Shown here: positions 1 through 64,000 of the stretch, piece after piece
Position numbering within the stretch: position 1 is the first letter of the stretch
Layout of the letters: the number at the start of each line of letters is the position of its first letter
From: Tubulanus polymorphus
Lineage: Eukaryota; Animalia; Nemertea
DNA length: 64,000 nt
Direction of reading: 5' to 3'
Assembly (NCBI RefSeq): GCF_964204645.1
Contig: NC_134031.1
Coordinates: 6,696,001-6,760,000 of the forward strand
Position numbers and translations under genes: made by a program
Notes under the pieces: model-generated
Told to the model about the DNA's origin: nothing
Seen by the model: only the letters and a program-made list of their open reading frames with translations
The model's database searches: none

Positions 1-464
1 ACTGTTTCTTCATTATCTGGTAACGTTTTCCCATATTTTATTTTTTCTAATAAATTATTTTTTCTTTCATTGAATTCAGTTTCAAATTTATTAGAAATTT
101 TATCTATATGTACTTTACGAAATTGATGATTCTCCCAATCTTCTATATTTTCGGGGTTATATTTTATTCGACAAGGCTCACAGAAATGATCTTTTATATT
201 ATCCTTATCATAGAATAAGAAAGGTCTTTTCCAAATAATTTCAGGTTCAACTTCAACAGAATTACTATCAACATTAGCCGTTGCACCATTAATTCTACAC
301 TTCTCTGAATGTTTTTTAACATAATTTCTTGAGAATAATTTATTACATTTTAGACAGTTTAGTTTAGGGGGTTTATAATTTTCTTCATGTTTTTTCATAT
401 GTCGAGCCATATTACTTTTACTTTGAAGTTCACCACAAATTTCGCATGCTATCTTCACTTCCAT
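1..464 (-). CDS. N-terminus of a C2H2 zinc-finger protein, possibly the element's protein-primed DNA polymerase B; runs off the window
   Basis: Manual translation MEVKIACEICGELQSKSNMARHMKKH...CLKCNKLFSRNYVKKHSEKC...FCEPC...HQFRKVH, open to base 1, with a TAAATG start. The pPolB identity is inferred from context only. Confidence 0.55.
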   Translation of the reverse strand, partial: MEVKIACEICGELQSKSNMARHMKKHEENYKPPKLNCLKCNKLFSRNYVKKHSEKCRINGATANVDSNSVEVEPEIIWKRPFLFYDKDNIKDHFCEPCRIKYNPENIEDWENHQFRKVHIDKISNKFETEFNERKNNLLEKIKYGKTLPDNEET

Positions 465-532
465 TTATTAAGGAAAAATTTTATTAAAATTAATTTTTAG
501 TGATGAGCGGTAATTTTTTTATGTTATAAATA

Positions 533-1291
533 ATGGTAGAATTAAAAGAATACAGAATATTTGTTGATTCTAGAAAACTTACAAATTATAAATCTCATAA
601 TTTACTAGTACAATTAGATAGAGAATTTAAGAATTGTGTTGATTTAAAATTAGTAAATGTAAGTTTATGTAATTCTTTTTATAATATATCGGATAAAACT
701 ATTGAACATAGAGCCTTTTTAATTTTTGATAAAAATAAAGATGAATGGTCCTATATATATTTAAAACCGGGGTTATATAATTTAGATACATTAGTACAAG
801 AAATTAATAGAAAAGCCTGGCACAAATTAGGTAGTAGTTCTGGGTTTGGTATTAGATTTTTAAAAAGTGAAAGTTCTGTTAGAATAAAGATAAGGTTGTC
901 TAATAGTGAAAAACATAAATTTATGGTAAAAAAACCTATAGCTAAACTGTTAGGAATTCTTCCAGATAGATCTTTTACAAATATTGATGCTACACCAAAC
1001 TTAATACCTTACACACATTTCTATATTTATTGCAATTTAATCGATCCTACAAAAACATTCGAAGCAACTAAAGATATAACTTGTAATTCTGGTTTATTAA
1101 ACATTTTACCATTGAAGAATGTTAAAGAATTTGGAATGCAAATAAATTATAATTTAACAGAATGTGATTTCAAACCATGCATTCCTCGTTTTAATAATTT
1201 TAGATTAGAAATTAGAAATCATAATGGATACTTAATTGATTTAAATAATTTCCCTGTAATTTATGAATTAGTTATAAGATGTAAAGAGTAA
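533..1291 (+). CDS. Putative minor capsid (penton, single jelly-roll) protein
   Basis: 252 aa, beta-rich. The C-terminal pattern YIYCNLID...LLNILP...FRLEIRNHNGYLIDLNNFPVIYEL resembles Polinton minor capsid proteins. Confidence 0.7.
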   Translation: MVELKEYRIFVDSRKLTNYKSHNLLVQLDREFKNCVDLKLVNVSLCNSFYNISDKTIEHRAFLIFDKNKDEWSYIYLKPGLYNLDTLVQEINRKAWHKLGSSSGFGIRFLKSESSVRIKIRLSNSEKHKFMVKKPIAKLLGILPDRSFTNIDATPNLIPYTHFYIYCNLIDPTKTFEATKDITCNSGLLNILPLKNVKEFGMQINYNLTECDFKPCIPRFNNFRLEIRNHNGYLIDLNNFPVIYELVIRCKE

Positions 1292-1307
1292 TTTTTTCAC
1301 TATATAA

Positions 1308-1649
1308 ATGAATATAACTGTTGGACCGAGTATATGTTTTGGGTTTGATTTTAAACATGGTAAAGAAATGAGAATTAAACTAAATGATGTAATTACTGAT
1401 ATAAAAAGTAAATCATTTAACAATGCATCAATGATTGATAAAGAAAATTATAATATAGAAAAAGTAATTGATTTAATTAAATCACCTTTAGAATATTATG
1501 AATTAAATGAAGATGGAATTATTGATGATATCAAAAACATATTATCCAAAATATATGATAATCATAAAACTAGTAATGAAATAAATGTTGAAATAATCAT
1601 CACTAAGATAACAAAATATTTTGATGATAGTAATTTTTTTGATAAATAA
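1308..1649 (+). CDS. Hypothetical viral protein
   Basis: 113-aa ORF with a TATATAAATG start, abutting the next ORF. Confidence 0.55.
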   Translation: MNITVGPSICFGFDFKHGKEMRIKLNDVITDIKSKSFNNASMIDKENYNIEKVIDLIKSPLEYYELNEDGIIDDIKNILSKIYDNHKTSNEINVEIIITKITKYFDDSNFFDK

Positions 1650-1871
1650 ATGAGTGATAATAAGTGGATAATAACTGGATTATATAATGGCGCATTATTA
1701 TCAGTTGGAACTGTTGGTTATTCAATGGTATTAAAAAAAGTATTTAAAATGGGAAGTGTTAATGTTGATAGATTTGATATAAATGATATTTTAAAGTTAA
1801 CATTAGCAGTTACTTTATCTAATTTAACTATTGATTATTTGGAAAAACAGAAATATATTCCTCCCATATAA
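1650..1871 (+). CDS. Small hydrophobic (membrane-associated) viral protein
   Basis: 73 aa with two hydrophobic segments, C-terminal DYLEKQKYIP and a TAAATG start. Confidence 0.65.
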   Translation: MSDNKWIITGLYNGALLSVGTVGYSMVLKKVFKMGSVNVDRFDINDILKLTLAVTLSNLTIDYLEKQKYIPPI

Positions 1872-1896
1872 ATGCATAATTTTTTTTGCTAAATAA

Positions 1897-2320
1897 ATGG
1901 CTTCTGCAATTATAACTATTATAGGATCGGCAATTGTTAACGCTTTAGCATTTACTGGTGGTGGTTATTTATTTAAACATATTGAAAAAAAATAGTTCAT
2001 TAGGAGAACAAAGAAGACATAACTTAGCGTTAGAGAAATACAATAAAGCTGCAGAAGAATATAGAGAAAAGAGACAAAACTATATGGATTACATCAATAA
2101 AGAATTATATGATCAGAAGATTTCACATAGAGATTTTCAATCAGTTGATGATGCAATGAGTTTATATAACGCAGTAACAAATAAAGAAAAATTACATCTA
2201 TACAAACCTAAATTATCAGATTATTATACCCCAAGTAAAGAACAACAGAAATATGAAATAATATGGATTTTAGGTGGAACTGTTATTGTTATATTTGTTG
2301 CTTATAAGTTTACTAATTAG
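1897..2320 (+). pseudogene. Viral membrane protein, frameshifted in an A-run near 1985-1992
   Basis: True start is TAAATG at 1897 (MASAIITIIGSAIVNALAFTGGGYLF). It continues in the 1958-2320 frame (EQRRHNLALEKY... and a C-terminal TM segment). Confidence 0.7.
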
Positions 2321-2339
2321 TAATTTTTATTCTAAATAA

Positions 2340-2773
2340 ATGGAAGATAAAGTTGATAGTATTGATATTATTCCTCATGATATAAATAAAACTAAATTAA
2401 AAACATATTTAGAAAAACAAATATTAGAATTTGAAAGTGACTTAAAGATAAAAAAAAAAAATATTTAAAAAGTAAAATTATATATTATTTGATTATAAGT
2501 GGTTCGGTTACAATTAGTTCTGTAGTAACATTTCTAGCAATATTCAGCCCATTAACACCTTTAGCTATATCAATTGGTGTATTAGGATTAAGTTCAAGTG
2601 TTTTAACCGGTATAAGTTCAAAATTAAATATAAAAAGTAATAAAGAAAAAATTAAAACTAATATAAAAGAAATTGATAAATTAAAGAACACACTAGATTA
2701 TATAATAAGTTTAAATGGCCATATAACAGTTGAAGAACAAGATAAATTATTAAAAGAATTAGTTAATTATTAA
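2340..2773 (+). pseudogene. Viral hydrophobic-hairpin/coiled-coil protein, frameshifted in an A-run at 2450-2461
   Basis: TAAATG start at 2340 (MEDKVDSIDIIPHD...) joins the 2489-2773 frame, which has a long hydrophobic segment. Confidence 0.6.
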
Positions 2774-2789
2774 TTTTTTAATTATATAA

Positions 2790-4178
2790 ATGGTAGATAG
2801 TTTTCCAAAAGCTTTCCAATATAATAAATCAATTAAATATAATATTCCAGCAATAGATTTTAATAAAGATATTACATATAGAAATGAAGTTTTAGATTCA
2901 TTAACTAATTTAGAAATTTATGTTACTGAAACTAATAATTTTAATGCAAAGATGGAAAATATATTTCATGTATATTTAATTAATTTTAAAAAATTGAAAG
3001 ATGAAAAACAATGGTTATTAAAATCTAATATGAAGTATTGGCAGAATCAATTAAATTTTGCTGTTTATTGTGCAACAACAGGATGTGGAATTAGTTGGAA
3101 TGATCATTTGAATAATTCTAAATATAAACTAATTCAAAGTTTATTTAGATTTCATACATACTTTCAAATCAGAATAATATTAAATGAATTAGAGTGCGCT
3201 TTACCAGGATCTAGGTATTTCAAAGAATTAGATAATAATATTAATTTATCTAAGTTTTATAAAATTTGCAATGAATTTAATATAGATATAAATAATTCTG
3301 ATTTTAGAACAAAAATTGGAACAATAAGATCACTTCCTTGCCCTGAAAAGATTGCAGAATATTGTGCACTTCCCATACCATCTAATAGTTTTTATAATAT
3401 CTATAATAATAAATTAGGTTATGGTAAAATAGAAACAAAGGATTTAGAAACATTAAATTTCAATAAATTACCGAAATTTTATGATAATTTAAAACAAGAA
3501 AACAATAATGGTTGGGTTTATTTTATTTTAGAAAATAGTGAAGGTTTTACTAAATCAGGTATAGAAAGAATAAATCAATCTATTAGAACTTATTTGATTT
3601 GTATTTTAGGTGCGCAAGTTGAAACAAGATCACCGATAATTGGAAATTTGAATACATCATTCGATACACAAAAACAATTTAAAGTATTATTTGAAGATTC
3701 AATTCATAATGATAAAAATAGATCGATTCCAGAAAACATTATAAGATATCAAAATTATTTAGATAAATCTCATGTAAGACTTAATTATTGTATAGGCCCT
3801 AATCTATTAATTATTTCTAATGATTTAGTATTAAAGATGGGAAATATAATTGGTTATAATAATCTAATTAAAACTGCAACAATAAATAATTCATTTGGAT
3901 TAAATGATATAAATAAAAAGATTATCACTGCTCCAAAATTAATGGAAGGTGAAAAAAATAAAAAACATATTCAATCAACTGAAACTAAAACTAAGAATAT
4001 TAAATTGGATAATGATTCCAAAATAAAAGATTACAATACATCAGAAAATAATAGAACTGATATTATTCAACATGATATAATTAAACTAAATGATGATAAT
4101 AAATCCCATGAAAATACTAAATTAGCTATAACTTGTATAGGAATTGTAATCGGAGGAATATTATATTTTAAATTTTAA
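2790..4178 (+). CDS. Polinton-associated protein of unknown function with C-terminal TM anchor
   Basis: 462-aa intact ORF with WQNQLNFAVYCATTGCGISW...FRFHTYFQ, a hydrophobic C-terminus and a TAAATG start. Confidence 0.7.
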   Translation: MVDSFPKAFQYNKSIKYNIPAIDFNKDITYRNEVLDSLTNLEIYVTETNNFNAKMENIFHVYLINFKKLKDEKQWLLKSNMKYWQNQLNFAVYCATTGCGISWNDHLNNSKYKLIQSLFRFHTYFQIRIILNELECALPGSRYFKELDNNINLSKFYKICNEFNIDINNSDFRTKIGTIRSLPCPEKIAEYCALPIPSNSFYNIYNNKLGYGKIETKDLETLNFNKLPKFYDNLKQENNNGWVYFILENSEGFTKSGIERINQSIRTYLICILGAQVETRSPIIGNLNTSFDTQKQFKVLFEDSIHNDKNRSIPENIIRYQNYLDKSHVRLNYCIGPNLLIISNDLVLKMGNIIGYNNLIKTATINNSFGLNDINKKIITAPKLMEGEKNKKHIQSTETKTKNIKLDNDSKIKDYNTSENNRTDIIQHDIIKLNDDNKSHENTKLAITCIGIVIGGILYFKF

Positions 4179-4194
4179 TTTTTTTATGATATAA

Positions 4195-5634
4195 ATGGAT
4201 GTAGAAGGTGGAGAAGATATTGGAATGGATAATTTTGATGAACCTGGTATAACTGATGAACAACCAACTGATTTTGATGAAACAAGTTTCAGTAACGAAA
4301 ATGAAACAGCATATAATTCTAATTTAGCAAGACCTGATACTAATGAATATGTTAATAAAGCACGTTCAAGATTGGACATTGAAAATGAAAATTCAGATTT
4401 AATGAAAAAAGAACTAGAATATGACGAATTAACTGATAAATTCAAACCAATATTAGAAAAATCTGGATTCAATATAACAAATAAAGGTGTGAATTATTTA
4501 GTAAAAGATTTGAAATATTTAAATGGTGATTATTATTGGCATTTGAAAGATGACTATTATTTTAAAATATCTTCTAATAAAAGTCTCGATAAAATAATAA
4601 CAAAACCAACTTTAATTAAATTAGAACAATCTAGAATTAAGAAAATCAACAATGATGTTATAACTGATGTTACAGAACAAGAGATAAATCAAAATAGAAG
4701 AGAATTTAATCGAAGAAATAATGATTTTTTGAAGATAATTAGTGAAAATTTAGAACCAGAAACAATTCCTAAAGAAGATATAACTTCCAAAACTAGTAAA
4801 CTTAAATCAAATAAAGTTCAAACTGAAAAACTTTTACCGAAGGGATTACTTGATGCAACAAAACAAGAATTAGAAGATTTAGATATATTTTCTGGTAAAG
4901 CAATAAGAGAAATTGAAAGTATAAGACATGCATCTGATAAAATTGCGCATGAAAAAGAAATAAGAGATATTAAAATTAGATTTTTAGAAAAAGAATTAAC
5001 TGATAAAAATAAAGAAATAGAACAATTAAAGTCTGATTTAGATCATCAAGTAATTGATGAAATAGAATATAAACAAAAAGAATTACGTTTAGAAAAAGAA
5101 ATAGATGATTTAAAATATAACAAAGAATTACAAAAAGAAGAAAGAGATACATTATTAAAATCATATGATTATAATATTAATAGATTAAAAGTTATTTTTA
5201 AAGATTTGTTGATTAAACCAAATTCTGAAATATCATTAAAAGACAGAATAAGATTATTATTTAAATTAGAAGGAATAACAATTCTTTCAATTCTAACAGC
5301 TGTAACTATGTTATTTACAACAATTGGTTTAGCAATATCAAATGCTTTGAAATCTACTCCCACTCCCAATAAACCAGATAAACCTCCAGGTAATAATTCT
5401 ATACAAGATAAAGTTAAAGATTGTTTAAAGAAATTAGCAAAATATTTATGGGAACTATCTAAAAAATCTGCTGCAGCATTGCCAGGAGTTATTGCTTCAA
5501 TTGTTGGTTTTATATTGAAATCTGCAGGAAACATTATTAACTTTGCTGCTGAACATATTATTTTATTTTTAATTACAGTTGTAAGTGCTATTATTTTTGG
5601 TTTAGTAAATATGATATCAAAAAATATCAAGTAA
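4195..5634 (+). CDS. Acidic N-terminus / coiled-coil / multi-TM viral protein
   Basis: 479 aa: acidic start, heptad-rich middle, hydrophobic helices (GITILSILTAVTMLFTTIG; ALPGVIASIVGFIL; ILFLITVVSAIIFG). Confidence 0.7.
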   Translation: MDVEGGEDIGMDNFDEPGITDEQPTDFDETSFSNENETAYNSNLARPDTNEYVNKARSRLDIENENSDLMKKELEYDELTDKFKPILEKSGFNITNKGVNYLVKDLKYLNGDYYWHLKDDYYFKISSNKSLDKIITKPTLIKLEQSRIKKINNDVITDVTEQEINQNRREFNRRNNDFLKIISENLEPETIPKEDITSKTSKLKSNKVQTEKLLPKGLLDATKQELEDLDIFSGKAIREIESIRHASDKIAHEKEIRDIKIRFLEKELTDKNKEIEQLKSDLDHQVIDEIEYKQKELRLEKEIDDLKYNKELQKEERDTLLKSYDYNINRLKVIFKDLLIKPNSEISLKDRIRLLFKLEGITILSILTAVTMLFTTIGLAISNALKSTPTPNKPDKPPGNNSIQDKVKDCLKKLAKYLWELSKKSAAALPGVIASIVGFILKSAGNIINFAAEHIILFLITVVSAIIFGLVNMISKNIK

Positions 5635-5701
5635 ACATGATATCAAAAAATATCAAGTAAACCATAATCAAAAATAAATAATTAATTTTTTTGTTAAATA
5701 A

Positions 5702-6936
5702 ATGAGTGGGAGTTATATAAGTCCTTCTAAGATTTCAAGAAAATCTAATGCTATTAAAGCAGAAAGATCTCATCATATAATTACTCATAACCCTTCTAAT
5801 ATTAATCCCGATGAAACTTTATATGTTAGAATTCCTAGATTAACACAAAATACTTTTTATGTTCCAAACAGTATTTATTTATCAGCTGATATAAAAGTTA
5901 CTGGCCATGATAACAATTATGTTGTTGATAATGTTGGAAGATATTTGATTAAAAAGTTAACAATAAAGATTGGTCCAGAAACAGTTTTCTCATTAGATGA
6001 TTATAATTTATTTATTTATTATAAAGATTTATGGTTAACTAAAGAAAATAGAAATAATATGATATTTCAGGGTATTCAATCAGAAAACCAAAATAAATTA
6101 AGATCTGAAGCCAATAACGCAGTAGTAAATAATGGTGTAGATAATTTGATTAAAAAGATTTATGGAAGCAAATATAAAATTCCATTAGACTTTGAATTAA
6201 TAAATAATAATGCACCTTTATATAAATACGCAATTCAAGAAGATATTATATTTGAGATAACATTTGCTCCTGTAAATGAAATTGTATTATCTAGCGTTGT
6301 TAAAGATATGGGTTATAAATTATCGAATATATGTTTAGAATATAACACAGTAACTAATGAAAATATTGCTAGCACAATTCAAACAATCAATACAATCAAG
6401 GATTTTCATTATTATATGATTATATTGATAAATTTAAAACTGTAACTATTAATGCAAATGATGAAATAATTAATGAGAATATTAACTTTCCTAGAAGATC
6501 TATTAAAGGTATATTAATATTTTTTACTATTGCAACATATTCTAATGGTGCAATAAATGTTGATAATTATTATAATCCTGAAATAACAAAAGTAGAAATA
6601 ACTATCGAAGGAATAGCGAATGAAATATTTTGTCAAGGAATGAGAATGATTGATCAATGGCCAGAAATTAGAAAACATTTTATGAATGAAAAAGTAAAAT
6701 CATTTGAAAATTGTAACATTAATCAAATTGATTATTATACCGGTAATAAATATGCATTATGGTTAGATTTTAGAACAACAGAAGATAATTCATTACATGG
6801 TTCTGGAAAAAAACTACAAAAAACTAAAGATGGAATACAATTATTCATAACAAAGAATAAAGGAATCAAAAATTTTAAAATGCACATTTATATTATATCT
6901 GACGCGCAATTAAATATTGTAAATTCACAATTAGAA
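5702..6936 (+). pseudogene. Major capsid protein (double jelly-roll); frameshift near 6381; last codons displaced to 10624-10638 by the LINE
   Basis: ERSHHIITHNPS..ETLYVRIP, then a shifted frame NQYNQGFSLLYDY..NINFPRRSIKGIL..YALWLDFRT..DAQLNIVNSQL. The remaining SIQY* (AGTATTCAATATTAG) lies immediately after the LINE tail. Confidence 0.8.
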
Positions 6937-6937
6937 T

Positions 6938-9900
6938 TTACTAAATCATGATGGCAAAGATTCACCTCTCAGTTTTTTTCATGCGAATGTACGAAGTGCA
7001 AATAAAAATTTTGATTCATTTTCCGATTATCTCCAAACTTTGAACTATAATTTTTCAATTGTCGGTTTGTCAGAAACATGGACTGATGACAATTGTCAAA
7101 ATGATTCATTGTATCATTTGCCGAATTATTCGAGTTTATTCCGCAGTAGAAACGATAAAGGAGGTGGCGGAGTTGCGCTTTTGATTAAAAATTCTATAAA
7201 TTTTAAGATCAGAGATGATCTCTCCTTAGCTGAATCTTTGTTTATAGAAGTCCCTCTTAAACCGAAAAGCATTATCGTCGGAGTTATTTATCGTGCTCCT
7301 GATAGTGATATAGCTAATTTCATCAAAGAATTTCAGTCATTTACTGAACGCGTAAATAAAGAGAAATTAGATGTTTTAATTTTGGGGGATTATAACATTG
7401 ATTTCGGAAATTACGGTGCGAGTGGTCAGTGTGACGCTTTTATGGATGAGGCTATTTCCAATTCATTTATGCCATTAATTAACCCTTTCGCTGCGTACAC
7501 GCTTGCACCGCCCCCTACGTAAGGTATTTTCCGAAAAATTCGATTTTTTTCAAGTTGTTTTTAACCCCGATTTTTCGCGTTTTTATCGAAGATTATGATG
7601 TTATTTAGTGAAAATCAGTAAAAAATCATACCAACAGCCTTTTCTGTAGGGGGGGGCGTGTTGGGGGGGGGGGGGGGTCAGGATGGGTTAAAAATTTTTT
7701 TTTTTCAGTTTTTCACCCAAGTGCCTATCTCAGTCTTTGGTGATTGATGCTACGGTGTGGATGAAAGAAATTCAATTGATATGGGATATCCTTTTCCGCT
7801 GGTAGAGGTACGTAAGTGGTGAGCCATCTCAATCCCGCGCAAATTACCATGTGCTCAACAGGCTGACAGCACCAACTACTGACGCATTTTCGCCATCTGT
7901 TGTTTAGAAAGCTAACTATCTTGTCTTACATGCGTTTCCATACTGTTTGCTGTGTACGCGTTCGAGTTATAAATCAATAGGTGCATGACGTTTCTACAAC
8001 GTCATACGCACAGCAAGTGTCACTCATATGACGTTTCCAAAACGTCACACGTAGCGAAAGGGTTAATATCCCTACTCGTGTCACTGACCACTCGTCAACC
8101 GTAATTGACAATATTTTGGTAAACTTTTTTGATAATTACAGTTTTACTAGCGGTGTATTTTTGGCGGACATAACTGACCATTATCCTATTTATACTTTTG
8201 TTCACGGTTTGTACGAGTCTCATGATACTAAACTACCGCGGATTAAAATCCGAAATATTAATCCTCGGACCACGGAACGCTTCACGCGCTGTTTATTATC
8301 ATGCGACTGGCAAAATGTGTATAATAGCAATGACCCAGAAGTCTCATGTAAGGAGTTCTATAACATTGTTGATTATTATTTTGAAATCTGTTTCCCTTTT
8401 AAGTATGTAACTCCTGGCGTGGAGAAAAATGATAAACCGTGGTTAACCTGTGGTATTCGACGTTCTATCAAACAGAAAGAAAAACTGTATAAAAAATATT
8501 TACGTAAAAAAACCCAGGAATGTAAGGATAAATATTGTACTTATCGAAGCTCAATTCGATTTTAAAGAAATGTAAGCAAATGTATTATAAGAATGTATTC
8601 GCCTCCTGCAAATCAGATCCTAAAGAAACATGGAAACAGGTTAATAACTTACTCAATAAACAGAAACGCGATAAACCCCATTCTCAATTTGTATATAAAG
8701 ACAAAGTAATCTCAACAGATTATGATATAGCCAGTGGTTTTAACGACTATTTTGTTAATATTGCCGGCTCCTTAGAATCAAAAATACCGCCTTCCGATAA
8801 ACATTTTAAAGATTTTCTAGAGGAACGAAATCATATAAACTTTTTTCTGTCACCGACGACACCCAATGAAATTGAATTAATTGTGCATGGCTTTAAAAAT
8901 AAACTATCCAGTGGTTGTGATCAAATCAGCACTAAACTATTGAAATCAATAATTCAAGTTATTTCACAACCCCTTTGTCATATTTTTAATAATAGCTTTC
9001 TTACGGGTATTGTTCCTAGCATATTTAAGATCGCTCACGTAACACCTATTTTTAAAAGTGGCGATAAATCGCAGTTCAATAACTATCGACCTATTTCTGT
9101 CCTTCCCGCTATATCTAAGATAATAGAGAAACTCGTTTATAATAGACTCCAGGCATTCCTTGAAAATTTCAATATTCTATCAGATCGTCAATTTGGTTTC
9201 AGGAAAAATAGATCCACTGCCTCAGCCTTAGCATTTATTACGGATAAGATAACTGATTATCTTGAAAATGGCAAAGTCACGATTGGTGTCTTCGTTGATT
9301 TGTCAAAGGCTTTTGACACAATCAATCATAATATTTTAATTTCAAAATTGGAAAATTATGGAATTCGTGGGCCCCCTCTACAATGGTTTCGAAATTACCT
9401 AGAAGACCGTAAACAATGTGTTAAATATAATAACTCCTTATCTCCAACTAGAAATATAACTTTCGGAGTTCCTCAAGGCTCAATCCTAGGTCCTTTGCTT
9501 TTTCTTGTATATATCAATGATTGCCCCTCTTCTTGTAAACTCCTAGAGTCAATTTTTTTCGCTGATGATAGTAATTTTTTCATCAGCGATAAGGACCCCA
9601 AGAAACTAGAGCAAGTTTTAAATTCTCAGCTGGAGAAACTACTTCAGTGGTTTCGAGCAAATAGGCTCTCTGTGAACGCTATTAAAACTCATTTTATTGT
9701 CTTTGGTTATAAGTGTCTAGGTCAAATTAATCTTTTTTTCGATGGACAAAGAGTTTCGCGTGTAGATAGTACTAAATTCTTAGGTGTAATTTTTGACCAG
9801 AGACTGACATGGCGGGACCATATTCAATACATCTCTCGAAAGGTTTCCCGGGGAATTGGAATCATCAATAGGCTTAAACATGTTCTTCCTTTTGGTGTTC

Positions 9901-10376
9901 TTAAAAATTCATATTATTGTTTTGTCAATCCACATCTTGCATATGCAACTTTAATCTGGGGTAATTCATGTAATATTTACTTGGAACCCTTATTTCGTCT
10001 CCAAAAGAAAGCAATTCGGATAATAACACATTCTTTTTGGCTAGCACATACAACTCCAATTTTCAAGAAATTAGAAATCTTAAAGCTACACGACATATAT
10101 CAATTTCAGCTGTGCAATTTTGTCTTTAGTCAAATTAATCAAAACTTACCATCAATTTTCAATGAATTTTACTGTTTTCTAAAATCCATGACAGGGCGAC
10201 CTTCTCGTCGCCCACTAAATTTAAAAGTGGAATATGCGAAATCTAACTTTAGAATGAAATCATTAAAAATCCAAGGTGCAAGATCCTGGAACTCCCTTCC
10301 CAGAAAACTCAAATCTTCGAAATCACGCCCTTTCTTTAAAAAATGCTTAACCAATTATTTGGTCGCAAAATACTAA
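6938..10376 (+). pseudogene. LINE ORF2 (APE endonuclease + reverse transcriptase), split by a MITE and one frameshift near 8545
   Basis: HANVRS, GLSETW, GGGVAL, LGDYNID, PTRVT..IDNI, TDHYPI, NYRPISVL, QFGFR, DLSKAFD, GVPQGSILGP, FADD. Confidence 0.92.
7483..8062. mobile_element. Non-autonomous piggyBac-type MITE
   Basis: TIRs CCCTTTCGCTGCGT / ACGTAGCGAAAGGG (13/14 match). TTAA at 7479-7482 and 8063-8066. Excision restores the EN frame FMPLINIPTRVTDHSS. Confidence 0.92.
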
Positions 10377-10668
10377 TGCCCGCAACGTGGCCGCCATTTA
10401 ATTGTTTATATATGTAAAGGGTGATTCTTGTAACGAATGTGCGTGTATGTGTAAGTGATGAGTGCATGTGAGTGTGATTGTTGACCGAGGGGTAAGGACT
10501 CGTATAAGTCAAATTTTGACTTCTCCTTACTCCTCGCACTATATATTGTTACTCTGAATATAATGTATATTGTGTCGATATTTTTTGTAACAATTTATTT
10601 TGCAAATAAATTCAAATTCAAATAGTATTCAATATTAGAAATATAAAGTTAAAATTAAGGATATATAA

Positions 10669-11796
10669 ATGGGTGGTAAAAAAACTCCTAATACTAAACA
10701 ACAATATTTAAGAAATTTATATTACAACCCTGAGAGTTCGGTTGCTTATTCTTCTACTAAAAATATATGGCGTAAAGTAAAACAAGATAAATTAGATAAG
10801 ATAATCCCACAAAATTTAGTTAAATATAAAGATATAAATGAATTTATGTTAGAACAACCAACGTATACAACACATAAAAAAATTGTTAGAAAATATAAAA
10901 CTCGTAAAACTATGGTAAGTTATGTAGATCAACAGTGGCAAGGAGATTTAATTGATATGAAAAATCTTAAAAAAGATAATAATGAATATTGGTGGATATT
11001 GAATATAATTGATATTTTTAGTCGTTATGTATGGAGCTTCCCACTTTATAGAAAAGATGCTGCACAAAAGTCACATTTTTTAAGAAAATTTCTTTCAGGT
11101 GGTAAACTAAAACCAGAAAAAATTCAATTTGATGATGGAAAAGAATTTGATAATTCATTAGTTCATGGTCTCTTAGATTTTCATAATATTAAATATTCTT
11201 CAACAAAATCGGATAAAAAAGCAGCAGTTGTTGAACGATTTAATAGAACATTAAGAACAAGAATGTGGAAATATTTTACAGCAAATAATACTTTTAAATG
11301 GATTGATGTTTTACCAAAATTTATAGAAGGATATAATAATTCTTATCATTCTTCTATTGGAATGAAACCTATTGATGCTAGAAAACCTGAAAATGCTTGA
11401 ATTGTTTGGAATAATTTATATGGAGCATTTCTTGTAGATGATTTTGGTGAACCTAAATTTAAAGTTGGTCAAAATGTTAGAATTTCTAAGTATAAAAAGA
11501 TATTTGATAAAGGATACGATCGAAATTTTACTAGAGAAATATATAAAATAAAAAAGGTAATAACAACAAAACCATATGACTATAAATTAGAAGATTTAGA
11601 TGGTGAAGAAATTGATGGCTACTTTTACGAAGAAGAATTAAGTTTAACTACTGAAAATCTAGAACAAGAATATAAAATTGAAAAAGTACTAAAAACAAAA
11701 ACTGTTAAAAGAAAAAAATATTCTTTAGTAAAATGGGTTGGATGGCCAGATAAATTCAATGAATGGATATTATCAAGTAAAATTAAAAATATATAA
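10669..11796 (+). pseudogene. Polinton rve integrase with C-terminal chromodomain; one in-frame TGA at 11398-11400
   Basis: WQGDLID, IDIFSRY, QFDDGKEF and VERFNRTL (DDE triad). The frame continues past the stop: PKFKVGQNVRIS...YKIEKVLK...SLVKWVGWPDKFNEWI. Confidence 0.9.
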
Positions 11797-12406
11797 ATGA
11801 ATAAGGAATTATTTATATTTGAGCCTCATAATATGTTAATTTCTGGTGTAACAAATTGTGGAAAAACTTATTTTATATTAAATTTATTAGAAACTGGTTA
11901 TGAAAACTATTTTGATAATATAGTATTATTTTGTCCAACATATGAATTTAATCAAACTTATAATAGAAATATTACTAGAAATAATAAATTTATTTATATT
12001 AGATCCTAAAACAGTAAAAGAAAATTTAGATAATTGTATAAAAATAGCAATTGATATTTATAAAGGATCAAATACATTATTCATTATAGATGATTGTGCT
12101 AATCTACATGATTCAAAAGTTAGAGAAAGTGAGTTATGTTATTTAGCTTTTTCTGGCAGACATTTTGGGATAACAACTTGGGTTTTAAATCAAAAATATA
12201 ATTCAATTGTTAAAGACTTTAGAGAAAACATTAGATTTCTAGTTTTATTCTACAATAAAGATAGAAAATCGATGAAAAATGCACTTGAGGAAAATGATAT
12301 TATTCCACATGATTTACATAATGAATATATGGATAAGTTGAAAAATATTAAAAGATCAAAATTACTATTTAGATTACAACACCCATTTAAATATGAATTT
12401 ATTTAA
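11797..12406 (+). pseudogene. A32/FtsK-like DNA packaging ATPase, frameshift near 12000
   Basis: Walker A SGVTNCGKT in the first frame. Walker B LFIIDD, GRH motif and Q..IVKDFREN in the second frame. Confidence 0.88.
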
Positions 12407-12410
12407 ATTC

Positions 12411-12660
12411 AATTAGTTTGTTAATCTAGTTGAATTCTAGTTATTGGTAGTTGTAACAAAAATCAAATAGATTTAACAATATTTTAACTAGCTTGTTAAT
12501 CTAGTTTAATTCTAGTTACATTCTAGTTGAATTCTAGTTGTTAGTAGTTGAAACAAAAATCAACTAGAATGTAACTAGAAATAAACAAAAACAACAATAT
12601 TTCAACTAGCTTGTTAATCTAGTTGAATTCTAGTTACATTCTAGTTAAATTCTAGTTGCA
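12411..12660. repeat. CTAG-rich palindromic repeat cluster
   Basis: Recurrent CTAGTTGAATTCTAGTT / CTAGTTACATTCTAG units, duplicated block AACTAGCTTGTTAATCTAGTT, hairpin TAGTTG..CAACTA. Confidence 0.8.
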
Positions 12661-12689
12661 ACATCACAACTAATTTTTTTGTTATATAA

Positions 12690-13295
12690 ATGGTAGGTGA
12701 AAAGAAAAGAAAATCTAAAAATGGTGATGTTCCAATTGAAAAAACTTTAGATGATTTAGGAATAACAGAAACAAAATTAACTCCAGATTATGGTGCTTTA
12801 AATAATGTTACAACAAATAATAATTATGAATATTATCTTTATTGCAAACATCAATTAGAAATATTAATAGCATCTGGAAAATGTAAAAATTTTGTCGGTA
12901 AAAATTTAACTTATAATGAATTAGATACAATGAAATCAGATGAAATTATTAGATTATTTAAGATTTATGAAGCCGCGAGAACAGCTAGAATTAATGACGC
13001 GATATCAGAAAATGTAGTAAAAGGTTATAGTAAATTATGTAATTATATACTACCAATTGAAAATGAAAATAGATTATATTCCGATTTAAAAAATGATTAT
13101 TTAGTTATGACTGAATTAAATAAATGGATTGGATATTTATCATTTCAATTAGGTGGATTTATGACATTATTATCTACTGGGGTTATAACATTTTCAAATA
13201 TTGAAAGTAAAAATATTTCTATAATAAATGAGCGAGGTGAAAGAAGTGAAGGAATTAACTGTGAAGAAAAAACCGAGAACTCAGAAACAAATTGA
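12690..13295 (+). CDS. Hypothetical viral protein with late hydrophobic segment
   Basis: 201-aa ORF with a TATATAAATG start. Confidence 0.6.
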   Translation: MVGEKKRKSKNGDVPIEKTLDDLGITETKLTPDYGALNNVTTNNNYEYYLYCKHQLEILIASGKCKNFVGKNLTYNELDTMKSDEIIRLFKIYEAARTARINDAISENVVKGYSKLCNYILPIENENRLYSDLKNDYLVMTELNKWIGYLSFQLGGFMTLLSTGVITFSNIESKNISIINERGERSEGINCEEKTENSETN

Positions 13296-13596
13296 ATGGT
13301 CTCGACAATTAGGAATTAAATCACAAGAATATAAAAAAGCTGTAAAAGAAAAAATAAGTAATAAAAATGTTAATAAAAATGGTGAAAATATTGTTATTTC
13401 TACTCCTTCTGATAGTAGAATATTTGATAAATATTTATATTTTACAGTTGGATTTGTAATTGTATTCATTTTGATTGGGTGTAATTGGTATAAGAAATCA
13501 AATAAAATTCATGATATTAGTAATTCTAAACCAACTGCTATCAAAAATGAAAGTACTTCTGAAATTTCAAAATTGATAATAAAAAAAATGGATTAA
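13228..13596 (+). CDS. Basic single-TM viral protein
   Basis: 122 aa with KKKPRTQKQIEW, a TM segment YLYFTVGFVIVFILIG and a TAAATG start. Confidence 0.6.
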   Translation: MSEVKEVKELTVKKKPRTQKQIEWSRQLGIKSQEYKKAVKEKISNKNVNKNGENIVISTPSDSRIFDKYLYFTVGFVIVFILIGCNWYKKSNKIHDISNSKPTAIKNESTSEISKLIIKKMD

Positions 13597-13680
13597 TATT
13601 TTAGAAAAAAAGCAAAAAAAATAATTGAATATCTCACTACTTTTGTCTATCTATGTGGAGCAATTAAATTGTCCAGATAA

Positions 13681-14595
13681 GTCATTTCGGATTCTAGATA
13701 TTCATTATTTTTATTAATTTATTTTGTTTTTATTTGAATATTTGAATTTGAATTTGTTAATCAATTAACATAGTAATTGATTACTAATTTGATTAAAAAT
13801 TATATCATAATTAAGTTAAAAATACATAATTCATTTATCAGTTTTCATTCTTACATTCTTTTCATTCGGAATAATTTATAATTTCAAATTTCACATATTT
13901 TTTTTAGCACCAGCTACATTTACTTAGGTGTTTTAGCTAAGTATATAAGGCAATTCATTCAACCACTGGAGTGCCGCCGGGCTTGGCTTGCAGGGGCATT
14001 TCGAAAATGCACCTTTGTCCACCCTCCGTGGTTCTCCTTCAGTTTCGACTTTCTATCCTCCTTTCGGGGGTAAGTGGTTGATAGGAAATGCATTAGGCGC
14101 CTTTAATATAATGTGTTTCCTGTCAACCATTGAAGGAGAATTGGTGAGGTGTGGGTCACAGGGGTGTAATTAGAAATGCTTGGGGATAGGTATCTCGTGG
14201 CGCCTCTCAATAACGGGATGCTTATCCCCTAAAAACTCTGTGAGTCAAGTCGGGTGGTTTTGCTAAAACTTACCGTAAAAACATTGAAATATTCCTTTTA
14301 ATCACGAGAGAATGATGACTATCCTCCTGTCGTCACGGCTGAGCTAATTTAAATAAACCTCGCTTTCAGCAACTAATGAAAACGCAGTAATTCAATACCA
14401 GCTAACTGGCTTGTGTGTGTTGTATGTACTGCGTGCTTATTATATAACAACAACGTTGTGCAACACCTGTTTGATTGATCAATATTCAAATGAAGCACTA
14501 TCTTATAATAACATGTAACAGATGTACTGTATGATTGTAGTTGTTTATAAAACGACTAAGGTCATTTTGGATTCTAGATATTCATTATTTTTATT
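13681..14595. repeat. 35-bp direct repeat pair (13681-13715 and 14561-14595)
   Basis: GTCATTT(C/T)GGATTCTAGATATTCATTATTTTTATT occurs twice, 880 bp apart, with one mismatch. Confidence 0.9.
13973..14261 (+). ncRNA. Candidate structured non-coding RNA encoded by the Polinton
   Basis: GC-rich island that folds by hand into eight helices with about 20 G-U pairs. Upstream TATATAA (13942-13948) and terminal TTTT (14258-14261). Confidence 0.65.
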
Positions 14596-14601
14596 TTTTA
14601 T

Positions 14602-14928
14602 TCAATCAACAATTTCTAAATCATGATGACCGTCTTCATTTTTCCCATGATATATTATTTTAAATCCTACTAAATCTTTCAATTCCTCCGTACTCAATGA
14701 AACCCATTTATCGGGTAAAAACACTTTAAATTCTCGCGATGTACTTACATTACAGTAGCTTAAATTAGCTGATACTTTCTCTCCATATTTAGTTTTTATC
14801 TTTTCTAATTTCAATATTTTATGTTCAATTTCTTTTGTAACATCAACTAACTTTTTTATTTCAAATTGTTTTTTTGCTGGTTTTATTCTGTTATTTATTG
14901 TTGATAAGAATGCTTTTCTATCTCCCAT
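14602..14928 (-). CDS. Small viral protein, possible OB-fold ssDNA-binding protein
   Basis: 108 aa, KTKYGEKV...FKVFLPD pattern, TATAAATG start. The fold is an inference. Confidence 0.5.
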   Translation of the reverse strand: MGDRKAFLSTINNRIKPAKKQFEIKKLVDVTKEIEHKILKLEKIKTKYGEKVSANLSYCNVSTSREFKVFLPDKWVSLSTEELKDLVGFKIIYHGKNEDGHHDLEIVD

Positions 14929-15189
14929 TTATAAGGAAAAAAAATATTTGTGGCGACGAGTGGTGTCTCGCCCTCTCGCCCTCTGATCTGAAACCCACAT
15001 ATTACAATTACTCATATTAATTCGGTTTTTTGATTGTCAAGGCTACCCTTCGTAGACATTTATCGCATGGAATTAAGTTGATTTCTGATACTCGAAAATG
15101 AGTAAGGTATCGTTTATATATAAGATTTAGTTAATTACATTTAGCAACACGTTTATATCATTACACCATCGGCAAAGTGAATAGATTTT

Positions 15190-15262
15190 AATTATTTGGA
15201 GATAATTCATACTATTGATGTACAGGGGCTGAGAATGGAGCCTTGGGGAACTCCACAAATAA
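15190..15262 (-). pseudogene. Decayed LINE reverse-transcriptase fragment
   Basis: Minus strand encodes CGVPQGSILSP..YIN. Confidence 0.55.
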
Positions 15263-16310
15263 AACGCGACAAGAATCAAAGATATTTATATACTATACAT
15301 AATTCGGAGATGATTTAAATCTATCCCCCTCCCCCATACATTTCTATTTTTTAACAATATCGAGGGCATTAGAAGCAGTCTCAAATAGATTTTGCATCAT
15401 TTTTGCAGAATGATGAATAAAGCTAGTCCTCATTGTATAGATCAACTGAATGAAAGTCCGGGCCTAGAAATACAAAGATCCGGTTTATCTTATTCCCGAT
15501 TCGAATTTCTATGATAAGAAGCTATTCAGGCCCTATTCTTTTTACGAATCGATGTTTGTCATCCTACGAATGTATTGAAAATATCATATTTCCAAATGGT
15601 ATAATTGAAATAAGGTTTTTAATGTTATCTTTGTTTCAGTCGTTTCTTCGGACGTCCGTTTCCGAGTAAGATTTTTTGAAGGGATATGATGGCGAAGTCA
15701 GTCTATTGTCCGAATCCTCAAACTCAACACTGATTTCCGTCTATTTAACTATTCAAAAAGCGTTGAGCATAAATTAAGCTATCAAAACTTGTTGCCAAAA
15801 TTCCCCCGCATGTTCCTCGAACGACGACGAAAATGCGATCGACGACTGTACATTTTCTCTTTCCACACTGCAAATAACACTCACACTCAATTATAGAAAA
15901 TCGGCAGCTTGTTGTGTTAAGTGAAAACTGTCAGAGGACAAAGAATAACGAACAAGAATAAACATTGAAGGAGTATGAAATATAGATTAAGTATGAACAA
16001 GAATTGTAAGTGAATTCTAGCTTTGCTATATAGTTCTAGAGGATTGTCTTCTTCTAAATATCACATTCACATGAATTCAAGTATATCTAATTGACCGCCT
16101 AAACAATGAACATTAGGTAGGTAATTGTGGAATTGTGTTGTTTCGTGGAAAGAAATCAAGTAAATTTACTCGATAGCTTTGGTACATGCACTTTGTTATG
16201 TCTTAGAAAACTATATCAGCTTGAAGGAACCACTGAGAACGTGGTGGAATATAAAAATCGACTTTAATCAAACAATTTATTCACGAGTTAAATTTCTATT
16301 GATCAAAACC

Positions 16311-16493
16311 TTAAAAAAACTTAGTCACTTTCTGTAACTGGACGAAGATATCCTTCACCGCTTTTCTAAATTTAGCGTTGGTCAAACAATAGATCAAGGA
16401 ATTTACCGACGAGTCGACGATCGAAAAGCCGAGACCTATTTTTCTGAAAACCATCGAATTGATCCGAATGTATAGGGAGATGACCCATATCAT
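16311..16493 (-). pseudogene. Rhodopsin-class GPCR C-terminal fragment (TM7/helix 8)
   Basis: DSSVNSLIYCLTNAKFRKAV. No upstream TMs found; abuts a MITE at 16514. Confidence 0.55.
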
Positions 16494-16513
16494 TCATGCA
16501 TTCCACAAAATTA

Positions 16514-17159
16514 TGGTGGCTGATTCGGCCTTGTAAAAACACCTCAAATGGTGCAAATTTTTTTTACAGACGCCTTTAAGTCGTTTTAACGAAAATTACC
16601 ACGTTAAAACGAGAAATTACCGCGATAATACGGGATTTTTTCGTTTTATCTCGCGATAAAACGAGAAAAAGTCGCTTTATCGCGAGAAAAAAACTAAATT
16701 TTTTCCTTGTATTGCCACGTTAAAACGAAAAATAGCGCGATAAAAAGAAAAATTACCACGTTAAAACGAGAAAAACTTTTCCGTATTATTGTGACGTTAA
16801 AACGAAAAAAAGCGCGATAAAACGAGAAAATTATCGCAATGAAATGATTTTTTTTATTCGTTTTATTCATCATGATAAAACGAAAGAACAAATCCATTTT
16901 CTTCATTTTCCGTTTTAACGTGGCAATAAAACGAAAAAGTTCGTTTCATCGCCCAATAAAAGAGTTTTTGTTTTATCGTGGGATAAAACGACTTTTTCTC
17001 GTTTTAACGCGGTAATTTTCGTTTTATCGCGCTATTTTTCGTTTTAACGTGGCAATAAAACGAAAGTTCGTTTCATCGCGCGATAAAACGACTTTAAGCG
17101 TCTGTCAAAGAAAATTTGTAAGTCTGTCATTTTTGATTAAATGGCCGAATCAGCCACCA
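16514..17159. mobile_element. TA-flanked foldback MITE (TIR TGGTGGCTGATTCGG)
   Basis: TA-TGGTGGCTGATTCGGCC...GGCCGAATCAGCCACCA-TA with internal AAAACG/CGCGATA repeats. Confidence 0.85.
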
Positions 17160-18071
17160 TACATTTGGCATGAGGGAGGAATTTTTACATTGATTTTCGT
17201 TACCGAAATCACCGCATGCCAGAGCTAATGCACTCTGAATGTTTTGAACCCGGATCTTCATAAATTTCGGTCGCCTGATTCATTATCGGCGTAGCACAAA
17301 ATTTTCTTCAACTTCCAAGAACGACAAAAAAAGATTTTACGAACACAGATATATTAATGCGGGCGGGAGTATTCTATTTGCGTTTGAAAACTAACGTGAA
17401 AACACTTGACGCGGGAGCGCTCATTTAAATTTAACCCGATTTTCGTCACTGATTTTTCCGACGCCCGCGGTGTTGAGAAACACGGTTTCATTTTTGAATG
17501 GCCTAAAGGACGTCTATGTACATTTTAACGAAATGTGCATGCATAGAGTGCCGCAATCACTTATAGGACTGAATGTAGATGCAACTCACCCCCTAGTATC
17601 CTAGGCAGTTAACATCACTAGCTGGAGGTTAAACAGTTCAAGATCCTGTGTGGCCGGCGCGCTCGTCTTAGCCTACTGCGTTTGTTATGAAAATTTTTCT
17701 CAAAATGCACGTGAATGACATTGCCGTGTCGAGCTAACGTAGATTACTTTTTCAAAAGTGTCTGCACCCATTAAACGAAATATGAAGAAAAAATTTTTTC
17801 CGACGTAAGTTGCACCGACACTGCGGTTTCAAATGAAAGCTTTTTTCCAAATTTGAATTTAGTTATTCTATCTAAAAATCATTTCCCGCGAATTCCACGC
17901 AAAGCAATAACTACGTTCGGTGCCTGACACTAATCCGGAAACCTTTGAAATAGGGAAATAAGTCGGTTTCGTTCTCGTAGAATTCAATTTATTTTTCTAT
18001 TGATTATCATTTAATAACGTCGTTTTAATGCAGATTTTATTGTATTTTGTATCAGATTCATTTCCGTTATG

Positions 18072-19807
18072 TTATGGTGATGGATGATCAAGGTTCATCT
18101 CTGTGGATACAATTTCACCGCCCGTCACGCCTGTGTCAAACAGCTCAATTATTCGTGGAATACTTATGTGTTCCTGTAATAGACGCCAGATTTTTGTTAG
18201 GAGTTATTTATTTCATTAAAATATCGCCGTCAGCTTGATACATACCATCAGTGGTCCGACTCGTTGTTGCTGTTCGGTACAGAACGGTTTCACCCGACGA
18301 ATCATATCATATATCTTCAAGGAAACCACTTCACCTGTGAAAAAGCCGCCCACCATTCTACCATCTCGTCCTGTTCGGTAAAGGTGTGACGCATAATTTA
18401 GCAGTTATCACGGCAGAAGTGAGAGAGAGAATTTAGACTTTCAAACGGATGATTTGAGAACAGTCCGAACGTTTTTTAATAATCAATTCTCTGGACCTAC
18501 CTGGTGCCCCGTATCCAACCGAGAACGTGTCAACTTTGCAACAATCCGTGTACGTAACGTTCATATCTAGAAACGGAGTTGGGTTAAATCGGAACGTAGA
18601 AGATACAATCTGTTGCTTGGTCGAGATGAAATCTAACTTTTCCGTTTTTTCACCTTCAAATAGATAAAACAAATAATAAACGTACATTTCAGATCCGTCA
18701 TTGGACTCATCGCTTATGTTCATACGCCCGATAAGATGAACGAGATGGAAACTACGTTTACAATGATCTCAAGTTATTTCGGAAAATATAACAGAAAACT
18801 AGCATATATTTTACAAGGACATAAAAAAAATATATTATTTAATGATATTATATCTGGTGTATACCATAAACTGCTTGTAATAGCAACATTTTCCGGTTCA
18901 ACAGTTGCTATATAGAATATTGGGAAGATTTTTTTCTGAAAACTTACGCAAGAAGCATCGTTTCCGGTCATTGGACATCATCCGGTCATAATCCTTTTGT
19001 GGTGGGAATTTAAGGTTTTGACATTTTCCACCGGGTTGGCCCTTGTACTCAATGTTCATGACACCCTACAAAATAGAAGATTCACCCGAAATCAAGTTTT
19101 CGATTGGCTCTGGAAACATGGCGTCTCACTAAACACACAAAGTCCTGCATTTTTAAGACTCAATTCCGTTACTGAGAACGATTAGGTCTTCAACGGTAAA
19201 TAAAGACAGTAAAAAAATGTAAAGCAATTCGTATGTTAGAGTAATTGGAAATCGTTTACCGCTTTCGCATCCGTATATACGTCCAGTATGACGTAGTCGG
19301 AATATGAACCCTTCGCCTGTCTAAACGGAACCGTTGCAAAATCGGCCCGGATGCGACCTCTATAGGCGTCCGTGAAAATCCTGAAAATCAATATTAAATA
19401 TCAATTCTTTATGCACAGATATAAATTACATGTATATGTTCAATTTTTGTGTTCGTAAAAACATTCATAAATATTATTTACTATAGGTGATAACCTGAGT
19501 CCATTGAATAGATGTATGATTTATGCTTTGAAGATATGAACTGTATTCATAATGTTTTGACTTATATCATGTAGAATCCTATTCGTTACCTTCCATATAC
19601 TTTGATTTCAGGATTTTTCGTCGAAGGTATGTTCTTCAAAGTAATTTCGGTAAGCGCTGTCATCGCTTTCGGGAAGCAACCGCATTCCGATTCCCCGAAC
19701 TTCAATGTACTTGTCACGAAATCCTGGTACGGTGAAATGATTGGATCTGTGGTAGCCTCGCTGAGGGCTACAAACCCCATCAATGCGACCAGCAACAAAC
19801 ACTTCAT
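18072..19807 (-). CDS. Secreted Cys-patterned protein, tandem copy A (ependymin-related-like), 6 exons
   Basis: Signal peptide MKCLLLVALMGFVALSEA. Exons: CGCFPKAM..YGR | IFTDAYRGRIRAD | GVMNIEYKGQPGGKC..RCF | ..YTDCC | ..KPFC | EHISIPRIIELFD*. GT donors are clear; the exon-4 acceptor is uncertain. Confidence 0.75.
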
Positions 19808-20459
19808 TTTTCTTTACTAGATTTGTAGATTTTGTAACAAAGATTAGTAACCAAACACGTCGTTTAGGTTTTGACTCCGCACACAGTCGTCCGTACAATT
19901 TTTCCCCGCTTTTATACTGTGGCGAATTCAGCTCTTTATGTTCCGATGATATCACAATTATATTTTTTACTTATTGTATCATACCATAAAATGTGCCATC
20001 ATTGATATATGGATCACTCGATTGGCTCATGAAATATATAGTCATTTAGAGTAAAATAATTATTGGGCAATTTGTCTGGTATCTAGGTATCTAACACAGA
20101 CACCGAAAAAAAGATAAAACCCGAAAACAAACACATCTATTCATAGTTTATAATCGTAGATATAATGTAAATGTAATGTAGCACAAGTGTTCATTAAATC
20201 ATTATAAAGATCTTGTACACAATATGATAAATAAATATATTATTATAATGTAAATTAAAAAATGCCGTCATTGAATAAGACGTACATGGCTAAAGTTTGT
20301 GCCCTTGGTAATCGTCGCGAATTTTATCATTCAATTACTTTTAAAGCCAGAAAATACGCAGCCGTATTTGAACGAATACTTTGCCAAATTGACACAAACA
20401 AACTATTTTCATGACTTTGCGAGATTTTTAGCCGACTTTTAAGTCGACTTTTCGAGATT

Positions 20460-21140
20460 ACTATCGGGAAGCTGCCGCACTCCGAGTCCCCGAACTTCAA
20501 CGTACTTGTCACGAAATCTTTGAACGGTGAAATGTGGGGATCTGTGGAAGCCTCGATGAGGGCTATACAAACCCCACCAATGCGACCGGCCGCAAACACT
20601 TCATTATCTTTTTAACCAGATTTATAGACTTTGCAATGAAGATTAGTAACCAAAACCCCTCGTTTAGGTTTTGACTCTATTCAATCTACATCTATGCTTG
20701 AAAATAGCTCCAAATTATCATCATGCAGATAAACTTCCCCGGCACTCGTTTCCCTGGCGAATTCCGCTCTTTGTGTCCCGATAATATCCATAATAAGTCG
20801 TTTACGTATTGTTTCATCCCAAAACAATTTGCCAAAATAATGATGTATAGTCACTCGATTGGCTCGTAAAATACATGCAGGGTAGAACCATTACTGGACA
20901 ATTTCTCTGGAATTTTGATAGACGCCGAAAAAAATCAGAACCGAGAAAAACACATCGATTCATGATATATCCGTAGATATGTTGTGAATCTAAAATGCCA
21001 TCACTGACTAGAACACATGGCCAAAGTTTGAGCCTTTGGTAATCGTCGCGATTTGTATCATTCAATTCCCTTCAAACCCAGAAAATTCGCACGCGGCTTT
21101 AACTATTTACTTTGCCGAACTGACACAGGTAAACAGTTTT
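20460..21140 (-). pseudogene. Duplicated, frameshifted exon 1 plus upstream region of the family
   Basis: Near-copy of about 19670-20420 with indels; no downstream exons. Confidence 0.7.
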
Positions 21141-21921
21141 CGACTTATTCGTAGAGACCTGCCGGAAATAACATGTTCACAAAATGCCGTGCATCGAAAC
21201 TCGTAAATTTTGTACCGTACACTTTCGTTGTGTGCAATTGGTGCCATTTAAAACTTAGATTGGGCCGATCGAAGATGAAACGGTGCGAAGATGAAACCGT
21301 GAAACGTCCAAATTACGCAGTATAATTAACATTCAAAGTTCGGTATTTTTTTTCGCAAAAACAATATGCTCCATCCAGAAAAATTATATCATTGCTGTTC
21401 CTTATATGGTTACTTCGTAGCCTACGGACGAATGGATCGGATCAGACAGCGTTCTCTTCACGCAACTATCGATACAGATACGTAAAATCACGAGGGAATC
21501 GGATTTTTTGTATCGGTCTTTTTGTCATTGATGAAATGCAGGAGTCATTCCAATTTGCTGTACTTTTCGGGATATTCGCTGATGCAGAAATGATTGGGCT
21601 GAAGACATGGTTCAATTCTAATATGCGCTGTATGCGACAATACTTAACTGAATAATGACCTCAAATTAATCTTTTTCGGAGCAAAAGAGTCACACAAAAT
21701 GTGTAGATCTACTTCACGTTTCGTACGTTCCTTCGCGGTACTCTAATTAGAGAAGGCATATAATTGTATCGCATTTAATTGATTTTTCGAAATATGTCTC
21801 TCAAATTTCAAAATTCCAATTGGTTCTGGTTCCTTAAGTACCCGGTACTGTTGGGCATGTGGCGTATTTATTTTTGAATATTCAGAATTCATGAAAAGCA
21901 AGACCATTGGGCTCAAGTAGG

Positions 21922-22862
21922 GTATTGCATAGTATAGTTCCTTCGCGTATGCTTACTGCGTTGTTCGGTTTATGTGTATCCCAAAGAAAGTTGTCATGTC
22001 AACACATTCACATCGCCAGCCATTAACATTCCATGTGTCAACGTGTCGACGTATCTACCAACCAACAAATTAACTATTAACGATCTATTAACCTCATACA
22101 CCAAACACACCACGTGACCAAACACATGATCAACCCCATACTTGAAATACAAATTGCATTTCTATGTTTCTTTAGTCAATTCCAGTTCTCTAATATTAGT
22201 TTCAACACGGTTAAGCCTTCAAAATCACAGGAGATTCATTATTTATTTTCAGCACTGTCAACGTGAGATGCGCCTCCAAAAAAGACAAACGTGGGGACGG
22301 TTAAATATGGCATTATTCACATTGCTACAGAACGACGTCGATACGTGACGGCTCTTTTTTTCCAAATCAAAAATGAAACTTTCGCAGCTGATTCTTATAG
22401 TTTACTGTTTCGGTTTAGATTTACTTCCTCTTGTTTGTTTGTGTTTTGTGGTCACCCGTCAACCAGTTAACCCACGATTTTTCTACATACATTGGCGACA
22501 ACATTGCGACGTGTCGTCCGTCGACCGTCAACCAGCGGATGATATAGGTCTATGCACTCTATCGTCTCTCATTTTTGCCACTACGATCCTTGTACATAAA
22601 TTGTCGACAACATTGCATCGTGTCATCCGTCGGCCGTCAACCAGCGGGTGAAATGTGCACTCTATCATCTCTCCACTGGGCCAACCAACAAACAACCAAC
22701 AGTCAACTGTCACTAGTCGTCGGTCAACGTGTAAATGAACTGTTCCTTTGCCGGGCATTTATACCCAATTATCAATGTATTCATGCGCCAATGTATTAAT
22801 GCGCTGATACATTAACCGCACAACTTATTAACTCTACGCCAAGGCACTATACTATGCTATAT
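21922..22862. mobile_element. Non-autonomous TIR element
   Basis: GCATAGTATAGTTCCTTCGCGTA / TACGCCAAGGCACTATACTATGC, with internal CCGTCAACCAGCGG repeats. Confidence 0.6.
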
Positions 22863-23295
22863 CCGACTTGGGCCGACCATTGTACTAAATTAAGCTACAT
22901 TGACCGCAGCCTGCCCTTGTATATTTCCCCGATTGTCTGGAACTTTAAATTTTCTCGACGAAGCCTCAAAGTGTTTCTTGTATTGATTGTCCTTTTGGCC
23001 TAAGGCCTCGAGGATAGTTGACTTAACATTTGATAATTTAGCCAGCTCCAATAATTCAACTAGACATTTTCTAGATTTGCTATTCTATCCCAAATCCCAT
23101 TTCCAGTAGATTCCCGATAAAAAACAAATCCAGAACTGATGCGAGTGACTAAGATTCGATCTAGGATTCAATTTTATTTGATATATCATATCAACTATAA
23201 TTCATTTTTCTGTTAATCATTATTGATATCATCGTTTTCACGCAGATTTTGCATTTTCAATTAGGAAATCGTTAGATATCGATTCCATGGTTAAC

Positions 23296-26200
23296 CTAAG
23301 GTTGTTTATCTGCGGAGATGATGTTACCGTCCGTATCGCCTTGGTCGAACAACTCAATCAATCGCAGATAATTAATGTTTTCCTGAAAATAAACGCCAGC
23401 ATTTTTTTAGAAATTATTCCATCGCTCCATCGAACACCAAGCCGCTTGACACATACCGACAGTGGTCCGAGCTGTTGTTGCTGTTCGTCACAGAACGGTT
23501 TTGGAAAAGAGAACAAGAAAGCCACTCGGCCTTCAAGATCTATTTCAATTTGACCACTTTTACCTGTTCGGAAAAAGAAAGTGACACATTCCTAATCAGC
23601 GGCCATTCACTTTTCACGACAGTGATAAAGATTGTATCAATTTTAATTTACTTATAATCAGCTATAGATTCGGCTCAGATAAAATAATATTCTGATTGTT
23701 CTACCTGGTCTCCTGAGTAATCTATAAGAGACAGTGTCGAGTTTGCAACATTCCCTGTACGTGATATTGAAATCATTGAAGGAATCCGGTTGGTAGCGGA
23801 ATGTGGAAGATAATATCCGTTGTTTGGTCGACATGAAATCTGTTTTCTCTGTTTTATTACCTTCAGATAGACAAAACGAAAATATCTCTGCTATGAGGGC
23901 ATAATGGTGAATGTACATTTCTAATTCGTCGTCGGGCCCATTGCCTGTATACATATGCGGAATAAGGTTAACGAAATGGAAAACTACTTTGTAATTTCAT
24001 GTCATTTCAAACAGAAAACTCTAACTAATGCACAATAACATCAAGCATATACTATAAGAAATTGTCGATATGTAGACCAGAAATTGCTTCAATTAGCACC
24101 AGTTCCCGGTTCAACAGTCGCTACGCCAGATACTGATATATTGGCAAGTTATTTTTTTCCTTGAATTCTTACGCAGGGAGCATCGTTGCCGGTCATCACG
24201 TGTGTATTCCGGTGTTGTTGAAGATTGTTGAAATTTCAGATTTTGGCATTTTCCACCGGATTGGCCCTTATGCGCGATGTTTAATAGACCCTATATGAAA
24301 AGAAAAGTTTCAACTAAACATTCAAGTTTTTAGATCGCCTCTGTAAACAGGGATTCTGAAGAATTAAGGCCTCTGATTACACTCTAAATTATGGTGGCTG
24401 ATTCGGGCCAAGTTAAAAAAAAAGAAAATTCCGCGCAATATACCGCGCAAAAAAAATATATTGCTTCCGAAATTTACCGCGCAGAAACGCGCCAAAACGA
24501 GCGCAGAAACGAGGGCAGAATCGAACTTTGTTTCTGCGTCCGTTTCGTGTCTACGCGGTAACGACGCTGTTTTTAACACGTGATACAGTCCCGAGGCCAA
24601 ATACGAAAATTATCGAAAAATCATCGAATACATATAAGAACAGCATCCTCACTTACAATTGATTAACTAATGAGAAAAATTGATTCGAATTTGATTTAAA
24701 TGTAGAAGAAATTGAAGCACGGTAACCCATCCTAGTGGATCATCGCTTGCCACTGTAGCGATGCCGGTATCCCATTGATTGGGTTACAGCTTTTTTTCAA
24801 TAAAACTTCCTTTAATCGATGGTCTATTCTCTGATGAAAGCCAGTTAATTGTATCATTTGCAAATGTACAGTGTCAAACGAATTCTATTCTTACTAATTG
24901 ACGTTAGGTGGTAACTAGTACGTTAAAATGTTTGAGTTAACAGTTACTAAAATTGAAAATAATATTACTTTACTAATCTTTCAATTCATTGTCAAAGAGT
25001 AAGCTCGGTAAAGTGAGGGAAAGGAATTGTTTACCTTTAGAAATGACCTTATAACGTCTCATGCCGTTGTGATCTACTTATCGAGAATACGCGTGGCCTC
25101 AGGACTGCATCACGTGGTTAAAACAGAAATATTACCGCGCAGAAACGAAACGGACGAATAAACGAAGTTCGTTTCTGCGGGGCGCAGAAACGAGAAATCA
25201 CCGTGCAGAACGAGCGCATAAACGAAGGTTCGTTTCTGCGCTCGTTTCTGCGAAGCAATATAAATTTTTTTGCGGCATATCACACGGATTACTTTGTCTT
25301 TTGCCCGAATCAGCCACCATACAAAATAGACTACACATGAAAGGTCCACATTTGTTTCTGTAGTCTTCAGAGAATCACTGAGTACAAGAACGAACAATAT
25401 CAATGTCTCATCGAATACAACGAGACTAGCAGTACGATATAGGTTAACTATTTTATTTGACGCACGAGCTTTCGCTACTAATGTATAGAAGCTTCATCGA
25501 GTGAATTAGTGAAGCTACTATACATTAGAAGCTAAAGCTCGTGCGCCAAATAAAAATACTGGTCTTGTTGCATTTATTCTACACCCGGTTAACATGGCTC
25601 CTCTACAAAATGTCTCATTAGTATAATAAACTGAAATTCGTATATGTAACTGTTACCGTTTACCATATATTACCGTTTTCAGATCTACAAATACGTCCAG
25701 TATGACGTGGTCCGAATATGACCCATACGCCTCTAAATACGAAACTGTGGCAAAATCAGCCCTGATGCGACCTCTATAGTAGTCTGTGTATAGGCTGTAA
25801 ATCAAACGTAACATCCTCACATCATAACCGTTATGTATTTGAAAAAATCTGGCAGAAATTCGCAAAATTGACAGGAGACTTATCAATCTAGACGCAACAT
25901 ACGGAATGTCTGGCGAAGTATGGTGACTGATTCGGGATATGTCAATATGGTTTTTTCATCCTCCACGAAAATGAGGATAAACTGATATTTCGGTTTTGCG
26001 CGCTAAAAGATTATTATTCCGCGATAAGATTTGTTTTTGCGCGGTCGCTAAATCGAAGATTCGTTTTTGCGCGCTAAAAGTTTGTTTTTGCGCATTTTCC
26101 TGTGGGATGAAAAAAAAATATTGACATGTCCTGAATCAGCCAGCGTAGACGAAGAGCCATATCAATGACTCTATTTATGAAAAGGATTTATTTTGAAATC

Positions 26201-26529
26201 ATGGATTCCTAGTTTACTTCGATTATATTTCGATGTTTTTTTAAATAACTCAATAATCAGATTAATGTAATTCAATGTTGTCTCTTAGGTGCACATACGT
26301 ATATTCGTTACCTTCCATAAAGTTTGATTTCAGGATTTTTTGCCGTAGGCACGTTCTTGAAAGTAACTTCGAAAAATGCTGTCATCGATTTTGGGAAACA
26401 GCCGCATTCCGAGTCCCCAAACTTAAATGTACTTCTTACAAAATCTTTGAACGGCGAAATGGGTGGATTTGCGGAAGCCTCGTTGAGGGCTGCAAACCCA
26501 ATCAATACGACCAGGAAGAAACACTTCAT
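23296..26529 (-). CDS. Secreted Cys-patterned protein, copy B
   Basis: Same six-exon layout with in-frame splicing; divergent exon 5; two MITEs in introns. Confidence 0.75.
24392..25319. mobile_element. MITE, TGGTGGCTGATTCGG family
   Basis: Same TIR with TA flanks; CGCAGAAACG subterminal repeats. Confidence 0.85.
25921..26145. mobile_element. Short degenerate MITE of the same family
   Basis: TGGTGACTGATTCGGGATATGTCAATA / TATTGACATGTCCTGAATCAGCCA. Confidence 0.7.
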
Positions 26530-27116
26530 TGTCTTTAACTAGAAATAAAAACCTGTCGTCCTCGTTACTGTTTCAAAGAAGGACTGATGAGAAACAAGGA
26601 CATTTCTTCGCGTGGCCCTATATAAAAGTAAGTCGAATTTAACGGTATTTACTGGAAAAAGATCGACATAGATAATTCAAAAAAACGATGAACCTTCTTC
26701 GTGCAAAGGACCTAATATATCTGTACACGGGCTTACCTTCAGGATAGGAAACGAAAAAATGCAGGTGAGCGCCACAAAGGTTTTCAGCGAAGTGAATAAA
26801 TAGGTTTAATCATAGTTTGTCTGTCACCGATAGAAACAAAGCAACTCGTTCAAGTTCAAGTGTCTTCGAACACCTGGGAACGGAGCACACTTACGATTAG
26901 TTGCCAATGACAACCTTTTCATTTTTACGAACTCTAGATTTTTATTAGACCTAATTGTAAGAGTGAGTGAGTGATTAAAATATTGAAAGGGGAATAGATT
27001 AAAGTAATGACATAACAACTAGAAAAAAATTCCCCTTTCAATATTTTAATCACTCACTCTGCTTCTATTGTTTTGGTCTTGTATAAATATCTTGTAATAT
27101 TCTCCTGTACTCAGTA

Positions 27117-27156
27117 CGCCTGATGATGGCTAATAGTCTTTAGCCGAAACGTTGCG
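27117..27156 (+). ncRNA. Minimal hammerhead ribozyme in a Penelope-like repeat
   Basis: cgc-CUGAUGA-u-GGCUAA(uagucu)UUAGCC-GAAACGUU-gcg. A degenerate copy lies at about 29571-29610. Confidence 0.65.
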
Positions 27157-27775
27157 CAAATATATATAACTCTTCTATTTAAGTTTCTCGTTTTGGCTGA
27201 ACTTATTGTGGGATTTCTCTTGTTATCTTCTTACACGGATATTGTGTATCTTCTCGTCTCAACGTACTTAACGATTCATCGGATATAACAAATATCGAAT
27301 TTCGAAAGTAAGAACATTCACATAGGATATAACGAACTATAACTATATATGCAAGTAGGATCCAGAATGAGTGGGTTTCCTATAAACTGAGAATTTCAAA
27401 CAGTTTCAGTTTCAGTTTCAGTTTAGTTTATTCACTCCACAAGTTATAATAACATTGCACAGAGCACAAAAGTAGCGCATAGATTACAGCATATTACAAA
27501 AAATATAATGATATTATTAATAATAATTATATTTATAATAATAACAATTATGATAATAGTAAAAATAATAATAATAATAGTGATAGCAGTAATATAATAC
27601 TTATAATAATAATAATTATAATTATAATGAAATTATAATGCAAAAGATGAGGTGGAATTGTAGTATCGAGATCCGATAATTATACACTATATTGACAGAT
27701 AACTACCCCACTAATTTCAAACATGACAGATGATTACCCCTTAGTTTGTCTGCCTTTGAACCCTGGGCTTTGTTT

Positions 27776-29400
27776 TTAAGTTAAGTTAAGTTTATTTACT
27801 CCACAATTATACAATTGCACAGAGCACAAAATTAATTTACAATAGACATTGCAACATTTAACATTAGAAATGTATTAAACATTTGCGTATATACAACGCC
27901 AATTTTTTAAGAGTTTGGCAATTTGAGTTAAACAAATCATACAACTTTACGTTATTGGGGAATCTCCAATAACGCTCCGGGATATATCTAGCTCTGGATT
28001 CCTGGAAGTACGGGCAGACGAGTAAAAAGTGATATTCATCCCCCACCGCCACTAAATCACACTTTTGGCACAGCCTATTGGCACGGGCAATTCCACGCCA
28101 CCGCCCAACTTCCACCGGTAGCCTGTGAGCTGAGCATCTAAATCTACATAAAGTTAACCGGTCCCTAGGGGTTAATTCAGTTAGATACTTTTCCATTTCG
28201 AAACGGCATTTGATTGTTAAATACGTAACAGCCATAGTGGAATCAGTAAGTTTTGCATGCCAGACTTGCATAAACTGATCCTGCAATCTCTGTTTAAGAA
28301 TCAGACTCAAGTAATTCACGTTTGGAATATTTTGATTTTCCCAAATATATCCGAGCCCATTTCGGAGCAAAATGTTCTTCACAGAATCCATCCAAGAGTT
28401 AGCTTGACCATCAATATAGCTATTATAAACACAACTGTAAACCTTTGACGATAATTTATCATCAGTTATTAATTTTGCCCAAAAATTTACAATTCTAAGC
28501 TGTACGTAAACTTCGAGAGGAAAACGACCCAGTTCTCCATAGACAAATGAGCTATTAGTAGATTTCTTTAACTTGAGTAAATATTTAAAAAATTTCAGCT
28601 GCACGCACTCAAGAACTCGGAGATTTTCGTAACCCCAAATTTCACAACCAAATAATAGAATTGGTAATACCATGCTATCATATAACTTTAAACTAACATC
28701 AACGTCGAGTGAATATTCGCTAACCTTTTTTAAAACAGAGAACATAGCCCGCTGTGCTTGGTTTGCTAACGATTTTCGGCACTGAGCAAAAGACCCGGTA
28801 TGGGAGAATAGTATACCCAAATACTTATAGTTATATACTAACTCCAACACTCGACCGTTTATATTAAACTCCGGAGGGTTTCGGAGTCTTCGTTTCGAGA
28901 ATATCATTACTTTTGTTTTTTCGCAATTTATTTGTAACTTCCAATCTTTGCAATAAACATGCAGGTTGTCAATCAATTTCTGAGGACCCTGTGGACTCTC
29001 GCTCATAAGTACTGTATCGTCTGCGTACATAAGGATCATCAATTTGACCCATGCATCATTACGCATGCGCAGATTTAGGGAGGGACAATTTTGAGCATCT
29101 AAATAGCCTTCCAGATCATTTAAAAATATTGAAAAGAGCACAGGGGACAAATTTTCTCCCTGTCTGACACCCATAAAACTTTCAAAGGCATCTGTTTTAC
29201 TATCATTAGAAAATACACATGACTTGATGCCCTGGTACATGCTACATATTACATTTAGAACTTTGCCCGTAACACCACTATTGATCATCTTATGCCACAG
29301 AGCCTTTCTCCATATGCTATCAAAGGCACGTTTGTAATCTACAAAAATGCAGTAAAGCTTGCGATTACTATTCAAAAACATATCCACAAGTGACTTAAGG
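27776..29400 (-). mobile_element. 5'-truncated LINE (RTE-X/L2-like) with open RT ORF 27864-29387
   Basis: DYKRAFD, GVRQGENLSP, YADD, C-terminal CxxC..DEYH..C, and an AATAAA(CTTAA)n tail. A second related 3' end lies at about 27400-27480. Confidence 0.88.
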
Positions 29401-29816
29401 GAGATTACTTTAATCTCGCACTACATCCCCTTAGTTTGTCGTTTGCCTTCTTTGTTTTCTTCCTTAGTGTTCCGGTTTTTGTTGTTTAATGACTTTAATC
29501 TTAATCCTTTAATCTTTATCTTGATCATATTTTTGTATAAATATCCTGTTATAAGATTTTGTTCTCAGTACGCCAGATAATGGCTAACAGTTGTTAGCCG
29601 AAACCTCGCTCCTCAAATACAATCATTCTGATATAGAATTTTACAATTTTGGCTTTGTTATTGTGGGATTTCTCTCGTCATCATCATACTCGGATATTGT
29701 GTATCTTCTCGTCTAATATTGATAGAAAGGGTTTCCTGCATGAATATTCACTGTTTGAGCAAATCTAGTAAACACCCGATATACCGCTACCCGCCTACTT
29801 AGATATCTACCAGTGA

Positions 29817-30141
29817 TGTTGTGAGGGGTTACTGTGTACTAGGCCGGATCTTCGGTCCTGGTTCTTGAGTTCTTATAATGCTCCCGTATATAACTTGAAT
29901 GACTTCTTAAAGCCGGGTGTAAGTCGGCCTCGATCGTCGCTGGCGGTCGCAGTGAGTCGCGTCGCAGTGAGTCGCAAGCCGTCGCAGGCCCGACCTACGC
30001 CCGCCTTAAGTTATCTATTCGTATATATTCTCTCTTCTGCAGCTGTGTACAATCTTTCTCCCTCGAACTCCTCTTTCAGACTCGCTCTTTCCCTTTTATT
30101 TAATTTTTCTCTTTGGTAACGTGTGCAAGCCCTTTACCACA
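29817..30141 (-). mobile_element. Possible solo LTR
   Basis: TG...CA ends with imperfect inverted termini (TGTTGTGAGGGG / CCCTTTACCACA) and a minus-strand AATAAA. No TSD found. Confidence 0.35.
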
Positions 30142-32068
30142 CATGGCTTGGAATTCATGGATTGTGACGTACGTTTGGTTGATCTTTAAAACCAAAACAA
30201 CCCCTTCCTAAAACAAAGCGAAAATTGAAGCTAAAACGCCAGGTATCAGCTGCCAACGATAAACACAATCAGTACACTATAAACGAATGCAACATTCTCT
30301 CTCTCTTTTTAACTCAACCGTAAAGCTATAAAACATCATGTCATTTCCATTAGCGATATCCGTGCTAGAAATATACATACTTATAACAAGTACAATTCCA
30401 CATCTTAAGCATTATGATATGGAACACAAAACGATTCGGACATACAGCATTATGGATTCAGTTGAATTTTTCGGTAAGCAACAATTTTCAATAACCAATT
30501 CTACCTCAATACATTTCACTCATAAAACCTACATTCATTACGATATATATTTTGAACCTTTTTTTCTTTTTTTTTCTTAGATTAGCCTACCTTGTACTGA
30601 ACATGTTGTATGATTTTATAACCGCCCAGCGTGGTAAACCAATAAACTATATATTATCATCATTTGTTATCTACTTATCAGAATTATTACTATTATTTCT
30701 ACCAGCGGGTAACAATATCATTTCATTTTAGGCACCCGACCGGGCTACAGCAAATAATTCTGGAGGCGATTAACCGTATCCAAACATCGATTCCGTTCCA
30801 GGTATAGACCTTAAACTAATATTAACAATACAATCTATTTAATTACTGATTTTTCTCACTCATCAATACGTAGCAATACGCATTATAACAATATAATATA
30901 ATGATATAATTCAATTATAACATAATCATATTTTGATTCAAGTATAATACATACACAATTGTTAATTAAATTCAACTTTCAGCCTCATCGTCCCCTGGAG
31001 TGCCCCCAGGGCCCGACACCTAGACCTTTCGTGGGCACGCGGATGGGTAAAGGAAAGGGCAAGGGGAAGTCAAGCAGCTTCCCTACACGTGTTCATCCCT
31101 ATTCCCGTCCTGTCAACCCGTCAACAAGTCCGGGCGTAGGTCCTGTACCATATGGTTCAGGTCTACAGCCCGCTTTAACTGATTGAACGAGCATGCTCCC
31201 AGACCTAATAATCATTGATAGTGACTCCAGCACCCCTCCACCAGTCCTTTACCATTCCTCGATCTTTCTCTTCATCCCCTAATGTCCCTTCGCGTTCACA
31301 TTCATCCTACAACTCCCCGTCTAACTTAATGCCCTAACCCACAAAGCCCTTCTCCCAGTAGCCCTAGTAGCTTCTCTAGACGTAGTTACCTTCTTGCGCT
31401 GGCCTCCCTCTTTTCCCCCTTTTTCTGGCCCATCTCCATCTCGTCAGAACCGGGTAAGAACATTCTTCATATAAGCTGATATATAAGCTTAATTAAGTAA
31501 TTGTATCTTATCACTTGATTGACGTCGCTATGTAGAGTGACCCATTGACGGGTAATTTTTCTTGTGGAGCTTGAATATATACGACGAATAACGCAAACAA
31601 AATTTAAAAAACGTATTTGTAGTATTAATTATCGGTAATATTATAATCTTTTCTATCGTCATAATCGTTTATCGTAGGAAATGAAAAATATTGTTTAAAG
31701 TTTGAGCTTAAATGACCTCGACGATCGTGACGATTTTACCGTTCAATGTCGACTGAGAACAGCGCTAACAACACCGTGATATTTCACACGATCTGCGTGA
31801 AAAATTTGAGATTTTTTTAAGTGGAAAAATGAAAAATTGTTTTCATCGATAATGTTAAACACAGTGTCAGCCCGATTGGATGCGACCGCTGGTCACGTTT
31901 TCATCTCATTCTTCATTATCGTCTTTTTGAAGGCCGAAAAATAGAGCCGCGCTGATATTGCCGCGATAATGCACACAAAAAGTGACGCAAATCTGTTGCA
32001 ATGTACCGGGAACAATCCACTGGAATCCATTTTCACCAATTCGCGCTATATATCAGTATTTTGGTGGT

Positions 32069-33684
32069 TTATAGGCTCGATGATCTAATAATTTCGCCGT
32101 CCGTTTCGCCTTGGTCCAATAATTCACTTATACGTGGATAATTTAAAGGTGACCCTGGAGAAAAGCACCGAACATTACGGATTTTACAATCTAATACATA
32201 AACATACAAGTGTCTCATCCCAGATAACATCTGCTGCTGACACATACCGATACGATATCGATTATTCGTGGTGGCTCTGAACAGAATAAAAAACAAAGTT
32301 GTCTCCTTGAAAATGTTTCAAGGAGACCACTTCGCCTTTGAAAAGGCCTTCAATTATCCTACCGTCGTCTCCTGAAGACAAAAGTGCGTAGCAATTAAAA
32401 GCAATTTACATAATTTTTCAGACTTTGGTTGAAGCAGAAGGACTGCAGCAGGAGCAGTGGCAGAATTAGCAAAAGTCTTTTTTTAGTAAATATACATTCA
32501 GCTTGAATGAAATCTTACCTGGTTCTGAAAATTGAAACGAGAAATTGTTCAATTCGCAACATTTTGAATATGTAAAATTCATGTCCGTTGATGGGGCTTG
32601 GTGGAAGCGGAAAGTGGAAGATAATATCTGTTGCTTGGTCGAAATGAAATCTTCTTTCTTCGTCATTCACCCTACGTGCGTGGAATTTAGAAGAAAAGGG
32701 AATAAAAAGTTCACTGTTTATTAGTCGAGCGTATAGGCCCCTGGCTCGCGAGTGAGCAAGTGAGCATTGTCTCGGGTTTCATGAAAGATTTAAATTCGAT
32801 TCCTCAGAGTTGCGCATTTGAATATTTGAAAACTTACGTAAGAAGCACCGTTTCTGGTCGGATATAATATCATACGTCGGCGTCGGTTGCACTTTAAAAT
32901 TTTGACATATTCCACCGGGTTGACCTTTGTATTCAATGTTCATGACCCCCTACAAAAGTAGTTAATTCGCACTTGAACCCAAAACTATGATCGCAATGAA
33001 GAAATTATATCATGATAATCATATTTCATGGCAAAGAATCCATCATCCCTTTTACATCAGCGGATCGTTATACACTATATGTACATATTTTGTGTACATG
33101 TCATTTACATTTTAAAAATACCGGCTGAATATAAATCCTTACCGCTTTCAGATCTGCAAATACGTCCAGTATGACGTGGTTGGAATATAAACCCTTCGCC
33201 TGTCTAAACGGAACTGTAGCAAGGTCAGTCCGAACCCGCCCTCTATAGGCGTCCGTGAATACCCTGTAAATCAACGTACAAATTAATCGTCGAATTGATA
33301 ATTGATGTATATGTTTCTAATGAGGGTCTTGATTTTACTCATAAATGTGATGAATGCGTATAATGAGATCTGCGAGCCCAATAAATCCTGCCTAGATACT
33401 TTCCATACTTTGGGATTTAGAAGATAGGCATTGTGCATGTAATGATTACAGTTATACATTCGTTACCTTCCATAGAGTTTGATTTGCGCATTTTTGGCTT
33501 TAGGTATGTTCTTTAAAGTAACTTCGAAAAGCGCAGTCATCGCTTCCGGGAAGCAGCCGCATTCCGAGTCCCCGAACCTCAACGTACTTGTCACGAAATT
33601 CTGGAACGGCGAAATGAGTGGATGTGTGGAAGCCTCGTTGAAGGCTACAAACCCCATCAATACGACCAGCAACAAACGATTCAT
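32069..33684 (-). pseudogene. Family copy C, probable pseudogene
   Basis: All exons are recognisable, but exon 4 lacks its 5' part and has GGG TGA where copies E and F have GGT CGA. Confidence 0.6.
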
Positions 33685-34378
33685 TGTCCTTAATTCGTAA
33701 CTGGATCCAGAGAATATGCAGTAAGTAGAAAAGTAGAAACCGCCATTGCCGATGATTTACGTACGAACCCTCGTTTTCATAGATTTTGACCAATTAGCGA
33801 TAAAAGTTGTGAACAAATTTGCTTGAGAAAGAAAATGGTCTTGCAAAGAAATTCCTCGGATCGAACTCCGCCAGTCAAGATATTGATAAGATTTATATAT
33901 TGATATGTTGGTATTATCGTCTATAAAAAAACGAATCTGGTAACACTAGCTTCGAATCCGTGTGACATTAGACTTACCTCATGTTCCAAATAGAATTCTG
34001 AATTCTGAATTATAACCGGAAAAAAGTTTCGCATCGCGGTATTTGCTAAATATAATGATATATAATCACTTAATTGCCTCATAATAACATCGTTTTGTTG
34101 AAAACTATGGCATAATTAGTTATGACCCGGGAATTTTTAGCGTGCCTAAATGGGATGCAAACAAAACAAAACAACAAGTAATTATGATGAGTTCGTATTA
34201 TATTGTGAGACATGGCCTCATTGAATATGATAAACTAGGCAAGCCAATATTCTGGTGTGCGGTTTGCGAGACTGAATAAAGTTATGTTAGTCTTTATACA
34301 AATGTGAGTCTTTTTACTGGACCCTATCGATGCAAATGTCCAATCCATAAATGAATTTTCTATAGAATTATTCATCAG

Positions 34379-37300
34379 TTATTTCCGTGATGCGGAAGAA
34401 GGATCGAAGCCAGTAGTGATTATTTCGCCGTCCGTTTTGCCTTGGTCCAATAATTCATTAATACGAGGAATGTTCATGTGTTCCTACAAATAGAAAAACG
34501 GTTAGAATACAGGCGCGAATCCAGAAGGAATGTACTCAAGAAAAATGCGGGCAGTACCACATAATCGGTGCCATATCATCTCATGTTTGGCCATACAATA
34601 TGCCGTATATGCCCACTATCATCAGAGATTTTTGTCGGCAGTTTAACATAAACATTTTTTATGAACCCCACCCTTTAAAAAATCCTGGATCCGTGCCTGG
34701 AATGGACAAGCCGAAAACATACACACACAAAATCCGCAATAAGATGGACAAACGAGAGAAATCCAACAATAATCAATATCGTTTTAGATAACTTAAATCA
34801 GTGTTCTCCTTTCAACTTTTTAATCACCCACTCGGTCCGTTCGACTTTTGATTCCTGAATAAGCATCTTTAATGTAAATCGTTTCTATTCCGGAATAATC
34901 ATCTTTAATGTAAATCGTTTCTGTTCTCAGGGCCCAGTTTCACGAAATGGATTCAGGCTTAAATCGACTTAAGATAAACTGAATGAATGAAGAAATCAAA
35001 TCGATTTAAGAGACTTTTTTGTGAAACTGTGCATCTAAGGCCGGTTTAATAGACCTAGTATTATCTGTAACCAGGACCTGTAACTGAAAATAAATTGACT
35101 GAGCCCCCGGTTAAAGTTAAAACATGTCTATAAAACCAGGCCCTGATGATAAATCTTTTAATTGCTGAATAATCGTTGTTCAAGTATATAACATATTTCA
35201 TCTTTGGCTGAATTACTGTGGGATACCTCTCGTATGTCAAATTAGATATTTCTATCGATTTTTATGCGCGCAAAACACCTGGTGCTGGGATACATACCAT
35301 CAGTCGGCCGATTTCTATTTGCGGTTGTGTACAGAACGGTTTTACCCGACGAATCAGGTCAAATATGTTCAAGGAAACCACTTCGCCTTTATAGAAGGCT
35401 CCGGCTTTGTTATCAAGTACTGTCGGTAGAAAATCAGGTAATTAGGTTATTTTCGATATAGAAAGGGAGAAAAAAGTACCCGAATGTCAACCCTGAAAAG
35501 GGCTATTTATTGTCAACCAGGGATTAGATAAACATGGGCAGTTTCTGAGACAAGTTGCACAGTAATAGACTTGAGATCTGACAACTTGAGACCAGACTTT
35601 AGATTAAAGACCACTTTTAAAATTTAAAAAACTTTTGCCTTTTCAACTGCGCAACTGTGCCGTGAACTTGTTCCCAAAATCAGTTATGAAAGGAATTTTT
35701 ACCGGATTCATTGCAGCTCGAGTGAAATGAATTTTTGGGTTGTACCTGATTTTCCTTGTCTAATCGCGAAACTGCTTAATTTGCAGCATTCCGTGAACGT
35801 AAAATTCATATCTATAAACGGAATTGGATTGAAACGGAACGTAGAAGATACTATCCGTTGCTTGGTCGAAACGTGTTCTTCTTTCTTCACCAGTTCACCT
35901 ATGCATAGAAATTCGAAAACGGAATAGAAAATGTCGTCGTTGGATGGAGGAAAAGAACTGGCGTTAGAAAAAAGTGCGATTGTAATTTGATTCACCAGGG
36001 GGCATATAGCGCATCACCCCCAAATAATACCCGCTTATACGTGAGAAACGTTATACCAGGATCCTTGTAATTTCAGTAACTTAAATATATATGTTCTGTT
36101 AACTTACGTAGAAAGCATCGTTGTTTTTCGGTCATATTATATTCCGCTGGCATCGGAGGCAATTTCAGATTTTGACATTTTCCACCTGGTTGACCCTTGT
36201 GCTCAACGTTCAGGACACCCTATTTAGATTGAAAGTCCTCATTTATTTCAACGTTAACTGCGCGTGCGTTTGTGTATAAAGAATATGAAAATTAGAAATA
36301 ATACCGCTTTTAGATCAGCAAATACGTCCAGTATGACGTAGTCAGAATATCGACCTTTAGCCTGTTTAAACGAAACTGTGGCAAGGTCAGCCCGGATGCG
36401 ACCCCTATAGGTGTCCGTGAATAACCTGAAAATCAAAATAGGTGTTAGCTTTCATATCTGTTCATTCTGCTTATAGGTGTGGCTGGGTCCTGGTTGGAGT
36501 TTGATACCCGCATGAGATCTACGTTATTAGTCATCTGCAACAATTCTCGTGATTTTGTCCACCCGATAAGAAAATGACTCAAAATTGTCCATAAGCTTCC
36601 CTACTAAATAAGATGAATTAAACATCGAATTATAGGAAACTGAAAAATGCAGGAGTTGCTCAGTTATTGGCCTGGGGTGGGCGCAAGAAAACGATATTTG
36701 CCTAAACGTGGTTATTGGCTGAAAATTGATTGGACTATTAACGGTCTAAGAACAAAATTATCAATAGCCATGACCTAACCGAGTCCCCTCCCATTGTTAG
36801 GAAATGGCTGGTGTCGTACTAACCACGGTAAACAGTGCCTAATTTGCCACGATTTGGTCTCACTAAAGCCCGCCGCAAACGGCACCGAAATAAAACGTTT
36901 TTTCCTCATGAAAAAACGTTTTCGATGTTTTTTGTTATATCGTGTGCGGGGAGTCAAAACACAAAACACCGAACAGAAAAACGTTGCATGGTTAGCTAAC
37001 AGTGTTTTCCTGCGCCCATCCCAGCTTCATATCACGTAATTAGTCACAAGTTTTTGTAAAGCAATTTGATTGTCTGAAAATGATTATTTCTTCCCGCAGA
37101 AAAACTAAGAGAAAATTTCATATCGATAAAATGTCATGCCTCCAATTATATTATGCAAATGTATATTTGATAATCGTTTATGAAAAGTTCATTACCTTCC
37201 ATAGAGTTTAGTTTCAGGGTTTTTTGCTTTATCCAGGTTTTTATAAGTTACTTCGAAAAGCGCTATCATTGCTTTCGGGAGGCAGCCGCATTGCGAGTCC

Positions 37301-37401
37301 CCGAACTTCAGTGTCGTCGTCACAAAATCCTTGATCGGCGGACCGCGCGATGCCGTGGCCACTTGGAGCCCCATAAAAACAACCAGTAATAAACCCTTCA
37401 T
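34379..37401 (-). CDS. Secreted Cys-patterned protein, copy D
   Basis: MKGLLLVVFMGLQVATAS..CGCLPKAM, six exons. The exon-4 acceptor is ambiguous. Confidence 0.65.
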
Positions 37402-38229
37402 TGTCCTTTCGTATTTATCTGAATTTGAAAAATTCAAGGGAATTCGTCATACTGCCTACGAGCAGTTAGTGATCCCTTCTTTATTGAAGGTTTTGAAAAA
37501 ATGTACCAAAAATGTATCCATGACACGTTCGATCTAGGGTTAAGCAAACGAAAAAGGAAAAAGATTAATTCTATCAACTCACCGACAACTGTAGTGAAAC
37601 TGCGGGTTGAGTAGAAGGAAATTTGACTTACCTCGAACCCTATCAAAAGCGAATTTAGCTCTGTGTCCCGAATTTTAAGTCACACCAGTTATTGTTATAC
37701 ACTCATTCTGAAACGCTATATATATAGAACAATTATATTACCAATTAGTTTGTTTTGTTTGTTTAGTTCCTACGTAATCACGTATAGATCTAGAGCATAA
37801 TTATAACCTGTTGTCGGTAATTTGTCTGATATTTTGTCTATGTTTTGCCCTTGACACATTCTCCATTAGTAGATCTTTGGTAGATGGTTCAGATGGTTAG
37901 AATATGAAGAGGGGAAATTTGTAGCAATAAATCCATTTAATTATTTGAAAATGAGTTGTTTACTGTTTGTGCTTCTATGGATATTCTTCAATTACAAACA
38001 GGAACAACGAAATGTTTATCGCCGTCTCGGTGTTTGGTTATCTATTAACATTTTGTCCGGAAAGGAAAATTAGCGCCACTTAAGGGTAAAAACGCGCTCG
38101 TGTATTGAGCAGAAATGTCATTAGCGCTAATTGTCCTTCAAGCTAACGTACAAGTTTTTATGCTCGGTGTTCATCTTTTTTTAGGCGTCTACAAAAAATA
38201 CGAAAAATTGCCCAATAATAATCAACATG

Positions 38230-38560
38230 AGTAATTACAACATAGCGTTTTCAGATCAGAGGTCGAGAGGTCGAGTTGCCCCCATTTTTCGACCACCTAA
38301 TTTTTTTTCTATATAAATGGCCAAAAAATCTATAATATAATTTAGATGATTTTACATTTTAAGATAGATAAAGCTATACAATGTGACTTAGAAAAAATGT
38401 TTGAAGGAAAAGGTATTCAATGTGATTTAGATGATGAAATTGATAGAATTAGAAAATATTATCCTGATGAAATAGTTTACGGTAGTTGCGGCAGAAGATT
38501 AACCGGCTAGTTGATCTAGTGTATCCTTTATTTGATTCTTGTTGAATTCTAGTCGCAGCG
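38230..38560 (+). mobile_element. Terminal relic of a second, related Polinton
   Basis: AGTAATT..TTTCAGATCAGAGGTCGAGAGGTCGAG..T8CTATATAAATG aligns with the reverse complement of 14926-15012. It also carries a CTAG/GAATTC motif. Confidence 0.75.
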
Positions 38561-38955
38561 GCGTCAACTTGAGTTCAAACAAGAATTAAATAAAAAGCAC
38601 ACGAAAAACACGTAATTATAACGAATTCGTATAACGTTGCGCAAAATGAGAAAAGACCTCATTGAATATGATGCAATAACCAATATTCTAGTGTGTGATC
38701 TGCGAGAATGAATGGAATTATGTGCGTTTTTATTAATACGTGAATTACATGATACAAAATTCAGTTATTTCACTGAACAGAAGGAAAAATTAAGATGTTT
38801 TCAGACTTAACGAAAATACATTTTTTTTGCAAATAGAGTCCTTTTCGTTCGCTAAATGACCTAATCGACACATTCAATTTATCTACAAATTTTACAAATA
38901 TTCAATGAATATTCAATTCATGAATAATAATTGTTTTCATGGAATTCGCCGTCAT

Positions 38956-41700
38956 TTATTTCCGTGGTGCGGGAGGGAGATTGACGTCACTGGCGATAAG
39001 TTCGCCGTCCGTTTCGCCTTGGTCCAATAATTCAAGAATACGAAGAATGCTTAAGTTTTCCTGCGAATAAAAAAATGTCAGCATTCAACTTTCTATCTCC
39101 AATGTATAATTAAGCCCGCTATTTTCTTGTATTGATTTTCTGTATTTATCTGCTATGTGCAAATGTCTTTTGTTGAGCAATAAACTTTGAATTGAATTGA
39201 ATCAAATTGTATACACGCAACACCTGGTCCCAGTTTCACAAAAAGTTTCAACTCTAAAATCGATTTAATTTCTTCATTAATTCAGTTTATCTTAAATCGA
39301 TTTAGGCCTTAATCCTTTTGTGAAACTGGGCTCTGGTGCCACGGTACGTACCATCAATGAGCCGACATTTTGTTGCGGTTCGGTACAGAACGGTTTCACC
39401 CGGCGTATCATGTCAAATATGTCCAAGGAAACCACTTCGCCTTTAAAGAAGGCTTCGCCGCTATAACCAAGCCCTGTCGGTAGGAAATCAGGTATCAATC
39501 GGTTAATTTTCGATAATGAAAGACAGAGAGAGGTCCTCACATATAATCATTCTGATATAGAATTTTTCAATCTTGGCTTCGTTATTGTGGGATTTCTCTC
39601 GTTATCGTCATACACGGATATTGTGTATCTTCTTGTCTAACAGAGAGACGTACTCGAATGTCAACCACGAAAAGGGTTATCCATAGCCGACCGGGGATAA
39701 ATTAAAGTTTGTGTGAACAACAGCTTCTGTGACCAGTTGCACTGTTAAGACTATTCTACGACCACCTAACAACTACGATTACGATTTTATTTACACTCCA
39801 ACCATTTCCATGGTATATGGAGGAAAACTATTACACATACAAATATTTACAAAACAACACTTGAGAACAGATAAAACTCCCCCTGGTGGCTATCGACTTA
39901 AATCACATTATCTGGTTATCAGCTTTTTATTTTCTAATGTAATTTAATTCATGAATAAAGAATGATAAAAATGTTAACTTCAAATTTAAGACCACCATTC
40001 AACTTTTTTGAACTGCGCAACTGAGCCTTGATCTTGTTCCCAACATCAATAATAAAAAGAATATGACGGAACGCATTGCAGCTTGAATGAAACAAATTTT
40101 TACTATACCTGGTTGTCCATTTCTAATCGTGAAACTGCTTAATTTGCAGCATTCCGCGTACGTAAAGTTCATATCTATGAACGAACTCGGGATGAAACGG
40201 AACGTAGAAGACACTATCGATTGCTTGGTCGTAACGTATTCTTCTTTTTTCGTCATTCGACCTACGCATAGAAATTTGAAAACGGAATAGTAAATGTCGC
40301 TGTTGACAGAGGGGAAAATACTGACTTATTCTACAATAATAGAAAATTGTAACATCCTCACTGGCTTGTTCTTACATTTTATATTTACATTATTGTAACA
40401 GCATAAATTTACGTATAAGCTTATATCATATTGTATAAATGCATTATGTAAAAACTTGCAGTTAAATCAATTTATTTAATGATAATGATAGTGAATAAGT
40501 TGGATTGTAAATTGATTCACTAGGGGGCATAGCGCATTACACCCAAATAGTCCGGGCCTATATATGAAAAACGTTCTGGTAACTTACGCAGAAAACATCG
40601 TCTGTGGTCGGACATATTATATTTCGAAATTGGACCGAATTTCAGATTTTTACATTTTCCGCCGGGTTGACCCTTATGCTTAACGTTCAGGACACCCTAT
40701 ACAGATAGAAAGTCCTCATTTATTTCACAATTCAAACAAATTCCGGACGAATAGAAATCCTTACCGCTTTCAGATCTGCAAATATGTCCAGAATGACGTA
40801 GTTTGAATATGAACCCTTCGCCTGTCTAAACGGGACTGTGGCAAAATCAACCCGGACGCGCCCTCTATAGGCGTCCGTGAATAGCCTGAAAATCAAAATA
40901 TATTCATAGTTGAACATCGAATAATAGGACACTTCCTGAGAAATGCATCATTGCTTTCCACAGAAAACTAAAAGAGAATTCTACGGAAGCGTCGTGGGGA
41001 CATATCTATTCTTTTAAAAAGTTGAGGTTAATTCCGAGTTGGTAACTCGGAATAAACTAGTTTTCTCAGTTAAAAGCGATTTTTGGAGGTTTATTCCGAG
41101 TTTGGAAAATCGAAATAAATTAGTTTCCTCAGTTAAAGTAGCTGAGAAAACTGAGAAATCCAGTTTACAAACTGGACCCGGTTCCACAGTCGTGAGTTAG
41201 AGTTAACTCTGAGTTAAAGTTAGTTCATTTCCAATTAGTTAACTCAGAGTTAAGTCTTAACTCATAACTGTGGAACTGGACCCTGTAGTTACCGAGTTTA
41301 CAAACTCGGAATAAACCTCCAAAAATCACATATAACTGAGGAAACTAGTTTATTCCAAGTTACTAACTCGGAATTAACCTTGTTTTAAGTAGATATGTCC
41401 CTAGGACGCTTCTGTAGAATTCAATACATATTTGCATAATACAATTGGGGCATGAGATTTCATCGATAGGAATTGTTGATGAAAAGTTCATTACCTTCCA
41501 TAGAGTTTGATATCAGGGTTTTTGGCATTGTCTACTTTTTTGTAGGTTACTTCGGTAAGCGCTGTCATTGCTTTCGGAAAGCAGCCGCATTCCGAATCCC
41601 CGAACCTCAGTGTAGTTTTCACGAAATCATTGATCGACGGACCGTACGATGCCGTAGCCACTTGGAGCCCCATAAAAACAATCAGCAATAAACACTTCAT
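38956..41700 (-). CDS. Secreted Cys-patterned protein, copy E
   Basis: MKCLLLIVFMGLQVATAS..; six exons ending LIASDVNLPPAPRK*. Confidence 0.72.
39227..39332. mobile_element. Harbinger/PIF-type MITE family 1 (CTG TSD); another copy at about 34931-35032
   Basis: CTG-GTCCCAGTTTCAC...GTGAAACTGGGCT-CTG. Confidence 0.75.
40976..41422. mobile_element. Foldback TIR element with a nested Harbinger-type MITE (about 41176-41282)
   Basis: GAATTCTACGGAAGCGTC..GGACATATCTA / TAGATATGTCC..GACGCTTCTGTAGAATTC, with AACTCGGAAT repeats. Confidence 0.75.
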
Positions 41701-42267
41701 TGTCCTTCCGTTGAATCTGAAATCGTAAGATTCAAGAGAATTCGTCAAACCCCCATGAGTAATTTTAGTGAACCCTTATAAAAGGGTTCGAAAAAATGTA
41801 CCCATGACTAGCACGCAGTTAATATTTGATGCTAGGGTAATAAAACAATTGAAAATGAAAAAAAAAATTCAAAATTCTATTCGAACTCAAAATTACCCGA
41901 AAACTGGTGGAACTACCAGACTTACCTCGGATCCGACCGATAGCGAACTGAGCTCTGTGTCCCGAATTCTAAGTCATATCAGTTTTTTTTCTAATATTGT
42001 GATATATTTGCTCAATGATTATGTAACCAATTAGTTTGTTTGTTAAATTCCTATATAACTATATAGAGATCTAGACCATAATTGTAATCTGTTATTCGTA
42101 GTTTGTCTGATAGCCCATTCCATATTTTGTCATCGTTAGGGGAAATCTTTGGCAATAAATTCATTTAATTATTTGAAAATGAGTTGTTTACTTTTTTTGC
42201 TCATATGGATATTCTTCAATTACAAACAAGAACGACGAAATATTTATTGCAGTCTAAGTGTTTGGCT

Positions 42268-42625
42268 GTATCATGGACTCTAAAACGTTTTAGAGTCCAT
42301 GATACAGGGCTTGATTGCCGCCCGCCGAGCTCACGCCAACGTAAACCCTGGCCACCAACCCTTCATTGGTCTACTACACCATCCAAGATTTCTTGAGCGG
42401 ACAGGTTGCCACTCAGCGGCCACTAGTATATACGTCGTCTAGCCAATCAGATGCTTTGCACTGATAGTGCGAATCTGCCGGTGAAGAACAACGCATCTGA
42501 TTCGTTTAATACATAGACTGGTGCCCGCTGACCGACAACCTGTCCACCCAAGAAATCTTGGGTGGTGTAATAGACCATGGACTGTCTATGAATGGACCAA
42601 TGAAGGGTTTGCGGCCAGGGTTTAT
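42268..42625. repeat. Perfect 38-bp palindrome followed by a foldback element
   Basis: GTATCATGGACTCTAAAACGTTTTAGAGTCCATGATAC, then long inverted arms AACCCTGGCC..CCAAGATTTCTTG / CAAGAAATCTTGG..GGCCAGGGTT. Confidence 0.7.
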
Positions 42626-42959
42626 GTTGGTGTTCTCAAGTTATGAGTGTATCGTTAACAAATGTGTTTATTCTCGGTGTTCATCTTTTTGGCGTCTACA
42701 CAAAAATACCATAGAAATTGCCCAATAATGGTTTTTACTCAACATGAAGATGTTTTTACGCCACGACAACCAAGCCTAATAACAAAATTGATAGATATAG
42801 GCCGGACGCCCGTGACACCCGACAGTTTATTAGCCAATTAGCCAAAAGTTGCAAAATATGGTTTTTATTCGACATGAAGATGTTTTTACGAGCAAGTCGA
42901 GTGTATCATATATCATTATTTGGCAAATTTGTTGGTATGATACAATAATTAGTACAATC

Positions 42960-43132
42960 AAATATGAAATGTATTGCGGATATTATCGGGACATAAAGAG
43001 CCGAATTCGCCACGGAAACGTGTGCGAGGTAATATTATCTGGTTTTTTTGGTTTTGTATTCAAACATCTATTTAAAAAAAATCTAGATAAGAAAAATGAA
43101 GTGTTTGTTTGTTACTGGTCGCATTGATGGGT
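42960..43132 (+). pseudogene. Inverted fragment of the family's upstream region and exon-1 start
   Basis: ATGAAGTGTTTG..CTGGTCGCATTGATGGG, plus upstream sequence that is the reverse complement of about 20750-20790. Confidence 0.6.
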
Positions 43133-43283
43133 CTCTTTCTATTTTTCAACTTTGTAACATTGTTAAGAATAAAGATTAGGTAATTATTTAAGGCAGGTAA
43201 TTTCAACTCTCATCATGAATAATAACATATACATTATTTTGAGGAATATAATAATAGACTTTGACATTATGAAAAACTTTCAC

Positions 43284-43546
43284 AACGAACTTTCATTTTG
43301 GCGCCCCCGCCAAAACAACGAAAAACGTCCAATTTTCTCTAAAAGTTCGTTTTGGCGCGCCAAAACAAAGAAAATTCCGTTTTGGCGCCCCGCCAAAACG
43401 AACTTTCATTTTGGCGCCCCCGCCAAAACAAACTTTCGTTTTGGCGAAATTTCTCTAAAAGTTCGTTTTGGCGCGCCAAAACGGAGAAAATTCCGTTTTG
43501 GCGCCCCGCCAAAACAACGAAAAACGTCGAAATTTCTCTAAAAGTT
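43284..43546. repeat. Minisatellite of hairpin units TTTTGGCG(CCC)CGCCAAAA
   Basis: About seven units with recurring, non-unique linkers. Confidence 0.85.
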
Positions 43547-44123
43547 CAGGAAAACTGATTACACTAATCAGCAAAGATTTATTGATACATGTATATGAAT
43601 TGAATAAATTGAATATTATTATGAGAACTAAACCGACTTAGTTTCCTCTTTCATTGCTTTCCGGATTTGTTTGAGGCACGTACAGTCGTTATTGCCTGTG
43701 CGGAAATCACGGATAGTGATTATCAGCTCCATTCCATGCATGTAATGAGGAATTTGAAAAAAAAAAAAATTTCATTCGAAACAAATTGGCGCAGGCTGCC
43801 TTTGGATCCGAAAAACATTTTGTGAGACATATAGCTTATAAGGCGAAGGCAAGCAACGAATCCTACAGCAGCCTGACGCAACTTTCTGAGAATTCGAGAT
43901 TTTCTTTTTACAAGTATAATGAATAGCTATGAAGGATGTTAAGTTGATTTACACGCTATTCACAAACGCTTATAGACGACGCGTCCGGTGAGTATTCAGC
44001 GAAAAAAACAACTTGCTAATATTTCAGTTACTGACGTTTCCAATGTTAAATCGGGAACTGGTGCTAATCAATTCAGTGAAAAGTTATACATTGTATCGAA
44101 AATCATGAAATAGTTGCAGCCAA

Positions 44124-44454
44124 TAGCCGCGATCACACGAGCATTTTTGGCACAACTGTTCACACGGGTGCCAAATGAGCCCGAGCCTGTTTGGCCCGGG
44201 GCCAATTTTGGCCCGACCAAAAACGTCGGACCAGGCCCGAGTCAAATTTTAGCACCAGACAAATGATTGCGTTTGAATTGCAACTGGTACCGGAAATGAT
44301 CCACTTCGCTTTGTTTGAGCATTGTTTTTATTTAGTATCGAGTGAATGGTTTGCGCGTGAACGCGCTCTCTAATTAGGCACGGGCCAAATTTGGCCCGAG
44401 CCTGATCCGTGCCAATTTGCCCCGGGCCAAATCGTCTCCGTGTGATCGCGGCTA
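44124..44454. mobile_element. MITE with TIR TAGCCGCGATCACACG
   Basis: Perfect 16-bp terminal inverted repeat; internal TTTGGCCCG repeats. Confidence 0.8.
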
Positions 44455-45334
44455 ATGACACATAATAAACAATTTTGAGGCGCCCTCCTAAAAGTGACAT
44501 ATTCTTTTTAAATTGTAACTGCGTCCGATTGTTGCAGCCGTAAAAAAATAAATAAACACCATCAGAAATATAAGTTATAACTTTTAGAATGATAGAAGGA
44601 TACATAACGTTAATTTCTGTGGCAAAAAGCATCTTCAGCCGTCAAGCGATTCGAACTCACCAAGCTTAATCCGTTTCCCGCTGATGGCAGCGGGTTCGGG
44701 GAGCGATTCCGGACCCGTCGCAAGCGAGGATGGGCATAAGGAGGATGGACGACAATATTGTGCTAAAGGTTTTAGTGTAAAATATGTTAAAATCTGTACA
44801 ACAATGCGGGACCTGTGGAACTGCCTCAAAATGGCGCCTCGTAATAAACTGGAAACTTCCCTATCGAAACGGTTTCTTGAGGATGAAGTCAATTCTTTGA
44901 TCTCTATACCATACGGCGTTGGTAAATCATGACAGTAATTTTCGTACACCAATTAAAAATCATCTCCAAAAAACATCCGTTATCTGTTTTCAGTTCTCAG
45001 CAATCTATCTGCGTGCTTCCTGTCATATTATTCTTGAAAAGGGGATAGAGTAATCCAGAAATAGATCTGATTAGATAAGAATTTTATTGTATTTTGTGTC
45101 TTGTTGTGGCTTATTTAAAACATTGGACTCTCCACCGAAGACTTAATTCTGTAATGGAATATGTTTTATTGCTCAATTAGAATACAGTTGTTAGAGCACA
45201 AAAACGAAGATTATACAAATTCAATAATCATTGATTAATTATATTATCAAATAGAGTCTTTTTTACAAAATTTTCCTAATCAACACACAATGATATTCAA
45301 TTCATGAATCTTTTTTTCATAGAATTCTTAATAT

Positions 45335-47562
45335 TCAATTATTTCCGTGTGGTGCGGGAGGGAGATTGGCGTCAGTGGTGATAATTTCGCCGTCCGTTTT
45401 GCCTTGATCCAATAATTCAATTATACGAGGAATGTGCAAGTGTTCCTGCGAATAAAAAACGTCAAAATTCACATTTCTATCAAATTTTATACCCCGGTTC
45501 ATGCAACACCCTGGGCCCAGTTCCACAGTTCTGAGTTAAGATTTGACTCTGGGTTAAAACATTGAAAATGAACTAACTTTAACTCAGAGTTAACTCTAAC
45601 TCACGACTGTGGAACTGGGTCCTGGTGCCGGGATACGTACCATCAATGGACCGACTTTGTGTTGCGGTTCTGTGCAGAACGGTTTCACCCGACGAATCAA
45701 GTAAAATATATTCAAGGAGATCACTTCGCCGATATAAAAGGCTTCGGTTTTGTCATCATCAAGCCCTGTCGGTAAGAAATCAGGTATGTATTAGATGATT
45801 TTCGATGAGTCTCTCATAACTAAAGGGAAAAAGAAACACCCGAATATTTCAACCCTGAAATTATCAACCCTGAAAGGGGTTATTCATAGCCATCCAGGAA
45901 TAGCAAAATGTGAACAACTCCTGGAGCTAGTTGCAGTGTCATATCTCAGACTATTCTAAGACTAGGCCAGTCTCCAATCTAACAACTTAAAGAGTTGAGA
46001 CCACTCTTGAACTTTCGGTCACAGCTTTACCCTGCTTTTGTTTCCAAAAGCATGCATAATTCAACTTGCGATTGACACATTTTGGAATTTTCGAATTGGG
46101 TTTTGAAATCATGATAAGAAGAATTTGTACTATAGACGCATTGTAGCTGGAATTAAATGATTTTTTGGGTTAGCCTACCTGGTTGTCCATTTCTAATCGT
46201 GAAATTGCTTAATTTACAACATTCCGTGTACGTAAGATTCATATCTAGAAACGGAATTGGGTTGAAGCGGAACGTAGAAGACACTATCGATTGCTTGGTC
46301 GTAACGTATTCTTCTTTCTTCGTCATTCGACCTACGCATAGAAATTTGAAAACGGAATCGAAAATTTCGCTGTCGATAGAGAAAAAAGGAAATACTGACG
46401 AATGTTCTACAATGATAGAAAGAACTGCAGTTGGAATTTGATGCGGGGCATAGCGCATCACCCCCCAAATAATCCTAGCTTATACATGAGAAACGTTGTG
46501 CCAGGACCCTTGTAATTTCATTTAGACATTTTCATATCATATTGCCATATGTTGTGGAAACTTACGTAGAAAGCAGCGTTTCTGGTCGGACATATCATAT
46601 TCCGGCATCGGAACCAATTTAAGATTTTGACATTTTCCACCGGGTTGGCCCTTATGCTTAACGTTCAGGACGCCCTATAAAGGTATCAGATTCCCCTAAA
46701 CCTAAAGTGCTGAAAATTGGCTTTGAGAATCAAGAAAAAAATTACTTCACCATATGTTTTAATGAACGTGTGAATCTTTCTTTCGTTCCTCGGCGAATTA
46801 TTCTCTAAATCGCGTCACATCGAAAATTCAGTTAATTTTCTTGCAGTAAACAAAACAATTTGTAGAATACTGTATTTTTGAAAATGATTGGAAGTAATCA
46901 TAGGTACCGCTTTTAGATCTGCATAAACATCTAGTATGACATGGTCGGAATACGCATCATTCGCTTGTCTTACCGGGGCGACTGTGGCAAGATCAAGCCG
47001 GATGCGACCCCTATAGGCGTCCGTGAATAGCCTGAAAATCAACACAATCTTTCTTACATATCCGATCTTTATGCTTACAGGTATGGCTGGGTCCTAATTG
47101 AAGATTGATACGATATCAGTGAGAGCTACGTAATATGATGATCGAATATCGATTATGAGACACAATTTGAACAATGCCGAACTGGGACGGTGAATTTTTT
47201 TCTTATGAGTTTTGTAGGCTTAAGTGAATGAGCTTTCTAGATATAATCATAGATATTTTCTTCTCGCAGGGAACCAAAAGAGAATTTAGTCTTTACATGA
47301 TATAATTTTTGCAATCTGAGGACATTTCGGAGATGAACACTATTGATGAATGATAGATTCATTACCTTCCATAGAGTTTGATTTCAGGATTTTTGGCTTT
47401 AGCTAGGTTTTTGTAGGTTAGGCCGAGAATCGCAGTCATTGCTTTCGGGAGGCAGCCGCATTGCGAGTCCCCGAACTTCAGTGTAGTCTTCACAAAATCA
47501 TTGATCGACGATGCTGTGGCCACTTGGAGCCCCATAAAAACAACCAGCAATAAACACTTCAT
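45335..47562 (-). CDS. Secreted Cys-patterned protein, copy F
   Basis: MKCLLLVVFMGLQVATASSINDF..; six exons ending DANLPPAPHGNN*. Confidence 0.72.
45514..45621. mobile_element. Harbinger/PIF-type MITE family 2 (CTG TSD); related copies at about 41176 and 56766
   Basis: CTG-GGCCCAGTTCCACAG...CTGTGGAACTGGGTC-CTG. Confidence 0.78.
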
Positions 47563-49416
47563 TGTCCTTTTATATTTATCTGAATGTGTAAAATTCAAGG
47601 GAATTCGTCAAACCCCCCATGAGTAAATAGTGATCCCTTCTTTATTAAATAAAGGGTTTAAAAAAATGGTCCATGACACGTTTAATATCCTCAATGCTAG
47701 TGTAAAGATCAGTCGTCAGGAAAGATGTTCAAAAAAAATTCAACGCAGGCTTAAACTGCAAATAACCCTCTTTAACCTCCGTGAAAATTGGAAATATGGC
47801 TTCAAGATATACTTAGATATTTCAAAATCAATAAATATTGCGATTTCTTTTACGCGCGGTTAAGATATGCGGTCCTTGGTTTCACATCGTCACTGTTCAA
47901 AAATTCCAAGAATCGCCAAGAAATATCTGCATTTCATTTCCTTTAAAATGGTGTATAAATTAAGTTCATCGAGCAAGGGACTGCAGAACTATGTGATATT
48001 CAATCTAAACTTATGTTTTGAAAATGAGCGCAAATTATCGCAACAATGGGGACCTTGAGGGACCGCCACAAAATGGCGCCTAGAAACTGGAAACTTCTTT
48101 ATTGAAAATGAAAACAAATTAATTCTATGTTAACTCAAACTTGGCACGATCTGTGGTGGAACTACCGACGGGTATCGGATGGAAACAAACTCAGACTTAC
48201 CTCGACCAATAATGAATTCAGCTATTCTAAGTCATACTGTGCAGTTATCGTTGATGATACTGCTAAAATTATAACCACTTAGTTGGTTGCTGAATTACGT
48301 AATTATGTGTAGAGATAGCACAATTACAACCTGTTATTGCAAATTTGTCTGGAAGCCCTTTTTGCTTATCCTTTAATAACAAAACATGTGTTTATTTATT
48401 GCTGTCATGGTTCGTTTTATCAACATAGAAATAACGCCTTTGAGGATAAAAACGCGCTGCGTATTGAGCAGAAATGTCATCAAGCAATCGCCCTCAGTTC
48501 ACGTTCAAATTAAAGTTTACGCTTAATTTCACGGAAGAAATGTGAGAGATGAAAAAATATTGAGAAATTCACAGTTTTTTTTTCATTGAGCACAAACTAC
48601 ACCAAAGAATAAAAAGTTAGTAGTTCCGCGCGGAGGCTACCATTGCGTAAGCCGCTGGCACCAGCCGGCCACCCAGATAGAATTGAAAGAAAAAGGAAAT
48701 GAGAAAGAAAATGAGTTTTGGAGTGACGAAGTTCGCTACTAGGAATGTTTGCGGAAATTAGGGGTGGATTTTGGGGAGTGGACCGTGTTGAAACATTTTC
48801 ACGATCATATTCGCCCACATCTGCTTATTTCGTTACCACGTAGTCGTAGTCAATATGAGGACTCAATAAAGTAAAAATTGAATTGGTTTATCCGCAACAT
48901 CCACCATTAATGTTGAGATTTTTAGATGCTCCCTCAATGAAATCCATTAGCTAAATACATGATTAAGCTTGCTTATGAAATCAAAATCTTTTTTTGGGTT
49001 CAATTATATTTTTGAATGTTTGGGATGATGGGAGAAATATAATTTTAATCAGCTAATTAAGAATAAAATCTTGAAATATGAAAGTTTTGTTTTCAAAAAA
49101 CTGTCGGTACATCGGCTACATCGACTGTGGGAGCAAAACGATAACGGTAAAGAAAAATGTTTTATTGCTGTTTGAACTGCTAAAACAACTGAGTTTTTCG
49201 AAAACTGAATGTTTAAGGTTAAGAGGCGGATACAGGGTTTGATGAGGAAGAACGAGAATGCTTATAAATGTAATTTTACCTAAATTCTGCGAAATTGTTT
49301 AGTATTTGAATCAGCCGCGGCATTTGGAGGGGGCGACACTGGACGGTTAGAATTGTTTTCGTCAGCTAGCGGGCCGGGATTATTAAATTCGAATTACTCC
49401 TTCATTCAGGTAGAAT

Positions 49417-52400
49417 ATGAATGAAATGGAAAGTATCAAGACGGAAGACGCCTCAAACCTGCAGAATTTTGATGGCTCTAAGAAACGTTCATTGTCGCCA
49501 ACAATGGAAGCTGATGATGAGGTAAAACATAAAAAAGCCTAGATAATGACAACTTTCTTCTCTGACTCTGCTCATACTTATACCGTCCTCCAACAACGCA
49601 CTGGGCAGGGGCTTTTTTATGTGTGATGGGGAGCAAAATCAAAGGTTTTACTCGGTAGGCCTTCTCTCAGCAGAGGCTTAAACGTGGTATTGCCATATAA
49701 TTATCCATGTTTTTTAGTCGCCAACAAAATGTCAGAAATTGTCCGATGAAACCGGCAAACCAAAAAAGAGAAGAAGTTTTATAGCTGGCCGACGATCAAC
49801 AATTAACTTTCCTCTTCCCGGTAATGGTTTTAACACATACCGATATCCTTCAAAGTAATTCTTCTAGAAGTTTATGGGATTTTTGGTCGTGATATATTCA
49901 CTGTTTTTCAGATTTAGAAGACATTCATTCTCAGAGCGAGGAAAGCGAATCGGAGAAACCGAAGAGGTAATTTAACTGTCAATCCCCCCTGTACCTGTAA
50001 CTCAAACCCAGCTTGCCTCAGATCCTCGCCGACCAATTCAATTTCTCTAGACGCAAGTGAATCCCCGAGCTATCGGAGGGATGAGGGTTTGTCATCATAT
50101 ATGAATTAGAGTTCAACAATTCAAAAAGTTTTCGCTGAATTATGCATTAATCTTAGGCAATCGGCTCCATGGTGAGCGGAGGCTATTGTGTCCACTTTGT
50201 AAAACAGCCATCAACTTTAATTGGTATTCACTGACAAAAAAATGGCAATTTCGTCCGTCTGTCTTCATCCATATGGGCCTTTTCGTCTTCTTGTTCTGAG
50301 ACTTGGACATTTCTTTTTCGTCTCATAACTAGTCAAAATGAACCCCCGATATACTGTCTATATCACGAAGATCCTAAATGTGAGCAGATTATCAGCAGTT
50401 GACTGTATTAATTTTTTTCCTAACTTTTCTTTTTGATTTGATATCTTTTTCAGAGTTCTTCTTCCAAATCCAATAAACGAACAGACCAAGGAAGCGGCTA
50501 AATGCACTGAGGCTGATATTCAAAGGTGCTTATTAGTTACTCCATCATTCAGTCCTTATCGTGTATCTGGCTATGAAAATGTTCACCTTGTTCCGTCTGT
50601 AGGTTTCAAAACGAATGCGATGAGTGGAAGAGAGTTTTGGACGGATTTATTCAGAAAGTTGAAGAATTAGAAAAGTAAGGAAACTAACAGGGCGATACAG
50701 GCGCAGACTCCGCACAGTGCAGTAGCGTTGGAACTGTAGGGCAGGGGCTGCAGTTGCTTAAAAATTTACCAGTGGATAGTTGACATAGTGAAGATTTTAA
50801 GTTCATTGTTACTATTGTATTTATCCGCTGGTTTAGGTTATCTTTAACCAACTTGAGCGACCGGTCCCAGGTTTCGAGTGAACACAGGTTAAAAAGTAGC
50901 AAAATGTAGTGAATTACAGTAGAATCTGCTTAATTTGGATTATTCACCATCCCTGTGAAGCTGGCTCCCGGTTCCCGGTTCCTTATTCGGCTCCCGATTC
51001 AAAATGCTGTTGAACCGGGAGCCGAATCGGGAACCGGGAACCGGGAGCCGGCTACTGGTTCAGCTCCCGATTCAAAATGCTTTTGACCCGGGAGCCGAAT
51101 CGGGAACCGGGAGCCGGCTACTGGTTCAGCTCCCGATTCAAAATGCTTTTGAACCGGGAGCCGAATCGGGAACCGGGAACCGGGAGCCGGCTACTGGTTC
51201 AGCTCCCGATTCAAAATGTGAAGCTGGCTACTTATTCGCCAGGTGGCGCTGGTGTACACTGTGCTGTAGTCCAGACATTTTACGTAACTATGTCTACTCT
51301 GCTGATAAACAAACTCGACCTCGACCTTGACAAGAAATCGCCAGGTGTGGCGCGAGCCAATCCAGACGTCTAAACACGATTGCGTATGCGACCGCGAGAC
51401 TCGCGGTCGCTATACGTCAGTAAGCTGCGTCTATTAATAACATAACTTGGTTTAAGAACGTGTGTATTGCTCGGTCGTTTTTCTCGTCACCGAATTGACT
51501 TCTTCATATGTTATTCGCCTCTAATCATTTAATCAATAAACCATCGATTGTTCCCGAGCTATAGGGTATTGATTAGTCAGCACTGAAAGGGTTAACAAGA
51601 GAGAAAGTTTCTAACGAAAGTTATCGAATCCCCAAGACAACAATATCTGCAAGCCCATGAAATTGTAAGATATAAAATAAACAGACGCTTCTGCCTACCG
51701 TATAAATCACCCTTCATGCAGGGTAAATCCATTGTCGAAGATGAAAAAACTATCACTTCAATATTCTATTAAACTTAATATTTTCCTATCTATCAAATTC
51801 CATAGAAAACATAAAAGAACATTTTTCTCATCCCTAAACCGAAAATAGCTTGAAATGAGAGCGCACACAAAATTCTAATCCAATAGTTACCACGGCTGCA
51901 TGGTAAAACAGTGAGACCACTAACATTGGCGCAGAGATAAGATGGTTGTTTAGACGTCTCAATTGCAAAATGTGAAGCTGGCTACTTATTCGATTCGACT
52001 CTATTGCGGACAGCAGGTAAACATAATTACGTAACTATGTCTGCTGAAATGAGTGCAACCTTGACCTCGGCCACCAGGCTAATCGAGACCTGAATTAACA
52101 CCACGCGTGTGACGATTTCCTCCCGATTCAAAATCATTTTGAATCGGGAACCGGGAACCGGCTACTGGTTCCCGGTTCCCGGTTCAAAACCATTTTGAAT
52201 CGGGAGCCGAACCGGGAACCGGGAACCGGGAGCCGGCTACTGGTTCAGCTACCGATTCAAAAACATTTTGAATCGGGAGCCGAATCGGGAACCGGGAACC
52301 GGGAGCCAGCTTCACAGGGGTTTATTCACCTGGGTTAAGGATCATTCATTTATTTCGTACGCGTAAGATTTGAATTTTTCAACCCCCCCTACACAAAATC

Positions 52401-54458
52401 GGCCGTTTTTTCATAAACATAAAGCATTACAGTACGCAATTGCACTGACCCATCCCCCTCCCCTAATACATACGTTATAAATGAATGACCCCTTACGGAA
52501 AATCCGGATTAAAAGTCATTTTCTTTTATATTAATGAACTAAATATGGACTGCAAATATTGTCCGGATTAGACCAAAATCCGGATTGAGCCGATCCGGAT
52601 TAAGCGGGTTTGGTACTGGTCGTCTTCTATCAGGTTGAAACCACGTAATTCCAAATCAGGTAGTGTATTTCTGGTCTTAATGAACGTGCCGAATGAACGT
52701 TCCAGGATCGGTAGTACTAGTGACCAATCAACCCCTGCCCAAATATCTCACCTGGAAAGAGTGGATATCCGTTATCAATCACGGGCTGCAAGTGCTCAAA
52801 AGTTGGTTAGAGTTAACCAGTCGATACAGTATTAAAAGTTCATCGTTACTATAGTTTTATCTGCCGGTTATCTTTAACTGTCTTTTAAGCAAATGGCAAT
52901 TTAAGTTTCCCAGACTGGAGCATTCGTCTAATTCGGAATGATCTTTTTAAGGGATGGAGAAAAAACGCGTTTAATTGCGGAGAAACCGCAATCGCTGTCA
53001 ACATTACAACAGAAATGGTTGGACAATCGGCCGAATTACGGAGATAAACTGGATAAACTGAAGTCTAATTTCACTAAATTAGATGTTACGGTAAGTGTGC
53101 CTTGTCTTTGAAATTATCGTCCTGCCAACACTAAATGAAATCAGCAGGGATTTTCATTTAGTGTTGGGACTTTTAAACAAGACAGCGTAAAATCGATGAT
53201 CGCCGAGCTAAACTTTTTGTAGGGGTTTTGTTTTTAACCCAATGAGAAATGAAAAATGAGCCGAATTATATCGCGCGATCAGAAGCATCATTGACGTAGA
53301 GGGTTAGCAGATTTTAAACAGGTTCGCTGATTACGAGCCGGTGGCAAACATGTTAGGGAGGGTTTATTTTCAGAAGGGTAGTGCCGGCTCTTAAAAACCG
53401 CTTATGGAGGACACTGCGTCTCTTATCGATAAGCATTTTGAATGTGTGTTAAATTATTTCAGGTGCAGTGCGTGAAAGCAAAAATAGATCAAATGAAAGT
53501 TTACGCAGGCGTCGTAGACAACTACATACAATCTGTCTCAACAAATTTCAGTGAGTTCATGTGATCTATTATGATCAATTACAAGTTTAGGGGCCTTGCA
53601 TAAAGCACAGGGGTAGGAGTGAGTTCAAAGCGTACATACTTTTCTAAGGGGTAGTGTTAATGTACATGTAGTATGTACTTTGTGCACGAAACACAGTGAT
53701 TTTTACAAATATGCCCGATATTTGTTGGGATTTCCCAGGAATCCCACTCAAGGTCTATCACTTCGTCGATATTACGGTACATCGTTGTCGTTTAGTCGAT
53801 ACAGTACATCGTTGTCATTCTGGTGAATGCTAGTGAATTTGGCTTTCTTTAAACTGTGGATCCTGAAAAATTGGGGGAGGGGGTTATAGATACCCGCAAC
53901 ACAAGCGTACGTACGTCCCTTATGCACGGCCTCGTAGTCGATGTATTTCAACAGGGTCCCTACAGTTCAGTATGATCCGCGATACAGATTTTTCATGGAG
54001 ACAATTTCAAATTTTGTGGAAGCTTCTGCATCACTTTCATATCACGGATACTGTTTATCTCAGTTAACCATTAATTTGGTGGTTTTGTAAGCTATTTTTA
54101 TCCTTTACACTACTAAACTCAAGTTCTAATTTGGTAACCACCTAATTGAGTGAAGAAAAATACTGGTAGTGCCAACAGTACCGATTTAGGCGTAATTAAC
54201 CGTAAAACTACAACAAATTTCTAATTGCCCATATCTCAAAACTGAATGAATTTTATTAAAGGAGATTGAAGTACCTTTAAAAGCATTTTTGCTTAGAGAC
54301 AGTTTTAAGGAATCTAAGAGTTGTAGGGAACTTGTTCTTAAAACTATCAATCAATTTGAATTCTTGATTTTTCAGAAAATGCTTTGGTCGATGGCGAAAT
54401 CGACGATCCGAAAAGTCTAATAAGCAAGATATGCAAAAATCCCGAACAATCGTCATAA
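49417..54458 (+). CDS. DSN1: Kinetochore Mis12-complex subunit DSN1-like, multi-exon
   Basis: Spliced by hand: KKRRSFIAGRRST basic motif; PNPINEQ..RFQNECDEWKRVL; QKWLDNRPNYGDKL; C-terminal DDPKSLISKI. GT-AG junctions. Confidence 0.6.
50949..52321. mobile_element. Non-autonomous MULE-like element in a DSN1 intron
   Basis: Long TIRs CCCTGTGAAGCTGGCTCCCGGTTCCCGG, 9-bp TSD TTATTCACC (50940-50948 and 52322-52330), GGGAACC subterminal arrays. Confidence 0.85.
52339..52492. mobile_element. Tourist-like MITE; second copy at about 57032-57191
   Basis: GGATCATTCATTTAT / ATAAATGAATGACCCC termini. Confidence 0.7.
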
Positions 54459-54570
54459 ATCGATTCAACATTAATTTTTTGCAATGATGAGATGGAATTT
54501 TATATTGCATGTTTTTATATTTGATTTAAATATTTACAGGTATTTACAAAAAAAAACAAAATCGATCAGT

Positions 54571-55588
54571 TTATTTCGTTTTTTGTTTTGTTTTTCTGTT
54601 CGTCATCAGCACAACGCCCAAGACCAATCCTGAAATGAAAAGTTGGTCTCCTAAGGCTTTATCTCTGACCTGGTTTATGTCATAGTCCATTATCAGTTCA
54701 TTTTTGATGATTGAAAGAGATGCCTGAAGTGGGATTGTGGAATGTCATTGATAATGTGCCTGGAACAATTTACTTTGTAAGTATCTTTTGAACTGCGGTG
54801 AATCTAAAAAGATGTGTGAGAGATGTTGCTGCCTTCATAAATTATCATAAACCACGTTTTCATAGCCAATCATGCCACAGTTTTTTGTCACAGAGTATTT
54901 TAACTAATCTTTAGTTGAACTACTGTAGATCTAGGGTGGAGGTCAGTGTCATCACAGAGGACCGGTACACTTACCTACAACACTTAGGACAGCAATACCG
55001 GCAATAAGAGGAATAGCTATTGCGTAGATTCGTGGCAGGAAAAACCGATGTATAACATGTTCGTTATCGACAAATGGCTGCAAAATAGAAAAGCTGTAGA
55101 TAATTATTTGCAACACAAAAATGTCATCAGAAAAGGATGACGTGATGCCAGTGCTCACCAAAGCGATGACCCATATCGTGTAGTAACTGAAGATAAGACC
55201 TGCTAATCCAATCATGGATAGGCCTACCAGCTTATCAATTCCTGATGAGGCAACCTAGCAAAATAAATTGAAACTGGGTTGTATTTAAGCGGTTTGCGTG
55301 TCACTGGACCCAATGAATAAAACCATTATCAATGACCAACTCCAGCATCCCTGTATGAAAGAAAAAAAATTAGGTTTTTTTTATTAATGCAGGAATAGTC
55401 GAGATGGTCAGAGATATTGGTTTCATTCATTCACTATCACCGTCAGGTGCTGCCGCCTGGCGATAAATCCCGACACCGTGGTATTGGACTCGCTTTAAAT
55501 TGGCCAGTTTTTAAATCTTCCTCATCGTATCGCCACTTACTGATACATAAGAATAAGTCGATAAATATTTTACGTGATCGCTTACCAT
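54571..55588 (-). CDS. DPM2: Dolichol-phosphate mannosyltransferase regulatory subunit 2
   Basis: ATG-only first coding exon, then VASSGIDKLVG..FSYYTIWVIAL | PFVDNEHVIHRFFLPRIYAIAIP | GLVLGVVLMTNRKTKQKTK*. Confidence 0.92.
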
Positions 55589-55947
55589 AGTTAATGAATC
55601 TAGTTGCGCTCAAATGCTCAGATTTCAAGTCGAAAAGCCACACACCGGTCGCCTACCTTCGTTACCACCTAGCGGGAAAGCTACGCACTATCATACATTG
55701 CGGTGCAAAAATCTACTCCAAATACTAACTCGAAGACATGTCGCATGTTGCTCTAGATGTCATTTATTTATATTAATATAAATCTACAAAAATATTCAAT
55801 AACAATAAATGAAGCCACAGTCTTAAAAACAATATAATAACATTGAAAAAAGTTCATAATTGAATCATTGAAAGCATAGTTTTCCCTTCTACGCCCAGAT
55901 CGATCATAACAGTTTGCATTCGACTCCCAAAACCATCAACGAAAAGT

Positions 55948-58900
55948 TCACTGCCGATTTGGTTGAGTATAGTTTTCACTATATTCGGGTATTTTGTCCA
56001 ATATTTTTCTAGCGATTTCCATATACGCAAGTGACTGAAAATATAGAACATTCGCATTGTGATATTGTAGCTGTACTGGACTGAAGTTTTGACAAGATAA
56101 GACTCAGCCAGGAATTTGTTTACCCAAACTCTAGAAGCTTCAAAATATTGTCTAACTTTGAAAGAGATCTAAAGCCTAAAATTTTTCAAAAACTCCCCAT
56201 ATCGGTTATTCCTGGATCGGCCTATAAGGAGTTTTCAACGAACAAATTTCAAGCAAGTGCATCTGCATCACTTTCATATCCAAACTACTGTAGACTCTTT
56301 CTAAATCGGTACTGTTTATCTCGGTAAACCATTAATTTGGTAGTTTTGTAAGCAAACTTAAGCTTATATCCTTAACACAACAACCTTTATGTCTAGATCA
56401 GTAACCTTCTATTTGGATAAAAAAATCCTGGTGAAGTCTACTGTAAATTTCTAATTGCCTATTCCTAAAAAATGAAGGAGTTTCTGACATTTTGCTCAAA
56501 TGAAATTAATTTCAAACAATTTAAAAAGCATTTTCTGTTAAAGTAATCAAGAAGTTGTACCGGTAACGAGGTACCCTGTCTTTATCTCAAGGCCAAGCTT
56601 CAATTACCTGAGGATCATCTGGTTCAGATACGACTATCGGCTTGCCTTGATCTGAAGTTTCCCTGATGTTAATACTGAGAGGTATATCACCTATAAAATC
56701 AAATATATCAAAAATATCAGTAGAGCCTCATTAAAACAAACTTCCAGGGACCAGAAAATCTGCAGGACCCAGTTGCACAGTTCTGAGTAAAATATGACTC
56801 TAAGAGTTAACTCATAGAAAATCAACTAACTTTATAAAGTTAGTTGATTTTCTATGAGTTAACTCTAGAGTTAATTAACTCTTGAGTTAACTCACAACTG
56901 GGGAACCAGGCACTCTTTATTATCAGGGTGGCCACTTTTTTGAGTTGCTTTTCTACTATTCCCCGACATGCAAGTTGTTTGCCCCAACTTGATCTGCTAA
57001 GAATCCAATCAATTTATACAGTCAAATATGTAGGGATCATTCATTTATTACGTACGCATAAAATTTGAATTTTTCAACCCCCCTCCCCCTCTGTACGTAA
57101 AAATTTTTTCATATACATTAAGCATTACAGTACGCAACTGCACTGACCCCTCTCCCCTCCCCTAATGCGTACGTAATAAATGAATGACCCCGTAACACAA
57201 AGATAGATGGAAACTGGTGATTTTACGCCACAATCCAGCCATCTCAACAAATTTCCATTACTTTTCTCTGATTTTTAGCTTTTTATTTAACAAATTTCAC
57301 GGACTTTCTAAAGAAAAGAAACTTCCCAGACTTTCCCTGATTTCCAGGTTAGTGGCCACCCAGATTATGATCATATCCAGTATGAAATTATTGAAATTGT
57401 CCCATTAGGGGGGGAAATTCTAAGATAGTTATGATGACCGATAAATCGTTACATCCGTGGTCATTTCATACAGGTTCAACTCGAACCTGTATGAAATTAC
57501 CACGGATGTATAACTGTATAACTCCTTTGATAGATAAGATAATTCACTCAAACAGCACAACTTCTAATTTTGAGACGTTCTCACCCAAAACGTTCACGCC
57601 CATTTCTTTTCCGAGTTTCGAAGCTCCATCGACGCCGAAAATGTGTTCTTCGTGGCCGCAGTTTCTACACCGGTATAAACTCATATTCTGTACGATTCCG
57701 AGTATAGGAACGTTAACTTTACGGAACATTTCGGTTCCCTTTCGAGCGTCTAACAACGCGATGTCTTGCGGTGTCGTTACTATGACGGCGCCTAAAAAAT
57801 GAAGCGGAACTTCTCTGATAATGAACTCGCTTAAGCGCGGCACTGAGAAACACGGAAACACGAGACAGAAACCTGTTTCTGAATGCTCTCTTGGTCACGT
57901 GCGTTATGAAACATGATTGATTCCATGTTTCTCGTGTTTTGTGTTTCCCGGTGCCGTGTGTATTTGGCTTTAGATTACAAAGGGTCTAAACTAGGGGTCC
58001 AGGGACACTATGCCCACTTGGGAAATGGTTTGAAATGCTCAACGATCTAACAATTTAAATATTCAGCGCCCCCAGGTACAAATATAAGTAGACAAATTGA
58101 ATATGAGATTCAGTATTTAACTACTCCCCTGGAGGAAAGAACAAAAATTTGGTGATCCCAATTCAATGCGAGATCTATCCTATAACGGTGCTCATGATAA
58201 TCAAATATCGACGACAAGACTATCGTTAAAAGCTTGGTTTTGGTTTTTTCCTCCTAAAACCTTTTCCACCTACGAACGAGGACTGATGACACTAATGCCT
58301 AACTCGGGTTGCACTAAGATCCGAACGGTTCGTCTGCGATTCGGTCTGAGGAACACCCGTGTCGCATCGCAAGGTCGAGTCACCGATTTGGCCAAGAGTC
58401 GTTAGTTGGATCTTCGTACAGATGTTGATTTTCGTACAGAAAAATTCACGAATTTCTCGTCCCAGTAATAGATATATGTAGAAATTAACCACATAGTTAC
58501 ACACTTGAAACTGAGTGAAAATGTCTAATAGAACTTCTCTCTGTTGCGGGGGGATTGGTAAATATGTAGTAATAGTGGTTGGAAGTGTGAATATTGCAAA
58601 TGCGAGTGAAACTGTTACAAGCATTATCGTTGTGCGTTTCGATTTTGTAGTTTTCTGATCGGACGAAACCATTTTTGAACCTCTGAATAACTGAACTATT
58701 ATCATAGAATTTGATAGAATTATCAAAGTTAAAGGTAGGAGATAGACGTGGACAACAATGATGGTGAAATACGTTATTTGGTCAAATAATTCATAATAAC
58801 ATCCGAAAAACTGGTTGGAAAAATGTAACGACAAAGTTGGTAGAAGGTATAGAACCAGTGCATTCACTGCAGTAATTATAACTGTAGCAAATCGAGCGAA

Positions 58901-61808
58901 TCTCGGTGTACATATCAAACGAGATGTGAACGGGAAGAGCACAACTGCCGCACGTTCTAGAGATATGGCTACTATTAACCACGCACTGTTGCAGGCTACA
59001 AGATTCATTATCAATTCATAGATTTGACAACTGATCAGTGAATTCATGATGAATATCGGACCATCTTTAATGTGGAAGAGAACGAACTGTATAACAGGCA
59101 TCAGCGTAAAATTGATGCAGAACATAGAATCACAGACTGTCAAAACAATAAGATAGTTAGCATAAGATAAACTGCGGAATCTGCGGCTTATCATTATTAG
59201 GAAAGTGGCTGAATTTCCAAATGCCCCCAACAGGAACACTGTAGGCAGAATGACTAGTGACACAGTAAGGTAGATTCCAGACCTGCTCACCACCGACATG
59301 AGAACGATATAACTGTTATAAGATCTGCCGATTTGCATCTGAGTAGAATTCATGATTCATGAGGATCAAATGAGCGTATACTGACCGTCTGAGAGTGTAC
59401 AGACTGTCTGAGAGTGTATAGTCTGAGAGAACAGACTGTGCGAGAGTGTACTGACTGTGTGAGAGCCTGCTGACTGACTGACTGTGAATGTTCTGAAACT
59501 GACCGGGTTTTTTCGCGTAATGGAAAATTCATTTCTCTTTGGTATGAAGATATTCAGTCCTTACTACAATTCATTTGTTTCAGTCCTTACTTCAATTCAT
59601 TTGTAAGATTCATTCTTAACAGCGAATAGAAAATCAACTCTCATACACAAATCTTACACGATTTACATACGATTTTGTGAAGGTCTATCATTGTGTGAAA
59701 TATAATTATGTAACTGAATTAAATATAAATCTATGTTGCACAAGAATTCATTGTAAATGGTGAAATATATTAATAGTAATAGATCTAAACAGGTTGTAAA
59801 ACGTTATTCCATAGAAAACGTACGGTAATTCTATACTGTATTATTCTATACTATATTGCTTATGCTAACTCCATAATTGCTAACAAAGTTTAACCAAAAA
59901 CTGGGCATGTGAGATGAATCCTACGACAGTTATAACATTTATCAAATATGAAGACAATAAGTGAAAAACCTGTCGATAATTTGCTCAAAAACCTCTTACA
60001 CATGAAATGCAAATAAGGACTGATGACACCAAGATAGACGCCAATTTGCATCATGCTTGACAGATCGAAAGATCTGTCTGATATGTTGTTTAAGATGTGT
60101 CTTGGGTAGATACATGTATAAACTAAATGTCAAGACAATCCATTTTGAAGTGTCTTCAAAACTTCCCAAAATAACTGGATTCGGTCTATGCACGGACGGA
60201 CGGACGAGGGACGAAAAGTGAATGCAATAGCCTGCTGGGACTAGTCCCAAGTGGGCTAAAAACCGGATTAACCTCATCGGTCCCTAACCATCCGAATCTA
60301 AAAAGCGAATTCTACCGTAGTAGTCGACTTGCCATTTATAGGTATATTTTGTGATAGAGAAAGCTGCGTATCTCCGGTTCCGGGAGGCATATCTACGATT
60401 AGATAATCCAACGGACCCCACAATACTTGACGTATCAACTTCTGTATTGCCTGCATCACCATTAAACCCCTCCAAACTACAGGCGCATTGTCTTCGACCA
60501 AAAATCCCATCGACATGCTAGAAAACCGAAAAATAACAGCAATTCAAAAACTCAATGCGGTCTAACTTCAAATTTGCTCATTATTTAATTCTTACCATTT
60601 TATTCCATAATTCATAAGAGGTTTCATCAAATTTTCTAGAAAAAAAGAAGGTTTTTTTTGTAAATATTACTCAAAAGTTCAATTGTTTTCCACCCGTGTG
60701 GGAATTCACGTATTCACCTAATTATTGCAGCATTCACCTGAATTCACCTAATATTGCAAGACTGACTATCATACTAACAGAATGGTGCGTTAAGAGGATA
60801 AGCCAATCACAAATTGTGTTTCACGTGAAATATTTGCCCCACTAGAGCAAAAACGAAGGGGAATGTGATTGTGCCCTGTAAATTTATGTGCTGTGAGAAT
60901 GATTAAATTCAACAAGGAAAATTTGTTTCGCATTCTTACGTGGGTTCAGTTCAGGTCGTCCCGATAAATTCATCATTTTCGGTATCGAAGGTCCGTAAAC
61001 ATCTGCGTCCAATAATCCAACAGTTTTACCTTCATCCTGAAATTACAATGGAATACATGCCGCTACACGCATACAGTTGACCCTTTTCTTTAATTTCTTT
61101 GAGCAACATTCAAGTTGGATGGCACAGTATATATCATTCCCGTAAGGTTACAAAATTTAGATCTACAAAATGTGGAACTCGTAATGTTAAGCCCAAAACA
61201 CACACAGCTAAACATTTGTATCTTCAAAGAACAGAAAACACGTTTTTCAAAAAGACGTTGAGTTTTACCCATAAACGATAACACGTTCAATTTCGAACAT
61301 TTCGGCAAAACGAAAATGCGTAGAAAACTGTTCTTGCACAATCGATGCATTCAGTAATTCAACATCATTTTTGTGTCATGTCACGTAAAGCGATGTGGAT
61401 ATTTAGCAAAACTACACGAAACATCCAACGCACACGGGACTAAAACTGTTTTCTACACATAGGGTTTTTCGCGAATTAAGCACCGCAATTTTCGTGTAAA
61501 AACGTTTTTCTATTCGGCGTTTCTGTTTTGACTTCAACGCTCACGGCGAAACAAAACATTTCACGAGGAAAAACCGTTTTGCCTTGCCGTGTGCGTTGGG
61601 CTTTTTATACTGCAAAACTGGCTTATTTAGTGAGAATCTACGCACCTTGACTAGATCGTTAATACTCAGGGCAATATTAACAGCGGTTGTTGATTTTCCT
61701 ACTCCGCCTTTCCCAGACGCTATCACGATCACTTGTTTGACTCCAGCTATGGGAAACTTGACCGGTAAACCTCGCCTCGCCGCTGGATTTTCATTATTAT
61801 TCAGAGCC
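55948..61808 (-). CDS. NUBPL: Mitochondrial Fe-S assembly P-loop ATPase NUBPL/Ind1; 5' exon(s) not resolved
   Basis: [15 protein letters not shown] | [13 protein letters not shown] | [21 protein letters not shown] | [13 protein letters not shown] | GDIPL..SDQGKP | [11 protein letters not shown]. Confidence 0.93.
58292..59353 (-). CDS. Intronless rhodopsin-class (peptide receptor-like) GPCR nested in a NUBPL intron
   Basis: 353 aa with 7 hydrophobic segments: GN (TM1), LTVCD (TM2), SLER (TM3), FTLP (TM6), NYVVNFYIY (TM7). Confidence 0.9.
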   Translation of the reverse strand: MNSTQMQIGRSYNSYIVLMSVVSRSGIYLTVSLVILPTVFLLGAFGNSATFLIMISRRFRSLSYANYLIVLTVCDSMFCINFTLMPVIQFVLFHIKDGPIFIMNSLISCQIYELIMNLVACNSAWLIVAISLERAAVVLFPFTSRLICTPRFARFATVIITAVNALVLYLLPTLSLHFSNQFFGCYYELFDQITYFTIIVVHVYLLPLTLIILSNSMIIVQLFRGSKMVSSDQKTTKSKRTTIMLVTVSLAFAIFTLPTTITTYLPIPPQQREVLLDIFTQFQVCNYVVNFYIYLLLGREIREFFCTKINICTKIQLTTLGQIGDSTLRCDTGVPQTESQTNRSDLSATRVRH

Positions 61809-64000
61809 TGCAATGAAAAAATCGATTACTTTCAATTTCATTACTTTCACTATACCACCAATTATAGTACATTTAAAAAAACTTGAGTGAAAATTCAAGA
61901 ATGTAAATTTGCAATAGGGCCTATCTTCTCACAATCATTGGAAGATTTGTGTATAGGAGTTACCACAATAACTCAAAGTATGAATAAATTCAATCAAGAT
62001 TACTACAATTTCTAGTAATATTGAAAGCCTCTTTTCCATAGAGGGGTATCATGGGGAACTTAAGTGTTTGCACCCTCACTAGTAGGGCACATCATATACC
62101 GGTAATCATAAGGGCACTCTGAAACAAAGCTCTCATCACAAAACATTACCTCATGTTTGGAAATACAGAGGACCAGCATATGAATTAAATCTTTTTTAGG
62201 TATTTATTTCAAAATTTTCATTTTCCCATGAAATTTCAGGGCAAAGTGAAATTCTTCACGGGGTGCGCACCCCCTGCACCCTCCACTAGGATTCGCCCTT
62301 GGTTTACTTGAATGAGGTATGAAAGATTGATTCTCAATTCATTTGGGCTAAAAATCGCCGTCCTCTGTATTTCTAGGTATAATCATCAGATTTAGGGTTA
62401 ACAGTGATGACATGATTTTGTAAATGTTCTACTTGAACTCCACATGCCGCCTATGCGTAACGGTTATATTAGGCCTATGAGGTCCTGCTGATTGCAATTA
62501 GCCTAAATCTTTCCACTTAATTACTAGATCTAATGCAATTCACCGATGCATGTAAACCTGTGCTTAATTTGAACTACAAGTTGATTCAATAGAAATCAAG
62601 AGGAACTGTACATCAAACATGAATGGGAAATAAATGAGTCATTTTTGAAATCCATAGGGGTTACTAAACTACCGCGTGCACAAATCAAGTTTTAATCAGA
62701 TTTCACAGTTTGACGTTAATAACTGTATACACCACTTGTGCATTTCATTTATCGACAAAACCGCCCCTAATATTGAAGAGCGGTAACCGATGAGGCTAAC
62801 TCCGTGAAAACAACAGTCCATCAAACTTGAATTCATAGGCCTAAATGTTTTTGCGATTAATCACTTAAATTAACAGTCATTAAAAATCCTAAAATATAGG
62901 CCTAGTTATCAATTTATCTAACAAATTTCAGTGCAGTGTAGGCCTACAGATTTTACATATTCCAATTTTTGAAGTACAGAAACCAATTAAGTTAACAAAC
63001 TTCATGAGAAAAACAGTCCATTAAATTTGAATTCATCAATAGTTTTCGATTAATCACAAATCAGATGTCAAATCTTATGTAACAATTATTCCAGAGCCAT
63101 GTCGATTTCCTGTATTCAAATAAAATCAGCCCATCATCATAGGTGTCCCCAGGAATTTTCATAGGGGGTTCGAATGAGCATCAATCCAGCATCCATGCAC
63201 AATATCGGGTGTTTGGTGGGCCTCCACCAAAAAACTCTTTGAAAATTGGAGGCTTTAAAGTAAAGACGTTTTCCAGGCTCTAAAGGAATCATTTAGAGAT
63301 ATCAGACTAGTCAAATTGACAAGAAATATCTTGGACATTGATTACGTAGTAACTTGAGAAGTGAGCTATCTCGTAAAGGGGGTGCGTCCGCTACCTCCGC
63401 ACCCCCTGGCCTTGGCCTTGGGGACACCTATGATCATGAACCAAATTTATTAGGCCAAATAAAAAAAATTAGTTGTTTATCGTCCCCCGCCCGACCCTAC
63501 GAAAAATACCCGACCCAATTTTTTTTTTTTTATTGTGTTCTATTTTGGTTCCAATCGAAAATATTTGCCATAGCTACCATTCCATGTCGATTGTAGGACA
63601 GTATAGCAGGAAACAAAACGATTTATCGATCGACGAAGTGCCTTCGCTGAATAACAATATTCGGTTATGGAGCGTACACAGCGTGGATTTCCGGTTGTGG
63701 AGCATATTTCGATCGATTTTAAAAGTTAATAAAGTTCTATGAATTGAATTGTATTTGTATCGCTTGTGGCGCCACACTTCCAGTCGATGGAAAACATGCT
63801 TTATTTTATCAATCGTATATCATTTACAACACTCGATCTAAAATAAAAAATAAAAATAAAAACCTCCCGACCGACCCAAGCTTTTTGAAAAAAAGGATGA
63901 TAAACAACTAATTTTTTTTATTTGGCCTTAAGATAATGAATGAATCCCGAACAAAAATTGATACTTCGTTACCTGGTTACTCATTTCTGCTGAGCTTAAA

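Follow-up and report, generated by a model that had tools for sequence, protein, structure and literature searches.

Results

The element and its genes

The analysed window, a stretch of 64,000 nucleotides from the nemertean Tubulanus polymorphus, contains at positions 1 to ~15,015 a decayed, integrated Polinton-like virus with a GC content of ~23%. Its hallmark genes encode a double jelly-roll capsid, a penton, an rve integrase and an A32 ATPase. Only the right end is in view, and the left arm falls beyond the window.

A zinc-finger ORF on the minus strand (3..464), which extends past the left end of the window and has a homolog in the metagenomic relative L001, is separated by a 68-nt gap (465..532) from the gene for the minor capsid protein (penton, single jelly roll; 533..1291). 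This gene and those following it up to position 13,596 are on the plus strand: an ORF at 1308..1649, a small conserved ORF (1650..1871, 90% identical in L001), a hydrophobic ORF frameshifted into pieces starting at 1897 and 2084 (1897..2320), an ORF broken in this copy, with a weak two-TM match of SLATT type in its L001 homolog (2340..2770), genes for a 462-aa conserved protein with a C-terminal hydrophobic segment (2790..4178) and a 479-aa coiled-coil protein with a hydrophobic C-terminus (4195..5634), and the frameshifted major capsid gene (5702..6951). A host-type LINE retrotransposon (6952..10620, edges approximate), delimited by its RVT_1 match and GC profile, lies between the capsid and integrase genes. 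The integrase has a chromodomain and a premature stop in this copy (10669..11796). It is followed by the frameshifted A32-like packaging ATPase (11797..12406), an array of strongly folding CTAG palindromes (12407..12670, z -3.5 to -8.2), a conserved 201-aa ORF (12690..13295) and a 122-aa ORF with one hydrophobic segment (13228..13596). A 108-aa ORF on the minus strand (14602..14928, 74% identical in L001) adjoins the terminus. The right terminal region (14929..15022, likely end AGTAATT at ~15013, edge +/- ~10 nt) has a 75% match over 102 nt to the start of a sister-element relic on the plus strand (38220..38555), which retains a terminal region, a start signal at 38317, a short broken ORF and a CTAG palindrome.

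The capsid does not match the Pfam DJR-like and Capsid_NCLDV models. A protein 77% identical to it (P0001) has a predicted fold (model pLDDT 74) similar to the PBCV-1 and iridovirus capsids (Foldseek E 1e-15), and the model points to the double jelly-roll major capsid of Polinton/Maverick-like viruses. The model of ORF 533 (pLDDT 60) aligns with a PBCV-1 chain (Z 13.1, rmsd 2.4, 125 aligned) and with the mavirus penton (Z 9.7), and its Foldseek matches include virophage/adintovirus pentons, identifying it as a single jelly-roll penton. Pox_A32 and rve (E 5e-9) score above the Pfam cut-off, although both genes are broken in this copy; the L003 integrase contains both rve and Chromo domains. No protein-primed DNA polymerase B was found in the window, which excludes the left arm. 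The relative L006 carries a fragment of a putative Polinton-type DNA polymerase; PF03175 proteins and named proteins of animals are among the homologs of this fragment; three scanned proteins of the group closest to this fragment had no polymerase Pfam match. No adenovirus-type cysteine protease was observed among the scanned ORFs of the window and its relatives, all incomplete elements, and no RNA polymerase or VLTF families among 16 proteins from the window and 21 from its relatives.

The capsid, penton, A32 ATPase and rve integrase are shared with animal Maverick/Polinton elements (Polintoviricetes) and with the animal Polinton-like viruses (PLVs) that belong to neither of the two Maverick groups (Bellas and Sommaruga, bioRxiv 2026.06.19.733378), in whose available text no promoter analysis was found. 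The putative Polinton-type DNA polymerase of L006 may be a further likeness to Mavericks. The differences, by gene content, are the cysteine protease, which was not found, and the capsid outside the two Pfam models.

The start signal

The element genes are preceded by a compact bipartite signal of 20 bases with fixed spacing, an AT core at -19..-11 and TAAATG over the start codon, and the signal is restricted to these genes. ATAA-ATG (hyphen before the start codon) was observed at 13 of the 14 element gene starts and at 9 of 368 other ATGs (Fisher p 1e-17), the latter taken from the same AT-rich element DNA with the LINE and the GC-richer insert excluded. The remaining start, at 533, has TAAATA-ATG and reads TAAATAATG, and TAAAT(G/A) covers the start codon at all 14. 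The initial annotation had read all these starts, and that of the relic, in the same way. Its statement that every viral ORF has the motif stands, since ORFs 2084, 6640 and 11942 are downstream pieces of frameshifted genes and ORF 8580-10376, with no TAAATG start, is the LINE reverse transcriptase (RVT_1, E 5e-38).

The T-tract noted ahead of most starts was also recovered. A T5 run precedes 11 of 14 starts and 16 of 368 other ATGs; when TAA-ATG sites alone are considered, it occurs at 10/13 starts and 1/23 others (p 1e-5). TAATTTTT was found upstream of 9/14 starts and 2/368 other ATGs. The run lies at approximately -16..-11. Four starts have an A-rich core (AAAAT) instead: those of the zinc-finger ORF at 464 (AATAAAAT), the integrase (GTTAAAAT), the ATPase (GTAAAAT) and ORF 13228. 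Positions -14 (T, 14/14), -13 (T, 13/14), -18/-17 (A, 12/14) and -3 (T, 13/14) are the most uniform.

These signals are packed tightly. The gap at 465..532 contains two of them back to back, for 464 on the minus and 533 on the plus strand, the latter of T type. T-type signals take up the whole 16-nt gaps preceding 1308, behind the penton stop, and 4195, and also precede 1897, 2340, 2790, 5702 and 12690. The signal of 1650, of T type, lies within the last part of the preceding ORF, and the TAA of TAAATG is that ORF's stop codon; similarly, the integrase stop forms the TAA of the ATPase signal, and the A-type signal of 13228 lies within the end of ORF 12690. The start at 14928 has a T-run and ATAA-ATG with no gene upstream, and the relic start at 38317 has a T-type signal with ATAA-ATG.

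As had been claimed, the host starts that could be placed lack the motif: it is absent from the GPCR start at 59353 and from five starts of the tandem family (0/6). The visible DPM2 exon opens at a splice acceptor. All six host starts have A at -3, and the T at this position in 13 of 14 element starts rejects Kozak context, one of two explanations named beforehand as refuting the motif; the other, AT content, also fails against controls (see below).

Conservation in metagenomic relatives

The signal persists in 15 metagenomic loci (L001-L014 and L017), where TAA-ATG was found at 55/64 starts and 86/2191 other ATGs. The upstream T is conserved as well (-12 in 52/55, -13 in 41/55). When a matrix was trained on 43 starts from 11 relatives, with the window left out, the 13 TAAATG starts of the window and the relic ranked within the best 15 of its 2233 ATGs. 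In a quick capsid tree, these loci group into a single clade (SH-aLRT 93) comprising four subclades that are ~50-60% identical. The motif was found at 0/8 starts of a sister lineage with 30% GC.

At six loci, only 19-30 nt separate divergent genes that both carry TAAATG, too little to accommodate ordinary 5' UTRs. In such pairs the T core of one gene forces the A core of its partner. The T/A class is partly kept between orthologs (capsid T in 8/11), but the penton and ORF 1308 change class between the window and L001. The hairpin rule of virophages and invertebrate iridovirus IIV-6 fails here: with folding windows at -10..+60 around the stop, z < -2 was observed at 5/49 gene ends and 3/49 mid-gene controls (p 0.25).

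Likeness to promoters of large DNA viruses

In vaccinia late promoters, TAAATG spans the start codon and a T with neighbouring Ts is conserved 10 nt upstream, and intermediate promoters have an A-rich stretch followed by T (PMC11980589), in agreement with the initial identification of TAAATG as the poxvirus late promoter. The element T at -13 is exactly 10 nt before the T of TAAAT. Judged from the verbal description in that review, the T core resembles the vaccinia late and the A core the intermediate type. The A-rich-then-T and TAAATA variants are likewise found on both sides (PMC11980589, PMC5294985). However, the element has an extra conserved A before TAAATG and a TAA before the T run, and its signal is on a ~15-17 kb Polinton in which no RNA polymerase was found.

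The start grammar is not pox-specific, because looser forms occur elsewhere. Two marine giant-virus bins with an iridovirus-like capsid, RPB2 and VLTF3, chosen because each held one exact match, have TAA-ATG at 12/32 starts against 29/1080 other ATGs (G001) and at 12/28 against 39/1025 (G002). Their upstream regions are T-rich and their divergent pairs are 21-29 nt apart, but the core is far looser (median score -0.9, against 7.2 for the element clade), and their capsid genes start with TAAAA-ATG and TAACA-ATG. With ~40% of starts carrying TAA-ATG, these bins indicate that candidate helpers with this grammar exist. In IIV-6, the DNA polymerase promoter needs AAAAT at -19..-15, similar to the A-type core; a TAAATG late consensus for iridoviruses was not found in the available text of the same source (PMC5294985). 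Marine invertebrates are known to harbour iridovirus-like particles (PMC5923455). Finally, the pGKL killer plasmids of yeast combine a TAAAN initiator, giving poly(A) leaders, with protein-primed replication (PMC6211774); unlike the element, they encode an RNA polymerase and a capping enzyme and have no capsid or integrase.

Discussion

Since all 14 genes start at a signal shaped like the late promoters of large DNA viruses, poxviruses among them, their transcription is likely carried out by the RNA polymerase of such a virus upon co-infection. On this sequence evidence, we consider it fairly probable that the 20-base signal of each gene is a post-replicative promoter read by the polymerase of a large cytoplasmic DNA virus. 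The earlier proposal of a pox-like or other large-virus transcription system thus stands in part: the conserved bipartite signal, the vaccinia layout and the lack of an RNA polymerase among the scanned proteins are in its favour, whereas poxvirus specificity is not supported, given the iridovirus-like bins and yeast plasmids. Pox-like and iridovirus-like viruses are both candidate helpers. No helper virus was seen in the window, and none of the candidate types with similar grammar was linked to the host.

Transcription would begin in the AAA directly before the ATG, and slippage of the polymerase would add a short poly(A) leader, as it does at vaccinia-type initiators (PMC6211774). Such a leader would supply A at -3, and the genomic T at this position would be tolerated for that reason. 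T-core genes (capsid and most membrane-type proteins) may form one temporal class, and A-core genes (ATPase, zinc finger, 13228 and, here, integrase) another. The integrated copy would remain mostly silent until a helper enters the cell, as with mavirus and CroV.

Helper dependence fits the precedent cited for such sharing: virophages and PLVs (mavirus and EMALE04 with CroV, Sputnik with mimivirus, Gezel-14T with PgV) are likewise small, integrating, capsid-coding dsDNA elements with an rve integrase, and their genes are under the late or other promoters of a large cytoplasmic virus (PMC10945749; bioRxiv 2022.07.28.501842). However, those are systems of protist hosts with a known helper, whereas here the host is an animal and the helper only a candidate. 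The motifs also differ (CroV late TCTA, PgV early AAAATTGA). In animals, PLVs associated with entomopoxviruses have been proposed as poxvirus hyperparasites (Barth et al. 2024, PMC11296320). By gene content, these have a cysteine protease and no rve, while the element has rve and no protease was found; the words "promoter", "motif" and "TAAAT" are absent from the main text of that paper.

The signal might instead be a compact host RNA polymerase II promoter, initiator-like and with an AT core bound by TBP or an element factor, giving near-leaderless nuclear mRNAs without a helper. Polintons integrate and are usually assumed to function in the nucleus, several starts read TATATAAATG, which contains a TATA box, and the conserved ORFs 2790, 12690 and 14928 could encode activators. 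Host TBP targets vaccinia intermediate and late promoters, according to the title of a paper cited in PMC5294985. Transcription of coral polintovirus genes has been reported, and the available part of that report names no helper (bioRxiv 2023.10.06.561300), an observation that counts against the helper reading. However, the TATA-like word adjoins the ATG, and initiation 25-30 nt downstream would remove N-termini that are conserved from this ATG. The T at -3, as opposed to the host A, and the closely spaced back-to-back pairs also argue against host transcription, and absence of the motif from the sister lineage is expected if lineages follow different helpers. We regard this explanation as unlikely, though deserving some weight. 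Transcription by a viral-type RNA polymerase, encoded either in the left arm or by a cytoplasmic sister element in the manner of the yeast plasmids with their own polymerase, is quite improbable. The left arm does lie outside the window, but L001 (11.5 kb) has all of the window genes and dNK without a polymerase subunit. Moreover, P0246, homologous to DNA polymerase, and P0050, a capsid of L001 type, are each on a contig of 16,883 bases, probably the same one, where an RNA polymerase would then not fit. The upstream element of the yeast plasmids is of early type and has no T core.

TAAATG could also act in translation, as a stop for termination-reinitiation on polycistronic RNA or as insulation of the start, as its TAA is in frame with the ATG and coincides with the upstream stop at 1650 and 11797. 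But an upstream frame is abutted by only 2/13 starts in the window and 2/57 in the relatives, the motif occurs without any upstream gene (14928, the relic, divergent pairs), and the rigid spacing of the core at -19..-11 is left unexplained, making a translational role very improbable. The low GC content of the element might suggest a by-product of AT richness and of taking the first ATG after a stop. This is refuted by ATGs from the same DNA (see above), by relatives at 36-44% GC (9/11 starts against 8/366 other ATGs), by 80 AT-rich viral loci (24/332 starts) and by the AT-rich sister lineage, and its probability is negligible.

What activates Polintons in animals, and why hardly any of their virions are ever observed, is a question of long standing. 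Only among the virophages and PLVs of protists has promoter sharing with a helper been established; evidence from animals has so far consisted of co-purification with an entomopoxvirus and of mobilisation in cell lines that produce baculovirus (PMC11296320). A strict promoter of giant-virus type on each gene offers a cheap and direct test of helper dependence in animal Polintons. The 20-base motif also provides a fingerprint by which helper-dependent Polinton lineages can be told from host-transcribed ones and the helper hunted. More tentatively, this Polinton clade, some members of which are fixed in an animal germ line, may consist of provirophages on a two-class post-replicative code of pox/iridovirus type, waking only upon infection by a large cytoplasmic DNA virus; the motif would then predict an undiscovered helper and perhaps also an inducible defence of the mavirus kind in a metazoan.

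Structure of the start signal

The start signal is a real feature of the integrated Polinton-like element: rigid, element-specific, clade-wide and bipartite, it lies over every start codon and consists of an AT core (positions -19 to -11) and the word TAAATG. ATAAATG was observed at all 13 gene starts for which the initial annotation had reported it, and the relic of a sister element carries the motif at 38317; the start at 533 reads TAAATAATG. ATAA directly precedes ATG at 13 of the 14 element starts, as compared to 9 of 368 other ATGs of the element DNA, and TAATTTTT is found upstream of 9 of the 14 starts and of 2 of the 368. The register of the core is strict: T at -19 (11/14), A at -18 and at -17 (12/14 each), T at -14 (14/14) and T at -13 (13/14). 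Ten starts have a T-type core, formed by a run of T, whereas those at 464, 10669, 11797 and 13228 have AAAAT instead. The signal alone fills two 16-nt gaps and one 19-nt gap between genes, and at 1289 and 4176 its first TAA is the stop codon of the upstream gene. As the initial annotation had noted for host starts, the motif is missing from the six that were placed; all six have A at -3, whereas 13 of the 14 element starts have T.

Inside the element coding sequences (3-14928), antisense TAATTTTT is absent, with 5.6 +/- 1.6 occurrences expected from codon shuffles. This result, from one of 14 tests, hints that stray promoter cores are selected against. TAAATG (15 observed, 11.7 expected) and TTTTTNT (4 and 6.9) are not depleted in the element coding DNA.

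AT content as the source of the motif is rejected by the other ATGs of the same DNA, by relatives with 36-44% GC and by AT-rich viral loci, and Kozak context is rejected because of the T at -3. Both alternatives had been set out in the initial annotation as grounds for refutation, and both fail. Coupling of stop and restart is rejected as well: an upstream frame abuts only 2 of 13 starts in the window and 2 of 57 starts in the relatives. A role in translation is very improbable. A TATA-like word adjoins the ATG and the N-termini are conserved from that same ATG, and a conventional TATA box is rejected; recognition of the signal by host RNA polymerase II is unlikely, although it is the least unlikely of the alternatives to a viral helper. 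The T run is not solely a terminator of the upstream gene of the ASFV polyT type, since such a run is also present ahead of 533, 14928 and the relic, all of which have no co-directional upstream gene.

A 3' hairpin is rejected as a general rule (5 of 49 gene ends, 3 of 49 controls). An array of CTAG palindromes behind the ATPase gene (12407-12670) folds with z of -3.5 to -8.2, and a related palindrome lies behind the relic ORF (38499-38553). These palindromes could serve as an origin or as a site of resolution or termination; they do not form a general gene-end rule.

Conservation in related loci

The scan of metagenome contigs yielded 22 loci, in which starts were called with one fixed ORF rule. 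In L001-L014 and L017, TAA directly precedes ATG at 55 of 64 starts and at 86 of 2191 other ATGs, the former count including near-duplicates (L002/L003, L009/L010, L011/L012/L014). In three loci with 36-44% GC the respective counts are 9/11 and 8/366. The capsids of the motif-bearing loci group in a single clade, with an SH-aLRT of 93 in a quick maximum-likelihood tree (the careful search being unfinished). It has four subclades about 50-60% identical, and L015 lies outside it. When a matrix trained on only 43 starts from 11 non-redundant relatives was applied to the 2233 ATGs of the window, the relic start and all 13 TAAATG starts came within the top 15. In six loci of four lineages, divergent genes separated by 19-30 nt carry TAAATG on either strand, one partner ORF in L003 having no confirmed homolog. 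The split into T-type and A-type cores may reflect two temporal classes, although orthologs share it only in part.

L015 and L016, a sister lineage that shares the gene set, have TAA-ATG at none of their 8 starts. At most of these starts, ATATA(A/G) or TATAA lies a few bases ahead of ATG; these words are nearer to the TATA initiator of the ASFV type, and this lineage may track a different helper. In L018-L022, none of the five called starts has the motif, but these loci are too decayed for reliable starts.

Similarity to promoters of large DNA viruses

The vaccinia late promoter is described as TAAAT with G over the start codon and a T conserved 10 nt upstream; for the intermediate promoter, the description gives TAAA and, 15-19 nt upstream of it, a stretch rich in A/T after which comes a T (PMC11980589). 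Judged by this verbal description, the T at -13 of the element is exactly 10 nt ahead of TAAAT, and its A-type core matches the intermediate promoter. An AAAAT word at -19 to -15 is required in the DNA polymerase promoter of IIV-6 (PMC5294985). The TATA initiator described for ASFV late genes (PMC7458399) is a poorer fit.

The layout agrees with the pox-type likeness proposed in the initial annotation. However, the start grammar is not restricted to poxviruses. The capsids of two giant-virus bins, G001 and G002, have their closest match in Singapore grouper iridovirus (E 5e-123 and 9e-117), and both bins encode RPB2 and VLTF3. In the 33 and 30 kb read, TAA-ATG is found at 12/32 starts of G001 (29/1080 other ATGs) and 12/28 of G002 (39/1025), one such start in each being the seed match of the scan. 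The T-type pattern occurs 6 times in G001 and twice in G002, and never for the reversed control. Their core outscores that of non-start TAAATG (p 8e-7), partly as starts are intergenic, but is far below the element clade (median score -0.9 vs 7.2).

Of the 20 loci that the strict scan of IMG/VR for the motif yielded, G001 and G002 among them, most matched by chance; none is poxvirus-like by ORF content, which carries little weight given the uncertain poxvirus content of IMG/VR. In the looser scan, 80 of 120 loci were examined, and the match falls at an ORF start in five, mostly by chance. TAA-ATG was observed at 24 of 332 other starts of these 80 loci (5/47 in giant-virus bins among them), and thus its near-universal use in the element is unusual. 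One 205,791-base IMG/VR record, L055, whose length would fit an invertebrate iridovirus, contains phosphatase, metallophosphoesterase and DUF5770 genes; two of its 6 starts have TAA-ATG, and one of these has a T run as well. Four loci prasinovirus-like by eye (L023, L031, L032, L038) have TATAA-ATG at up to 3 of 9 starts.

The element and its surroundings

The element is an AT-rich insert (positions 1 to about 15,015, GC about 23%) in a host genome of 37% GC, and the genes around it, arranged in exons, include those for a rhodopsin-family GPCR, DPM2 and NUBPL (Pfam), which points to an animal as the host. It encodes an rve integrase, an A32-like ATPase, a penton protein and a capsid of predicted double jelly-roll fold, as the model of its relative P0001 (77% identical) matches the folds of PBCV-1 and iridovirus capsids (E 1e-15). 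The capsid family comprises 2477 clusters at 50% identity. One capsid relative (P0066, 36% identical) belongs to a cluster with 135 members, on contigs as long as 1 Mb, which makes it an endogenous family with many copies in some eukaryote. The related locus L006 contains a fragment of a DNA polymerase; among the homologs of this fragment are PF03175 proteins and named proteins from mussel, aphid and mite. Other relatives encode a deoxynucleoside kinase (L001:10343-10981, L007:2898-3380; Pfam E 1e-31), useful for cytoplasmic DNA synthesis. Hydrophobic segments in at least five element proteins (1897-4178, 4195-5634, 13228-13596) exceed the expectation for a simple naked capsid and suggest a membrane-containing particle.

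IMG/VR contains no relative of the element capsid, ATPase, polymerase fragment or integrase, and hence provided no canonical Maverick control set. The phage collection gave no match, and the Capsid_NCLDV profile hit none of three further records. In the Atlas, the capsid matched unnamed clusters only, and the homolog of ORF 2790 had no match.

The window copy is decayed, with five genes frameshifted or stopped and a LINE inserted between the capsid and integrase genes. Its right end matches the 330-base relic at 38,220; the left arm falls outside the window. A 27-base direct repeat (13689-13715 and 14569-14595) flanks a region holding a GC-richer stretch (about 13950-14540), possibly an insertion, in the interval where ORFs 13228 and 14928 converge. 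The host DNA contains, at 18000-47600, one family of at least five multi-exon genes in tandem; their start resembles a signal peptide, and the two pieces scanned gave no Pfam hit. A second LINE-type reverse transcriptase lies at 27864-29420 (RVT_1 E 4e-25). Arrays of GGGAACC/GGGAGCC repeats in inverted orientation, 1.1 kb apart (50951-52319), are likely a non-autonomous transposon.

Possible mode of expression

No RNA polymerase or late factor was found among the proteins scanned, and it is improbable that the element's own or a sister polymerase reads the signal. The reading we favour, with somewhat better than even probability, is a promoter recognized by the NCLDV-type polymerase of an infecting large cytoplasmic DNA virus; this probability is divided roughly evenly among pox-like, iridovirus-like and other helpers. 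The signal would then be a post-replicative promoter. Such an initiator is described as producing poly(A) leaders by slippage both in vaccinia and in linear plasmids of yeast (PMC6211774), and here a leader of this kind would put A at -3.

Precedents for helper-driven expression are described for EMALE04 with CroV (PMC10945749) and Gezel with PgV (bioRxiv 2022.07.28.501842), and the Halocafeteria preprint applies the same reasoning in a protist. Animal PLVs outside the Maverick groups are described by Bellas and Sommaruga (bioRxiv 2026.06.19.733378). Barth et al. describe PLVs with entomopoxviruses, the available text containing no promoter analysis (PMC11296320), and the word 'promoter' is absent from that of the coral polintovirus preprint (bioRxiv 2023.10.06.561300). 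No report of a pox-type promoter on an animal Polinton was found by title or abstract; subscription papers and supplements, outside this search, may hold motif analyses. The signal would represent a variant form of virophage-type promoter sharing, a mechanism deduced from sequence. As the element by itself would be unable to read the signal, an intact copy would be expressed upon infection of the cell by a large cytoplasmic DNA virus.

Follow-up and report, generated by a model that had tools for sequence, protein, structure and literature searches.

A structure-conserved element lies on the + strand of a multi-copy Polinton-like provirus in the window, that is, in the whole 64,000-nucleotide stretch of DNA that was analyzed. 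On our best reading, this element would specify a structured Pol III RNA carried by the virus, similar in its way of working to the VA and EBER RNAs yet distinct from both.

Positions 1 to approximately 14945 were identified as an AT-rich decayed Polinton-like provirus that runs off the left edge of the window. The Polinton context had been claimed in an earlier note, and it was borne out by an integrase with a chromodomain and an A32 ATPase; a weak match to a capsid-like gene is a further lead. All three genes are broken in the window copy. Relatives of the integrase with both rve and chromo domains reached 61-65% identity. The capsid-like gene gave feature hits of 0.96-0.97 to Preplasmiviricota, DJR-like and Sputnik MCP clusters, which are a lead because the recognition value is below the threshold. 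No homologue of its fragments was obtained among 1411 candidates, and its single-sequence structure model (pLDDT 28) was useless. No pPolB was detected among the 16 ORFs of 1-15000 scanned, and no terminal repeat was seen in the part of the element inside the window, which it exceeds at the left edge. The RNA is located between convergent viral-type ORFs (13228-13596 on the + strand and 14602-14928 on the - strand). The coordinates of all features are given in the table.

Features of the predicted RNA unit and of the provirus carrying it, in window positions
Feature	Position	Strand	Basis or remark
Predicted structured RNA, ~289 nt	13973..14261	+	5' end placed by TATA spacing, P1 and the match limit of the diverged subfamily; 3' end by TTTT
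Conserved upstream block, -67 to -32	13906..13941	+	At the PSE position of U6-type promoters; putative PSE
TATATAA at -31 from G13973	13942..13948	+	Sequence
P1, 5' strand	13973..13995	+	Pairs with 14236-14258
Long arm P2-P5, 5' strands	13996..14043	+	39 bp in the MFE structure; 3' strands 14129-14179
B-box-like word	14042..14050	+	Partly single-stranded; fails a strict B-box pattern
Hairpin P7 with L7 (14096-14108)	14076..14128	+	Double changes at 14081/14123 and 14088/14116
Hairpin P8 with L8 (14199-14212)	14182..14229	+	Four single changes, all pairing-preserving
TTTT, predicted Pol III terminator	14258..14261	+	First four-T run after 13960
Conserved downstream block	14262..14304	.	No substitution among the differences listed; depth ~600, ~300 after 14322
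Possible minor capsid-like gene (DUF5901)	533..1291	+	E 0.0016, below cut-off, weak
Double jelly-roll major capsid-like gene, in pieces	5702..6951	+	Capsid_N E 0.009 (weak)
LINE-type retrotransposon inserted in the provirus, ends approximate	6952..10625	+	RVT_1 E 5e-38
Polinton-type integrase (rve) with chromodomain	10669..11793	+	rve E 5e-9, Chromo E 1.6e-5; stop at 11398-11400
A32-like packaging ATPase, two frames	11797..12406	+	Two Pox_A32 matches, one per piece (E 6e-5, 3e-6)
Two viral-type ORFs upstream of the RNA	12690..13596	+	First: 216 relatives at E<=0.001, no Pfam family
Viral-type ORF converging on the RNA	14602..14928	-	AT-rich element ends near 14945 at a host repeat

Several other features were observed in the window. 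The LINE sits just after the capsid-like gene, and its endonuclease region is seemingly interrupted by a GC-richer insertion of ~600 bp (7480-8075). Short direct and inverted repeats with 11-nt units occupy 12400-12670, between the ATPase and the ORF starting at 12690. The product of this ORF (12690-13295) has a hydrophobic C-terminal stretch and is a marker for this Polinton clade; it had no usable match in a protein atlas. The host sequence contains, on the - strand, a tandem array of ~6-7 paralogous multi-exon genes with a signal-peptide-like first exon (18000-47600) and a single-ORF rhodopsin-family GPCR (58292-59353), all seven matches of which were in Tubulanus polymorphus (best 65%), which makes a nemertean (ribbon-worm) host likely. 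Strongly folding, largely strand-symmetric inverted repeats at 50950-52320, 42330-42630 and 16600-17070 are probably MITEs or foldback elements.

The helices P1 to P8, the loops, TATATAA and TTTT reported in the earlier note were all found where it had placed them, and the GC-rich island that it described in AT-rich surroundings was evident from a GC content of 49% in the RNA region, compared with 19% at 13600-13900 and 26% at 14560-14940. Folding of both strands against shuffled sequences, which the note had proposed, gave -154.8 kcal/mol for the + strand of 13965-14265 (z -12.87), and none of 100 shuffles folded as well. The value for the - strand was -88.8 kcal/mol (z -4.95). Among 638 sliding 290-nt windows, the two that overlap the RNA ranked first and third in strand asymmetry; the strongest-folding repeats of the same scan (near 51-52 kb) fold similarly on the + and - strands. 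The MFE structure of 13973-14258 consists of 107 pairs (45 GC, 40 AU and 22 GU, where about 20 G-U pairs had been claimed), with 75% of the bases paired. The mean pair probability was 0.94-1.0 in all helices except P6, which is marginal (0.56). In P1, 22 of the 23 positions are paired (11 GC, 4 AU, 7 GU and 1 mismatch), and P2 (7/7), P3 (11/11), P5 (15/15), P7 (20/20) and P8 (17/17) are fully paired.

GGCGCC occurs in L7 (at 14096) and in L8 (at 14199), unpaired with a probability of 0.91-1.0, and each loop thereby has the unpaired, self-complementary word that is one feature of kissing-loop RNAs of the DIS or pRNA kind. Each word sits on its own hairpin and is followed by a U/A-rich 3' part of 7-8 nt. 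These two are the only GGCGCC words below position 15000, out of 11 in the window, and two or more were found in 0.04% of 5000 shuffles. As free strands, the loop-loop duplex was calculated at -14.1 kcal/mol. P7 and P8 are alike and may have arisen by an old duplication; if so, this would explain the palindromic loops, and dimers would also be permitted. No second copy of the RNA was found in the 64-kb window, nor a second structured RNA downstream, where 14290-14560 folds weakly (z -2.1 and -0.8).

Three other accounts of this region were rejected. A DNA palindrome or MITE was ruled out by the strand asymmetry of 64 kcal/mol and by changes that generate G-U pairs, and a coding role by stops in all six frames of 13940-14300. 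The GGCGCC words do not have the flanks of the E2F motif, and E2F sites were thereby ruled out.

Copies of the element were collected from contig runs of one study (X1-X3 were used) and from raw DNA reads of the same species from another study (X5), and were mapped on 13750-14500. Between 36% and 57% of the sampled words were present in four contig runs, all of one study; no RNA run was listed among them, which carries no information on expression. The mapped depth over the RNA was 488-784 from 1934 Mb read. With an assumed genome size between 300 and 900 Mb, this corresponds to ~80-360 copies and thus to a copy number in the order of 100. The absence of the RNA from other copies, which the earlier note had named as a ground for rejection, was thus not observed; the RNA is present in many. 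Approximately two thirds of the reads were nearly identical to the window copy, and an X1 contig spanning 13948-14311 differs from it by 4 letters. The other third represents a diverged subfamily, which is ~83% identical (~17% diverged) over 14078-14229 and too different to align over 13973-14077. On the other hand, this subfamily matches the window at 13906-13972 and from 14258 to ~14304. Its matches stop inside the RNA at 13972, 14078, 14139 and 14241, and 147 X5 reads stop matching exactly behind 13972, the base before P1. Judged from these alignments, the diverged subfamily appears to have kept the sequence outside the RNA and the structure inside it. At 14311-14412, other copies often have 10-20 bases in place of the window sequence.

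The differences between subfamilies were then compared with the predicted fold. The comparison draws on 40 of 93 differences, which were assigned to contigs by depth value; 23 of these fall within 14078-14229, where the diverged X3 contig has 26, and the up to 3 others could break pairs or hit loops. Both partners were visible for 35 pairs in P7 and P8. Eight of these are touched by the 10 listed substitutions, and all eight still pair. Two of the eight are double changes, A-U to G-C at 14081/14123 and A-U to U-A at 14088/14116, with matching contig depths in X2 and X3. The rest are three changes from G-U to Watson-Crick pairs and three from Watson-Crick to G-U pairs, and the three new G-U pairs are mismatches on the - strand. 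Ten randomly placed substitutions break ~5 pairs on average; the probability of zero broken pairs was 0.0007-0.001 at 75-80% transitions and 0.01 under transitions only. Two or more double changes taken alone had a p of 0.03-0.08. In P1, about half of the reads have G-C at 13990/14241, where the window copy has G-U.

Among the listed changes in pairs whose other partner was unseen or which lie outside 14078-14229, six keep the pairing and five break it. The 5' partners of the pair-breaking positions 14140, 14146 and 14179 are out of view and may have changed too, and the near-fixed differences at 14054 and 14075 break helix-end MFE pairs that are peculiar to the window copy and lie outside the helices described earlier. 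Among the 27 bases of the two loops, a single change was listed (p 0.03-0.05), and among the 12 of the GGCGCC hexamers there was none (p 0.10-0.13); an invariant pair is uninformative about kissing. These comparisons suggest that selection on the + strand fold, which the earlier note had deduced from the G-U pairs, is well supported for P7 and P8 only, with the covariation coming from essentially two subfamilies of one species and thus from a handful of events. Of the two signs of selection that the note had proposed to look for, the pair-preserving changes were found in P7/P8, whereas loop conservation was marginal and appears suggestive.

When +1 was placed at G13973, TATATAA, which had been noted about 30 nt upstream, starts at -31, and the edge of the conserved block lies at -67. 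No differences were present at 13916-13972 among those listed. In mammalian U6 and 7SK promoters, TATA extends from -31/-32 to -24/-25 and the PSE from -66/-67 to -46/-47, according to passages of PMC3958870. Because the two elements upstream of the RNA match these positions, its promoter would be an external type 3 promoter. The A-box pattern had no match in the RNA. The B-box-like word at 14042 pointed out in the earlier note is present, but it fails the strict B-box pattern, to which nothing else in the RNA conforms. Its core is seemingly kept, by eye, in the non-matching reads of the diverged subfamily, and a mixed promoter is therefore possible. TTTT follows the closing stem as described before; none occurs inside the RNA, which is weak evidence since the same holds for 16% of shuffles. 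Overall, the layout looks Pol III-like, with a promoter that is more of the external U6 type than of the VA type with A and B boxes.

Nevertheless, TATATAA may not be a Pol III TATA, because the viral ORFs carry a TATA-like motif of their own, TAAATG. This motif ends 13 of the 14 viral ORF starts inspected in 1-14945, and a T-run lies 5-7 bases upstream in 10 of them. It resembles a poxvirus late promoter, and such starts may indicate transcription by the machinery of a helper virus. The one occurrence of TAAATG in the Polinton literature that was checked was a primer. As for the downstream block (14262-14304), it resembles a PSE that lacks a TATA, its - strand has an 8-base word in common with the upstream block, and it could belong to a second small gene. 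No lophotrochozoan PSE sequence was found in the literature. A direct repeat of ~45 nt (13675-13720 and 14555-14600) brackets the RNA; read on the - strand, it begins with a poly(A)-signal-like word.

The edges of the conserved region bear on an alternative in which the RNA began as a Pol III gene of the host or as a small mobile RNA of the non-autonomous kind, a SINE- or retrozyme-like cassette spanning 13906-14311. A single lineage of Polintons would have captured it, or received it by insertion, and multiplied it along with itself, and the structure would then serve the cassette and not the virus. The edges are fairly sharp. The depth steps at 13906, climbing from 535 to 615-721 across 13906-13957, and again after 14311. 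The diverged third of the reads ends matching upstream of ~13906, and X3 record 21 (1425 nt) and one X1 contig run on upstream in unlike sequence. The diverged copies may belong to another lineage of Polintons whose spacers have diverged, or they may lie outside Polintons. The GC content of the RNA, far above that of the viral flanks, and the bracketing direct repeat would also suit a cassette. However, the window-like subfamily has a depth of 488-548 in the 5' half of the RNA, and the same depth is seen immediately before the conserved region (483-535 at 13828-13905), which indicates that in the window-like copies the viral-type flank continues over 100-150 bases or more. The copy number of ~80-360 is low for a SINE, and the 64-kb window holds no second copy. 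Furthermore, neither a poly(A) tail, a tRNA nor an Rfam match was found, and the hammerhead core word is absent. We consider a captured cassette unlikely. A SINE in the strict sense found no support, since a head derived from tRNA, 7SL or 5S, a simple-repeat tail and a high dispersed copy number were all lacking, with copies on the order of 100; the unlike upstream sequence of some diverged copies leaves a dispersed element a small probability. A retrozyme or self-cleaving ribozyme likewise found no support, given the Rfam result and the lack of CUGANGA on either strand of 13850-14450.

The explanation that we tentatively favor, at somewhat less than even odds, is that the element encodes a Pol III RNA of ~289 nt with a predicted L7-L8 lock, and that this RNA is a likely decoy for host double-stranded-RNA sensors. 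Host Pol III would probably start near G13973 from an external U6-type promoter, perhaps helped by the B-box-like word, and stop at TTTT, and the product would be an abundant, almost fully paired RNA. L7 and L8 are predicted to pair through six G-C pairs, for which we see an even chance. If P7 (22 bp) bent back where P5, P6 and P7 meet and ran along the 39-bp arm, the tip of P7 would lie ~17 bp from the junction, which is the length of P8, and the two loops would meet. By this arithmetic, made without a three-dimensional model, an intramolecular kiss is geometrically possible; since GGCGCC is palindromic, the same loops could also join molecules as dimers. The compact, wobble-rich RNA might then occupy proteins of the PKR, Dicer or ADAR type and fail to trigger them, in the way that VA RNAI acts on PKR, a step that we hold to be plausible at slightly under even odds. 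In passages of PMC7589676, VA RNAI is described as a wobble-rich Pol III RNA in which a pseudoknot turns an activator into a PKR inhibitor. PKR and ADAR are present in molluscs, which are fellow lophotrochozoans, according to part of PMC7460283.

Polintons replicate by strand displacement, and a structure between convergent viral ORFs could act in cis, either in a longer viral mRNA that includes the 3' region of the ORF at 13228-13596 or in the displaced single-stranded DNA. In agreement with this, the + strand is the better-folding one as DNA too (-60.7 versus -41.2 kcal/mol). On the other hand, an independent unit fits TATA at -31, the block from -67, the onset of divergence where the closing stem begins and TTTT where it ends, and the toggling between G-U and Watson-Crick pairs suits RNA. 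A cis-acting structure is quite improbable, less likely than a captured cassette.

RNA relatives outside the species were sought by blastn against phages, by patterns in viral and metagenome contigs, in genome contigs and through protein-based related loci. None was found in these collections, which cover few animal genomes, and the lack of relatives is thus weak evidence of rarity. Blastn against phages gave no match, and the twin-loop pattern gave none in viral contigs. Its four matches in metagenome contigs were spurious, three being one tandem repeat of a ~23-mer and one a tandem duplication in a prokaryotic contig. Searches with the single sequence of ORF 12690 or of the integrase, or with an alignment of ORF 12690, led to no related loci, and genome contigs yielded none. 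An integrase alignment led to three distant viral loci (39-40% identity), in which no comparable fold, loop pair or sequence match was seen; their best 250-nt windows fold at -65 to -87 kcal/mol.

These searches also count against a virion-assembly or packaging RNA that multimerizes hand in hand through its two palindromic loops, like the phi29 pRNA on its motor, because an essential part should be widespread. With one palindromic loop present twice per molecule, chains or rings could form; an A32 packaging ATPase is among the genes of the element, and the loops are nearly unchanged between the subfamilies among the differences listed. The phi29 pRNA likewise has two loops per molecule that are able to link molecules; however, its loops are complementary and non-palindromic, and it is made by a bacterial RNA polymerase. 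No RNA requirement is known for A32/FtsK-type motors. Such a role is very unlikely. A broader reading, in which a Polinton Pol III RNA forms dimers or rings by twin kissing loops and has a function in the virus itself, either as a scaffold that sequesters sensors or as a partner of the capsid or of A32 in packaging, is given a small chance only.

A Pol III primary transcript that is cut to small RNAs is as unlikely as a packaging RNA. Foamy viruses make Pol III double-hairpin (dumbbell) pri-miRNAs (PMC7693620), and in the element, P7 (20-22 bp) and P8 (17 bp) are both long and have loops of 13-14 nt. In contrast to those pri-miRNAs, it has long closing stems, and the subfamilies differ in the stems more than in the loops, opposite to what miRNAs show; the changes at 14081-14090 and 14189-14192 hit the would-be mature arms, and a pre-miRNA hairpin would be expected to be longer than P8.

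Integrated DNA viruses of the Polinton type are widespread in animals and have been read almost only through their proteins. If the candidate is an RNA gene that is under selection, specific to one strand and driven by a promoter of host type, these elements would invest in interaction with the host at the RNA level, and it would be an invertebrate counterpart of the VA and EBER RNAs with a different architecture. A dimer- or ring-forming viral RNA, if true, would be the first Polinton non-coding RNA gene and would imply that VA-like strategies arose in the lineage that was the source of adenoviruses. The earlier note knew of no such RNA in Polintons; our searches of the openly accessible literature likewise returned no description of a Polinton non-coding RNA gene, and the main text of a coral polintovirus paper (PMC11131425) contains no occurrence of non-coding, noncoding, promoter or tRNA. 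The GC-rich intergenic islands of other Polintons are suggested to be worth scanning.

The Rfam search proposed in the earlier note gave no match to a known RNA family: none at E<=10 over the RNA, with four weak matches elsewhere in 13000-15200, and none at the gathering score in the whole window. A tRNA search found none. The HIV-1 DIS shares the six-base palindromic GC loop; it is, however, a single loop with flanking purines in genomic RNA, whereas the Polinton RNA has two on separate hairpins. Genes of the U6/7SK type (type 3) are alike in TATA at -31, the upstream block to -67 and the T-run end (passages of PMC3958870), whereas the Polinton RNA matches no U6, 7SK, RNase P/MRP, SRP or Y model.

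Adenoviruses belong to the same broad virus lineage as Polintons, and upstream promoter elements are in use in EBERs as well. The viral Pol III RNAs named in parts of PMC11194592 are VA RNAs, EBERs and BocaSR, and the predicted RNA resembles EBV EBER1/2 and bocavirus BocaSR in being a structured viral Pol III RNA. It differs from them in having no sequence match, being about twice as long and far more paired (75%), and residing in an integrated virus of an invertebrate. The central GGGU-ACCC stem described for VA RNA in passages of PMC7589676 was not found; the one ACCC, at 14021, precedes each of the four GGGU words, and the MFE structure pairs it with none of them. VA RNAI and VA RNAII, as presented in the same passages, resemble the predicted RNA as Pol III viral RNAs whose ends close a terminal stem, with a U4 end, many wobble pairs and a possible loop-loop contact. 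In contrast to VA RNAs, the Polinton RNA matches no VA model in Rfam and has a length of ~289 nt rather than ~160, an imperfect B-box without an A-box, an external TATA and upstream block instead, and twin palindromic loops.
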